Of a stretch of 64,000 nucleotides of DNA, positions 1-64,000 are shown in pieces. Position numbers and translations under genes: made by a program. The notes beneath the pieces were generated by a model that saw nothing but the letters and a program-made list of their open reading frames with translations, was not told the origin of the DNA and did not search any database. Within the stretch, counting starts at the first letter, position 1. Each line of letters starts with the position of its first letter. Source of the stretch: Macrostomum lignano (taxonomy: Eukaryota); contig NIVC01001347.1 of the NCBI GenBank assembly GCA_002269645.1, positions 124,001 to 188,000 of the forward strand, read 5' to 3'.

Positions 1-942
1 GTCAAACATAATAGAGCCACCATGTCAAACATTTAAGAGCCACCATGTCAAACATATATTTGACTATATGTCAAACATTAAAGAGCCACCATGTCGAACA
101 TAAAAGAGCCACCATGTAGAATATTAAAGAGCTACCATTTCGAACATTAAAGAGCCACAATGTCAAAGATTAAAGAGCCACCATGTCAAACATTAAAAAG
201 CCACCATGTCTAAAATTAAAAAGCCACAATGTCTTACATTAAAGAGCCACCATGTCAAACATTAAAGAGCCACAATGTCGAACATTAAAGAGCCACCATG
301 AAGAACATTAAAGAGCCACCATGTCAAACATAATAGAGCCACCATGTCAAACATTTAAGAGCCACCATGTCAAACATATATGTGACTTTATGTCAAACAT
401 TAAAGAGCCACCATGTCGAACATAAAAGAGCCACCATGTAGAATATTAAAGAGCTACCATTTCGAACATTAAAGAGCCACAATGTCAAAGATTAAAGAGC
501 CACCATGTCAAACATTAAAAAGCCACCATGTCTAAAATTAAAAAGCCACAATGTCTTACATTAAAGAGCCACAATGTCGAACATTAAAGAGCCACCATGT
601 CTAACATTTAAGAGCCACTATGTCAAACATATATGTGACTTTATGTCAAACATTAAAGAGCCACCATTTCGAACCTTGAAGAGCCATCATATCGAACATA
701 AAAGAGCCACAATGTAGAATATTAAAGAGCCACCATTTCAAACCTAAAAGAGCCACTATGTCTAACATAAAAGAGCCACCATGGCAAACATAGAAGAGCC
801 ACCATGTCAAACATTAAAAAGCCACCATGTCAAACATTAAAGATATACAATTTCAAATGTAAAGGTATAAAGCGCCATGCCAATTTAAAGGAGTCACTAT
901 AAAGCTAAGGAAATTGTTAAACTAGCTACAATACTTATTGTC

Positions 943-1160
943 TGGGGATGCTTGCTATCTGGGGATGCTTGCTATCTGGGGGATGCTTGCTATCTAGGGG
1001 ATGCTTGCTATCTGGGGATGCTTGCTATCTGGGGGATGCTTGCTATCTGAGGGATGCTTGCTATCTGAGGGATGCTTGCTATCTGGGGAATGCTTGCTAT
1101 TTGGGGGATGCTTGCTATCTGAAGGATGCTTGCTATCTGGGGGATGCTTGCGGTCTTGGG
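943..1160. repeat. 17-18-bp minisatellite GGGGGATGCTTGCTATCT (block 1)
   Basis: Tandem copies visible; they generate the spurious LGDACY/GGCLLS ORFs. Confidence 0.95.
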
Positions 1161-3164
1161 ATGATTTCTGTTTGCAATGCACTTCATTTGAGCAGTTTGT
1201 CTGTTGTCTTTGTGAAGGATTTTTTGGCTGTCTTTTTGTTACTTGTAGAGAACAGAGGTTCGAATCTAAGTAGAGCAAAATAATAATAACTAATAATAAT
1301 TTTTTTGTTAAAACACCATCAAAACACAAAATGCTAAACATAAAGGGCCACCACGCCAAGCATATACGTGACTCCATGTCGAACATTAAAGAGCCACCAT
1401 GTCAAACATTAAAGAGCCACCATGTCTAACATTAAAGAGCCACAATGTCAAAAATTAAAGAGCCACCATGTCGAACATTAAAGAGCCACCATGTCAAACA
1501 TAATAGAGCCACCATGTCAAACATTAAAGAGCATTATGTCGAGCATATACGTGACTCCATGTCAAGCATTAAAGAGCCACCATGTCTAATATAAAAGAGC
1601 CACCATGTCGAACATAAATAAGCCACTATATCGAACATTAAAGAGACACCATTTCAAACATTAAGGAGCCACCATTTGAAACATAAGAGAGCCACCATGT
1701 CAAACATAAAAGAGCCACTATGTAAAACATATATGTGACTCTATATCAAACATATACGTGACTTCATGTCGAACATTAAAGAGCCATCATCCCGAACATT
1801 AGAGAGCCACCATGTCGAACATTAAAGAGCCACAATGTCAAAAATTAAAGAGCCACCATGTCAAACATAATAGAGCCACCATGTCTAACATTAAAGAGCA
1901 CCATGTCGAGCATATACGTGACTCCATGTCAAACATTAAAGAGCCACCATGTCTAATATAAAAGAGCCACCATGTCGAACATAAATGAGCCACTATATCG
2001 AACATTAAAGAGCCACCATTTCAAACATAAAAGAGCCACTATGTAAAACATATATGTGACTCTATATCAAACATATATGTGACTCCATGTCGAACATTAA
2101 CGAGCCACCATTAACAACATAAAAGAGCCACCATGTCGAACATTAAAGAACCACCATGTCAAACATTAAAGTGCCATCGTGTCGAACATTAAAGAGCCAG
2201 TATGTTGAACATTAAAGAGCCACCATGTCAAACATTAAAGAGCCACCATTTTGAACATTAAAGAGCCACCATGTCAAACATTAAAGAGCCACTTTGTTGA
2301 ATATTAAAGAGCCACTATGTCAAACATTAAAGAACCACCATGTAGAACATAAAAGAGCCACCATGTCTAATATAAAAGAGCCACCATGTCGAACATTAAA
2401 GTGCCATCGTGTCGAACATTAAAGAGCCACCATGTCGAACATAAAGGAGCCACCATGTCGAACATAAAAGAGCCACTATGTTGAACATAGAAGAGCCACC
2501 ATGTCAAACATTAAAGAGCCACCATTTTGAACATTAAAGAGTCACCATGTCAAACATTAAAGAGCCACCATGTAGAACATAAAAGAGCCACCATTTCTAA
2601 TATAAAAGAGCCACCATGTCGAACAATAAAGTGCCATCGTGTCGAACATTAAAGAGCCACCATGTCGAACATAAAGGAGCCACCATGTAAAACATAAAAG
2701 AGCCATCATGTCAAACATTAAAGAGCCATCGTGTCGAACATTAAGGAGCCACCATGTCGAACATTAAAGAGCCACCACATCAAACATTAAAGAGCCACCA
2801 TGTCGAACATTAAAGAGCCACCATGTCAAACATATATTTGACTCCATGTCGAACATTAAAGAGCCACCATGTGAAACATATAAGAGACTTTATTTCAAAC
2901 ATAAAAGAGCCACTATGTTGAGCATTAAAGAGCCACAATGTAAAACATAAAAACGACCATTTCGAACATTAAAGAGCCACAATGTAAAACATAAAAACGA
3001 CCATTTCGAACATTAAAGAGCCACCATGTTGAACATTAAAGGGCTACCATGTCAATCATTAAAGAGCCACCATGTCGAACATAAAAGATATACAATTTCA
3101 AACATAAAAGTGAGCGAATTTTAAAGGAGCCACTATAATGCTAAGGAAATTGTCGCACTAGCTA

Positions 3165-3270
3165 CTTATTGTCTGGTGGATGCTTGCTATTTGGGGATGC
3201 TATCTATCTGGGGGATGCTTTCTATCCGGGGGATGCTTGCAATCTGAGGGATGCTTGCCATCTGGGGATG
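3165..3270. repeat. 17-18-bp minisatellite GGGGGATGCTTGCTATCT (block 2, short)
   Basis: Same unit, with the same flanking junction sequences as block 1. Confidence 0.9.
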
Positions 3271-4824
3271 CAAAATAATTTTTTTGTTAAAACACCTTCA
3301 AAACACAAAATGCTAAACATAAAAGGGCCACCATGCCAAGCATATACGCGACTCCATGTCGAACATTAAAGAGCCACAATGTCAAAAATTAAAGAGCCAC
3401 CATGTCGAACATTAAAGAGCCACCATGTCAAACATCAAAGAGCCACCATGTCGAACATTAAAAGGCCACAATGTCAAACATTAAAGAGCCACCATGTCGA
3501 GCATATACGTGACTCCATGTCGAACATTAAAGAACCACCATGTCGAACATTAAAGGGCCACAATGTCAAAAATTAAAGAGCCACCATGTAAACATAATGG
3601 AGCCACCATGTCAAACATTAAAGAGCCACCATGTCAAACATTAAAGTGCCATCGTGTCGAACATTAAAGAGCCACTATGTTGAACATTAAAGAGCCACCA
3701 TGTCAAACATTAAAGAGCCACCATGTCAAACATTAAAGAGCCACCATGTCAAACATTAAAGAGCCACTTTGTTGAATATTAAAGAGCCACTATGTCAAAC
3801 AGTAAAGAGCCACCATGTCAAACATTAAAGAGCCACCATGTCTAATATAAAAGAGCCACCATGTCGAACATAAAGGAGCCACTATGTCGAACATTAAAGA
3901 GCCACCATGTCAAACATTAAAGAGCCACCATTTCAAACATAAAAGAGCCACCATGTCAAACATAAAAGAGCCACTATGTAAAACATATATGTGACTCTAT
4001 ATCAAACATATACGTGACTTCATGTCGAACATTAAAGAGCCATCATGCCGAACATTTAAGAGCCACCATGTCAAACATATAAGAGACTTTTTTTCAAACA
4101 AAAAAGAGCCACCATGTTGAACATTAAAGAGCCACTGTAAAACAAAAAAAACATTTCGAACATTAAAGAGCCACCATGTCGAACATTAAAGAACCACCAT
4201 GTCAAACATTAAAGTGCCATCGTGTCGAACATTAAAGAGCTACCATGTCAAACATTAAAGAGCCACCATGTCAAACATTAAAGTGCCATCGTGTCGAACA
4301 TTAAAGAGCCCCTATGTTGAACATTAAAGAGCCACCATGTCAAACATTAAAGAGCCACCATGTCAAACATTAAAGAGCCACCATTTTGAACATTAAAAAG
4401 TCATTATGTCAAACATTAAAGAGCCACTTTGTTGAATATTAAAGAGCCACTATGTCAAACATTAAGGAGCCACCATGTCAAACATTAGAGAGCCACCATG
4501 TCGAACATAAAGGAGCCGCCATGTCGAACATAAAAGAACCACCATGTAGAACATAAAAGAGCCACCATGTCTAATATAAAAAAGCCACCATGTCGAACAT
4601 AAAGGAGCCACTATGTCGAACATAAAAGAGCCACCATGTTGAAAATTAAAGAGCCAACCTGTAAAACATTTAAAAGATTCACCATGTCAAACATATAAGT
4701 GACTTCATTTCAAACATAAAAGAGCCACCATGTCAAACATAAAAGATACACAATTTCAAACGTAAAAGTGAGCGAATTTTAAAGGAGCCACTATAATGCT
4801 AAGGAAATTGTCGCACTAGCTACT

Positions 4825-5205
4825 TATTGTCTGGTGGATGCTTGCTATTTGGGGATGCTATCTATCTGGGGGATGCTTGCTATCTGGGGGATGCTTGCAA
4901 TCTGGGGGATGCTTGCTATCTGGGGATGCTTGCTATCTGGGGGATGCTTGCTATCTGGGGATGCTTGCTATCTGGGGATGCTTGCTATCTGGGGGATGCT
5001 TGCTATCTGGGGATGCTTGCTATCTGGGGGATGCTTGCTATCTGGGGGATGCTTGCTATCTGGGGGATACTTGCTATCTGGGGATGCTTGCTATCTGGGG
5101 GATGCTTGCTATTTGGGTGATGCTTGCTATCTGGGGATGCTTGCTATCCGGGGGATGCTTGCAATCTGGGGGATGCTTGCTATCTGGGGGATGCTTGCTG
5201 TTTTG
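4825..5205. repeat. 17-18-bp minisatellite GGGGGATGCTTGCTATCT (block 3)
   Basis: About 20 tandem copies with the same flanks as blocks 1 and 2. Confidence 0.95.
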
Positions 5206-5924
5206 GGATGATTTCTTTTTGCATTGCACTTCATTTGAGTAGTTTGTCTGTTTTCTTTGTGAAAGCTTTATTTGGCTATCTTCTTATTACTTGTAGAGAA
5301 CAGAGATTCTATACGGATGTCCCCCAACGGGGGGCGAAGATTGCTAGTCATCAACACTAAGCCAAGGGGACCTTAAAAACAGAACCCTCGTTTTGAGGTC
5401 ACTGAAGCTGGTATCTAAAGCTCCTGGCTCTGGGTCTCTTTGCCCTGGTGTGGGTAGAGTTCCGCGCAGCTGCCAGTTGTCTAGCGGACCACAGTTTTTC
5501 CCGAGTAAAATCACTGTTTCAGTTTAAAATAGATAAATATGGAGAGTGCGTCAGCCTCAACCAAAGCTGCGACGATAAATATAAACACAGAATAGTTTGG
5601 ATTTTGGAACTCTCGCCGGTCGAAGCTTCCCGTGGCTTTTTTCAAGTGAAAAGTGTTTTGCTTGAAATTGGCAAAAAGCGACAGTATTGGCACTAATAGT
5701 ACAAGTGAGGACATTAATCTTCTACGACTGCTAATATGGTACTAAGTTATTGAAAATAGCCTTTATAAAATGGATACACCAAGTAGTTTAAAGACAGTCA
5801 GAGACAGGCATGCATAAGGTGATGTGGAGAAGTAGCGAGGCGATCGAGAAAGAGTAGGAAGAGATGGGGACAGGTGCGTCTACGAGATTTACCTCTTAAA
5901 GGGGCAACAACTACAAAATAGGCG

Positions 5925-6210
5925 CCAGCTACAGAGGGCGCCAGCTACGGAGGGGGCGCCAACTACGGAGGGGCGACAGCTACGGAGGGGGCGCCAACTA
6001 CGGAGGGGGCGCCAACTACGGAGGGGGCGACAGCTACAGAGAGGGCGCCAGATACAAAGGGCGCCAGCTACAGAGGGGCGCCAGCTACGGAGGGGGCGCC
6101 AACTACGGAGGGGGCGACAGCTACAGAGGGGGCGCCAACTACAGAGGGGCGCCAGCTAAAGAGAGCGCGAGCTACAGAGGAGCGCCAGCTACAGAAGGTT
6201 GCCAGCTACA
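5925..6210. repeat. GC-rich 16-18-bp minisatellite (AGGGGGCGCCAACTACGG-like)
   Basis: Tandem degenerate copies visible. Confidence 0.9.
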
Positions 6211-6938
6211 AAGGTTCAATTATGACTGCTGCTGAATGCTGCGCAGCAACGAGCTGCTTGTCTGCGAGTGCGCAATGACTAAACCTCTTCAGAAGATATT
6301 CAGGCGAAAAATCTCCCGCGGGTAAAGCTTGGTGGGCAAGTCTCGTGGCTACCAGAGGCATGAGAGAAAAAGAGAGGTAGAGGAAAGAGTACAGAGGAGT
6401 AGAGAAGAGGAACATAGGGGACATGCAAGGTGGTAAAAAAAGGTGCGATTGAAGCGCGCTATAAACCGACAAATTCGGCAAAAAGTCACGCGTCGGGGTT
6501 CCAAACAACAATGCTTCGGGCCGGACAATCAATATTTGCAAAGGGGATATATTGGTGCCGCTGCGAATTGTAAACAAGCCTAAAGACGTCGGATAGTAGC
6601 CAGAAAATTGCTTCTGGTCAAAAAAGCATGCTCAGGCTAGAGGGAAAGAAAGCAACTGCGCAGATAAGACTTATCTCTGCTAGGTACAAGAAGTGTCGGG
6701 AGGCTGGGCAAAGTGGCGACCACTCAGCTATTTAATAAAGCGGGTAAAGCCGACTCGCTTTCCAGATTAACATTCGTTGAACTGACGCGGTTTTTTACCT
6801 AAAGCAGGAGGCCGCACCATGAACTCAAGCGAATTTCTAGTAGCAAAAACTAAAGGTAAGTTCGACATTCTAAGGGGTTGATAGTGACATTAGCTAGAGA
6901 CCGATTTACCAGAGTGAAGTGACAATAATATTATTTAC

Positions 6939-7140
6939 CGACAAGCTGAGGGTGCCGCGCACGCCAAGCACTATGCATTTCCGCTCGTCATCTCTGGCCA
7001 GGTAAAACGCAGCCTGATTAACTTCGGCCCTGAAGTCGTAATAGAGAATCTGGGCCTCGGTTAAGCCAGTCTGGTGAATAACGGCGGCCAGGTCGCAGCC
7101 CCAGATACCGGTGCGATTGGGCCGGCAACAGGAGCAGGGA
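6939..7140 (-). CDS. DAGL: Diacylglycerol lipase, coding exon 4 (start of lipase class 3 domain); later exons not found, probably beyond the window start
   Basis: Translates ...PCSCCRPNRTGIWGCDLAAVIHQTGLTEAQILYYDFRAEVNQAAFYLARDDERKCIVLGVRGTLSLS (lipase-3 VxxxRGT motif). Acceptor ccttgcAG at 7142-7141 is phase 2, matching the exon 3 donor; donor GTAAAT at 6938. Confidence 0.85.
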
Positions 7141-7817
7141 CTGCAAGGATGGGGAGAAAAGTTGTTTGAAATTACAATTGCTGTGCTCAAATTAAGCAAA
7201 GCGAGCTAAATTTTATTCCTCAAATAAGACTTTTTAAAGTTCAAATTAACAGCCTTCAAAACTTTTTGAGGTATTCAATAATTAATTTTGGCAATATCAG
7301 GTCTACACATCTTCAATATTACGTATTTGTGATGTTCAATTCGTGTGCAGAAAAAATCCATATCAACGAAAGAAATTTTAGTCGTTGGTAGCTCTCGTTA
7401 TGCATGAGAGAAGCTTTTAATTGGTTTTGAAGAAAACGCACTAGAGCTGAGCTTGAAGAAGCAGTAAAAACAATTTTGTTATACCAAACAAATGTTTTGT
7501 ATATTTTGTCTATAAAAATAGGAATAATTCATGAGCAACTTCGGGGGCACAGAGTGCAACAAAAGTAAAATTAGAAAGCACATTAATCCTCGTACGCCTT
7601 AAGCAGGGCAATATGATGGCTTTAAGCTATAAAAACTTCAAGCTGAGTTTGAGCCAACTCAATCTTGCATTAATAACTTAGATAATCGGGTGGCCGAAAA
7701 ATGGCCTGGTTACTGTTAGCTGTTTTGAACCATAAAATTTAATCATATTCGGTAATAAAAACGCATCGCCTGTGATCCCCACCCACAGCAGCAAACCAAA
7801 CAACCCCGGTCGTTCGC

Positions 7818-9029
7818 ATGTCGAGTTTATGCCTCAATATTTGGTTAGGATTGAACTGCACGCTTGTGGTATTAGTTCTGTTAAGCAATAGCGCCATACT
7901 TCACGTGGTGCATCGGAACAGAAATCTGCACACTACAGCCTATGCATTCATTTGCAACTTGGCCGTTTGCGATATGTGCTATGGACTCGGCATTGCATTC
8001 TTCACCATCACCGTGTACTATCCAAGCCTGGCCGAAAGCTTTACAGCCTGCCGATTTGCACTTGTCGCATTCTACGGATCGATCGGCTTTGCCACTGTTG
8101 GTATAGCACTGATCTCTGTTGAGCGTTGCATCGCGATAAAATGTGCAATTCATTACAATCGACTGCTAACCAGAGGCCGAGTGGCCCTACTAATAGGAGC
8201 ATCCCCAACTCTGTTCGTAGCCCTGGTGGCAGGAATTGTGTTTGGCTCAGCGAAAAAAATGACTCCTAATAGCGTCTGCGTGACGCGTGAGGTTCTACCA
8301 AGCTGGGCTATCGCACTGGCCTCCGCCTGCGTCATGGCGACACAACTAGCGTCAACGGCCTGTTACGTTGTAGTTTACCTGGTGGCCAGGAAGCAACGAA
8401 ATCGCATCAGTCAGGAGTTGAACTACCTAAGACGGTTAGCAGCAATGTCGGCACCTGCAGCTGCGCGTGGCAGAAGTTATAAACGTGAGATGTACCGTCG
8501 ACAGAGCTGGAGATTAACCGTCACAGTTGGATTCGTCCTGCTAGTGTTCTACGCATTTTGGGCGCCAACCTGGCTTATACAGCTGCTGCGTATCAAACAT
8601 ATTGACAATGAACTAACGCTAACGTTGGCTTACTTCAGCAGCAGCTACTCGACCATAAATAGCATAGCAAACATCTTCATTTACAGTTTCAAGACTAAAG
8701 AATTTCGCGAGTCGGCAAAGCGCACGTTTCTGGGCGTATTATTTAGCGACAGTCGGAAGAACAGTGACAAGAATACGAATGGTTGGAGTCTAAGACGAGA
8801 TACTGCGGTAGGTCTCACAACCGTCGGGCCGACAAGCTGGGCAGTGTTTGCTATTAGCTATGAAGCTGGCACGGCTGCCACCGCGGCTGCAGCAGCAGCC
8901 ACTGCCCAAACCGAAGCGTGGCAATCAAGCGGACCAAGCTCTTCAAATGAGGTAGCCACCGGGGAGGCTACCGATATGATTAAACTTGCACAAAAACCAT
9001 TGGGCATTGGGGCTTGCAAAGCCAATTAA
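7818..9029 (+). CDS. Intronless class A (rhodopsin-like) GPCR, nested antisense in the DAGL intron
   Basis: 403-aa ORF with 7 hydrophobic segments; TM2 NLAVCD, TM3 SVERCIAI (DRY variant), TM6 FWAP, TM7 NSIANIFIY, helix-8 KEFR. Confidence 0.9.
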   Translation: MSSLCLNIWLGLNCTLVVLVLLSNSAILHVVHRNRNLHTTAYAFICNLAVCDMCYGLGIAFFTITVYYPSLAESFTACRFALVAFYGSIGFATVGIALISVERCIAIKCAIHYNRLLTRGRVALLIGASPTLFVALVAGIVFGSAKKMTPNSVCVTREVLPSWAIALASACVMATQLASTACYVVVYLVARKQRNRISQELNYLRRLAAMSAPAAARGRSYKREMYRRQSWRLTVTVGFVLLVFYAFWAPTWLIQLLRIKHIDNELTLTLAYFSSSYSTINSIANIFIYSFKTKEFRESAKRTFLGVLFSDSRKNSDKNTNGWSLRRDTAVGLTTVGPTSWAVFAISYEAGTAATAAAAAATAQTEAWQSSGPSSSNEVATGEATDMIKLAQKPLGIGACKAN

Positions 9030-10283
9030 CACCTCGACTTGTAATCCTTCAAGCCATTGCTAAAATGTGTTTCTAATCTATGTTGCTTTATTAAGAGTTT
9101 TGAATGAGGTATTTTACTGCTAAATGAAAAGTTGAAACGCTTATCTCAAAATTCTTACTTTGTAATTGCTGGTACTAATTACAAAAATTCACAACAAAGA
9201 ACAAATTTTATAGCGTATCGTTTGCTTTGTGCATCAAATGTCTGACAAATAAGCAATCACGAGTAATTTCAACACGTTTTTAGAGTCTAAATACACTTGT
9301 ATCATGTTACAAGAACGTCTTAGATTCGTTTTCGGGGATAAAGGCCAGCTGTTGCTGACTGTCAAGCTGATAGGAAGGTGAAATTCAATAAGAGCATCTA
9401 TTTTTGCTCCAGGATTGTCTTATGTATATTAAGACTCAGAGGGTAGACCCATTGCGCGCACGCGCTCGCAGAACAGGCAGAAGGGGCAGACAGCAGCAGC
9501 CTGAGGGGTCTTTCCTTGCCAAGCATTGGCTTGGAATGTTTTAAAAGCCAGGCGATACGATACGTATCTTTCCAGAGTTCGCTAAGTTGGCCAACTCAAA
9601 ATGCCTTAATGTCAATCTACCGGTATTTTTTCGACAAGGCTTCAAATAGAACTCTCGTGCCCATTGTGTCGCCAAGGAATAGAGGAGCTATTTGTTGACC
9701 ACTTTTTGAGTCACTTTTTTAACGTGACGCTTGTTTATCTTCTGAACTCAATTCTTAAGCAGCTGTGAAATATATACCGTGTGGTAGGGGACAAAAATAG
9801 GCATCGATTGCCTATGGAAAATACCAGTCAGATAACAGATTTTATCCATTGCTTTGTTTTAGCTCAATGGTAGATTTATCTAACGAGTTCTATATTAGCA
9901 TCTGGATTCTGGAGTGGAAACGAGTTTTTCACTTTTACCTCATGCGGCCACGCAGTTTGTAAACCTCATTTAGTTTTTTTTCAAGTAGCATAGACAGTCT
10001 TTAGTCATAGACATTAAGTGCTGGCTTCATGCGGTAAAAATTAGTCATAGACTGTTAACGCACGAAGGAACCAATCGATAGATAATTGATTTATGGGCGA
10101 TGCGTTCTTCTTATTTTAGCCATAGACATAGATGGGTTGGAATTTACCGTAAGGCTAGGAGGGGGAAGAGAGCTTGACAGGAGATCTCACACGAAGCTAG
10201 AGTTTTACCATAGACTAAGACTATAAGAGATTGTAAGAGACGAGACGAGACAAGAAAGACAGGAGCCAAAAATGTCTCGAACC

Positions 10284-10861
10284 ACTAGACTTATTGAACT
10301 CTCTAAATTTTCAAATGAAATCATTTCGGGTTAATTCGGATAAACTAGACTTATTGAACTCTCTAAATTTTCAAATGAAATCATTTCGGGTTAATTCGGA
10401 TAAACTAGACTTATTGAACTCTCTAAATTTTCAAATGAAATCATTTCGGGTTAATTCGGATAAACTAGACTTATTGAACTCTCTAAATTTTCAAATGAAA
10501 TCATTTCGGGTTAATTCGGATAAACTAGACTTATTGAACTCTCTAAATTTTCAAATGAAATCATTTCGGGTTAATTCGGATAAACTAGACTTATTGAACT
10601 CTCAAAATTTTCAAATGAAATCATTTCGGGTTAATTCGGATAAACTAGACTTATTGAACTCTCTAAATTTTCAAATGAAATCATTTCGGGTTAATTCGGA
10701 TAAACTAGACTTATTGAACTCTCTAAATTTTCAAATGAAATCATTTCGGGTTAATTCGGATAAACTAGACTTATTGAACTCTCAAAATTTTCAAATGAAA
10801 TCATTTCGGGTTCATTCGGATAAACTAGACTTATTGAACTCTCTAAATTTTCAAATGAAAT
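10284..10861. repeat. Near-perfect 60-bp tandem repeat, about 9.6 copies
   Basis: Unit ACTAGACTTATTGAACTCTCTAAATTTTCAAATGAAATCATTTCGGGTTAATTCGGATAA aligns line by line in the 60-nt display. Confidence 0.97.
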
Positions 10862-11454
10862 GATTTAGGGTCTTTTATGGCTACGGAGACCTCTCCAAGT
10901 TGGACCTCTTTCGAAAGTTTGTTTCTGCATATCCGGCCATGACCTGACCTGAAGGACCTGACAAGAGTTGCTTCATCCAACGTGAACAATTTCCACGGAC
11001 AGGTCAGTAACTGAAAACTTAGCAAGATCTGAACGACGCCACGTCCGTCAGTGTGTGACACTAAGTATCATCCTTATGTACTGTTTTTGCCATAAAAACT
11101 GCTTCGTTTTGTTATCAGACTACATGTCTGTGCTCGTTTTATTGTATGAAATTATGTTTTAAACAAAATTGAAAAGTTTAAAATTCGTGCGAAAATTTAC
11201 CGCACGATCGCGTTATGGTGAAAGTCGGCTTTTTGGCCATAGACAATGGATAGTAGAGGTCTTTTGAGAAGACTTGGCCATATTTAAATGTTTAATTTCA
11301 TACGAGCGTAGCTATTTTGAAAACACTTAACAGCCACTTTTACGTTTTTCTATTGTTTTTTAACTGGCAGCATAACAAACAACCGTTGTAAATTTTGCTT
11401 GAGCGATTTATTAGTTTATCGTACATTTCAGGCTAGTGTTGTATGTGTTGTATG

Positions 11455-11530
11455 AGTTATATAATGTATATATATATATATGTATATATTTATATGTATA
11501 TATATGTATATATGTATGAGTGTTGTATGA
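11455..11530. repeat. (TA)n/(TATG) microsatellite
   Basis: Directly visible. Confidence 0.85.
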
Positions 11531-14500
11531 GTTACTCTATATCCCCGCCGAACCCCCCCCACCAAATCATTTGCTATTCATGTCGAGCAGGAGTTATTGC
11601 GGGAGTTGCTGAAAAATAAGGACTTGGGCACTTTCGAATTTCGTGATAGGCCGCAACTTTCAAGTAACTTATTGAGAAAGTGCTGCCTGCCAAAGAAAAA
11701 CAAACAAAATAAGCGTCAAAATAACGAGCACTATGGTTGATTCGAATAGGATCCAAAATCGGAGTACTTTATTTATGCTTTTGGAGTATACTTTTTAATA
11801 ACTTAGAGTTAATGACTCTTTTTATTGTCTTCTTTATTTTTATGAATCGCCTTTTACTATCATTTAAAGTTGTTCCAACCGAAGTAAAAGCCGACATGTA
11901 AAAGCAAACTAGTCACGGACAGAGCATAGATTTGCCTGCAAGATGGCGCAAAAACAGTATTTAGGAGGAACAAAGATAAGCCAATCCTCTAGCCAACGGA
12001 AGATCAGAAAAAGACCGAGCGGAAGAAGGGAACAGCTAATCTGCTTTTTCCCATTAGGTGTCTTGTCTATTTGGAGATTATTATATACCTCTACTGCTCG
12101 CAAAGTCAGACAGCAGGTACCGGCCGCGGCCGGTAATTACCTGGCAGCAGAAGCAGTCATATTGAACGAGCGACTGCAATTAAGTACGCAACTGAGCCTG
12201 GCTAATTGCGCGACCGGGAAAGTTCTCGCATAGGAAGGAAATGATTCCACAGAGCCAGCCGCCAATTTTTTTGCATTGATTCGAACAAGCCGATTCCAGA
12301 ACAAAAAAGGAATTATAAGAATGAACAAGGTTTGTAACACTTGCCATATCATCAGGAAACTAATTATGGTAGCAGTAAAAGTGCAATCAGTCAGACTTGT
12401 GCAATAGAAGCCAAATAAAGGTGGAAATACACCCGGTATTACTTGTAGATCTGCACATCATATGCATATTTACAATAGTAGTCTGTTTATAATAAGTTAC
12501 TAATCATATATTGAAGTTGAAAATGTGGAAAAGGGTGCCATTGCGAGCGTGGTGTGCTTACGCAAACGGGTTACATAAGCCGAAATAGAAATCCCTTAGT
12601 CCTAAAATCCCGAAAAATACACGATCCTGCAAATAACGTCTATCCTGGCTAGCGATACAATATTTATAATTATTTAAGCCTCCCTTCCAAGCTTCCATCG
12701 ATCAGCTACACACTACATTAGCAGACTCAGTAGAGTTTCGGCGGGAGCCAAAAAAGGTTACTTTCTAGCGCAGTCAACATGCAGCCAATTAGTTTTCGCT
12801 TTGTATAGCAAAAAATAATGAACGGCGCAGGCTATATCAACTAAAAACTGCTTGCGTTCATCAATCTGCAAGAAGTCTGATCTTTTCTGATAGAAAGCAT
12901 GAACAAATAGGCGGCGACGGCTTGGTGCTTATTGAATGAGTCCTGAAAGTGCAGCAGCTGCGCGTTATATTACTATTCTGTACATAAAACTAAGATCGTA
13001 GTACATATCTTTCTAGTGATAATTTCGGTAAGAATTCTTGAGAATTCAAGAGTCCCTAGGGTGATGCACTTAAGTAAACACTGCACTTCTCCTACGAGTC
13101 CCATTACTACAAAAACATTGGCCGAAAGGCGGTTTTTACTAACACCGGCCAGCATATCGTCCAACCTAGCCCACACGGAATTAATCACATTCACGTAGGG
13201 CCTATGGGAGAGCAAAACTGACTAAACAGACTGCTAGACGCGTCAATGCTGTAACGTTTTGCTTTGCCTCTACTGCTATTCTGAGGCAAGACCAGCTAAA
13301 CTAGATTGCGTACCAGCTAGTTGTTATGTCCACATGCAGACACAGCTGAAGAAGTAAAGCAAAAAAACAAAGATCGTAAATCCGGTTACAACCTGAGCTA
13401 TTAACGGTAAAGACTATCCAAAAACGTAACTCTTTACGAAAGGAGGTCTTCATTTATCTTATTGTTATTGAATTCATTCCTTCGAGTTATTCTGATTATT
13501 TTTATCAGACAAGATTCCTAAAAAATAGCATCCTGCTTGATTGTTAGAACTCAAAACCAATTTGTTATGCATGGTTGAGCTTTCAACTAATAGGATTTCA
13601 TCTCCCGTAGCAATTCGAAAGTTGGCTTCTGTAATAAAAGGCAAAATTGAATTTCAAAATAAGCCAATATACTCTACCCACGCAGTAAACTACTAGAGAA
13701 GGTAATTCACAGTTCCCAGTGCCGCTAACTGGTAGCATAATCTTACAAGGCCGCTATAGAAATTATGGAAAGGAATATAAATATTAAGGAATAACACAGA
13801 AAGGAGAAAGGCAGAAAGCAAACTAAGCATTGAGTTCGTCAAACATTTAGGCCGATCGGAGCAAACAGGGACTCAGCTGGATGCCAGCCATGGCGGCCAG
13901 CAAAAACGGCTCTTGGGGCGATTTACGATTTACAAAGCCGATTTATACAGCCGATCGCAAATTTTCTTTCTATAACGGAGGGTGAAAGCGGATAAGAAAG
14001 GGCCGAAGGGGAAGACGCACAAAAACAGCTCAGAAGTCGGCTGAGCAACAAGAAAAAGGAAAAGTTAATTTAGACACGAATTTAGCCAGAAAAATAAGGA
14101 CAATCCGTCTTCTACTTGAAATGCCAGAGTTTTCCTGCCGCGCAAATTATTTTAGCAATTTTTTTAGTCCTCTGCGTAATCACACTAGACTAGAGGCTGC
14201 TGTTTGCGTGCGCACGGAAGAATCTCCAGAGTTGAGTGAAGAGTGTGAAGACTCAAGAGGAAAAATACGTGTCGTTCGAAAAAGAACTAGAAATTTTTCT
14301 AATCTTAAAACCTTCCTTTCCCGTATGGTTCGAGTGTATCGCAACTCGGCGAGCCAAACTTTCAATATTCCAAATGGTAGAAAATCTCTTCACTCACTCA
14401 ATATTCGGTCCTCAGTACTGGAGCAGGAGAGCAGCTGGCTGAAGAGGATGCGGATTGACTAAAACTAACCGACCCATCTCCTCGTCGACTGGCAGCAGAT

Positions 14501-15344
14501 GGTGAGGTAAAGGACATCAGCTCAAGCTATCATCTTCTGGGGCAAGCACAGAGCGTACTAAGACCGTGTCATAGCGTCGCGCGCAGAGTTGACTTAGAAA
14601 TTAAACAACACACCAGCTCCCTATCGTCCACTCGTATCCCGGATCCAATCCTGAAAATTCTCAACTAGCAATCTACCGCGGCAGTCCCACTTCAACTGCG
14701 CGATAGAGCATAGCTTAGGAGGCTGGCCAGAGTCAGGGAAGAGCCTTTTTCGCCAACTTCCGTCCGATTCGATATTTTTCTTAGTTCTACTGACTAGATT
14801 CTCATACAGAAATTCACCCCTATCCCAGCTAGTCCCAACAGGGACCTGAATTGCGGAAGCGAGACCAACACGGAAGGAAGATGAAAAATAGAGGCTGGCG
14901 AACTGATATTGCAAGAAGGATCCAGTGGGATGACTTTATGGGTAGAAAAGACTTCGGGGACGGATTAGGGCGATAATTCGTTCTGCTAGCATTACTTTGA
15001 CTTAGCCGAAATGCTTGGAATCTCCTCTGCTATTGCAAGCTAGTCTAGGAGAAAATAAAAGACCATATACCACTCATTTCCCACGTCAGAATTTAAGACG
15101 ATATCTATTCGCACCAAAGCATGTGAAAATACAGACGTCAAAGAAAATTCTGGCAGTAATATTCGAGGCGCTGCCAATTTTCGTCAACTATTTTACTAGC
15201 CGAATTTCCGACGCATCTCGTAATTCACCAAGTGGCTTTTACTGGGAAATATTCTATTAAATTTATTTAACTCACCCACATTGATAAAGGCTATAAGCTA
15301 AGCGTTAGAATTGTCCAAGAAACTGCTTTGTCGCGCCTCACAAA

Positions 15345-17467
15345 GGGGATGTCAACTTAAGCACCAGAATGGAGCCCGAAGTTCAGCTCCGGACCAAACC
15401 GACTGCAATCGATAACTTGTCGGCCCAGACGACTAGAATCGCCGAGACATCCCATCCGGCTCCCTTCCTTGGGGTCCCAGGGATAAAGGGGATAAAATGG
15501 GGATCTCATGTCAACTTAAGGCTCTGGAATGGAGCCCGAAGTTCAGCTCCGGACCAAACCGACTGCAATCGATAACTTGTCGGCCCAGACGACTAGAATC
15601 GCCGAGACATCCCATCCGGCTCCCTTCCTTGGGGTCCCAGGGGATAAAGGGGATAAAATGGGGATCTCATGTCAACTTAAGGCTCTGGAATGGAGCCCGA
15701 AGTTCAGCTCCGGACCAAACCGACTGCAATCGATAACTTGTCGGCCCAGACGACTAGAATCGCCGAGACATCCCATCCGGCTCCCTTCCTTGGGGTCCCA
15801 GGGGATAAAGGGGATAAAATGGGGATCTCATGTCAACTTAAGGCTCTGGAATGGAGCCCGAAGTTCAGCTCCGGCCCAAACCGACTGCAATCGATAAGTT
15901 GTCGGCCCAGACGACTAGAATCGCCGAGACATCCCATCCGGCTCCCTTCCTTGGGGTCCCAGGGGATAAAGGGGATAAAATGGGGATCTCATGTCAACTT
16001 AAGGCCCTGGAATGGAGCCCGAAGTTCAGCTCCGGACCAAACCGACTGCAATCGATAACTTGTCGGCCCAGACGACTAGAATCGCCGAGACATCCCATCC
16101 GGCTCCACTCCTTGGGGTCCCAGGGGATAAAGGGGATAAAATGGGGATCTCATGTCAACTTAAGGCCCTGGAATGGAGCCCGAAGTTCAGCTCCGGACCA
16201 AACCGACTGCAATCGATAACTTGTCGGCCCAGACGACTAGAATCGCCGAGACATCCCATCCGGCTCCCTTCCTTGGGGTCCCAGGGGATAAAGGGGATAA
16301 AATGGGGATCTCATGTCAACTTAAGGCTCTGGAATGGAGCCCGAAGTTCAGCTCCGGACCAAACCGACTGCAATCGATAACTTGTCGGCCCAGACGACTA
16401 GAATCGCCGAGACATCCCATCCGGCTCCCTTCCTTGGGGTCCCAGGGGATAAAGGGGATAAAATGGGGATCTCATGTCAACTTAAGGCTCTGGAATGGAG
16501 CCCGAAGTTCAGCTCCGGACCAAACCGACTGCAATCGATAACTTGTCGGCCCAGACGACTAGAATCGCCGAGACATCCCATCCGGCTCCCTTCCTTGGGG
16601 TCCCAGGGGATAAAGGGGATAAAATGGGGATCTCATGTCAACTTAAGGCTCTGGAATGGAGCCCGAAGTTCAGCTCCGGACCAAACCGACTGCAATCGAT
16701 AACTTGTCGGCCCAGACGACTAGAATCGCCGAGACATCCCATCCGGCTCCCTTCCTTGGGTCCCAGGGGATAAAGGGGATAAAATGGGGATCTCATGTCA
16801 ACTTAAGGCTCTGGAATGGAGCCCGAAGTTCAGCTCCGTACCAAACCGACTGCAATCGATAACTTGTCGGCCCAGACGACTAGAATCGCCGAGACATCCC
16901 ATCCGGCTCCCTTCCTTGGGGTCCCAGGGGATAAAGGGGATAAAATGGGGATCTCGTGTCAACTTAAGGCTCTGGAATGGAGCCCGAAGTTCAGCTCCGG
17001 ACCAAACCGACTGCAATCGATAAGTTGTCGGCCCAGACGACTAGAATCGCCGAGACATCCCATCCGGCTCCCTTCCTTGGGGTCCCAGGGGATAAAGGGG
17101 ATAAAATGGGGATCTCATGTCAACTTAAGGCTCTGGAATGGAGCCCGAAGTTCAGCTCCGGACCAAACCGACTGCAATCGATAACTTGTCGGCCCAGACG
17201 ACTAGAATCGCCGAGACATCCCATCCGGCTCCCTTCCTTGGGGTCCCAGGGGATAAAGGGGATAAAATGGGGATCTCGTGTCAACTTAAGGCTCTGGAAT
17301 GGAGCCCGAAGTTCAGCTCCGGACCAAACCGACTGCAATCGATAAGTTGTCGGCCCAGACGACTAGAATCGCCGAGACATCCCATCCGGTTTCAAGTGAC
17401 GAAGCTCTATTCAATTCGAATATCGCATTAGCGGGTGTATTTTATTTCAGCTATTATACATTGATTG
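15345..17467 (+). repeat. Left TIR: 13 copies of a 161-bp unit plus an ~80-bp unique inner segment
   Basis: Period 161 (ORF starts 15529, 15690, 15851...). The inner segment CCGGTTTCAAGTGACGAAGCTCTATTC...CTATTATACATTG mirrors 21247-21330. Confidence 0.95.
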
Positions 17468-18073
17468 TTAAGTAATAAAAATGATTTGCTCGTATCGAAA
17501 CCTGTTAAAAATGCTGATCTGGAAACTCAGTTTGAAAAAATTAACTTGTAAATTCGTTTGGTTATTAGTAAGCAGAACTTTTGACGATAAACCGAAACCA
17601 TGTATATTGGTAAAATAAAGAATATCACGCAAGGCTGTACAAGTTATGACGTAATGGATACAAAGCATATCATGCAAAGCTGTACAAGTTATCAAAGTAA
17701 TAAAAACAAAGCATGTCATGCAAAGCAGCACACGTTTTTAAGCAAATAAAGTAACGCCTCTCACGCAAAGCTTAGTAAAATCATAATTGCAAAAGTTTCT
17801 CAGTCCTAAGAAACGGTTTTTGGGTTTAAGTTCTTTGCTTCAGTAAAAAATACTTCCAATTTTTAGTTAATTGTGAGTCTAAAAGAAATTGAAACAACTA
17901 ATTCAAAGCTTTTGTTATTTGATGTCAGTCTGAATTATCTTCACATGTAACCTATGGTACGTAAAGAATGCGTGAGATGACATTGTTTCTTAATCTGCAT
18001 GTCCTTTAAAATCTGCAATACAAAACGTACAGTACACTCGCTTAAAACAATTGTATTTTCGCTAAAAATGCTT

Positions 18074-21010
18074 TTACGAGTTTAAAAGTGCAACGAGCAC
18101 GATGCACTCAGGCTCACGTACGAACGGGTTATAGTCTGACGTAACTTTCATGTCGTCAATTCTCGTCCACACACAGCTCAGTACGCTTGCTGTGAAATGT
18201 CCCGATTTCAGTCGGTTTCCATGGTGTGATATTGTGGCCACTGGCTTACCAAGTGTAGAAACACCCCCTGACCTTGAAGAAAAGCTTACAGGAGTTTGAA
18301 GCTTAAGGTGGCCATCCATACTAGCACGATCAAGATATATCAGGGTAAACTTTCCAGGTGTTACTACGATCTCTTGATTACAATCGCCCAGGCAATTGGC
18401 GTCCGAACATTTCACTACCTGAGGAGCGACAAAAGCGCAGAAGATTTTGTCTAAACTGACAATTGAGCGCTCAAATTGACAGAGAGGAATGCAAATCACT
18501 CTGTTATCGATTGTGCCAACAGGAACTTCAGCACTTGTGCGCTGGCAATCCCGACAAGTTTGAATGAGTGAAAATTCTGTGAAAGCATCTGATGACAGAA
18601 ATTCCAGATGTATTAGAAGCGTTTGAACAAATTCGTTGACGCAATGGTGCTGATTTGTTTGAAATGAATCTGGATGTTGCAACCGAACTGCCGTTAACAG
18701 TGGAGTGACTGTTGCAGACCGCTGTTGCATCTCCGTCAGAAGACGAAGCAGCTCTCGATGGACTTGGTCGTTGCTAGTCTCTTTTAAAATGCATCCATTA
18801 GAATGCAGGCAGAGAAACAATTGCACTGCTGCATTTGCGTAGCACTGCAGGCCATTATTTGGCAACCCAAATAACTTCTTCGGCGAATTCAATGAACCAG
18901 TAGCATTTGAACTGTGCCTCTGTTCATCTTGCTGCGATTCAGCACTGTCTCTGCGAGGTGCATTTGGAGCTGGATGACCACCAGATTGATCATTGTAAAG
19001 ATTGGCAATCAGTGCTTTTGGCAAAGCACTGTCAATAAATCGGAAGCTGCTGCCGCACATGTTGTAGCTTTCGGGGTGATATGCATAACAGCCTAGCATT
19101 CTAACCACAGCCATAACATGACTGTCACACCCTGCTGTCCTGCTTCCGGCCTTTGAGGATGAAAAGTAGCCATGCAGACGCAGCAGCCCCGAGTCACGAA
19201 ATCCGAATCGGTTACCACTTGCAGTTTCGCAAATACGAAGGACAACTCGGTAAGTTTTTGACCGATGACGGGAATGAAGAACGGCTAAATATATCCAAGA
19301 TGGCCTCCATTCTCCAAACTTACTGCTCCACCCCTTTGGTGGCGCTCGCTGATGAAACTTCCAGCATTTTAAATGGCTTGGCAGTTCAGAAATCAACAAT
19401 TCGAAATCGCGCCACGAGTCTCCAGCGTAGCTACTGAGCACCTCATGAACTCTGACGTTTTCGATGTAGCGTTTTGACTGAAGAACGTGGTATGGGCCGA
19501 TGCTAAGCTCTTCCAGATTTCTTTCGTCAACGCTGGGGAACCCTGAACTTTCAGGGTCCAGGGGATCCACTGCTGTCCATTTTCGGGTAGAACTCGTTGG
19601 TATTCGAGTCAAATCGCAATTGTACTCAAGTTGCTCAATTTCGTCTAGCTCATTCGCAATGAAAAGACGTTTAGCAAAGTTCCGTCCGTATTCGAACATG
19701 GAGCAATCTGACCATGACGGCGGCAGACTCCTTGTAGCTTGAAATCCTGGATGCGAACGGTTGAATTTTGCCATGGAGTTTTCAATAACAACATCGAGCC
19801 GGCTGCGTTCGGTAAACTCTGGGGCATGTAGCCATTGGTACGGCTCCTGTCGCTCATTTATGCATTTGTCCTGCTTGATTGCAGCAAAGCTACATTCTAC
19901 GAGATAACGGAAAAGCGTAGCGCAGCGACTTGTATTTGCTTCGATTGATGTAAGCTTTCCTGGTATTGATCGGTCACCAACAGGAGCCTCATTATTTACA
20001 AATTCAAACTGCTCGTTTAGAACTCGGTCACCTGGACTGGTCGGAAATAGAAGCGTCGTGCAGCCTTTACTATTAGTCTCTATAAAGTCGCGGAAGTTAA
20101 CCGAAGTTGGTGAACAAAGTTGGTGGCTGTAACCTTTGTCGAAAATGCCAATAACGTGATAATCTTTCTGTACAGAGCACAGAATGCGCAACAAAATGGG
20201 CTCTATTAGTCCTTCAGCCTCCATGTCAACTTGCATTGCAGTCAAATTCCCATCGCCCATTGTTGGCGAGATAGCGGCGGTAAGGGGAGCGGTGTAGATA
20301 ATTTTTCCTCTACTGTTGACAACCGCCATTTTTTTGTTCACATTCATTTTCTTGCCGGAAAAGTAAGTTCGAATTTGCGTGTGGTGTGAGCTGCTCTTAG
20401 GGAGATAAAAGTAAGTATGATCACCCACTAGAAGAACAAGCTTCTTGCCTTTGAGTAGTGTGTGAAATACACCGAGAATAAATTGATCGCGTACTACATT
20501 TTCCTCAAGCAGAGTCTGAATCGGAGTCGACGCTATCGACCTCGGTTGATATGGATCCCGTAGGTACTGCTCCTTGGCAATCTCCCAAAAAATGTCGCAT
20601 GCTCTTTGGGCAGAAATGTTGAAATCGAAAGCTAATGATTGAAAGCTGCAACCTTGGCGAAGCTTCTTCAGGTACAAAAATATTCGAGATGGCTTTGTCA
20701 AAATACGAAGGCGAGATACTTCTGGTAACATTTCTGAGAAGCTATCGAAATCACTATAGCTAAGACCGCAAATACGTTTGAACTCCTTCTCATTTGCGGT
20801 TCGTGGAAAAAGGTTTGGGTTCAAAAAAACTTTCACATACTTACCACCGACCGCAAGAAACTGAAGCGCCTCTCGTGCGTTTCTCGGAGGCGCGAAGGCT
20901 CCAGACGATTCAGATGAGCAGCGACCACATCTAGTCGTTTCGAGATGTCGGTTCAAATTGGCTGCTTTGCTGAATTGATGACCACATTGAGAGCAAGTAA
21001 AATCGGACAT
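18074..21010 (-). CDS. Transposase-deubiquitinase fusion: C2H2 finger + HTH + DDE_Tnp_4-like transposase + degenerate SWIM-like finger + peptidase C19 (USP) domain, 978 aa from the first ATG
   Basis: CSQC-x12-H-x5-C. HTH RIFLYLKKLRQGCSFQSLAFDFNIS. DDE: GDHTYFYLPKSS, IFDKGY, RYLVECSFAAIK. USP Cys box GLPNNGLQCYANAAVQLF and His box HHGNRLKSGHFTA...WTRIDDMKV. The ORF track starts at TTG 21019; the first ATG is at 21010. Confidence 0.9.
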   Translation of the reverse strand: MSDFTCSQCGHQFSKAANLNRHLETTRCGRCSSESSGAFAPPRNAREALQFLAVGGKYVKVFLNPNLFPRTANEKEFKRICGLSYSDFDSFSEMLPEVSRLRILTKPSRIFLYLKKLRQGCSFQSLAFDFNISAQRACDIFWEIAKEQYLRDPYQPRSIASTPIQTLLEENVVRDQFILGVFHTLLKGKKLVLLVGDHTYFYLPKSSSHHTQIRTYFSGKKMNVNKKMAVVNSRGKIIYTAPLTAAISPTMGDGNLTAMQVDMEAEGLIEPILLRILCSVQKDYHVIGIFDKGYSHQLCSPTSVNFRDFIETNSKGCTTLLFPTSPGDRVLNEQFEFVNNEAPVGDRSIPGKLTSIEANTSRCATLFRYLVECSFAAIKQDKCINERQEPYQWLHAPEFTERSRLDVVIENSMAKFNRSHPGFQATRSLPPSWSDCSMFEYGRNFAKRLFIANELDEIEQLEYNCDLTRIPTSSTRKWTAVDPLDPESSGFPSVDERNLEELSIGPYHVLQSKRYIENVRVHEVLSSYAGDSWRDFELLISELPSHLKCWKFHQRAPPKGWSSKFGEWRPSWIYLAVLHSRHRSKTYRVVLRICETASGNRFGFRDSGLLRLHGYFSSSKAGSRTAGCDSHVMAVVRMLGCYAYHPESYNMCGSSFRFIDSALPKALIANLYNDQSGGHPAPNAPRRDSAESQQDEQRHSSNATGSLNSPKKLFGLPNNGLQCYANAAVQLFLCLHSNGCILKETSNDQVHRELLRLLTEMQQRSATVTPLLTAVRLQHPDSFQTNQHHCVNEFVQTLLIHLEFLSSDAFTEFSLIQTCRDCQRTSAEVPVGTIDNRVICIPLCQFERSIVSLDKIFCAFVAPQVVKCSDANCLGDCNQEIVVTPGKFTLIYLDRASMDGHLKLQTPVSFSSRSGGVSTLGKPVATISHHGNRLKSGHFTASVLSCVWTRIDDMKVTSDYNPFVREPECIVLVALLNS

Positions 21011-21246
21011 TACTAGCAAGTATAAAACGCAATCTGCAACAAATCTGCACCTGTCATAAAACTAAGTAAGAAAAACTGACCAAAACCTTAACTTCATTAA
21101 TATATCACTTAAAATATATCACTTAAACTAATGCTACAAATACTTGACGCACAGTATCAAAAATCTCTCGCCTAAAGTGGTCAAATCAAAACCGCGAAAA
21201 CATTCTCAAAAATCCGGAAAAATTAAACGACGGAAATATTACAATG

Positions 21247-24200
21247 CAAACAATATATAATAGCTAAAATAAAATACACCCGCTAATGCGATATTCGAAT
21301 AGAATAGAGCTTCGTCACTTGAAACCGGATGGGATGTCTCGGCGATTCTACTCGTCTGGGCCGACAAGTTATCGATTGCAATCGGTTTGGTCCGGAGCTG
21401 AACTTCGGGCTCCATTCCAGAGCCTTAAGTTGACATGAGATCCCCATTTTATCCCCTTTATCCCCTGGGACCCCAAGGAAGGGAGCCGGATGGGATGTCT
21501 CGGCGATTCTAGTCGTCTGGGCCGACAAGTTATCGATTGCAGTCGGTTTGGTCCGGAGCTGAACTTCGGGCTCCATTCCAGAGCCTTAAGTTTACATGAG
21601 ATCCCCATTTTATCCCCTTTATCCCCTGGGACCCCAAGGAAGGGAGCCGGATGGGATGTCTCGGCGATTCTAGTCGTCTGGGCCGACAAGTTATCGATTG
21701 CAGTCGGTTTGGTCCGGAGCTGAACTTCGGGCTCCATTCCAGAGCCTTAAGTTGACATGAGATCCCCATTTTATCCCCTTTATCCCCTGGGACCCCAAGG
21801 AAGGGAGCCGGATGGGATGTCTCGGCGATTCTAGTCGTCTGGGCCGACAAGTTATCGATTGCAGTCGGTTTGGTCCGGAGCTGAACTTCGGGCTCCATTC
21901 CAGGGCCTTAAGTTGACATGAGATCCCCATTTTATCCCCTTTATCCCCTGGGACCCCAAGGAAGGGAGCCGGATGGGATGTCTCGGCGATTCTAGTCGTC
22001 TGGGCCGACAAGTTATCGATTGCAGTCGGTTTGGTCCGGAGCTGAACTTCGGGCTCCATTCCAGAGCCTTAAGTTGACATGAGATCCCCATTTTATCCCC
22101 TTTATCCCCTGGGACCCCAAGGAAGGGAGCCGGATGGGATGTCTCGGCGATTCTAGTCGTCTGGGCCGACAAGTTATCGATTGCAATCGGTTTGGTCCGG
22201 AGCTGAACTTCGGGCTCCATTCCAGAGCCTTAAGTTGACATGAGATCCCCATTTTATCCCCTTTATCCCCTGGGACCCCAAGGAAGGGAGCCGGATGGGA
22301 TGTCTCGGCGATTCTAGTCGTCTGGGCCGACAAGTTATCGATTGCAATCGGTTTGGTCCGGAGCTGAACTTCGGGCTCCATTCCAGAGCCTTAAGTTGAC
22401 ATGAGATCCCCATTTTATCCCCTTTATCCCCTGGGACCCCAAGGAAGGGAGCCGGATGGGATGTCTCGGCGATTCTAGTCGTCTGGGCCGACAAGTTATC
22501 GATTGCAATCGGTTTGGTCCGGAGCTGAACTTCGGGCTCCATTCCAGAGCCTTAAGTTTACATGAGATCCCCATTTTATCCCCTTTATCCCCTGGGACCC
22601 CAAGGAAGGGAGCCGGATGGGATGTCTCGGCGATTCTAGTCGTCTGGGCCGACAAGTTATCGATTGCAGTCGGTTTGGTCCGGAGCTGAACTTCGGGCTC
22701 CATTCCAGAGCCTTAAGTTGACATGAGATCCCCATTTTATCCCCTTTATCCCCTGGGACCCCAAGGAAGGGAGCCGGATGGGATGTCTCGGCGATTCTAG
22801 TCGTCTGGGCCGACAAGTTATCGATTGCAGTCGGTTTGGTCCGGAGCTGAACTTCGGGCTCCATTCCAGGCCTTAAGTTGACATGAGATCCCCATTTTAT
22901 CCCCTTTATCCCCTGGGACCCCAAGGAAGGGAGCCGGATGGGATGTCTCGGCGATTCTAGTCGTCTGGGCCGACAACTTATCGATTGCAGTCGGTTTGGG
23001 CCGGAGCTGAACTTCGGGCTCCATTCCAGAGCCTTAAGTTGACATGAGATCCCCATTTTATCCCCTTTATCCCCTGGGACCCCAAGGAAGGGAGCCGGAT
23101 GGGATGTCTCGGCGATTCTAGTCGTCTGGGCCGACAAGTTATCGATTGCAATCGGTTTGGTCCGGAGCTGAACTTCGGGCTCCATTCCAGAGCCTTAAGT
23201 TGACATGAGATCCCCATTTTATCCCCTTTATCCCCTGGGACCCCAAGGAAGGGAGCCGGATGGGATGTCTCGGCGATTCTAGTCGTCTGGGCCGACAAGT
23301 TATCGATTGCAGTCGGTTTGGTCCGGAGCTGAACTTCGGGCTCCATTCCAGAGCCTTAAGTTGACATGAGATCCCCATTTTATCCCCTTTATCCCCTGGG
23401 ACCCCAAGGAAGGGAGCCGGATGGGATGTCTCGGCGATTCTAGTCGTCTGGGCCGACAAGTTATCGATTGCAGTCGGTTTGGTCCGGAGCTGAACTTCGG
23501 GCTCCATTCCAGAGCCTTAAGTTGACATGAGATCCCCATTTTATCCCCTTTATCCCCTGGGACCCCAAGGAAGGGAGCCGGATGGGATGTCTCGGCGATT
23601 CTAGTCGTCTGGGCCGACAAGTTATCGATTGCAGTCGGTTTGGTCCGGAGCTGAACTTCGGGCTCCATTCCAGAGCCTTAAGTTGACATGAGATCCCCAT
23701 TTTATCCCCTTTATCCCCTGGGACCCCAAGGAAGGGAGCCGGATGGGATGTCTCGGCGATTCTAGTCGTCTGGGCCGACAAGTTATCGATTGCAGTCGGT
23801 TTGGTCCGGAGCTGAACTTCGGGCTCCATTCCAGGGCCTTAAGTTGACATGAGATCCCCATTTTATCCCCTTTATCCCCTGGGACCCCAAGGAAGGGAGC
23901 CGGATGGGATGTCTCGGCGATTCTAGTCGTCTGGGCCGACAACTTATCGATTGCAGTCGGTTTGGGCCGGAGCTGAACTTCGGGCTCCATTCCAGAGCCT
24001 TAAGTTGACATGAGATCCCCATTTTATCCCCTTTATCCCCTGGGACCCCAAGGAAGGGAGCCGGATGGGATGTCTCGGCGATTCTAGTCGTCTGGGCCGA
24101 CAAGTTATCGATTGCAATCGGTTTGGTCCGGAGCTGAACTTCGGGCTCCATTCCAGAGCCTTAAGTTGACATGAGATCCCCATTTTATCCCCTTTATCCC

Positions 24201-24980
24201 CTGGGACCCCAAGGAAGGGAGCCGGATGGGATGTCTCGGCGATTCTAGTCGTCTGGGCCGACAAGTTATCGATTGCAGTCGGTTTGGTCCGGAGCTGAAC
24301 TTCGGGCTCCATTCCAGAGCCTTAAGTTGACATGAGATCCCCATTTTATCCCCTTTATCCCCTGGGACCCCAAGGAAGGGAGCCGGATGGGATGTCTCGG
24401 CGATTCTAGTCGTCTGGGCCGACAAGTTATCGATTGCAGTCGGTTTGGTCCGGAGCTGAACTTCGGGCTCCATTCCAGAGCCTTAAGTTGACATGAGATC
24501 CCCATTTTATCCCCTTTATCCCCTGGGACCCCAAGGAAGGGAGCCGGATGGGATGTCTCGGCGATTCTAGTCGTCTGGGCCGACAAGTTATCGATTGCAG
24601 TCGGTTTGGTCCGGAGCTGAACTTCGGGCTCCATTCCAGAGCCTTAAGTTGACATGAGATCCCCATTTTATCCCCTTTATCCCCTGGGACCCCAAGGAAG
24701 GGAGCCGGATGGGATGTCTCGGCGATTCTAGTCGTCTGGGCCGACAAGTTATCGATTGCAGTCGGTTTGGTCCGGAGCTGAACTTCGGGCTCCATTCCAG
24801 AGCCTTAAGTTGACATGAGATCCCCATTTTATCCCCTTTATCCCCTGGGACCCCAAGGAAGGGAGCCGGATGGGATGTCTCGGCGATTCTAGTCGTCTGG
24901 GCCGACAAGTTATCGATTGCAGTCGGTTTGGTCCAGAGCTGAACTTCGGGCTCCATTCTGGTGCTTAAGTTGACATCCCC
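21247..24980 (-). repeat. Right TIR: 23 copies of the same 161-bp unit in inverted orientation plus the unique inner segment
   Basis: Reverse complement of the left arm; period 161 (ORF starts 21576, 21737, ... 24795). Confidence 0.95.
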
Positions 24981-26385
24981 TTTGGCCATTTAGCTCGTAG
25001 TAATCTCTAGGTTCGGTCAATATCCTCCTGATATTGTTTTTAACATCCTTTCAAGCTGTCATTTGTTCTTTGTTTCTGAAAATAGCTGACACTGAAAAGC
25101 GGAAATTAAAACCTTCTACGATTACTTTCCTGTGGGTTTGCTACTAAAATTGCTGCTTTTAACATGCATTTATGAAAATTACCGCTTCTATAAATATCGC
25201 GTACATTGTACTTGCTAGATATATCATTATTGATTTGCCAAATGTGGAAAAAACTCATCTATCAAGCAATTTAATAGACGGAGTTTTCATTTATGTAAAC
25301 TACTCAAGCGCAATGTGGAATTATCCGTCAATATAGACTTTCAACCCGAATTTTCCATTAATTACGGTGTAGAAGGTGGTCCCAATATCTGACAAGAAAT
25401 AGGTAAACATTCCGTATCTAGCAAGTAGCATTTGTACACACTCAGAAGTAACTGATACATTCTGTATCAGCTATCTGTGGAATAAAAATTTAGACGTTAT
25501 AAAGCATTACACTTATACTAGTAGTTCGTCACTAGACAGGAAAATTCTTTTTCTGCATGCTCCAAATCAAGAAGACAGTCATTAAATTCTTCGAAAGGCG
25601 AAGAGACGCATCTACCTAAGAATAGATTTTAGACTTGTTTTAATGATACGGCCCCTATGGAGGCATAAAATAAATCCACTTATACAGGTTTTTACTCCAC
25701 TAATCAGCTTTGAAAATTGAGACACAAAAATGGTCATCAATTTCAGAATTCAAAAGAAAATTACCCAACCTTACATTAGATCAAAGGACTACTGTTTTTA
25801 AGGTAGAGCCTGCAATTAGGTAACACTAAAAAGATAGCGAATTGAACCTATAAAAGAGCATAGGTGCCATTAAGGATTAATTGAGGGCCTTTAGTTAGGG
25901 AATAAATTAGCCCAAAACTGAAATTCCATATAAAAGATAGTAAAATTTCACTTGATAAAATTTTATAGTAGCATTCAATAAGGAATTTGGAGGGCTCAAT
26001 TTGAAAGCGGATCGCAAAAGCCAACAATCTGACACGGCTGCTGCTTTTAAATAATTCTGCACGAAACCTGTCAATCAATCTTTGAACAGGTACTGTAGAT
26101 GCCATTTAAAACTGCTGCTTTTTCAATCAAACTGCTATATCGACTCTGTTATAGGTTACAACTCTGCACTTTTATAGTTACTAAATCAGAATAGACATAG
26201 AGCCTACAGCCAAAAAAGCAATTTAGTGTCTGTAATATTCGAAAAGCTCTCCGCTATAGCTCGTAGAATCGCTGCACATAAAAGTTGGCGCATCGAACGG
26301 CCACTTAATCTGTCATTTGTTCTAAAGCAAAGTGCCTGGTAGATAGCTTTTTTTGCTTCGCCTAGTTGGCATGACACAAGCAAAT

Positions 26386-26541
26386 ATTTTCAACGCATTT
26401 CGTTGGAATACAACTAGACCAAAAGATCATTGACGAGGCTGTTTCTGTGCGTAGCCGATTTTCAACGCATTTCAACGCATTTCGTTGGAATTCAACTGGA
26501 CCAAAAGATCATTGACGAGGCTGTTTCTGTGCGTAGCCGAT
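26386..26541. repeat. Local tandem duplication of ~72 bp (2 copies, with a 10-bp stutter)
   Basis: TTTCAACGCATTTCGTTGGAAT.CAACT.GACCAAAAGATCATTGACGAGGCTGTTTCTGTGCGTAGCCGAT occurs twice in tandem. Confidence 0.85.
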
Positions 26542-27425
26542 AAGGTAGCTGATATTCTAGGAAATATAACTAACAAAACTACTAACTGCAGCAAGAAGTG
26601 TAGCAGAAAGCCTATGAGAATCCTTGTGTGCATTAGCAAAGCTTTTAAAATGCTTCCATGCTTCCATAGAAGACTTTCAAGGACGGGCGATTCACGTATG
26701 GATTCGGGAAATTTTATTACAAAATCGTTATTATTTTTGACTTTGCAAACGTCATCCATTTAGGGATTTCGATACAATCACAGGCTGATTTTTTACTCAG
26801 CAAAAGTAAGAAGTCTCTACCATTGATTTTATCTTCTTAGTACCTTTGATTTGTACCTCAAGCCCAAAATTGATACCTTACGAGCGTAGAGCACTACGAC
26901 ATACAAATAGCTTAAGACTCGATATCTCCCTTAGTTTTTTCATGTTACACCCAGTGAGACAATGTATGGTATTATTAATCAAGACAAGTGAAACGTCAGA
27001 CCGTACGAAGACCACTTCAAAAAGTGGTGTGGTAGACTGTCAGACTAAACGTTGACATTTATTTATGCATGTACGCTCGTACTTATCGACACAGAATGCA
27101 TCACCGAAGTACAAGTGCAGGTGCAATCAATTAAAAGCTACAACAAACTTAAATTTTTGGGATTTTTTGTTAATTATGTACAAATGCGCAGTTCAGGAGC
27201 TGTGCAGGACATCGAATAAAAGCTGTGCATTAAAGTGTAACGATTTTACATCTATATACAACAAGTGTTCTGGCAGAATGGTGCAAAGAGACGAGCAGAA
27301 CGAAACGCAGCTGCAATAAAAGGAGAAATAATAATCCAAATTGTTTTCTGGTTCACAAGTCTTGATTTATCAATACCCTCGATTCTCAAACATATGCAGT
27401 TGATCGGGCAGAACCGAGCACAAGT

Positions 27426-28625
27426 TCACACAAAGCCACTGTCCATGCGAGAGTGGCGCGGCGACTCGCAACAGGCGACATTGGCGGACACGGAGTCCTC
27501 AAAGCCGCACCGCAGTGGCTGGGCAGCTTCCGGACCTTTTTCAACTGTGCCCGAAGAACCGTGCTGTTGAAGCCGCTGTCCAATAGAGCAATGACCCTCG
27601 GCAGTGCATCGGAGGCCGCAGGACACTTTGCGATTGTTGACTTTCGGTTGCAGACAATTCATACGGATGTGCAAAAAGCCAAGCAGTTGGATTCGGAAGT
27701 TGCGGCACATAACAAAATAGATGGCAAAGTTCAAGCCGGAGTCGATACTAATTAATAGCGACTTGATCTCGCCAAGAATGTTTAACCAGTCTGGCATATT
27801 CGAGCTTAGTGACATTGACGATGTTAAATTCGCAATGCTGCAGAATAGTTCGTAGAATAAGTGAGGAAATGACAAACCAAAGAAAGTTCCAGACACAAGC
27901 AGCAGAGTTTTTGTCGCTTTTAGATTGCTGTCTACATGAGCTGGCAGATCTGTCCACTGGCGCCGGCGTCGGGTAAGGTGGCTGGTCATCACGCAGGTTA
28001 GAGTCATAACTACAATAATCGGAATTCCGGTGCTAAGCACTACCTCGATAGAGATGGTTACGTCGAAAATGTACTCTTCATTAACGCTCGTAGTTATTAA
28101 GTCCATAGCGATGGTGAAAGCGGCCGAGAACGCGGTCAAGCCGAACAGAAGGGCAGCCTGCTGGCGATAGTTAAACTCAATAGGAGCAGACAGAGGTCGA
28201 ACGACTACAGAATACCTAGCCGATGTCATAGCTACAATCCACCAACTGCGAGCTAGATATGAAACTTTCCAGGCTGTGGTGAACCATTTCAGATAGTAGC
28301 GGCAGTGCGGATGACTGGCTTGATTGGAATGGGTGACCGTGTCAGCCACGAATGCCATAGCGCTGCGAGCGGACAGGCACAGGTTCATAAAGACATCGAT
28401 TGCTACAAGCAGGCTGAAGCCTTTGGCCTGAGTAGACGACTGGAACACGGCGGCCAGCACTACGCAATTGAGCAGTGCGCTCAACGAGCACACAGCCAAG
28501 CGGATCAGATGACTGGCTGGCGAACCCAGCAAACAGGTGCTGTTGTCAAATGCTGGTAAAGACGGACTAACAATAAGGATGGTGCTTTGGACAGTAGCCA
28601 GCTCCATGGAGTAAGTTGCTGTCAT
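27426..28625 (-). CDS. Intronless class A GPCR (peptide-receptor-like orphan), nested in the DAGL intron on the same strand
   Basis: 399-aa ORF with 7 hydrophobic segments; TM1 LLNCVVL, TM2 LVAID, TM3 TSARYSVVVRPL, TM5 GIP, TM6 LSFP, TM7 DSGLNFAIYF, helix-8 RNFR. Confidence 0.85.
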   Translation of the reverse strand: MTATYSMELATVQSTILIVSPSLPAFDNSTCLLGSPASHLIRLAVCSLSALLNCVVLAAVFQSSTQAKGFSLLVAIDVFMNLCLSARSAMAFVADTVTHSNQASHPHCRYYLKWFTTAWKVSYLARSWWIVAMTSARYSVVVRPLSAPIEFNYRQQAALLFGLTAFSAAFTIAMDLITTSVNEEYIFDVTISIEVVLSTGIPIIVVMTLTCVMTSHLTRRRRQWTDLPAHVDSNLKATKTLLLVSGTFFGLSFPHLFYELFCSIANLTSSMSLSSNMPDWLNILGEIKSLLISIDSGLNFAIYFVMCRNFRIQLLGFLHIRMNCLQPKVNNRKVSCGLRCTAEGHCSIGQRLQQHGSSGTVEKGPEAAQPLRCGFEDSVSANVACCESPRHSRMDSGFV

Positions 28626-29244
28626 GGCTAACTTTCAAGCGAATTAAGATCGATACGCAAGTGTGGAGGAGGAACACGCTTTCAGCCTTTCGTTTCGCTT
28701 TTAAATGATAAAGCCGATTCACCAGGGAGGACATCCTACCCGATTTCTAGCGCCTGCATTGGCTAGCTGGAGGCCGCAGCCAATCTGAACTAATCGCAAA
28801 AAAATTCAATGTCTTTCTGAAGCCCTATTTTATCCAAAGAAGCATGAAATAATGTCATGCATTTTGCAAGTTTTACTGCAATCTAGCCAATGGGATTTGA
28901 ATTCTTCATAAATCACAGGAAAACAGCAACGTTTCAAGAGAAACCTTTTTAGTCGATTTCGATTTTTTCTTGGAATTTCTCTCCAGTGCTACATGCCATA
29001 GTACCTACATCGTATTTGCAGCGCTTAATTGAATCAGTCAGCTGCTGAGTGCAAATCAGATAGGCTAGTATTTTTGCATGTATTGCATTCTCTCGGGACA
29101 GACAGTACTAACACTTATACATGTACAACCAATACCAAAGAGCGTAAAGCAAAATTCTGAGCCTTATATCACGGAAAGAAGGCGTACGTATATACAAGAC
29201 TAAAGTCCAATTTATAAGCGAAGCGTAAAAATAAATAAAGCGGC

Positions 29245-29835
29245 CAAGCCTAAACAGACGTGAAGATCAGGGAGGGTGTAAACGAACCAAGCCTGAATAG
29301 GCGTGAGGATCAGGAGGGTACAAAGGGGCCAAGCCTGAAGAGACGTGAGGATCAGGGATGGTATAAAGGGGCCAAGCCTGAAGAGACGTGAGGATCAGGG
29401 AGGGTATAAAGGGGCCAAGCCTGAATAGACGTGAAGATCAGGGAGGGTGTAAATGTAAACGAACCAAGCCAAGCCTGAATAGACGTGAGGATCAGGAAGG
29501 TATAAAGGGGCCAAGCCTGATGAGACGTGAGGATCAGGGAGGGTATAAAGGGGCCAAGCTTGAATAGACGTGAAGATCAGGGAGGGTGTAAACGAATCAA
29601 GCCAAGCCTGAAGAGACGTGAGGATCAGGGAGGGTATAAAGGGGCCAAGCCTGATGAGACGTGAGGATCAGGGAGGGTATAAAGGGGCCAAGCCTGAATA
29701 GACGTGAAGATCAGGGAGGGTGTAAACGAGCCAAGCCAAGCCTGAATAGACGTGAGGATCAGGAGAGTATAAAGGGGCCAAGCCTGAAGAGACGTGAGGA
29801 TCAGGGAGGGTATAAAAGGGGCCAAGACTGAAGAG
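29245..29835. repeat. ~43-bp minisatellite (CCAAGCCTGAAGAGACGTGAGGATCAGGGAGGGTATAAAGGGG)
   Basis: About 13 tandem copies just inside the DAGL exon 3 donor. Confidence 0.92.
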
Positions 29836-29903
29836 AGGATCAGAGACGGTAGTCTCTGTGTAAATCAATATTAACAGCAACGCAGTCCAAGTTCAGTACT
29901 CAC

Positions 29904-30364
29904 GCGCAATGCGGCCCCATAGTACAGCAGCACAGACAGGGGTTGTTGAAGACCTCCAGTGGCCAACCGTAGCACGCATTAGCGTACTTCACATAGTACT
30001 GCAGTTGTTCCAGGCTGCACCAGTCGGCTTCGCTGTCGGGCGGCACAGCCGGCGGCGCAGTCACAATAATGTCCAAGTGGCGTCTATTAAGCAGCAAAAC
30101 TCCCAACGCTAAGTCGCTAGGCGTCAGATCGTATTCGTGAAAATAGGCTAAGAGAATTCTGTGTACATTTTCAAATGCGTGCCGAGTGGTCTCGTCGTAC
30201 CGGGTGCAGCAAAGAAACGAGACCAGGCGCGACCAGAAGTCCGGCGACAGGAAGCTAAAGCTGCAGGCGCCGCCGGAGTCGTTGGGCTCAGTGAATGAGA
30301 AGCATGGCCCGAGAGTCATGAAGAATGCGGCCGATAAAGATAGGCAAGCAACGGCGAAGCCCAC
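29904..30364 (-). CDS. DAGL: Diacylglycerol lipase, coding exon 3
   Basis: VGFAVACLSLSAAFFMTLGPCF...FWSRLVSFLCC...VHRILLAYFHEYDLTPSDLALGVLLL...QYYVKYANACYGWPL. The DLxPSDxxxGxxLL and YxxxAxxxYGWP motifs are DAGL hallmarks. Acceptor ctctcAG (phase 0), donor GTGAGT (phase 2). Confidence 0.92.
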
Positions 30365-30464
30365 CTGAGAGTTAAAAAAAAAGTTTAGATAAATTATTTC
30401 CAACTTTTATTTAAACTTATTTTCAAAGCTATTACTTTAAATTACAAAAATAATGCTCTACCAG

Positions 30465-30750
30465 ATCCACATACAGATCCCAGTACAGTTTCTTGAATCC
30501 CAAATTGCAGATCCCAGTCCAGTCTCTTGAGTCCCCAATTACAGATCCCAGTCCAGTCTCTTAAATTCCCAATTAGAGATCCCAGTCTCTTGTATCCCCA
30601 ATTATAGATCCCAGTCTCTTGTACCCCCAATTACAGATCCCAGTCCAGTCTCTTGTACCCTTAATTACAGATCCCAGTCCAGTCTCTTAAATTCCCAATT
30701 AGAGATCCCAGTCCAGTCTCTTAAATCCCCTATTACAGTTCCCAGCCCCA
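30465..30750. repeat. 29-34-bp minisatellite (CAGATCCCAGTCCAGTCTCTTAAATTCCCAATTA)
   Basis: Tandem copies in DAGL intron 2. Confidence 0.85.
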
Positions 30751-31059
30751 GTTTCTAATTTCCCAAATCAAGTGGTATTTAGTTTTTTTGGTATAAAAAA
30801 AATTAAGCATCAGTTCATAACTAATTATCTGAAATCATATATATTTTTTATCATATAGTTTCCAATACATAAATAAGCAAGACATTTCATCGGTAATTTC
30901 ATCCTGACATAAATAAAAGAACAAAGAGATTTTTTCGCAATCCAGAAACCAGTGTAGCTGTGTAAAGAGCATCTGTATGGGACACTTGCTATCCTGCCTA
31001 AGACCCAGACCCTAGATCTCCGCTACAAATATGTTTATAGCCATAAATCCCAGCCTTAC

Positions 31060-31384
31060 CAGACACACGCAGCGCGCAATGATGACAGTCTGCAGACTGC
31101 AGTCGTACGGCTTAAATGCCAGATAGAAACCGTAGCCATACAATAGCAGGCTGATTGGCAAGTTAAATAGCAAGTGAAACCACAGCAATATTGGTACGTA
31201 GCGTCGTTTCCGTTCCTGCCGTATCGTGCCCCGGCCAGACTGCCAAGCTAGCAGGCAGGCGTGCAGAAACTTTAACGAAGTGAGCGCAATAGCCAAAGCG
31301 TAGAATGCGCGCAGTTGATCGCCGCCAACGCAGGCAAACGCCCATTGATCGTGCGACGCTAGAAATACTACTAGCATCATCAGC
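31060..31384 (-). CDS. DAGL: Diacylglycerol lipase, coding exon 2 (TM segments)
   Basis: LMMLVVFL...LLAWQSGRGTIRQERKRRYVPILLW (the S.RGTI...R..VP motif of DAGL). Acceptor ccacAG at 31386-31385 and donor GTAAGG at 31059; phases are consistent. Confidence 0.88.
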
Positions 31385-31471
31385 CTGTGGAGTCAAGTAG
31401 AGCATTATTTTCATTTAAAATACTGGAAAAATACTTGCAATGCTACTAAAAGTAGACAATAGGAGGCTTAC

Positions 31472-31566
31472 CAGAAAAACTCAATAACCGACGATAGTAA
31501 AAAAGGAAAAAAGAAGTCATCTGAACTGACGCGCCACTTCCGTCCAGCAAAGTGCATGTAAGGCAT
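31472..31566 (-). CDS. DAGL: Diacylglycerol lipase, coding exon 1
   Basis: MPYMHFAGRKWRVSSDDFFFPFLLSSVIEFF(W) matches the DAGL N-terminal MPxxxxFxRxWxxxSDD motif. Donor GTAAG at 31471 (phase 2). Confidence 0.88.
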
Positions 31567-34084
31567 GATTGGCTTTTGATTCTAGTCGATTACAAGCCGC
31601 TTGTACTAATTGACACAGATTAGCATATTGAAAACTGGTTAAGTCAAAGTTGGGCAGAAATATGTATGTTCTTTGATGAGAACTCCATATATATACAAAA
31701 TTCTAGGTCTGGCAGCATCTTAGTATATAAATTCTATAGGCCTGAGCCAGATGCTACTGATAAATGTATTATATATATTATTTCAGACTTGGGAATTGCT
31801 AAAATGTGGTAATGCTGCCAGAAAAAGTTTAGCCTAAAGCATTAAATAATATATTTGGATTAAAAATTGAAAATTTACAAAGTTTTCAATCCAGATCAGA
31901 GTTGCATTGAACTATATACACAGGTCTATATATATTGCTAATGAAGTGTTTTGATCACATGCTAGAGAAATACATAATACCATAACTTGTACTTGTGGCA
32001 CTCTTTTAGTACCTTTAAAAGGGGTGCTGATTGAAAAGGCCCTGGTACCTGTTGGTTTATTGGTTTAGTTGTAAACAAACCAAATAGAAACCATAGTAGG
32101 AGAAACCAACTGATATTAACTATAAACCAACTCAAAATAGAGACTTTAAATTATATATATATATTAATAGTAATAGGCAAAGTACTAGCACTTCTGGCAC
32201 TTTTAGTACCGGAAGGTACTATTTTTCAAAGTGGCAATTTTTTCATTTCTTTTTTAAGACTGCTGGTCTTAGGTAACAGAAGTTACTTTTTGATAAGTCT
32301 GGTACCTTTAGTACTTGAAAATGAAAATTTAGGGGCTAAACTACCTATTTAGCACTTTATATTTCCTAAAAGCACAAACTTTCACCAAAATGCAATTATA
32401 CAATGGTAAAAAGATTATAGGTTTTTTACTTTTCATGTTAAACTACATTAAATGGCATTCAATTAAATTTTCTATGAGGATTGACCTCACAGAAATGAGG
32501 ATTCTATGAGGAAGTATTCTCCTTTTGTGCTTTTGCGAATAAATTGCTTTGTTCAACCCAAATAGTGTAGAAACAAAAAACATTAAAAAAATTAACATCC
32601 TTATTTTACAACTCATTGCAAGTTTTCTAATAAGGATCAATAGCAGTGCATCAAGACACTATACCTGTGATTGGTAGAAAAAATTATGGAGGCCAATTTC
32701 TTTATTTTGATATTTTTGCAAGATAAGTCTATGTACTCTAGGAGTGTTTTATGACTATTAACTCTTTTGAGACCAATTATATTTTTATTGTAGTATAAAG
32801 GCACAAATCAAAATATTTAATGTTTTGTACATTGGTCTATCTCATACATGCGCAACCTCCAAAATTAAGTTAAAACTTAATTTTAAACTTAGTTTAAACA
32901 ATAAATGCGACATAGTTTTTGGCCAAAAATGCGACTTACATATAAAAGAAATCCTAAAGCAAAATTAATGCAAATTTGGATAAATGAGAGGAATAACTAT
33001 GACTGTTTTATTAAGGCAAAATGCCTCATTATCTACTTAGTACTATTTATTTGGATGGGCATTTTTGCAACTTACCTTGGTTAACTGCCAAATTTGTCAG
33101 CCAGATTGGCCAACTTGCTTGACTGTTGCGCATGTATAGTCTATCTATCAAATTGTAGCCATTTATTGTCCTAGTATCCTTTTTTAATTGTTAAATGGTA
33201 TTTCCAAGGCTGCCAAAAGATTATAATTTATTCTAAATAGTTATCTAAATCTAAATAAGTATGTTAGCAGTATAAAAGTGCACCATATACTGTAAAAATA
33301 TAGCTGCTAAAAAACTATAACATAAGTACTAATAAAGAGAATGACCCACACAAACTAAAAGTTGACTAAAGTATTGTACTCATTATGAGATAGTTATTGC
33401 CAAGAATTACCTTTATACATACTTCTAATGATTCAAAATTAATATTTTGAAAATCAGCCTCCAATTTTTTTCCACAAATCATAAGTATAGTGCCTTAATA
33501 TATTGCTAATCTTTGTTTTCTATTTTTTTGTTTATTCACTCAAATTTTGGTTGCAATAATAATAATTATATTGCATTTTTATTTAAGGACTAATTGTACA
33601 GTTAACTATAGACCAAAAATGTTTTTTCTACTTTTCACAAAAAACTATTTTGCACTTTTTAATTAGTAGATCATTAAAATTAGAAAGGACTAGTAAATTT
33701 CAGGGTTTTTTGTACCAAATTAGTACAAATGCCAATGCCACTTTAGCATATCCTCTTTTTTTAGTTTTAAGTTATAAACATTGAAAACTTTTACTTTTAT
33801 TTTATATAAACTGTTAAAACCTGCAGATTTTGAACCCACTGAAATATATTCCCTGGAACTTTTTTGGATAGATTCTAAAATCTAAAGCAATACTCAAAAT
33901 ACTTATTAATAGTTAGAATAAATAAATAAAATTTGGAATAAATTTGTATTAAATGAAAATTTAAAGCAAGTATTGATCTTATTGATTGGGGTTGCCACAG
34001 ATTGATAGGTAATATCTGTCTAAAGTATGCACTGACAAACTCTAGTCTCTGATCTTTGCCTATTTCTGTCTCTCAGGTCCTTTG

Positions 34085-34400
34085 AAACTCTTCTATTCTT
34101 TCTTCTTTCTCTTCTCCTTTCTCTTATCTTTTCTTTTCTTTTCCCTCTTATCTCTTCTTTCTTATCCTTCCTCTTTTCACTCTTCTTTTTACTCTTTCCT
34201 CTGCTCTCTTATTCTGCCTCTCTTCATTCTTTTATCTTATCCTTCCTCTCTTTATTATATTCTCTATTCTCTTATCTTTTCCTTTTTCTCTTTATTCTTT
34301 TCTCTACTCTCTTATCTTTTTTCTCTGCTATTTTCTCTTTTCTTTACTCTCTCTATTTAACTCTCTTTTATGTTTTTTTATTTCATCTTTAGTTTCCTTT
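34085..34400. repeat. Pyrimidine-rich (TC/TCT) low-complexity tract
   Basis: Directly visible; gives the spurious F/L/S ORF at 34082-34360. Confidence 0.9.
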
Positions 34401-36179
34401 TATTTGGCTTATAGCCATAAGCTAGATTCTTTATTGGGCCCTTAAGGTAAAAAATTGCAGTCTCAAGTCTTTATTCTCCAGAAAGTAGCAAGGTGATTCT
34501 AATGCTATTTAGGTTAAATCCTACAGCATTAGCTTGAGTGCTTCAAAATTTACCATGTATACTCAACCTACTTGACACTTTCTTCTATGGGACTAAGGGA
34601 ATGAGTGGAGCAGCAAAACTACCAGAAAAAGCAGACAAAATTCACCTGCTCATAGTTTTTATCCTGATTGAAGTACAGAGTAAAGACTTTATACTAAGAG
34701 AGAAAATAAGTCAAAAAATTCTATGAAGTTTAAAGACAATGGCTTTATGTGGAGCAAACTTATGGAAACTGAAAGTTAGTCAATTGTATTCTGGCAAGAT
34801 AAGGAAAGGAGAAAGGCAGAGATTGGTATGATTGCTATGCTAATAAAAAGCAAACAAATTTTAAAAGTGCACAATACAATTTAAGATTAACTTAAATTAA
34901 AAGACTCAAAATTTTATAGTATTATGTCAAAAAGTTGAAGCTTGTGTCAAATTTTGGTTTTATTGGTTAATTGGATTTGGAAAAATAGTGACTATAAAAA
35001 TAATCATTTTGCTATTTTAATGACTAGGCCCTACTCTTAAATAAAAATAATTACCTTTATTTTTACAAAAACCATATCTAGACTCTTAGAGCATACATTT
35101 AATTTAAATAATTGCCATTTGTGTGGCTAAGATGCAGCTAGAAACATGCAACATAAGTTCTAGAGGGTTAGGCAGGCTCTAGAACATATTTGCATCATAA
35201 GCAAAATCATATTTATAAACAAAACAGCATTAGGCATTTTAATAATCTATAAGAAATGTGCTAACTTTTTTAGTATTTTTAGCAAATTGTAAAGAAAATT
35301 TCTTTTGATATAATAATATGCAAACATGATTTTTCTGCAAACTGAGAGCCAACTAAACTAAGCTAGTTGGGTTAGGTCTTGGCAAAAAGAACACAACAAA
35401 CTCTTTATGACAATATATTGTAGCAGATGAAATGATTATATTGCAGACAAGAGTGAAGATGAACTGGCAATAGATGAAATGACTGTCAACCCTTACATCT
35501 TATCCGACTGATAATAGTATACTTTATAAACATAAAACATAGCAATTATTATAGAATGCAGCTTATAGGCATAGGCCCTAGAACTGATAGCTAAAGGCAT
35601 AGGCCCTAGCATTCAAAACGTAGAACATTATCATTGTTTTAAACAAAGAGAAGTAGGAACTTAATTGCAAGGAAATATATTGTTAGCAAAAGGGAATAAC
35701 AAGTAGGCCTAAGCAATCAAGGTAACCGGTGCAATAGATTCAATTGGTGTAAGATGGGCAACAATAGCATGGTACACATATAGCATTTTCTATAATTTTC
35801 ATGTCGGTTATAGAGGAAAATTTGCTATGAGTTTAAAGATCTTCTTAATAGCTAGCAATAAATCTTTTTTATTTTTGTTTTTGTTTGTAGCATAGCCTAA
35901 GCTGTAAAAATGCCTTGTACTGAGATGACTTTGGTTAAAGTACTTAGAAAGTAGTTTTTTAAGTTAGGCTTGAAAATATTCTTATAGAAAAAGCAATTGT
36001 TGTTATGTCTGCCTTTCGTGTGGTTTTCTATTTTTTTAAAAGTTCACATTCCCAAGAGATGAGCAGTAACTTTGTGTGGTCTAGTGTGGTCATTGTTGTT
36101 TTATCTTCGTTGTAACTGTTACCAGGGTCCGATACTCCTATGTTTATATGTGCAGGTGACGGTAAGATAAACCTAGGTG

Positions 36180-36480
36180 GCGATCTTTGGGTTTCCCGCT
36201 CTAAATTATTTAAACACTTTTTTCAAACTGCATATAAATAGTATTGTAGGTAGGTGCTTTTAGGTAGGTTAAGGAGTACTTGTAGAAATTTGTTTGGATT
36301 TTGTTGATGTTCTTGAGTTCAGTACAGGTTGCTAGATGTCCCCAGATTTCACAACTATATGTTATAACTGGTGTGACCAAAGAATCAAACTAATAAGCAT
36401 GATATCCAGCGGGTGTCTCTTACTTTGTCCAGCAGTGAAAACATTGCAGAATTACCTTGTTTGGTCTGATAAATGTTTAA
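36180..36480 (-). mobile_element. Degenerate non-LTR retrotransposon (LINE) ORF2 fragment
   Basis: The minus strand reads FDSLVTPVITYSCEIW (~36388-36341) followed by KIQTNFYKYSL, resembling the post-RT LFxSLVxPxLxYxCEIW motif of L2/RTE-like LINEs; it contains stops and frameshifts. Confidence 0.55.
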
Positions 36481-37817
36481 CTCTCATGTTTAGTTAATAC
36501 ATAATGCACATTATTTAAATTAGGTTTTTCTTTATTTTGCGTTACCCGCCGATCGCCTGCCGCTGCCCCGCGATTCTGAACATAATTTACATAATTCATA
36601 ATAATTCATAAACTTTGACAGACGTCATAAACATAAAATTTGAAATTTCTTGCTACGATAAAAACAAACAGTTTACAACTTTAGTAAGCACTATAGTTTT
36701 AATGTTAAAAGCTATGTGTATTTTATAGAAGAATATAATTCTTTTTAATATTGAATTACTAGTTGTTTTACATTTACACTTTCTTTGTTCTTTAAAACCA
36801 TCGAGCATTTTCAAAAATTATCTTCCAGAATAGGTTCCAGAACCGTGATGGCGTGATCCGATTTTGTCATTTTGCAAATTGGGTTTGAGAAATTTTCTCG
36901 ATCCGTTGTCATATTTCTATGGACAAATTTGAAGAAAGCATTTGAAACATTTCAAAATTCAAAAAGAATACTAAAACTTAAAAGTATGGGCTATATTTTA
37001 GATAAAAATATTTTTATCATTTGTTTTGAGAAGTAAAATAATTAAAGAGAAAGAGAAAAATTCAACACTTATTATTTTCCTACCAATTCTAGTTCTGGAA
37101 TTGGAATTATTCTGGTTCTAGAACTGATCTTCATGAGAAGCCTATATCTTTTTAGTTGTTTGAGTTTTCAGGTTTGCTTAATGGCAAATAATGCATTTGC
37201 ATTTTTATGGATATAAATATTTGTATGCCTGAGTTAGTAAAACTAAAAAGTTTTAAAAACTGAAGGACAAGGTGCAGAGATAAGCATAATATTTTCCTTT
37301 TAAGCTTACTGATTAAAACATTTTTTATTGAAATAGGCCTGTGCCATAATTTTTTATTATTAGTTATAAGGATTGACTAAGCATGATTTTTTTCATGCAT
37401 AGTTGAAACTAGACCATGTATAAAACTGCATGACTGACTTTTTTTATAATATAGGCCCTACATTAATTTAAACACACAACTATTCGTATTAATATTACCA
37501 AGTCTAGCAATTTTTATTGATTTTTAAGCTTTTTTTTCATCATGCTTATTGTTGATCAAATTTTATTATATGGCTTTATTATAATAATTATATCTGTGAT
37601 TTTTTGCAATTTTGGTTTGCTTTGGTTGTGCTATGCCTATATATAAGGGGCCTATAGGCTATAGCCTGCAAGCAAGTTGCCCATAAAGTTTTTTCCTGCC
37701 AAGATTTGCCCACAATGCTTTTTTACTACAATGAATTTGGCAGCTAGATTCTCTCTGTATTGCCGAGCCCCCCAAAAAATATGCATTTAATATGCAGTTA
37801 CTATCAAAAAGTTTTTA

Positions 37818-38451
37818 GCAATTCTTAAGTTTTGTTTGTTGAATTATTTTGACTTTAGAAAAGTATTGTATACACTTTTTTAAGTACAAATAACTATTTT
37901 AAGAGACTTAAGCTTAATAAGGCACTAATTCTATGTTTCAAAACTTGTTATAATGTATTTGACACTGAAAAGCTGCAATAGTCTATGGCCAAAAGTCCAA
38001 AACTTTAACAAGTGAACAAGTCTTAAAGGAAATAAATAAAAAGTATTATTGTCTATGGTCAAATTGCCAACAAATAGCAAAAGCTTTATATGCTATAGTA
38101 GTGGGAAATCCAATAATAAGATATTCCCAAATGGCTTCATTGGGTTCAGTTGACAGGTTGACACCACAATTCTTCTAAGTATTTTAAATAGGTCAACTTT
38201 GTCAACTTGTTAAAGATTATTGATGTTTAGTCTGGACCATAGACCTTTTTTTCAAGTCAAAAAATGTTCAAACATTCTGGCTAAAGACTATTGCAGCTTT
38301 CCAGTGTCAGAACATTATAACAAGTTTTGAAGCATAGAATTAGTGCTTAATCAGGCTTATGTCTTTTAAAAGTATTTATTTGTACTTAAAATAGTTGGTA
38401 GATTACTTTTCTAGAGTCAAAATAATTTAACAAACGGAACTTGACAATTGC
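37818..38451. mobile_element. Degenerate inverted-repeat (MITE/foldback-like) element with ~175-bp arms
   Basis: 37818-37992 is a diverged reverse complement of ~38277-38451 (e.g. CACTAATTCTATG...AAAACTTGTTATAATG vs CATTATAACAAGTTTT...CATAGAATTAGTG). No TSD identified. Confidence 0.7.
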
Positions 38452-38574
38452 CAAGTTTTGATCATGTAAATCTCTTTACTAAGATTAATTACATCTAATA
38501 AGCATTAGGAAGGCAATGCAGACTAAATCTGCAATAAAAAAGCATTGCAAGCAAACCTCGGTAGAGGGGGGGGG

Positions 38575-38800
38575 GGTGGCCGTAGCCCAGCAGTAGTGCA
38601 GCTGCTCTGGTGTGCCAGCAACCTAGGCTTGATTCCAAGTATAGCACATTAATTTGGGGCTGAATTGGAATCTCGGCTTGGCTCTGCTTATACAATTAAC
38701 AGCCTTAAGAGCCAACCCCTCAAGGCGCAGTGAAGTGTATATGCCTAACATTAATATAAATTTAGGGCCACTATATACTATTGTGTGAGTGTGTGCCTGC
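38575..38800 (+). mobile_element. Putative tRNA-derived SINE relic
   Basis: A-box-like GTAGCCCAGCAG and B-box-like GCTTGATTCC about 45 nt apart. The 3' part (38721-38795) is shared with 41703-41775. Confidence 0.45.
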
Positions 38801-38894
38801 GTACGTATCCACGCGCTTGTATGCCTGCTCAGGGGGGATAGAATGAGCAGTAATGTCTCATGCCGGTTGTGTGCCTATGTTGCTTAAAGTGCAC

Positions 38895-39145
38895 CAGTGT
38901 GCACACAACCCCTGCCTCTAAAAAAACCTTGGTGGGAAAAAACTCTGCAGGAAACTCACTTGTGGGCAATCCACTTGCAGGCAAATTGCACTGCAGGCAA
39001 ATCTTGGTGGGAAAATCTCCATAGGCAATTTGCTCACAGGCAAAATGCACTGTGGGCAAATCTTAGCAGAAAAAGCTTGGCAAGCAAATCTCCTGCAGGC
39101 AAATCTTGGCAAGCAATTCATCTGCAGGCAATTCTCATGGACCCC
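38895..39145. repeat. Degenerate ~20-bp GGCAAAT-containing repeat with an inverted partner at ~37660-37725
   Basis: GCACTGTGGGCAAATCTTAGCAGAAAAAGC resembles the reverse complement of TTTTTTCCTGCCAAGATTTGCCCACAATGC. Confidence 0.55.
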
Positions 39146-40625
39146 AAATAAATTCTTCTGAGGTCACAAAAGCTTAGGACACTATTTAACATACAAATTA
39201 ATTGGCTTATTAATCTGTGGTCTTAGGCTGAATATTATTATTATTATTATTATCATTGTTATTATTATAATTAACAGTTTAAGAAAAGCTAAAGTCCACA
39301 GTTTACAAGAGTTTGCAGAAGATGAATCATGTCAAGCTAAGTGCCCACTGGGTTTCTTGATGGCTTACTGAGGACATGAAGCTGGGTTGTCTATCCAGAC
39401 AGCTTGTGTGTCTAGGTTCAATAAGTCTATGACTGATGTTCCTCTACTTAAATGAACATCTCTCTTGAAATACAAATCCAAAGCAGTTTGAGTCATTTTA
39501 AAGAAGAGACTTACTTGCTACTTTCAAACAACACCAAACTTGTGTCAATCCAACTTACCAAACATCTGCTACAAGTGAAAGTAACACTATTTTCCAGATA
39601 CCCCTCGTGTTTCTTCCCTTATTTATTTAAAACAAAAATAAGGGTGAGAAGAAAAACGAACTTTAAAATACCTATGTTTAGTAGTAATAGTAATAGTAAT
39701 CATATTAATAGAAGTAAGTAGTAATACTGGATGGCATATACCTTCACATGTATAAATTAAATTACATTTTGTATAGCAATTTGTGTGCCACCTGATAGAG
39801 TAGTAAGATCTAGAAATATCTAAATAAAGCTGGGCACCAATGGTGGACCTTGATCCCAATCTTGATTCCAACTAATCCCAAATTCTGACTTTTATGAGTT
39901 AAATCTCACCTAACCATATTTTCCCATCCCAGTCAGGCTCTAGGGTGCACCATGATATACATAAGAGATATACTATACTCAGCAAACTGAGGTCAGTGAG
40001 GACCTTTTTTGATGATCTTAGCTTATAATATGAAATTAGTCAGGCAACTTTTATGCTTAAATGTTTTCTAGTACTCCTATGTATTTTTTCCTGTTTTGGA
40101 TTTATTCACTTCATATATTCAAAGTTTTATAGCTCAGAATATTGATAACATTTGAACATCCAAGGGCACATTCAAAAATTTTTTGAGGGGCAGCTATACC
40201 AAGTACTATAACCCAAAATAGACCTTGCATAGTTATAGGCCAATAGTAAAGTTATTGATTCTTATTTTATTATAATTACTCTCTACAAAATAGTGATGTA
40301 TTTTTATATCCATAATTGATAATTTTCATTGAGGACAATCTTGAACTACAATTTTACTTTCCTATTCATGCAGTCAATGAAAATGCAATTCTCAAGAGGC
40401 CTAAGCAAAATAAACTTATTTGTGCACAGCTCATCAACGTTCATCCAACCATTTAGAGCTTTTACCAGGCATGGTAAAAATCCCTTCAATAGGCTGTCCT
40501 GGGATTCAATACAGTAAGTTTTTTATTGTATATTAAAAAAATAATTGCCATATCCATTGTCTAATACTGGTTTAGATTCTAAGTAGTGTATTACGTGTTT
40601 CCTTCTGCTTTTTAATGCACTTCAG

Positions 40626-41115
40626 ACCCGACAAAACTGAAAAGACGTCCAGTATTGACGATTCTGTCGATGCTGTTATTAAAGTGGCCGAATTGGCGGC
40701 CAAACAAGCGGACGAAGCCGCCACAACGGCAGCAACCGAAGCCCTTCTGGCGGCCAGTCAGCGGCATCTCAGCCTGCTGCCAGAGGATGCCAGGTTTCTG
40801 CGCTCCGGCCTTAGCCCGCTGGCTCTGCTGCCTGACGATCAGGCCGAGTCTCCCGTTGACTCGGCAGCTGCCGGTCGGGCCAGACAGGCAGTTCCGGCCG
40901 GCTGTCCGCACTGGGGCCGAGTGTCGGAACCGGCGGCCAGGCCGGAACAGACTGGCGGGCGCAGCCAGCAGCAGCAGCTGAATCCAACCTATGCAGACTG
41001 TGCCAAGCGAGACTGGGCCAGGGTGTTCCTGCGGCCGCCAACTAATCCTTGGCAGGAGTTGATTCAGCTGACCGCCGAGGGCAAGCTCTGGCACTATCCG
41101 ATTGATAATGAGCAG
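40626..41115 (+). CDS. MRPS31: Mitochondrial ribosomal protein S31, penultimate coding exon (upstream exon(s) not identified)
   Basis: Ends PPTNPWQELIQLTAEGKLWHYPIDNEQ (MRPS31 family E.IQ.T.EGKLW.xPIxNE motif). Acceptor cacttcAG at 40624-40625 (phase 2), donor GTAGAT at 41116 (phase 0). Confidence 0.85.
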
Positions 41116-41206
41116 GTAGATTCTGAGTCGTTTTTTTGTCGTCATGGGCTTGTTTGTTTTAAAGTGGCTTTTTATGGCGTCAATTTCGCGCCACGACCCC
41201 TTATTT

Positions 41207-41650
41207 GGGTCTACGACGTTTGCCAGTCGACGTTTGCCAGCTGGACGTTTGCCAGCCGGGCATTTGCAGGCGGCAATTGGTTAAAGAAGTATGCCCTCCC
41301 TCTAGGCTTACATGAGCTTGCATTTGAAAACTGCGGACATAGCACTAATCTAATCCCAACTCGCTCCCTACTACTGCTATTAAATATACAGGTTGCTAAC
41401 AAACTACTGCTCACTGGAACGCTCTTCATCTTGAATCTTGATATTTTGAGTAGGTTTTAGTAACAGGTGCAAAAGCAACCGATGTTACCAAAACTGTCCA
41501 AACTAGCAGCACCAAAGCCTCACTGACATCAAAGTCAGTAAGCAGACAATGAAGCATCTCACAACTAAAGTCTCGTAGTCAATTGGCAATGGCACGAAAA
41601 GTTGGAAAACGTCGGCTGGCGAATGTCCGGCTGGCAAACGTCGCTATCCC
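41207..41650. mobile_element. MULE-like non-autonomous element with repetitive TIRs (GACGTTTGCCAG units) and a 9-bp TSD, in the MRPS31 intron
   Basis: Starts GGGTCTACGACGTTTGCCAG and ends CTGGCAAACGTCGCTATCCC. Flanks are CCCTTATTT (41198-41206) and CCCTCATTT (41651-41659). Confidence 0.75.
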
Positions 41651-41702
41651 CCCTCATTTGATTCCGTGCGCGTTTATTTGGGAAAATTTTTCGATTCACA
41701 CC

Positions 41703-41775
41703 CAAGGCACAGTGAAGTGTACATGCCTGACGATTAGAAAGTCAGGGCCGCTGTACACTCCTGTGTGAGCGTGTG
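41703..41775 (+). mobile_element. 5'-truncated copy of the putative SINE 3' region
   Basis: AAGGCACAGTGAAGTGTACATGCCTGAC...AGGGCCGCTGTACACTCCTGTGTGAGCGTGTG matches 38721-38795. Confidence 0.5.
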
Positions 41776-41895
41776 TTCGGATTATGTCTATCGAGTCAAG
41801 ATGGCAAATTTAGGATGGTCAGTCCCCGATCCGCCACCTACACTGACCAAATTTTCACTGGCAAAAGTGCACAAAAGTACAACTTCGATTTGCAG

Positions 41896-42153
41896 GGCCG
41901 AGAACTGGAGCCAGACGGTCGGGTATCTTTCCAGCGTCACGTGATGCTTGACCGGCAACTGCAAGACTGGGTGCCCAAGACTGGGCCAGTCCGGCACTTC
42001 ATGGAGACCGTGTGCGTTGGCCTGTCAAAGAATCCCTACCTGACAGCGGCTGAGAAGGCCGATCACTTGGATTGGTATCGGCGCTACTTTGCTGACAAGA
42101 TTGACAGAATTCAGGCTGTCTATGAGCAGTCTGCTGAGCCTACTGAAGCCTGA
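41896..42153 (+). CDS. MRPS31: Mitochondrial ribosomal protein S31, last coding exon
   Basis: GRELEPDGRVSFQRHVMLDRQLQDWVPKTGPVRHFMETVCVGLSKNPYLTAAEKADHLDWYRRYF, containing the MRPS31 signature GPxRHFMExVxxGLSKNPYL. Acceptor tttgcAG at 41894-41895; stop TGA; AATAAA cluster at ~42214. Confidence 0.92.
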   Translation, partial: GRELEPDGRVSFQRHVMLDRQLQDWVPKTGPVRHFMETVCVGLSKNPYLTAAEKADHLDWYRRYFADKIDRIQAVYEQSAEPTEA

Positions 42154-42404
42154 GTGAGCATGGGAGCACTGATCAGTGGTTGTTCTCTGTTATTTTAATG
42201 AAGAATTTAAACAAATAAATAAATAAATAGCTTTGTTATTATTGCTTTAACTCGCATTTTTAATACGATTTATTAACACCGGAGTCAAATATTTATAGCT
42301 GATTATTTGCTGTGCTGATTATTTTCTTGCTAACGATTCCGTGTTAGTCTACTTACAGTAGCATGATTCCCACCTTCCTTATTTGGTGAAAAAAAGCCCA
42401 GATT

Positions 42405-42935
42405 CAGTGGTGTGATTCAGGCGCGAATTCGCGCCAGGCGCGAAAATGGCGCGAATGCGCGAATCCTGGGGGTCTGGCGCGAAATTTTGTGGAACCATGG
42501 GCGCGAAAATTGCATTCTTATTTTCTGCTTTTTACACTTATTCTCTTGTCAGACAGTATGAAATACAAGAATGTCATAGCTTAGGAGATTAATCTAACAA
42601 ACTGAGTTCAATCTCAGGCGTCAGCAGCAGAATGTGCAGAAGAAGAAGCAGAAGGAGGCAGAGAAGCTAGCTGAGCTCGTCTTAAAGCGCAAGGCTGCTG
42701 AGCTGCTGTCAACGTCGTCAATCACCAGCACGAGCAGTCGTCTGCCTACAGACATCGCCAACAAGAAGTTCAGGGGGGACACGGCTGTGACTTAAGAGAC
42801 ATGCTAATTGGTAGCCAGACGCATCTTCAAAAGTGTCATAAATTGACTTATTTGGCTGTCAGTAGAATATTATTGGCATGGCGCGAAAATTTTCTGTCGG
42901 CGCGAAATTTGGCAAACTTTCCAATCACACCACTG
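42405..42935. mobile_element. hAT-type non-autonomous element (531 bp), 13-bp TIR CAGTGGTGTGATT, perfect 8-bp TSD
   Basis: CCCAGATT (42397-42404) | CAGTGGTGTGATT ... AATCACACCACTG | CCCAGATT (42936-42943). Subterminal GGCGCGAA motifs occur at both ends. Confidence 0.92.
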
Positions 42936-44317
42936 CCCAGATTGCGAATTGCAATCCAAGTTCAATAGTAATTAAATGTCTATATGTACCTATGTCAATG
43001 CTATTGATCTATCTCAGGAATCCGTAAACTTTTTTTTTTACCTTAAGAATCCAGCTCATGGCTGCGGGTCAAGGTGAGAGGAAAGGAGAATTGAAGATGG
43101 GAGAGGAGAGGCGAGAGAAGAAATAAAAGTGAGAAGAGAGCTGAAAAGAGACACCAACCTTGAGCAATACAGATTAGAGAGGCTTCGCGGGCCTCGGTGT
43201 GACAAACCCTGATCTATCTGTCTGATAGAAGTGGAGCCTCAAACTATGACAAACTGGCTAACTTCTTTTCCGTGTCTGCTTGTAGCTCGTATGACGTTAA
43301 AAATCCTTGGAGCTGTTTCTCATTGACTCGTTTGGCACTGCTGCCAAACGGAAATTAGATTTAGAAAATAAGGTAAAAACCAAGCACAGGTTTGCTATAA
43401 AATAAGTATAATACATTTGTTAACTAAACATTATAGTATCCGGTTACCTTCATCAGGTACGAGCGTAACTTTGTCTGCGGAGAATTTCTAGCAACCAACT
43501 GTGGGTGCTTCTTACTCCTCGGGCAAAGTCTGCTCAACGATACGGGATATTCAGTGAGGCGTTTCGGGATCAGGGGCTGTGGTATCATATATACCGAGAA
43601 TTAATTGAACGTTAATCGAGCGAGAACTGTAATCTGCGCTCAGCCTTCCTATAGTGGGGTAATACCGAGGCCAATTAAATGCTAGCCGAGCTGTGGGTCC
43701 GAGTCTGAGCATTGGACCATGGGGCTGCAGCTTGCGTAAGCTGTGGTGGTGTCTCAGCTGTCTTGTGTGTAGCCAATTGTCTCCGCTTATAGCTGTCAGT
43801 CTGTTTCCTATTTTCTTTTTGATTGTTGTACTGCCTAGCTTTTACATACATTGTCCAGATGTACAGGCATGTGCACTGCAAATAGATAAACTGAGAACAA
43901 CAATAGGTGCAGTAGAGCGGGTACAACAATGATGAGAAGGAACACGACGCGTGTTAATCGCTTGCTCCGTTATATGAGCCTAATTAACAGAGATAAACAA
44001 TCTTTTATCAATTCACACTTGGTGGTTTATTAGTCAGGCAGACAGGTAGAGTTTATCTCACCTTCGCTGTCAAGTCAATCCGTGCGAGACAAAACGCGAG
44101 CTACCGGTTTCGTCCATCGGGTGTCTTGGCCGCCGGCCACGCGACTGGACACGTGTCAGAATGCATACACGTGTTTATGCTGTCACTTATATAATGATAT
44201 AAACAGGTGGGGTGTGCTCTCAATTGTTAGTGGCATCAGAAAGTTGTCAACATGCATGTATCGGTGATCTGGTATCAGCAACGAAGTGCTTAGATAATCT
44301 AAAGGTTCCTTTGAGCA

Positions 44318-44723
44318 CCCTGTCACCCCTGGCTCACCTGGAGCTCTTTCAGTGTGATCCTTCTAGGTATCCCTGTCACCCCTGGCTCACCTGGAGCTCT
44401 TTCAGTGTGATCCTTCTAGGTATCCCTGTCACTCCTGGCTCACCTGGAGCTCTTTCAGTGTGATCCTTCTAGGTATCCCTGTCACCCCTGGCTCACCTGG
44501 AGCTCTCCCATTGTGATCCTGCTGGGTATCCCTGTCACCCCTGGCTCACCTGGAGCTCTCCCAGTGTGATCCTGCTGGGTATCCCTGTCCCTCCTGGCTC
44601 ACCTGGAGCTCTTCCAGTGTGATCCTGCTGGGTATCCCTGTCACCCCTCTGGCTCACCTGGAGCTCTCAATCCCATTGTGATCCTGCTGGGTATCCCTGT
44701 CACTCCTGGCTCACCTGGAGCTC
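44318..44723. repeat. 53-bp minisatellite (CCCTGTCACCCCTGGCTCACCTGGAGCTCT...GTGTGATCCT...GGTAT), about 7.5 copies
   Basis: Period 53 (44318, 44371). Confidence 0.92.
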
Positions 44724-46049
44724 AGTTTTAATGTTTAACATTTGAAAGCCAACATCCGTGATAAAAAACACGAAGCAGTCCTAGAGACCGTTTAATTGTA
44801 ATTTTTAATTAAACTCCAACGCTGTGCGTGCTGTTTCATATCCTGGGAGAATCTGCAGTTCACCCAAAACTGCGGAGCCCCAAAAACTACTTGATACAGT
44901 TATTTGACAAGTTGTCACGTCAGTCTTGCCTAGATTTTTAGTTTAACCCATGGAGAATAAAGTATAGCCACTTCAATCAAGGAACTGTTTCATATTGCGG
45001 TTCTCACACGTTCTTAATATTCGCGAGCGCCCAGCGGTTCTCAATGAGGACACTTGTAAAATCTGCCTATCATTACTGACTGAGCCACTTTCTCCTCAAA
45101 GTAAATGGCCTTCTTATTAAGTTCACCAATCGGAGCGCCGAGAACCTCCTCCTCAAGAAGCAATTATTAAAAAAATCTATGACAAAAAACGAAAAACGCT
45201 CTCGCTTATAACAGTTTTTTTACTACTGTATATAAGTCTCTAAAACCAGCCGTCCATCTGCTGTGAGTCGGGAATTTTCTCTTGGATAAGCTTCACAGAC
45301 AGCAGGCCCTGTACGCGGCTGACGCATGGCTGTCAATCGACATCAAAGCCGACCAGAGGGGCACAGATGGGTGAGAGATCCTTCAAACTCGGTAGGACCC
45401 CCCCCCCTCCGGCCTGCAGTCTTCTTATCCACGATCCGTTTGGCTATAGAACCTTAAAGGCAAGATCCGCGGGAACTCGTTCTCTCTCTGTCTTTGAGTG
45501 AGCCGAGCCCAGCAGAACTTCAACAGCAGTTGACTGTGTATGATGTATGCGTTCTCAGAATAGCTCTCTCTCTCTCTCTTCTATATTCCATGGCACTCAA
45601 ATCCCCCCGGCTTCGATGGCAAATAATTAAAGGCCCTTTTTTCCCCGCGGTGCTGTTTGCACGCGTGCGACAAAGACTGAAGGAGCTTGAGGTCCACTTC
45701 AAGTTCTGTTCCATCCTTAGGATCGGGGTCTCCTATGCAAGAATTCTTCGAGAGATGGAGTGGGATAATTAGGCGAAATTGGCCAGCTAAACCTGACTGT
45801 TGCAATCCTGAGGGGGGGAGGCTGCTCAGCAGAGTCTTGCTGGGTAAACTGTGAAACGTGCCGTCACGTGCGGGGCCGGTCTGATTTTTGTTTGTTTTTA
45901 ACTGGCTTATCCAATACTACCTATCTGAGCATTAGCTTGCGCTCTACGCGATTTCGCTATTAAAATCCTTATACAAGGATCAGACTCGGGTTCAAATTTT
46001 TAAGCATTACGAACTCGTACAAATGTAAATCGATGCTATTTATTGCGCT

Positions 46050-47290
46050 TCCTTATCGTGCAGAGTGGCGTTGGGGATCTGGGAATGGCATTGGGGATCT
46101 GGGAATGGCATTGGAATGGCAATGGGGATCTGGGAGTACGATGGGGATATGGAATGGCAGTGGGGATCTGGGAATGGCATTGGGGATCTGGGAATGGCAT
46201 TGGGGATCTAGGAATGGCATTTGGGATCTGGGAATGGCATTGGGGATCTGGGAATGGCATTGGGGATCTGGGAATGGCATTTGAATGGCATTGGGGATCT
46301 GGGAATGGCATTGGGGATCTGGGAATGGCATTGGGGATCTGGGAATGGCATTTGAATGGCATTGGGGATCTGGGAATGGCATTTGAATGGCATTGGGGAT
46401 CTGGGAATGGAATTTGAATGGCAGTGGGGATCTGGGAGTACGATGGGGATATGGAATGGCAGTGGGGATCTGGGAATGGCATTGGGGATCTGGGAATGGC
46501 ATTGGGGATCTAGGAATGGCATTTGGGATCTGGGAATGGCATTGGGGATCTGGGAATGGCATTTGAATGGCATTGGGGATCTGGGAATGGAATTTGAATG
46601 GCAGTGGTGATCTGGGAGTACGATGGGGATATGGAATGGCAGTGGGGATCTGGGAGTACGATGGGGATATCGAATGGCAGTGGGGATCTGGGAATGGCAT
46701 TGGGGATCTAGGAATGGCATTTGGGATCTTGGAATGGCATTGGGGATCTGGGAATGGCATTTGAATGGCAGTGGGGATCTGGGAATGGCATTGGGAATCT
46801 GGGAATGGCATTTTAATGGCAGTTGGGATCTAGGAATGGCATTTGAATGGCAGTGGGGATCTAGGAATGGCAGTGGGGATCTAGGAATGGCAGTGGGGAT
46901 CTGGGAATGGCATTGGGGATCTGGGAATGGCATCGGGGATCTGGGAATGGCATTGGGGATCTGGGAATGGCATTGAGGATCTGGGAATGGCATTTGAATG
47001 GCAGTAGGGATCTGGGAATGGCAGTGGGGATCTGGGAATGGCATTTAAATGGCAGTGGGGATATGGGAATGGCATTGGGTATCTGGGAGTACGATGGTGA
47101 TCTGGGAATGACATTGGGGGATCTGGGAATGGCATTAAGGATCTGGGAACGGCATTAAGGATCTGGGAACGGCATTAAGGATCTGAGGGTAGCGTCGGAG
47201 ATCGGGAAATGGCAGTGGGGATCTGGGAATGGCATTGGGGGATCTGGGAATGGCATTGGGGATCTGGGAATGGATATTAGGGATCTGAAA
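46050..47290. repeat. ~20-bp minisatellite GGGGATCTGGGAATGGCATT with variant subunits
   Basis: Directly visible; produces the spurious W/G-rich and P-rich ORFs. Confidence 0.95.
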
Positions 47291-48350
47291 GTGAGTGGCA
47301 TTCTAGCTATTTATTGAAATAAAAATTTTTTTACAATCTTTTTTACAAAGATTAGTTATCCAAACAAGTGAATATTTCTAGTCTAGAGGCTGGTTGGCCC
47401 AAGAAAATCCCCACCTAATTCTTCATGATCAGAGCTTAGAGGCAAAGAAAAATAGCCCTGAATCCATAACTCCTTATCATTATATTATAATCAGGGGCAG
47501 AGAAAGGGCCACCTAAAGACCCGTTTCTTACTCAGCTCGCGTGTCGGATTTCCCTGTCAAATCGGAGGAGATGAAAGGCACACGCAGTCCCCAATGTAGG
47601 AGGAATGAACTGACGCTGGCACTAAAACCATATCCGTCTCATTCGCAGGGTTTAGAGGCAATAAGGGAGCTGAGATGACGCGGCCATCTGGTCCCTGTTT
47701 ACCCGGGCGTAAACCGGTCCTTTTGCAGTCCAGCGGCGAGCGCTGCGCTGTCAGAAAAGAAGGATATGGAAGGGCACTGGACAGGGACGACCCTGACAGT
47801 GCTGCAGCATCCCCGGAAGTCGGAGAAATTAGGAAAAAGAATTATATTTTTTTCCCACCCAAACTGCTTGTCTGGGTTCCAGGTTAAAATCACCGTCCCC
47901 TCACACACACAGGCTACACATTTCAGTCTAAGTGTAATTTAGGCCGGATATTAATACTGACTGGGCAAAATCAGCGACAGATTGGCCCGAGCTGAGCAGG
48001 GCAGGAGGACCTCATTCACTCATATCTCGGGCGTCTGTCAGGGGAAAACACCAACCCTGGGTCTCCTCAGCCGTCTGTCGGAGTGAATTCCCGAACACCC
48101 AGCCTGGCTCGGAGTAAGCGAGGGGTGAAAGAGTGAGGGGAGGAACAGATCCACTTGTTCCCAGTCCGCTGCGCCCGAAACTTCCAAAGCTCCCTCGTCT
48201 TCTGTCGTCTGATCTCCCCGAGAGGTTCGCGAAGGGATGCAACTCGAAAAAGGGGAGAGAAGGTGACTCGACACCCATGATACCTTCCGGGCATCGCAGC
48301 CGGAGTTGAGGATGAGGAACTGAATGATTAGGGCTGAAAAAATCGGATTT

Positions 48351-48521
48351 TGCCAATAGGAGCCGAGCAGCCAATAGGAGACGGCCTGGGGCAGCCCAGG
48401 GGCCACGCGAGAGGGGCAGCGGCCACGGCTAGAAAAGGAGGCGCCACGTGGCGGGCCTCGTGTCAGGCGCACTCTGTTTAGCACTCAGCAGGCAGTCAGA
48501 ACGCAGGCCAAACACGCGACC
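48351..48521 (+). promoter_or_regulatory. Proximal promoter of achaete-scute copy A: two CCAAT boxes and clustered bHLH-repressor (HES-type) sites
   Basis: CCAAT twice (~48353 and 48371), GGCCACGCGAG 48401-48411, CACGTG 48445-48450, CTCGTG (reverse of CACGAG) 48457-48462, CACGCG 48513-48518. Confidence 0.55.
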
Positions 48522-49405
48522 ATGTCATCAACAGCTGACAGGCAGCACTTGCCGGTGCCCTCCTTCCTGCGACTGCAGCAGCTCCGGGCAGCAGGCGACG
48601 CCTCCGGGCCGACTCGGCAGCCGCTGGGCGAGCGGTGCTCCAACCTGCCGCCTCGGCCGCCGCAGAAGCCGCCGGGCTCCGAGGCGGCCAAAGCCGCGGC
48701 CGCTGCCGCTTCAAACGCCGCCGCCAACGCCGCCGCCAACGCCGCCGCCGCCGCCCGTCCGGCCGCCTCGTCCATGCAGCGTCGCAACCAGCGCGAGCGG
48801 AACCGCGTCAAGCTGCTCAACCTCGGCTTCGAGCGGCTTCGCCAGCTGGTGCCGAGCGATGACGGACAGAGGCTGAGCAAGATCGCCACCCTGCGGGCCG
48901 CCATCGCCTACATCCGCAGCCTGCAGGAGCTGCTGGACCAGGACGACTGCGGAGGCTGCGGCTGCGACGGCTGCGGCGCCTGCGGCGGCCCCGGCGACTC
49001 CTGGATGGCGGAGCAGCCGCGGCAGGAGGCCGACTCGGTGGCGACGCGGCCGGAGGGCCAAAACACCTTCAGCTTTTAATTGAGTGCTCTGCGCTTTTTT
49101 GCGAAACTCTGCTTTTCGGTGCTCCAATGCTTTTTTCCTGCTTTCTGCTTTCGCTTTCGTAGCATTTTTACCTGCGTTTTTTCGCTCCAAGTTTTTTTTC
49201 CGTGCCGCCTCTGTCAAGCGAGAACATCCAAGCAGCTTCTCTTTCAGCGTCTTCCGCATCAGCGGGGCAACTCAGCAGCGCTTGGATTTTGTCGCTTTTC
49301 AGATCTTCTTTCTCAGCCTGCTTTTTTCAACTCAGCTTTTGCTGCTCGCTCAGATTTTCTGTTAGGAGTTTTTCTAGATAGGAACTTTTCTTTATTTTTT
49401 AGATT
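48367..49405 (+). repeat. Left arm of an ~1.04-kb inverted duplication
   Basis: Reverse complement of 59841-60878 with few substitutions or indels. Confidence 0.93.
48522..49079 (+). CDS. ASCL: Achaete-scute family bHLH transcription factor, copy A (intronless, 185 aa)
   Basis: b[28 protein letters not shown]...[21 protein letters not shown], preceded by a poly-Ala tract as in ASCL1-type proteins. Confidence 0.92.
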
Positions 49406-49999
49406 TCTCATATAGACTTTACAATTTCATAGACTTTTAGGATTTTTCTTGTGTTTTATCTCCAGAGCTCAAATTCTTGCTGTGCGGCACGTGTCCCTAT
49501 TTATTGATATCGGTGTCCGAGGCTCCCACCTTCCCTCTGTTTCTGTCGCCTGTCGATTTTTTTCACACTTTCTAAATTGAATTCTTCTTTGTAAATGACT
49601 CCCTCCGTTTCGCTTGATGCTTTTGACCTAATTAAATTTTTGCTCATATTTCAATGCTATCATAGTTAGTATATGTAATCAGCTATTAAAATTGACGTAA
49701 CTAAATAAATCTAATCTCTGGATTTTGTACTTTTACGTAGCTAGTATTTAAAGCAAAAAACAGACCTTTGAGTTTGAGTTTGTTTGCTACTTAATTTCTT
49801 ATGACTAACTAAAAGTATTCATTCGTAATTGTTGGAGTGCAAGTGCCTGGCCTTGTCAGTTCAAGCTAGTGCAAATTGAATGTCCAAAATGTCAGGGACT
49901 GGGGTTATCCCAATCTGTATTCTCACACCTGAGATTGTAGCTCGTACCTTTGTTATACTCATTTCGATGTCTGAATTTCAAAACGCGAAACGCATGGAA

Positions 50000-51200
50000 C
50001 ACCTTGAGATTAATCGCTTTCCGCAATCTCATTCTCGAATCACACATGAGATTATCTCCATTCATGATTCTCACACCTGAGATTATCTCCATTCAGGATT
50101 CTCACACATGAGATTATCTCCATTCATGATTCTCACACCTGGGATTATCTCCATTCAGGATTCTCAAACCTGAGATTATCTCCATTCAGGATTCTCAAAC
50201 CTGAGATTATCTCCATTCAGGATTCTCAAACCTGAGATTATCTCCATTCAGGATTCTCAAACCTGAGATTATCTCCATTCAGGATTCTCACACAATACGC
50301 ATCCCGAGATTGTATCTATTTTATCTATTTAGCTTCTCACACCATGAGATTATCCCTACTCAGATTCGCACGCCTTGAGATTATCCCCGATTCTGATTCT
50401 TGCTGTCTGAGATTATCTCAAATTCAATATCATTCTCTGAGATTATCTCAAATTCAGATTCTTGCTCTCTGAGATTATCTCAAATTCAATATCATGCTCT
50501 CTGAGATTATCTCAAATTCAATATCATTCTCTGAGATTATCTCAAATTCAATATCATGCTCTCTGAGATTATCTCAAATTCAATATCATGCTCTCTGAGA
50601 TGATCTCAAATTCAATATCATGCTCTCTGAGATTATCCCGAATTCAATATCATGCTCTCTAAAATTATCCCGAATTCAATATCATGCTCTCTGAGATTAT
50701 CTCAAATTCAATATCATGCTCTCTGAGATTATCTCAAATTCAATATCATGCTCTCTGAGATTATCTCAAATTCAATATCATGATCTCTGAGATTATCCCG
50801 AATTCAATATCATGCTCTCTGAGATTATCTCAAATTCAATATCATGCTCTCTGAGATTATCCCGAATTCAATATCATGCTCTCTGAGATGATCTCAAATT
50901 CAATATCATGCTCTCTGAGATTATCCCGAATTCAATATCATGCTCTCTAAAATTATCCCGAATTCAATATCATGCTCTCTGAGATTATCTCAAATTCAAT
51001 ATCATGCTCTCTGAGATTATCTCAAATTCAATATCATGCTCTCTGAGATTATCCAAAACTCAGATTCTCACGCATTGAGATTATCCCTATTTAGATTCTT
51101 GCTCTCTGGGATTATCCCAAACTCAGATTCTTGTTCTCATAGGATCATCTCAAATTCAGATTTTCGGTCTCTAAGATTATCCCTATTTAGATTCTCCGCC
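50000..51200. repeat. 31-32-bp minisatellites (GAGATTATCTCCATTCAGGATTCTCAAACCT grading into GAGATTATCTCAAATTCAATATCATGCTCTCT)
   Basis: Directly visible tandem copies. Confidence 0.92.
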
Positions 51201-51879
51201 CCTGTAATATTTTCCCATTTAGATTGTCGCTCCCTGGACAATGAAGAAATGGAATAAAAAGCTATAAACTTAATTTATGCCTAGAGACTCAACTGGCCCA
51301 GAGTTCACTGTGACATTAAGGCATCTAAAATTCAATTCACGCTCGGCATGCTGAAGTGAGGCAGCTGAGGCCATATCGGTCGAACTCCGATCAAAAACAT
51401 TTTCATCCAATCTTCCCATTCTTACTTTCAGATTTCGGGGCCGCTCTCTGCAGAGCCCCCGCAATCTGTCAACGTGGAAAAACTTCCAACTTATAGTTCT
51501 AAGTGACGAAAATTGGGAAATTATGAGCCAGACTTGGACTGACTGAGGATAAATATCCCAATAAATATATAGTGTCTTTGTTTTTTATATCCCAATCGAT
51601 ACCTCTTATCCCACCCTCCCGCGGAGCCGCAAACATTTGCAGTAGTGGAGGCATCCGGCTCCGATTCCGCCCACACATCTGTCGCGTGGATTCCGGTCTG
51701 GGCAATTATGAAGATCATCAGTTAGTTGATAATTTATTGTCCCACTCAGCATCATCTGGGACCGGACAAGGCCAGGGAGACTTGGCAGTGACACTCCCTC
51801 ACCCAGGTGGCCAGGCCAGTTGGATTCCAAGAAATAGCTTGCCAAGAATGAGCACAAACTCAGTGTTTATGCGATGCGA

Positions 51880-52460
51880 TGGGATAAGATGAGAGAGCAG
51901 AAACATAAGAAGATAGGAGAGAAGATAGGAGAGAGAAGATGAGAGGGTAGCGGGAGAAGAGAAAAGAGGGACAGAGCAGAGAAGATAAGAGAGGGGAGAG
52001 ACGAAAGAAGAGAGAAGAGAGGAGATAGGAGAGAAGAGAGCCGAGGGGAGAATGGAGAGAAGAGAACCGAGGGGAGAGTGGAGAGAAGAGAGGAGAGGGG
52101 AGAGAAAAGAGAATGGAGAGTGGAGAGAAGAGAACCGAGGGAGAGTGGAGAAGAGAGTGGAGAGAAGAGAGAAGAAGGGAGAGTGGAGAGAAGAGAGAAG
52201 AAGGGAGACTGGAGACTGGAGAGAAGAGAACCGAGGGGAGAGAGGAGAGAAGAGAGAAGAAAGGGAGAGAGAAGATGGGAGAGAGAAGATGGGAGAGAAG
52301 ATGGGAGAGAGAAGATGGGAGAGAGAAGATGGGAGAGAGAAGATGGGACAGAGAAGATGGGAGAGAGAAGATGGGAGAGAGAAGATGGGAGAGAGAAGAT
52401 GGGAGAGAGAAGATGGGAGAGAGAAGATGGGAGAGAGAAGATGAGAGAGCTGAGAAGAGA
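51880..52460. repeat. Purine-rich GA low-complexity tract ending in a 15-bp repeat (GAGAAGATGGGAGA-type)
   Basis: Directly visible. Confidence 0.92.
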
Positions 52461-53090
52461 CGCAAACCTTGAACGGTTGTGATTGCTATTGTGAAGTTTC
52501 AAGGGACCCGAGGGCTGGAGTATGTCGAACCCCAGGGCCGCCAGCCTAATGCTCAGCCGCACACGGAGCCGGTCGGCCCTACTGAAATTTCACACTGATT
52601 CGTCCCGTTCCTTTAAAAAAAGCATCATAGTCCAATTATTAATTTTTTCATACGCAAGCGAGCGAGCCTCGATACCCTGTAATTTTTGGCAAACAGCTCT
52701 CGCCATCCCGGGGGGGGGGATGTTGGAAATTCAATAACCAGCGCGGGAGCTGTTTTGGAACTTTTTTTCCAAACCAGTGACCGCCTGTTGCTCTGCGCCC
52801 CCCCCCCCTGCGTAATGGCGGTTTGCGTGCCGGTTCGGCGCCAACAAAAACTCCCCCGAGTCCCCGCAAACTTGGGATTGGGGTGGGGTGGAGGAAAATT
52901 AATTTTTAATTTAATTGCCATGCAAGCTAAAAAACAGGGCCCCGCCAGTTCCGCATTTCACTTCCGCACCGTCTGATCGAATCAGCGAATTCAAGCAGAG
53001 AGACCATCGATGAGGCCGATCTCCAGCCCAGGATAGCTATAGACATGGACTGCTAAACATACTTGGACTGGAAGGCCAAAGTCCTACAGC

Positions 53091-53603
53091 GGGGGCATCA
53101 TAAACCCGAAATATCACAAACCCGAAATATCACAAACCCGAAATATCCCAAACCCGAAATATCACAAACCCGAAATATCACAAACCCGAAATATCACAAA
53201 CCCGAAATATCACAAACCCTAAATATCACAAACCCGAAATATCACAAACCCGAAATATCACAAACCCGAAATATCACAAACCCGAAATATCACAAACCCG
53301 AAATATCACAAACCCGAAATATCACAAACCCGAAATATCATATCTCCGAAAGTTCTAGCAATGTCCAACACTATTTTGGTTTTCGGAGTTATGATATTTC
53401 GGGTTTATGATATTTCGGGTTTGTGATATTTCGGGTTTATGATATTTCGGGTTTGTGATATTTCGGGTTTGTGATATTTCGGGTTTATGATATTTCGGGT
53501 TTGTGATATTTCGGGTTTGTGATATTTCGGGTTTACGATATTTCGGGTTTACGATGGGAAGTGCTTTCGGAGTTGTGATTTTTCGGGTTTGTGATGGCGA
53601 CCC
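53091..53603. mobile_element. Foldback/MULE-like MITE made of inverted arrays of a 17-bp unit (AAACCCGAAATATCACA), with a degenerate 9-bp TSD
   Basis: Forward array 53100-53345 and inverted array ~53385-53595. Ends GGGGGCATCATAAACCCG / CGGGTTTGTGATGGCGACCC. Flanks TCCTACAGC (53082-53090) and TCCTCCAGT (53604-53612). Confidence 0.78.
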
Positions 53604-54289
53604 TCCTCCAGTTCGTGCGGCAGGGAAACTGGCCGCCAAGATGCAGACAGTGTACACTGACGGACGATACGAAAGTCAGAGCCGCTGTCCCCAACCAGTC
53701 CAAAATGCTTCTCAGGGTCCATGGCTGTGGCGCATTACCAGCCATATTTGTGTTGCTACGCCAGCGTTTCCGCCAAAATGCCAGTTGGAGTTGGGGAAGG
53801 GGGGCGCCCTTCCTTACCTCACTGGGCCGGAAATGTCATGCGGCCCCAACCCGTGTCTGCATCAAAAATTTCCCCGTTTAAATCAGTTATCTTTTGTTGC
53901 CGTGGGGTTGTGGGGATATTCATGAAAAAATGAAAAATATCGGTTCTCGAATAACAGAAGTTGCGATTATTTTTTCTCTTATCAGTGCTGCCTCCTTGAT
54001 CTTGAGTCGGCGGCTGGGTGGGTATGAGATCCCGACTTTGTCATTGATCCTTGTTTTCTTTCAAATTGGAAAAACTGCTGGTAAAGTGAGAGTGCAGGGC
54101 GAGTGCTGCTCTTGCTCGCTTGTCATGTGGGTACCAGCGGTTTTTTTTTAACTATTAAGAGGAAAACAATTTATCTACTGATCTTCTTATAGCTGCCATT
54201 TGATAAATTATTTGCTGCTTTTGCTAGTTTTTGAGGTGAATGCTTTTCAACTAAACTGTGGGAGTCATCACATGAAATCATATGAGTCA

Positions 54290-55800
54290 CGGGGATCATG
54301 GAGGTCACTGGGGATCATGAAAGTCATCACCCTGGGATCATTGGAGTCATCACCTGAGATCATTGAAGTCATCACCTGAGATCATTGGAGTCATCACCTG
54401 AGATCATGGAAGTCATCACCTGAGATCATGTAGGTCATCACCTGAGATCATTGGAGTCATCACCTGAGATCATTGGACTCATCACCTGAGATCATGTGAG
54501 TCACCACCTGAGATCATGAAAGTCACCACCTGAGATCATTGGAGTCACCACCTGAGATCATTGGAGTCATCACACCTGAGATCATGGGAGTCACCACCTG
54601 AGATCATGGGAGTCATCACCTGAGATCATGGGAGTCATCACCTGAGATCATGGGAGTCACCATGATCACCACCTGAGATCATGAGAGTCATCACCTGAGA
54701 TCATGGGAGTCACCATGATCACCACCTGAGATCATGGGAGTCATCACCTGAGATCATGGGAGTCACCACCTGAGATCATGGGAGTCACCACCTGAGATCA
54801 TTGGAGTCATCACACCTGAGATCATGGGAGTCACCACCTGAGATCATGAAAGTCATCACCTGAGATCATCAAAGTCACCACCTGAGATCATGAAAGTCAT
54901 CACCTGAGATCATTGGAGTCATCACCTGAGATCATAGGAGTCACCACCTGAGATCATAAAAGTCACCACCTGAGATCATTGGAGTCACCACCTGAGATCA
55001 TTGGAGTCATCACCTGAGTTCATGAGAGTCAACTGGGATCATGGGAGTCAACTGGGATCATGGGAGTCAACTGGGATCATGGGAGTCATTGAGGATCATG
55101 GGAGTCATTGAGGATCATGGGAGTCATTGAGGATCATGGGAGTCATTGAGGATCATGGGAGTCATTGAGGATCATGGGAGTCATTGAGGATCATGGGAGT
55201 CATTGAGGATCATGGGAGTCATTGAGGATCATGGGAGTCATTGAGGATCATTTGAGTCATTGAGGATCATGGGAGTCATTGAGGATCATGGGAGTCATTG
55301 ATGATCATGGGAGTCATTGAGGATCAAGGGAGTCATTGAGGATCATTTGAGTCATTGAGGATCATGGGAGTCATTGAGGATCATTTGAGTCATTGAGGAT
55401 CATGGGAGTCATTGAGGATCATGGGAGTCATTGAGGATCATGGGAGTCATTCAGGATCATGGGAGTCATTGAGGATCATGGGAGTCATTGAGGATCATGG
55501 GAGTCATTGAGGATCATGGGAGTCATTGAGGATCATGGGAGTCATTGAGGATCATGGGAGTCAACTGGGATCATGGGAGTCATTGAGGATCATGGGAATC
55601 ATCATCTGAGTTCATGAGAGTCAACTGGGATCATGGGAGTCAACTGGGATCATGGGAGTCATTGAGGATCATGGGAATCATCATCTGAGTTCATGAGAGT
55701 CAACTGGGATCATGGGAGTCAACTGGGATCATGGGAGTCATTGAGGATCATCGGAGTCATCACCTGAGTTCATGAGAGTCAACTGGGATCATGGGAGTCG
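54290..55800. repeat. Related 22-bp (TCATCACCTGAGATCATGGGAG) and 19-bp (TCATTGAGGATCATGGGAG) minisatellites
   Basis: Directly visible; the unit switches at ~55020. Confidence 0.95.
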
Positions 55801-56589
55801 TTGGGGATTTTTCAAATCGGACCTATGGGTGCTTAATAAGCGGGAATTGTATGATGTAATCTATGAATATATTACGCCCCTCAAATGCTATTTTCATTGT
55901 AAAGATGCATCTACATGGAGCTATTTAATCTCATCCCAGCTTATACCGCTCCCGCCATTAAGCATAGAAGTTAGTCTTGTTCGACTGCAGTCTTTTAATT
56001 ATGCCTCTAAGTCATAAAGAATGCATTTATTGCTCTCTGAGAGATACCTAGACTTCAAAATGAGCAATATAAATATGAGAGAAGCATCAGCAAGTTTATT
56101 GAGAGCTTATAGCTTTACGACAGCAGACCAATAGACTGGAACAATTAGAAAGAACCGCAATTGGCCTCAAAGGGGAATTATGGAGCACAGCTGAACAAAG
56201 ATTCCCCAATTTCTCTGCAGACTCAGTGCCCCCCCCCCCTAACACTCACGGACGCAAACAAGTTCCTTAAGCCCTGGCAAACAAAAATTTGAACTGAACT
56301 CGAACTGCCGAGCAATAAAAACTCAGAATAATCATCACCATCAGGCAACCCCCCCCCTGTTCACTTTCTCAGACACTTCAGCCTCAGAGTTGCCAAATAT
56401 TTGCTGTGACTGTTGTCTGTTCCCTGTTCTCACGAACCCGTGACAGCCTCTCGCACTCTGGCTTCATCACCATTGCAGGGCCATACAGTGTCCCTATTTT
56501 TGTCTTATGGGGAATATTTCTAATATCTTCATCAACACATTTTTCATTCAATTCGAGTCCCCAATTGGAATCTCATGAAGTATAACTCA

Positions 56590-57265
56590 TCGAGAATCTC
56601 TCCGTACTGAATCTTCCCAATCGAGAATCTCATCCTTACTGAATCATCCCAATCGAGAATCTCACCATACTGAATCTTCCCAATCGAGAATCTCACGCTT
56701 ACTGAATCTTCGCAATCGAGAATCTCACCCTTACTGAACCTTCCCAATCGAGAATCTCACCATACTGAATCTTCCCAATCGAGAATCTCACGCTTACTGA
56801 ATCTTCGCAATCGAGAATCTCACCCTTACTGAATCTTCCCAATCGAGAATTTCACCTTTACTGAATCTTCCCAATCGAGAATCTCACCCTACGGAATCTT
56901 CCAAATCGAGAATCTCACCCTATTGAATCTTCCCAATAGAGAACCTCATCCTACTGAGTCTTCCCAGTCGAGAATCTCACCCCTACTGAATCTTCGCAAT
57001 CGAGAATCTCACCCTTACTGAACCTTCCCAATCGAGAATCTCACCCTACTGAATCTTCCCAATAGAGAACCTCATCCTACTGAATCTTCCCAGTTGAGAA
57101 TCTGACCATACTGAATGTTCCCAATCGAGAATCTCATCCTACTGAATCTTCCCAGTCGAGAATCTGACCATACTGAATGTTCCCAATCGAGAATCTGACC
57201 ATACTGAATGTTCCCAATCGAGAATCTGACCATACTGAATGTTCCCAATCGAGAATCTCACCCCA
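56590..57265. repeat. 31-bp minisatellite (TACTGAATCTTCCCAATCGAGAATCTCACCC)
   Basis: About 21 tandem copies. Confidence 0.93.
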
Positions 57266-58319
57266 GTAAATATCCCCTTTAAAAACCCTATCTCGGGTTA
57301 CCAATCGAACTGAGTTCCAACTTGCCATCCGTCCGTCCGCAGCTTCCGCAGGCTCTTCATCTCAGACAGCGATCAGCTTCTCAAAACTGTCTATTACAGA
57401 TAGAAATCTGGAGAGCGCAGCAGGAAGTGCATTGGAGCAGCGGGGAAAAATCTGCATATTTGATGGCAGATTAGAAAGATTAAACTTGCTGTCAACGCTC
57501 TCCGCGGGGTGCAGGGAGCTAAAAATGGGAAAAGTGGTCCAAAAAAATCCCAGACAGGCGCAGAATGAGTAGCTCACTAGAGTTGCCCAGCAAGCAGGCT
57601 TAGAATGTTGCTGCTCAGTTTTTCCTCTTATCAGGACAACGGGGGGTCCACCCCCCTAGGGAGGGTCCGATGCCCCCCTCCGCCCAGTGGGAGCTTTTAT
57701 TATCTTCCCGCCGGCCCTGAAATCCTCAAGGGGGGGGGTAAAAAATCCCATCGATAAATGAATGGGATTCAGCCTTCGACACGCAACATTGAGGCTTTTT
57801 TCAAAACCAACCTCGAAGCTTTTTCATGCCGAGCAAAAGTTCTGAATGCTGAGTAGCCTAATAATAATGATAATCATTCGACCCTTGACTGAGAAGTGCC
57901 GCCCCAGTTTTAGCTGACAGAAAAAAGACGTGGAGTTCTTGAACGCCACTCGAGACAGACAGACAGACAGGCAGGGGGCCCGTGGGTGTGGCTGTAATTG
58001 GCTAAATGGGAGAAAAAAATCGCATTTTTTTGCTTATAATATAATTTGACAACAGACAAAACTATCACTTCCGTTATCTGTGAGACTGTGTTTTTCCAGG
58101 GAATATGAGTGTATACATTATGAATTTGTATGCATGAATATAGAAGGAAAATGAAAGTAGCCATGATGCGATACCCCCACGGACACGTGCTGTGCCACGT
58201 GCGCTCAGGTGTCACCCCGTCCGGTTAGGCCAAGAAGTTTTGATTTTGAGTTTTAATTGCTCGTCATTAGCAGCTGATGCTGTATCAAACTGAGTAGCTC
58301 TGGTTAAAGCACAGCTTGG

Positions 58320-58522
58320 GGTAGCGCCATACATACTGAAAGATAGAACGGGGGTAGCGCCCTTCGTACTGAAAGATAGAACAGGATAGCGCCCTTCATT
58401 CTGAAGGGTAGAACGGGATAGCGCCCTTCGTACTGAAGGATAGAACGGGATAGCGCCCTTCGTACTGAAGGATAGAACGGGATAGCGCCCTTCGTACTGA
58501 AGGATAGAACGGGATAGCGCCA
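58320..58522. repeat. 32-bp minisatellite (GATAGAACGGGATAGCGCCCTTCGTACTGAAG)
   Basis: About 6 tandem copies. Confidence 0.9.
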
Positions 58523-58999
58523 CCAACTCAAAGCATGTACTTCTTTAGGATGCTCCTATGATGAGCTCCCAGGATGTGGCTCGACATAGACCGCTATCAA
58601 TCCCCTAAGATAGTTGAGTTCGTAAACTCATAATTTGTATTTTAGGTGATAAATTGCACCGACAGAAGGGGGCGGGGACCGGTGACACCTGATCAGTCAG
58701 TTATGGGGTGGGGAGGGGCAGAGACAGACGGACAGACAAGACAGACAGTGAATTGCTCCGGGACAAGATGAGCGATTTGAAACTGTTTTGAAGCCTGAGT
58801 GAGCTTTCGCGCGTGTGCATGGAAAATCCCTTTTGTGCCTGTGCAACTTGGACCATAGACTGACTATGCGCCCTCCGGGGTTTGGCCTAGAGAGCAGGTT
58901 GATTGCGCAACTACGCTTAAAAACGCGCCATCATCAATAGCTATCAACGTTACGGGAAAGTTTAGTCTATAATGTGCTACATTTTATGTCTACAACGCC

Positions 59000-59320
59000 C
59001 TATTTGATGTCTATAAGGAATCATATTTGATTTCTAGAAGACGCCATATTTGATGTCTATAAGGCGCCATAACTGATGTCTATAAGGCGCCATAACTGAT
59101 GTCTATAAGGCGCCATAATTGATGTCTATAAGGCGCCATATTTGATGTCTATAAGGCGCCATAATTGATGTCTATAAGGCGCCATAATTGATGTCTATAA
59201 GGCGCCATAACTGATGTTTATAAGGGGCCATAATTGATGTCTATAAGGCGCCTTAACCGATGTCTATAAGGCGCTATAATTGATCTCTATAAGGCGCCAT
59301 AACCTATGTCTATAAGACAC
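59000..59320. repeat. 23-bp minisatellite (GATGTCTATAAGGCGCCATAATT)
   Basis: About 13 tandem copies. Confidence 0.9.
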
Positions 59321-59840
59321 TTTAGCTGAAAATTATCAGATAAATGTCAATTTAAAAAAAACTTAAGCTGTTGATTTGCTGAACTCATGCTCAAAGCTTT
59401 CATAATCACGCCCAGGCCACGTGTCCCTGCTAGCGCCATCTTCGATAACACGTGCGCACCGTTCTAAACATCCTTCCCTACGATCCCTACGAGTTTTTTC
59501 CCTACGAGCAAATAAAGTTAAATTCAACAGGGCTTAACTTTGTACTGACTTGAAATTTAATTTGAAGTAGAATTAAGCTACGGGGATGCATATATATTTA
59601 GTTATGTTATTATTTACACAATAATTGCTCAACAAAGCAAAAAACATATAAGATTCGAATGAAATTGAAATCGAAACTGACTGTCGAATTGAATAAAAAT
59701 TAAAAAAACAGAAATAAAACATTGGATACAAAGAGCAAACAAGAAAACTGACAAAAGTTCAAATGAAAGTGCCGCAACAAAAATCAAGACAATATAAAAT
59801 ACAAAGGCCTATATCTAAACAAAAATGTCTACACAAAATT

Positions 59841-60878
59841 AATCTAAAAAATAAAGAAAAGTTCCTATCTAGAAAACTCCTAACAGAAAATCTGAGCGAG
59901 CAGCAAAAGCTGAGTTGAAAAAAGCAGGCTGAGAAAGAAGATCTGAAAAGCGACAAAATCCAAGCGCTGCTGAGTTGCCCCGCTGATGCGGAAGATGCTG
60001 AAAGAGAAGCGGCTTGGATGTTCTCGCTTGACAGAGGCGGCACGGAAAAAAAAACTTGGAGCGAAAAACGCAGGTAAAAATGCTACGAAAGCGAAAGCAG
60101 AAAACAGCAAAAAAGCATTGGAGCACCGAAAAGCAGAGTTTCGCAAAAAAGCGCAGAGCACTCAATTAAAAGCTGAAGGTGTTTTGGCCCTCCGGCCGCG
60201 TCGCCACCGAGTCGGCCTCCTGCCGCGGCTGCTCCGCCATCCAGGAGTCGCCGGGGCCGCCGCAGGCGCCGCAGCCGTCGCAGCCGCAGCCTCCGCAGTC
60301 GTCCTGGTCCAGCAGCTCCTGCAGGCTGCGGATGTAGGCGATGGCGGCCCGCAGGGTGGCGATCTTGCTCAGCCTCTGTCCGTCATCGCTCGGCACCAGC
60401 TGGCGAAGCCGCTCGAAGCCGAGGTTGAGCAGCTTGACGCGGTTCCGCTCGCGCTGGTTGCGACGCTGCATCGACGAGGCGGCCGGACGGGCGGCGGCGG
60501 CGACGTTGGCGGCGGCGTTGGCGGCGGCGTTTGAAGCGGCAGCGGCCGCGGCTTTGGCCGCCTCGGAGCCCGGCGGCTTCTGCGGCGGCCGAGGCGGCAG
60601 GTTGGAGCACCGCTCGCCCAGCGGCTGCCGAGTCGGCCCGGAGGCGTCGCCTGCTGCCCGGAGCTGCTGCAGTCGCAGGAAGGAGGGCACCGGCAAGTGC
60701 TGCCTGTCAGCTGTTGATGACATGGTCGCGTGTTTGGCCTGCGTTCTGACTGCCTGCTGAGTGCTAAACAGAGTGCGCCCGACACGAGGCCCGCCACGTG
60801 GCGCCTCCTTTTCTAGCCGTGGCCGCCGCCCCTCTCGCGTGGCCCCTGGGCTGCCCCAGGCCGTCTCCTATTGGCTGC
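59841..60878 (-). repeat. Right arm of the ~1.04-kb inverted duplication
   Basis: Reverse complement of 48367-49405. Confidence 0.93.
60166..60723 (-). CDS. ASCL: Achaete-scute family bHLH transcription factor, copy B (intronless, 185 aa)
   Basis: Same protein as copy A except one Ala>Val in the poly-Ala tract; I also see one synonymous TCC>TCG change. Confidence 0.92.
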
Positions 60879-60895
60879 CGGCTTCAGCCAATCAG
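60724..60895 (-). promoter_or_regulatory. Proximal promoter of achaete-scute copy B
   Basis: Same CCAAT, GGCCACGCGAG (60834-60844 on the minus strand), CACGTG and CACGAG motifs. The second CCAAT box is in the opposite orientation, just outside the homology block. Confidence 0.55.
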
Positions 60896-61544
60896 GAAAG
60901 CTTTGAGTTTTGCTTCACGCGTAGAGGCAGGAAGGCTGCTAGACTGTGTGTCCTTGCTGAATTCTTTTCAGTAAATCTCGATTCTTTTCTGCGACAGATG
61001 GCGCCCAAACATCTTCCTCTGTTCTACTCGATCGCTGAGACTGAATCTCTTCCGTTAACTGTTCCTTGTTGCCGTGGATTCCCGGGCCATAGCGTGCCGC
61101 TTCCCGCTGATTTCCGCTTCTAAATGCTTTTTCTCTGCTTGTTGTTGGGCGAGAAAATTGAGCTATAATTTGTATTCGTACTGTTTCAATAGCAACCTGG
61201 TCTAGTCCTTTCTGTCACCTGGGCGCCATCGCTCAATTATGGGGGGGGGGGCAATTAATCTGATTAACAACCCAGAAGCAATATGTCTCACAATTTTCAT
61301 AAATCTGTTTTGGTCCCTCAAGCTGCTTTGCCTGCAATGTAGGGGGCAGGTGCCACCCAATAAACAGAGTTATTGCGAGTTCGGAGCTATATTGAAACAA
61401 TTTCCTGAGCTTGTAAAATATTCTGCTTTCAATGCTTCATGACTTTTGTTTGTGAACAAATACTTCAGTGTAAACTGGAGCTTCAGAAACTTTTAAATCT
61501 TGCGATTGCCTGATTTTAAACTAATCTGATGGAGATCTACTGAC

Positions 61545-61935
61545 TGTAAGAGTCAGGAGTGTGTGTCAGCTCATTCTACTGACTGTAAGAGTCAGGAGAG
61601 TGTGTCAGTTCTGTATGAGATTCTACTGACTGTAAGAGTCAGGAGAGTGTGTCAGCTGTCTATGAGATTCTACTGATTGTGAGAGTCAGGAGAGTGTGTC
61701 AGCTCTCTATGAGATTCTACTGACTGAGTGTCAGGAGAGTGTGTCAGCTCTCTATGAGATTCTACTGACTGAGTGTCAGGAATGTGTGTCAGCTCTCTAT
61801 GAGATTCTACTGACTGAGTGTCAGGAATGTGTGTCAGCTCTCTATGAGATTCTGCTGACTGTGAGAGTCAGGAATGTGTGTCAGCTCTCTATGAGATTCT
61901 ACTGTCTGTGAGTGTCAGGTCTCTATGAGATTCTA
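61545..61935. repeat. 43-45-bp minisatellite (GTGTCAGCTCTCTATGAGATTCTACTGACTGAGTGTCAGGAAT)
   Basis: About 8 tandem copies. Confidence 0.9.
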
Positions 61936-62394
61936 CTCAAATTTCTATTTAATAGTTAAAAGTATTGACTACGGAGCTGTGCAGATTGAACTCACAACAG
62001 ACAGCAAAATTTCAATTAAACTGCGAGAGCTCATCGATCACACTGGAGTCTTCAGCCCTTCACATTGCGCAAGTTCAGCACAAGAGAAACAGCTGAGACC
62101 CCACGGCAGTCTTCTGTAACCCAAACCCATCATCGCGAATTTGTCCAGCCTGCGCGATCTGTGCCTGTGCAACAAGTTTTTGGTTTTCAACATCGCCATG
62201 GACCACACCGGGTCTGCTCTGGACTGCGAATCCCAAATTCGATAATACGAGCGTACTAACTTATTAGCATCATGCCCGATTCTGTAAAAGAAAAATGACC
62301 GTAAAAATGTAACCTTTGATATTGGCGTACAAACAGGATTTCAAACAGTAAAAATATGTGCGTGGACCTGCCAATGATTTGTTCCTAAGTGCCT

Positions 62395-63845
62395 GCGGCG
62401 TCAAAATGAGTCACTGCAGGGCCATAATGATGAGTCACTGCAGGGCCAACATGAGTCACTGCAGGGCCATAATAAGTCACTGCAGGGCCATAATGAGTCA
62501 CTGCAGGGCCAAAATGAGTCACTGCAGGGCCATAATGAGTCACTGCAGGGCCAAAATGAGTTACTGCAGGGCCAACATGAGTTACTGCAGGGCCAAAATG
62601 AGTCACTGCAGGGCCAAAATTAGTCACTGCAGGGCCATAATGAGTCACTGCAGGGCCAAAATGAGTCACTGCAGGGCCAACATGAGTCACTGCAGGGCCA
62701 TAATAAGTCACTGCAGGGCCATAATGAGTCACTGCAGGGCCAAAATGAGTTACTGCAGGGCCAACATGAGTTACTGCAGGGCCAAAATTAGTTACTGCAG
62801 GGCCATAATGAGTCACTGCAGGGCCATAATAAGTCACTGCAGGGCCATAATGAGTAACTACAGGGCCAAAATGAGTCACTGCAAGGCCAAAATGAGTCAC
62901 TGCAAGGCCAAAATGAGTCACTGCAAGGCCATAATAAGTCACTGCAGGGCCATAATAAGTCACTGCAGGGCCAAAATGAGTCACTGCAGGGCCAAAATGA
63001 GTGACTGCGGCGCCAAAATGAGTCACTGCGGCGCCAAAATGAGTCACTGCGGCGTCAAAATGAGTGACTGCGGCGTCAGAATGAGTGCCTGCGGCGCTAA
63101 AATGAGTGACTGCGGCACCAAAATGAGTGACTGCGGCGTAAAATGAGTGACTGCGGCACCAAAATGAGTGACTGCGGCGTAAAATGAGTGACTGCGGCAC
63201 CAAAATGAGTGACTGCGGCGTAAAATGAGTGACTGCGGCGTCAAAATGAGTGACTGCGGCGTAAAATGAGTGACTGCGGCGCCAAAATGAGTGACTGCGG
63301 CGTAAAATGAGTGGCTGTGGCACCAAAATGAGTGTCTGGGGCGTCAAAATGAGTGACTGCAGGGCCAAAATGAGTGACTGCGGGGCCAAAATGAGTGCCT
63401 GCGGGGCTAAAATGAGTGACTGCGGCGTCAAAATGAGTGACTGCGGCGTCAAAATGAGTGACTGCGGCGTCAAAATGAGTGACTGCGGCGCCAAAATGAG
63501 TGACTGTGGCGCCAAAATGAGTGCCTGCGGCGCTAAAATGAGTGACTGCGGCACCAAAATGAGTGACTGCGGCGTCAAAATGAGTGACTGCGGCACCAAA
63601 ATGAGTGACTGCGGCACCAAAATGAGTGACTGCGGCGTCAAAATGAGTGACTGCGGCACCAAAATGAGTGACTGCGGCACCAAAATGAGTGACTGCGGCG
63701 CCAAAATGAGTGACTGCGGCGTCAAAATGAGTGACTGCGGCACCAAAATGAGTGACTGCGGCACCAAAATGAGTGACTGTGGCGCCAAAATGAGTGACTG
63801 CGACCCCAAAATGAGTGACTGCGGCGCCTAAAGAGTGCCTGCGGC
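62395..63845. repeat. 21-bp minisatellite grading from AAAATGAGTCACTGCAGGGCC to AAAATGAGTGACTGCGGCGCC
   Basis: About 68 tandem copies; the variant switches at ~63000. Produces the spurious MSHCRAK/MSDCGAK ORFs. Confidence 0.95.
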
Positions 63846-64000
63846 GCGAAAATCAGTATTAGCAACCCCAATTTCCAAAATACTGCGGGAATGTCATCAT
63901 AGGAATTTTACGAATTCCTAATCTCTTTTTAGCAGTTCGTTTTGTTTTGTAACCTCCCACCAAAATATCCATGGCTACACCGTAGCCGACAAAAGTTATT

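What the first reader, a model, noticed from the sequence alone, without database searches (positions are those of the whole stretch)
18074..21010. DNA transposase fused to an apparently active ubiquitin-specific protease (USP/C19)
Seen: one uninterrupted 978-aa ORF between TIRs. The N-terminal part carries C2H2, HTH and a complete D-D-E triad (GDHTY, IFDKGY, RYLVE). The C-terminal ~270 aa have a USP Cys box (GLPNNGLQCYANA; oxyanion Asn and catalytic Cys), CxxC...CxxxxC finger cysteines (CRDC, CSDANC) and a His box (HHGNRLKSGHF...WTRIDD; catalytic His and Asp). Known: other eukaryotic transposons capture Ulp1/C48 or OTU proteases (e.g. MULE, CACTA, Zisupton, Helitron). I do not recall a well-characterised PIF/Harbinger-ISL2EU-type transposase with a C-terminal C19 USP. 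Inference: the element may deubiquitinate its own transposase or chromatin at target sites (e.g. H2A/H2B-ub) to evade degradation or silencing. This is the best candidate for an undescribed system in the window.
Basis: partly seen in the sequence, partly recalled or inferred. Interest (0 to 1): 0.9.

Follow-up and report, generated by a model that had tools for sequence, protein, structure and literature searches.

The report
Spy-like DNA transposon carrying a deubiquitinase
An apparently intact 9.6-kb cut-and-paste transposon in an animal genome encodes a transposase fused to a ubiquitin-specific protease with all catalytic residues in place, and at least ten distantly related transposase lineages carry the same protease, so it is probably part of how these elements work.

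Summary
Window 18074-21010 (minus strand) is one 978-aa ORF inside a 9,636-bp element (15345-24980). The element is bounded by long inverted repeats built from a 161-bp tandem unit.

The protein reads: C2HC zinc finger, HTH, DDE core (D197/D291/E372, conserved in 49-50 of 50 relatives), a conserved C-terminal domain, a disordered linker, then a compact USP domain. The USP domain passes Pfam's UCH threshold (37.5 bits against 23.9). Its model (pLDDT 88) matches USP18/USP2/USP46 structures at E about 1e-16. It keeps N718, C723, H938, D952 and four zinc-ribbon cysteines.

The element is neither ISL2EU nor Harbinger. It has no target-site duplication under any choice of boundary, lies between AAA and TTT, has a single ORF, and its nearest outgroup has the published Spy DDE spacing. 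It belongs to a separate long-spacing, Spy-like clade.

The USP association recurs in at least ten lineages less than 50% identical to each other, once with the USP upstream of the DDE core. A canonical Spy-type relative carries a Ulp1 protease at its C-terminus instead.

I found no paper describing a USP in a DDE transposon. UCH, OTU and VTD domains are reported in Helitron-like elements. What the protease does is inferred, not shown.

The parts
15345..24980 (-). Whole transposon, 9,636 bp; the gene is on the minus strand
   Evidence: The terminal 23-mer is found only at 15345-15367 (+) and 24958-24980 (-). Inverted-repeat arms come and the end sequences.
15342..15344 (.). AAA immediately outside the left end. 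Its partner is TTT at 24981-24983. This is either a Spy-type AAA|TTT target or the outermost 3 bases of the inverted repeat.
   Evidence: Both flanks are unique in the window, so there is no empty site to decide between the two readings.
24981..24983 (.). TTT immediately outside the right end
15345..17477 (+). Left long terminal inverted repeat: the terminus, 12.7 copies of the 161-bp unit (15349-17389), and about 88 bp of unique inner sequence
   Evidence: Each unit carries GGGGAT motifs and a near-copy of the terminal sequence (GGGGATCTCATGTCAACTTAAGG against the terminal GGGGATGTCAACTTAAGC).
21237..24980 (-). Right long terminal inverted repeat: about 88 bp of unique inner sequence, 22.7 copies of the 161-bp unit (21325-24976), and the terminus
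   Evidence: The inner unique segments match at 80 of 88 positions.
18074..21010 (-). Single ORF of 978 aa: transposase-USP fusion protein (stop codon at 18074-18076)
20927..21001 (-). N-terminal C2HC/C2H2-type zinc finger, aa 4-28 (FTCSQCGHQFSKAANLNRHLETTRC)
   Evidence: Pfam zf-C2H2 gives 18.6 bits, below its cut-off. The same pattern is in P0001. N-terminal C2H2 hits are also seen in P0003, P0004, P0005 and P0046, and P0201 shows the same pattern by eye.
20585..20701 (-). Helix-turn-helix, aa 104-142 (HTH_Tnp_4-like)
   Evidence: 22.7 bits against a cut-off of 27. 23 of 50 relatives match HTH_Tnp_4. The region is helical with pLDDT above 90 in the model.
19871..20443 (-). DDE catalytic core, aa 190-380. 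Codons: D197 = 20420-20422, D291 = 20138-20140, E372 = 19895-19897. Spacing is D(93)D(80)E.
   Evidence: The triad columns are conserved 50/50, 49/50 and 50/50. D253, G293 and R368 are invariant. D197 lies in strand 190-202, D291 just after strand 284-289, and E372 in helix 355-378.
19061..19378 (-). Conserved C-terminal transposase domain, aa 545-650, with a degenerate copy of the family motif GYxCxCKxGxRTxGCCSHV. Here it reads GYFSSSKAGSRTAGCDSHV, so the CxC pair is lost.
   Evidence: The sister family L001 shows the same loss (YSSSKAGSRTAGCDCHV). pLDDT is above 90.
18869..18979 (-). Disordered, Ser/Pro/Gln-rich linker, aa 678-714
   Evidence: pLDDT is below 50 over aa 678-718.
18086..18868 (-). 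USP (peptidase C19) domain, aa 715-975. Codons: oxyanion N718 = 18857-18859, catalytic C723 = 18842-18844, H938 = 18197-18199, D952 = 18155-18157. Zinc-ribbon cysteines: CRDC at 18545-18556 and CSDANC at 18392-18409.
   Evidence: Pfam UCH 37.5 bits against 23.9. AlphaFold2 pLDDT 88.1, pTM 0.88. Foldseek matches USP18, USP2, USP46, USP35 and USP12 at E about 1e-16, TM about 0.7. The family profile matches PDB USPs at E down to 4e-35.

Best explanation
This is a structurally intact, probably autonomous cut-and-paste DNA transposon of the PHIS (PIF/Harbinger-ISL2EU-Spy) superfamily. It belongs to a Spy-like clade that inserts without a target-site duplication.

Its single protein has these parts in order:
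- A DNA-binding head (zinc finger plus HTH). It most likely recognises the GGGGAT-containing 161-bp subterminal repeats.
- An RNase-H-like DDE core, which cuts and joins the DNA.
- A family-specific C-terminal domain.
- A flexible linker of about 40 residues.
- A compact USP deubiquitinase with its catalytic residues in place.

Proposed mechanism: the USP is an active isopeptidase held at the transpososome by the linker. It removes ubiquitin, or a ubiquitin-like modifier, from the transposase itself and its immediate partners. That protects the complex from ubiquitin-dependent degradation or extraction while it excises and integrates.

Shown: the architecture, the conservation of the catalytic residues, the fold, and the recurrence of the fusion.

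Inferred: enzymatic activity (about 0.7), a requirement for transposition (about 0.5), and self- or complex-protection as the specific role (about 0.35).
For: - The ORF and inverted repeats are intact.
- The DDE triad is conserved in 49-50 of 50 relatives and sits in the right secondary-structure elements.
- 31 of 50 relatives match DDE_Tnp_4.
- The USP domain passes Pfam's cut-off, has a confident model, has USP structures as its top matches, and matches PDB USP sequences as a profile.
- The catalytic Cys and His are kept in every transposon-borne copy that covers them, at 18-35% pairwise identity. The oxyanion Asn and the zinc-ribbon cysteines are mostly kept.
- The transposase-USP association is found in WIN, L001/P0007, P0014, P0010, P0022, P0033, P0046, P0083/P0181, P0069/P0197 and, in the opposite order, P0017/P0201.
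- USP-bearing members lie on both sides of the deepest split of the clade.
- A canonical Spy-type relative, P0127, carries a Ulp1/C48 protease at its C-terminus.
- GC and GC3 are the same in the two halves of the ORF.
- The linker is predicted to be disordered.
- Precedent for active transposon-encoded deubiquitinases: the VTD domains of Helitrons cleave ubiquitin chains in vitro (PMC9741609).
Against: - There is no biochemical, expression or transposition data.
- Only one copy is visible, so activity and copy number in the source genome are unknown.
- Several close relatives (P0003-P0006, P0073, P0050/P0078) have no USP, so the domain is dispensable in some lineages.
- The window subfamily replaces the canonical Asp of the QQD box with Cys (QHC). 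By my own knowledge of USP structures, that Asp helps hold the ubiquitin tail, so the substrate might not be ubiquitin.
- The SWIM-like CxC pair of the transposase is lost in this subfamily.
- Nothing distinguishes self-protection from action on chromatin or repair factors.
Confidence: 0.5

Rival explanations
1. The USP acts on the host, not on the transposase. It would strip ubiquitin from chromatin or repair and silencing factors at the donor or target site, for example H2A/H2B-ubiquitin, PCNA-ubiquitin, or ubiquitin/UBL marks needed for small-RNA-guided heterochromatin. That would steer break repair or escape silencing.
For: It rests on the same structural evidence for an active, tethered deubiquitinase. 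A SUMO-type protease (Ulp1/C48) at the C-terminus of a Spy-type relative fits interference with chromatin or SUMO-ubiquitin signalling as well as it fits self-protection. The authors of PMC9741609 speculate about overcoming a germline restriction for Helitron deubiquitinases.
Against: No histone- or nucleosome-binding module was detected. There is no evidence for any substrate. The covalent fusion with a short linker limits its reach to the transpososome's immediate surroundings.
Confidence: 0.25
2. The USP domain is a passenger or a pseudo-enzyme. It would be a captured host fragment kept by chance, or a ubiquitin-binding module without catalysis that merely tethers the transposase to ubiquitinated proteins.
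For: USP-less relatives exist inside the same clade. The QQD-box Asp is replaced by Cys in this subfamily. The USP part diverges faster than the transposase part: 35% against 51% identity to the sister family.
Against: The catalytic Cys and His survive in about ten lineages at 18-35% identity, and the reading frame is kept open over 260 codons in each. A neutral passenger would have decayed. The model is confident over the whole domain.
Confidence: 0.12
3. The locus is not a mobile element any more. It would be a domesticated transposase-USP host gene, or a single dead copy whose repeats are satellite DNA.
For: Only one copy is in the window. The exact protein is not on record elsewhere. The window is full of unrelated minisatellites. 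The P0033 relatives from different samples are the same sequence at 99.5-99.8% identity, with no evidence of different flanks.
Against: The gene sits exactly between two inverted arrays with identical unique 23-bp termini and matching inner unique segments, which is transposon anatomy. The sister copy L001 carries an in-frame stop and a frameshift, as decaying transposon copies do.
Confidence: 0.08
4. The USP is a processing protease that cuts the fusion protein itself, releasing the transposase from the protease.
For: The window protein has QSGG just before the linker (aa 675-678). From my own knowledge, some viral papain-like deubiquitinases cut after LxGG.
Against: The GG is not conserved in the sister family. 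Cellular USPs need a folded ubiquitin moiety, and no ubiquitin-like domain was detected in the ORF.
Confidence: 0.05

Closest known systems
Spy transposons (PHIS superfamily; Han et al. 2014, PMC4122938; Han et al. 2015, PMC4482050)
   Same: - DDE transposase related to IS5, Harbinger and ISL2EU.
- A single long ORF with an N-terminal HTH.
- No target-site duplication, and an insertion flanked by AAA and TTT.
- Inverted repeats that can be very long.
- Found in invertebrate animals.
- The nearest outgroup in my search has the published Spy spacing.
   Different: - DDE spacing is D(93)D(80)E against the published D(79-80)D(44-62)E.
- It has an N-terminal zinc finger.
- The termini read GGGGATGT rather than GGANNNNG.
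- The long inverted repeats are made of 161-bp tandem units; the paper saw no sub-repeat structure.
- It has a C-terminal USP domain, which neither paper mentions.
Helitron-like elements carrying OTU, VTD or UCH domains (PMC9741609; PMC11417382)
   Same: These are eukaryotic DNA transposons that stably carry a papain-fold deubiquitinase. The Pfam UCH domain itself is reported as a conserved domain of HLE2 subgroups. The VTD domains are proven deubiquitinases.
   Different: They are rolling-circle RepHel elements, not DDE cut-and-paste elements. The relationship between their UCH domains and this one was not tested.
Ulp1/C48 protease domains in MULE, CACTA and other DNA transposons (my own knowledge; Ginger/Ulp1 paper PMC2836005 listed but not read)
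   Same: A ubiquitin-like-modifier protease encoded by a cut-and-paste transposon, with an unknown role. The same theme appears in this very superfamily: P0127 is a Spy-type DDE with a C-terminal Peptidase_C48.
   Different: It is a different protease clan member (C48, specific for SUMO-type modifiers) and occurs in different transposase superfamilies.
Cellular USPs with small catalytic domains (USP18, USP2, USP12/46, USP15, USP21)
   Same: The fold, the Cys and His boxes, and the zinc ribbon in the fingers subdomain.
   Different: Only 15-20% identity, with no specific orthologue. The domain is very compact (about 260 aa). The QQD-box Asp is replaced by Cys. It is fused to a transposase.

Membership tests
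USP / peptidase C19 (Pfam UCH PF00443) | Profile match above the curated threshold | tested here: met
   37.5 bits against a cut-off of 23.9, aa 715-958. The family profile matches PDB USPs at E down to 3.8e-35.
USP / peptidase C19 (Pfam UCH PF00443) | Cys box with oxyanion Asn and catalytic Cys; His box with catalytic His and Asp/Asn | tested here: met
   N718, C723, H938 and D952/D953 align to the USP12 boxes. They are conserved in the transposon-borne relatives.
USP / peptidase C19 (Pfam UCH PF00443) | USP catalytic-domain fold | tested here: met
   AlphaFold2 model pLDDT 88.1, pTM 0.88. Foldseek top 50 hits are all USPs, E 6.5e-17 to 2.8e-14, TM 0.65-0.75.
USP / peptidase C19 (Pfam UCH PF00443) | Isopeptidase activity on ubiquitin or a ubiquitin-like modifier | not testable with these tools
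   This needs a Ub-AMC, Ub-PA or di-ubiquitin assay with a C723A control.
PHIS superfamily (DDE_Tnp_4 / IS5-related transposases) | D-D-E triad with the conserved D..K..D..D..P..R(3)E context on an RNase-H-like fold | tested here: met
   D197, D253, D291, R368-x3-E372 are conserved. The strand/strand/helix placement fits. 31 of 50 relatives match DDE_Tnp_4.
PHIS superfamily (DDE_Tnp_4 / IS5-related transposases) | Direct Pfam DDE_Tnp_4 / HTH_Tnp_4 match of the window protein itself | tested here: inconclusive
   There is no DDE_Tnp_4 hit. HTH_Tnp_4 scores 22.7 bits, below its cut-off of 27. The structural search of PDB gave only weak hits to Tn5, P-element and RAG1 (E at least 0.04). No PHIS structure appeared among the PDB matches.
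Spy group | Insertion between AAA and TTT without target-site duplication | tested here: inconclusive
   The flanks read AAA|GGGG...CCCC|TTT, and no 2-3 bp duplication exists under any boundary choice. AAA/TTT could instead be the outermost bases of the inverted repeat, and no empty site is available. This is one insertion only.
Spy group | A single long ORF encoding the transposase with an N-terminal HTH | tested here: met
   There is only one ORF between the inverted repeats.
Spy group | D(79-80)D(44-62)E spacing | tested here: not met
   The window has D(93)D(80)E and its clade has D(92-96)D(74-102)E, apart from P0073 (86) and P0046 (201) for the first spacing. The sister clade has mostly D(77-88)D(44-53)E.
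Spy group | Terminal consensus 5'-GGANNNNG-3' | tested here: not met
   The terminus is GGGGATGTCAAC. Only a 7-of-8 match is possible, and it is offset by 2 bases.
ISL2EU group | AT duplication in an A|AT|T target; THAP domain in the transposase; a second ORF with a YqaJ exonuclease | tested here: not met
   The flanks are AAA and TTT with no AT duplication. Pfam finds no THAP. There is no second ORF inside the element. Definitions are from PMC4482050.
PIF/Harbinger group | TWA target-site duplication; a second ORF with a Myb/SANT domain | tested here: not met
   There is no TWA duplication and no second ORF. Definitions are from PMC4482050.

The most novel reading that the evidence does not exclude
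A whole, previously unrecognised clade of Spy-like DDE transposases depends on a covalently tethered deubiquitinase for transposition. In sister lineages a SUMO-type protease would fill the same role. That would make removal of ubiquitin-family modifiers a core step of a cut-and-paste pathway, and would give the first simple, single-protein system in which the long-standing question of why transposons carry Ulp1, OTU, VTD or USP proteases can be answered by a point mutant.
Probability: 0.35. Interest if true: 0.78.

Novelty: new variant of a known kind. Interest (0 to 1): 0.6.

Why it matters
Proteases of the ubiquitin and SUMO systems have been noticed in MULE, CACTA, Helitron and other transposons for about twenty years. 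No function in transposition has been demonstrated for any of them.

Here the protease is fused in one reading frame to a conventional DDE transposase, in an element with defined ends. Standard excision and integration assays with C723A, USP-deletion and D197A variants could therefore test the role directly.

Two findings argue for selection rather than accident. The USP recurs in at least ten deep lineages, in two domain orders. A canonical Spy-type relative carries a Ulp1 protease at its C-terminus instead.

The work also defines a long-spacing sister clade of Spy transposases, abundant in marine metagenomes. And it adds a compact, divergent USP with an unusual Cys in the QQD box to the enzyme family.

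Tried and rejected
- Word-indexed protein search with the full protein found only one relative, P0001. The same search with the USP domain alone timed out and was not repeated.
- A single-sequence search of PDB with the USP domain found nothing at E of 0.01 or below and only marginal USP12 hits at E of 10 or below. The profile search was decisive instead.
- A structural search with the full-length model gave only insignificant hits to Tn5, P-element and RAG1.
- Two scans of metagenome contigs for further copies of the window family found nothing.
- The exact window protein is not on record elsewhere, so copy number and host are unknown.
- I looked for complete ends and AAA|TTT flanks in the related loci L001-L009. 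No convincing inverted repeats were seen. Some of these contigs run out in short tandem repeats.
- L002-L005 turned out to be one sequence seen in different samples, so they are not independent insertions.
- There is no paralogous empty site in the window.
- ISL2EU and Harbinger membership was rejected on target site, domains and ORF number.
- A Biopython bootstrap run timed out and was replaced by a numpy implementation.
- A tree of USP domains against a broad sample of cellular USPs was not built, for lack of reference sequences. Whether the transposon USPs share a single origin is therefore untested.
- dN/dS was not attempted. The nearest USP-bearing relative is only 35% identical in that domain.
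Full report
**1. What is in the sequence**

The minus strand of window 18074-21010 is one open reading frame of 978 codons from ATG (re-translated). At 46% G+C, a frame of this length without a stop is far beyond chance.

The ORF lies inside a 9,636-bp unit, 15345-24980. The two ends of that unit carry the same 23-mer, GGGGATGTCAACTTAAGCACCAG, in inverted orientation. This 23-mer occurs nowhere else in the window, and 0 matches are expected from shuffles.

Each end is a long inverted repeat:
- The left arm (15345-17477) holds 12.7 copies of a 161-bp unit.
- The right arm (21237-24980) holds 22.7 copies of the same unit.
- The arrays are 98-99% regular. In each arm the array is followed, on the inner side, by about 88 bp of unique sequence, and these two segments match at 80 of 88 positions.

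Each unit contains GGGGAT motifs and a near-copy of the terminal sequence. The many 92-229-aa ORFs listed inside the arrays are by-products of a repeat that has few stop codons.

**2. The protein**

Pfam places a UCH (USP-type, peptidase C19) domain at aa 715-958. It scores 37.5 bits against a gathering score of 23.9. Pfam also gives a sub-threshold HTH_Tnp_4 at aa 104-142 and a weak C2H2 finger at aa 4-25. It reports no DDE domain for this protein.

The DDE core becomes clear from relatives. An exhaustive HMMER search of 1.84 billion representative proteins found 131 relatives. In a 50-sequence alignment the columns of D197, D291 and E372 are D 50/50, D 49/50 and E 50/50. D253, G293 and R368 are invariant. 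Of these 50 proteins, 31 match DDE_Tnp_4 (best E 7e-25), 23 match HTH_Tnp_4 and 21 match DDE_Tnp_1.

An AlphaFold2 model built on that alignment is confident (pLDDT above 90) over aa 70-660. It puts D197 in a strand (190-202), D291 just after a strand (284-289) and E372 in a long helix (355-378), as expected for an RNase-H-like transposase. Residues 678-718 are predicted to be disordered. The PDB search with this model returned only weak similarity to Tn5, P-element and RAG1 transposases, and no Harbinger- or IS5-type structure appeared among the matches.

Downstream of the core, aa 545-650 form a family-specific domain whose consensus carries a SWIM-like motif, GYxCxCKxGxRTxGCCSHV. The window protein and its sister family have lost the CxC pair. 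This is therefore a subfamily trait, not a private defect.

**3. The USP domain**

A dedicated model of aa 701-978, built on a 12-sequence alignment, has mean pLDDT 88.1 and pTM 0.88. Its 50 best PDB matches are all USP catalytic domains, at E 6.5e-17 to 2.8e-14 and TM about 0.7. They include USP18, USP2, USP46, USP35, USP4, USP8, USP12 and USP21.

A sequence profile of the same alignment matches USP15, USP2, USP8, USP21, USP36 and USP12/46 at E between 4e-35 and 1e-27. No particular cellular USP stands out as an orthologue.

Aligned to USP12, GLPNNGLQC supplies the oxyanion Asn (N718) and the catalytic Cys (C723). SGHF...RIDD supplies H938 and D952/D953. The four cysteines of the fingers zinc ribbon are present (CRDC, CSDANC).

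There is one unusual feature. In this subfamily, and in P0007, P0014, P0069 and P0083, the canonical Asp of the QQD box is a Cys (QHC). From my own knowledge of USP structures, that Asp contacts the ubiquitin tail. The preferred substrate could therefore differ from ubiquitin.

**4. The fusion is a family trait, not an accident**

The same transposase-plus-USP arrangement occurs in the following proteins:
- P0010: 1048 aa, UCH at 748-1032.
- P0022: 955 aa, aligned to the query from aa 75 to 970 in one stretch at 25% identity.
- P0033: 1119 aa.
- P0046: 1639 aa.
- The P0083 cluster, with full-length P0181 of 1380 aa (core 319-941, USP 1068-1379).
- The P0069 cluster, with P0197 of 1010 aa.
- The sister family of the window element. 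It is split between contig L001 (transposase, 51% identity) and P0007 (USP, 35% identity), whose linker sequences overlap almost perfectly.

In P0201 the order is different: zinc finger, then USP (261-503), then HTH and DDE (582-888).

Every copy that covers the boxes keeps the catalytic Cys and His, at 18-35% pairwise identity.

A neighbour-joining tree of the transposase core splits the 50 sequences into two clades, with 100% bootstrap support. USP-bearing proteins lie on both sides of the deepest split inside the window's clade, interspersed with USP-less relatives such as P0003-P0006. This means either an ancestral fusion with repeated loss, or repeated gain. I did not test which.

In the other clade, P0127 carries a Ulp1/Peptidase_C48 domain (aa 759-920) at its C-terminus.

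GC and GC3 are the same in the transposase and USP halves of the window ORF.

Most relatives come from marine and other metagenome assemblies, including Tara Oceans. The closest named fragments are in gene models of the flatworm Macrostomum lignano.

**5. Which kind of transposon**

The left junction reads ...CTCAC AAA|GGGGATGTC and the right junction reads GACATCCCC|TTT GGCCAT....

Whether the boundary is placed before GGGG, before AAAGGGG or before CAAAGGGG, there is no 2-3 bp direct duplication. In the published classification of this superfamily (PMC4482050), the groups have these targets:
- Harbinger makes TWA duplications.
- ISL2EU makes AT duplications within A|AT|T.
- Pangu makes ANT duplications.
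- NuwaI makes CWG duplications.
- NuwaII makes TNA duplications within C|TNA|G.
- Only Spy makes no duplication, and it inserts between AAA and TTT (PMC4122938).

The element also has a single ORF with an N-terminal HTH, as Spy does. It lacks the THAP domain and YqaJ ORF of ISL2EU and the Myb ORF of Harbinger.

The sister clade in my tree has mostly D(77-88)D(44-53)E spacing, which matches the published Spy signature D(79-80)D(44-62)E. The window clade has D(92-96)D(74-102)E, apart from two members with other first spacings.

I therefore file the element as Spy-like, in a distinct long-spacing clade, and not as a member of Spy in the strict sense. Two caveats apply:
- The spacing and the GGANNNNG terminal consensus are not met.
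- The AAA/TTT could be the outermost bases of the inverted repeat. The 161-bp unit itself contains AAAGGGGAT, and no empty site is available to settle this.

**6. How it most likely works**

Shown: an intact transposon anatomy, and a protein with DNA-binding, DDE and USP modules joined by a flexible linker. Also shown: long-term conservation of the catalytic residues of both enzymes.

Inferred:
- The zinc finger and HTH bind the reiterated subterminal units.
- The DDE core makes blunt, duplication-free insertions as proposed for Spy (PMC4122938).
- The USP works in cis at the transpososome.

I commit to the reading that the USP is an active isopeptidase that keeps the transposase complex free of ubiquitin or a related modifier, and so protects it from degradation or extraction. 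The main rival is action on chromatin or repair factors at the site. My estimates are 0.7 for catalytic activity, about 0.5 for a contribution to transposition, and about 0.35 for self-protection as the specific role.

The existence of USP-less relatives shows that the function is not indispensable to every lineage.

**7. Comparison with what is known**

Transposon-encoded proteases of the ubiquitin family are a known theme:
- Ulp1/C48 in MULE, CACTA and others (my own knowledge).
- OTU and the biochemically proven VTD deubiquitinases in Helitrons (PMC9741609).
- The Pfam UCH domain as a stable domain of HLE2 Helitron-like elements (PMC11417382).

Nine literature searches found no report of a USP joined to a DDE cut-and-paste transposase, and no mention of ubiquitin or protease in the Spy paper. 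No other paper retrieved linked a protease to PHIS elements. Repbase and Dfam could not be searched. The family may exist there as an unannotated consensus.

**8. Verdict**

It needs correction on the transposon group and on the absence of precedent for USP-type domains in transposons. Its proposed mechanism is untested.

This is a new variant of a known kind: a transposon-encoded deubiquitinase, here a USP on a Spy-like DDE transposase. It comes with a conserved clade behind it and an unusually tractable experimental design.

Noticed in passing
P0127 / locus L009 1690-4482: A transposase with canonical Spy-type DDE spacing (D86 D44 E; DDE_Tnp_4 67.6 bits) carries a C-terminal Ulp1/Peptidase_C48 domain at aa 759-920. 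So, like the window protein, it has a C-terminal protease, but one specific for SUMO-type modifiers. No clear element ends were found in the contig.
   Followed up: partly
P0017 / P0201 (924 aa; ENA metagenome): This lineage has the opposite domain order: C2H2 finger, USP at 261-503 with Cys and His retained, then HTH and DDE at 582-888. That suggests domain shuffling or an independent capture.
   Followed up: partly
L002 1568-2932 (also L003-L005): A 454-aa ORF with C2H2-like fingers and no Pfam hit lies just upstream of the P0033 transposase-USP gene, on the same strand. It may be a separate DNA-binding protein or an upstream exon. The window element has no counterpart.
   Followed up: partly
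window 944-1151, 4830-5199 and 46066-47287: Other tandem arrays in the window have units built around GGGGATG or GGGGATCT (18-bp GGGGATGCTTGCTATCTG; 20-bp TGGCATTGGGGATCTGGGAA). This is the same core as the element's terminus and subterminal unit. The 3' end of relative L003 also runs into GGGGATT repeats. This may be coincidence or related binding-site arrays; I did not test it.
   Followed up: no
window 1-4768, 10284-10871, 29235-29836, 44318-44723, 50040-51158, 53097-53555, 54313-55808, 56589-57262, 61573-63857: The window is unusually dense in minisatellite arrays with periods of 16-60 bp, some several kb long. Examples are a 23-bp unit spanning 1374-4768 and a 21-bp unit spanning 62388-63857. 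The second underlies a spurious 474-aa ORF with collagen-like low-complexity hits.
   Followed up: no
window 7818-9029 (+) and 27426-28625 (-): Two intronless rhodopsin-family GPCR ORFs flank the element. The first scores 77.9 bits on 7tm_1. The second scores 26.5 bits, below the cut-off. An MRP-S31-like ORF lies at 40615-41460. Together these indicate an animal genome.
   Followed up: partly
window 32001-38000: A 6-kb stretch has only 28-31% G+C, against 38-55% elsewhere. There is also strong G-over-C skew (0.405) at 46001-48000, which coincides with the GGGGAT-type array.
   Followed up: no
P0018 (UniRef100_A0A1I8IYQ6) and P0011 (UPI0007A1D47C, 2393 aa): The only named relative is P0018, a Macrostomum lignano gene model. 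It is annotated as a DUF3480 protein and contains a stretch of roughly 100 aa that is 57% identical to aa 344-471 of the window transposase. P0011 is an unnamed UniParc entry with THAP and PRP4 domains and a similar stretch 55% identical to aa 365-470. Both are probably transposon fragments merged into host gene models.
   Followed up: partly
L001 900-3023: The sister-family copy carries an in-frame stop after codon 560 and a frameshift near nt 2741-2746. It is therefore a decaying copy, or has sequencing errors.
   Followed up: partly
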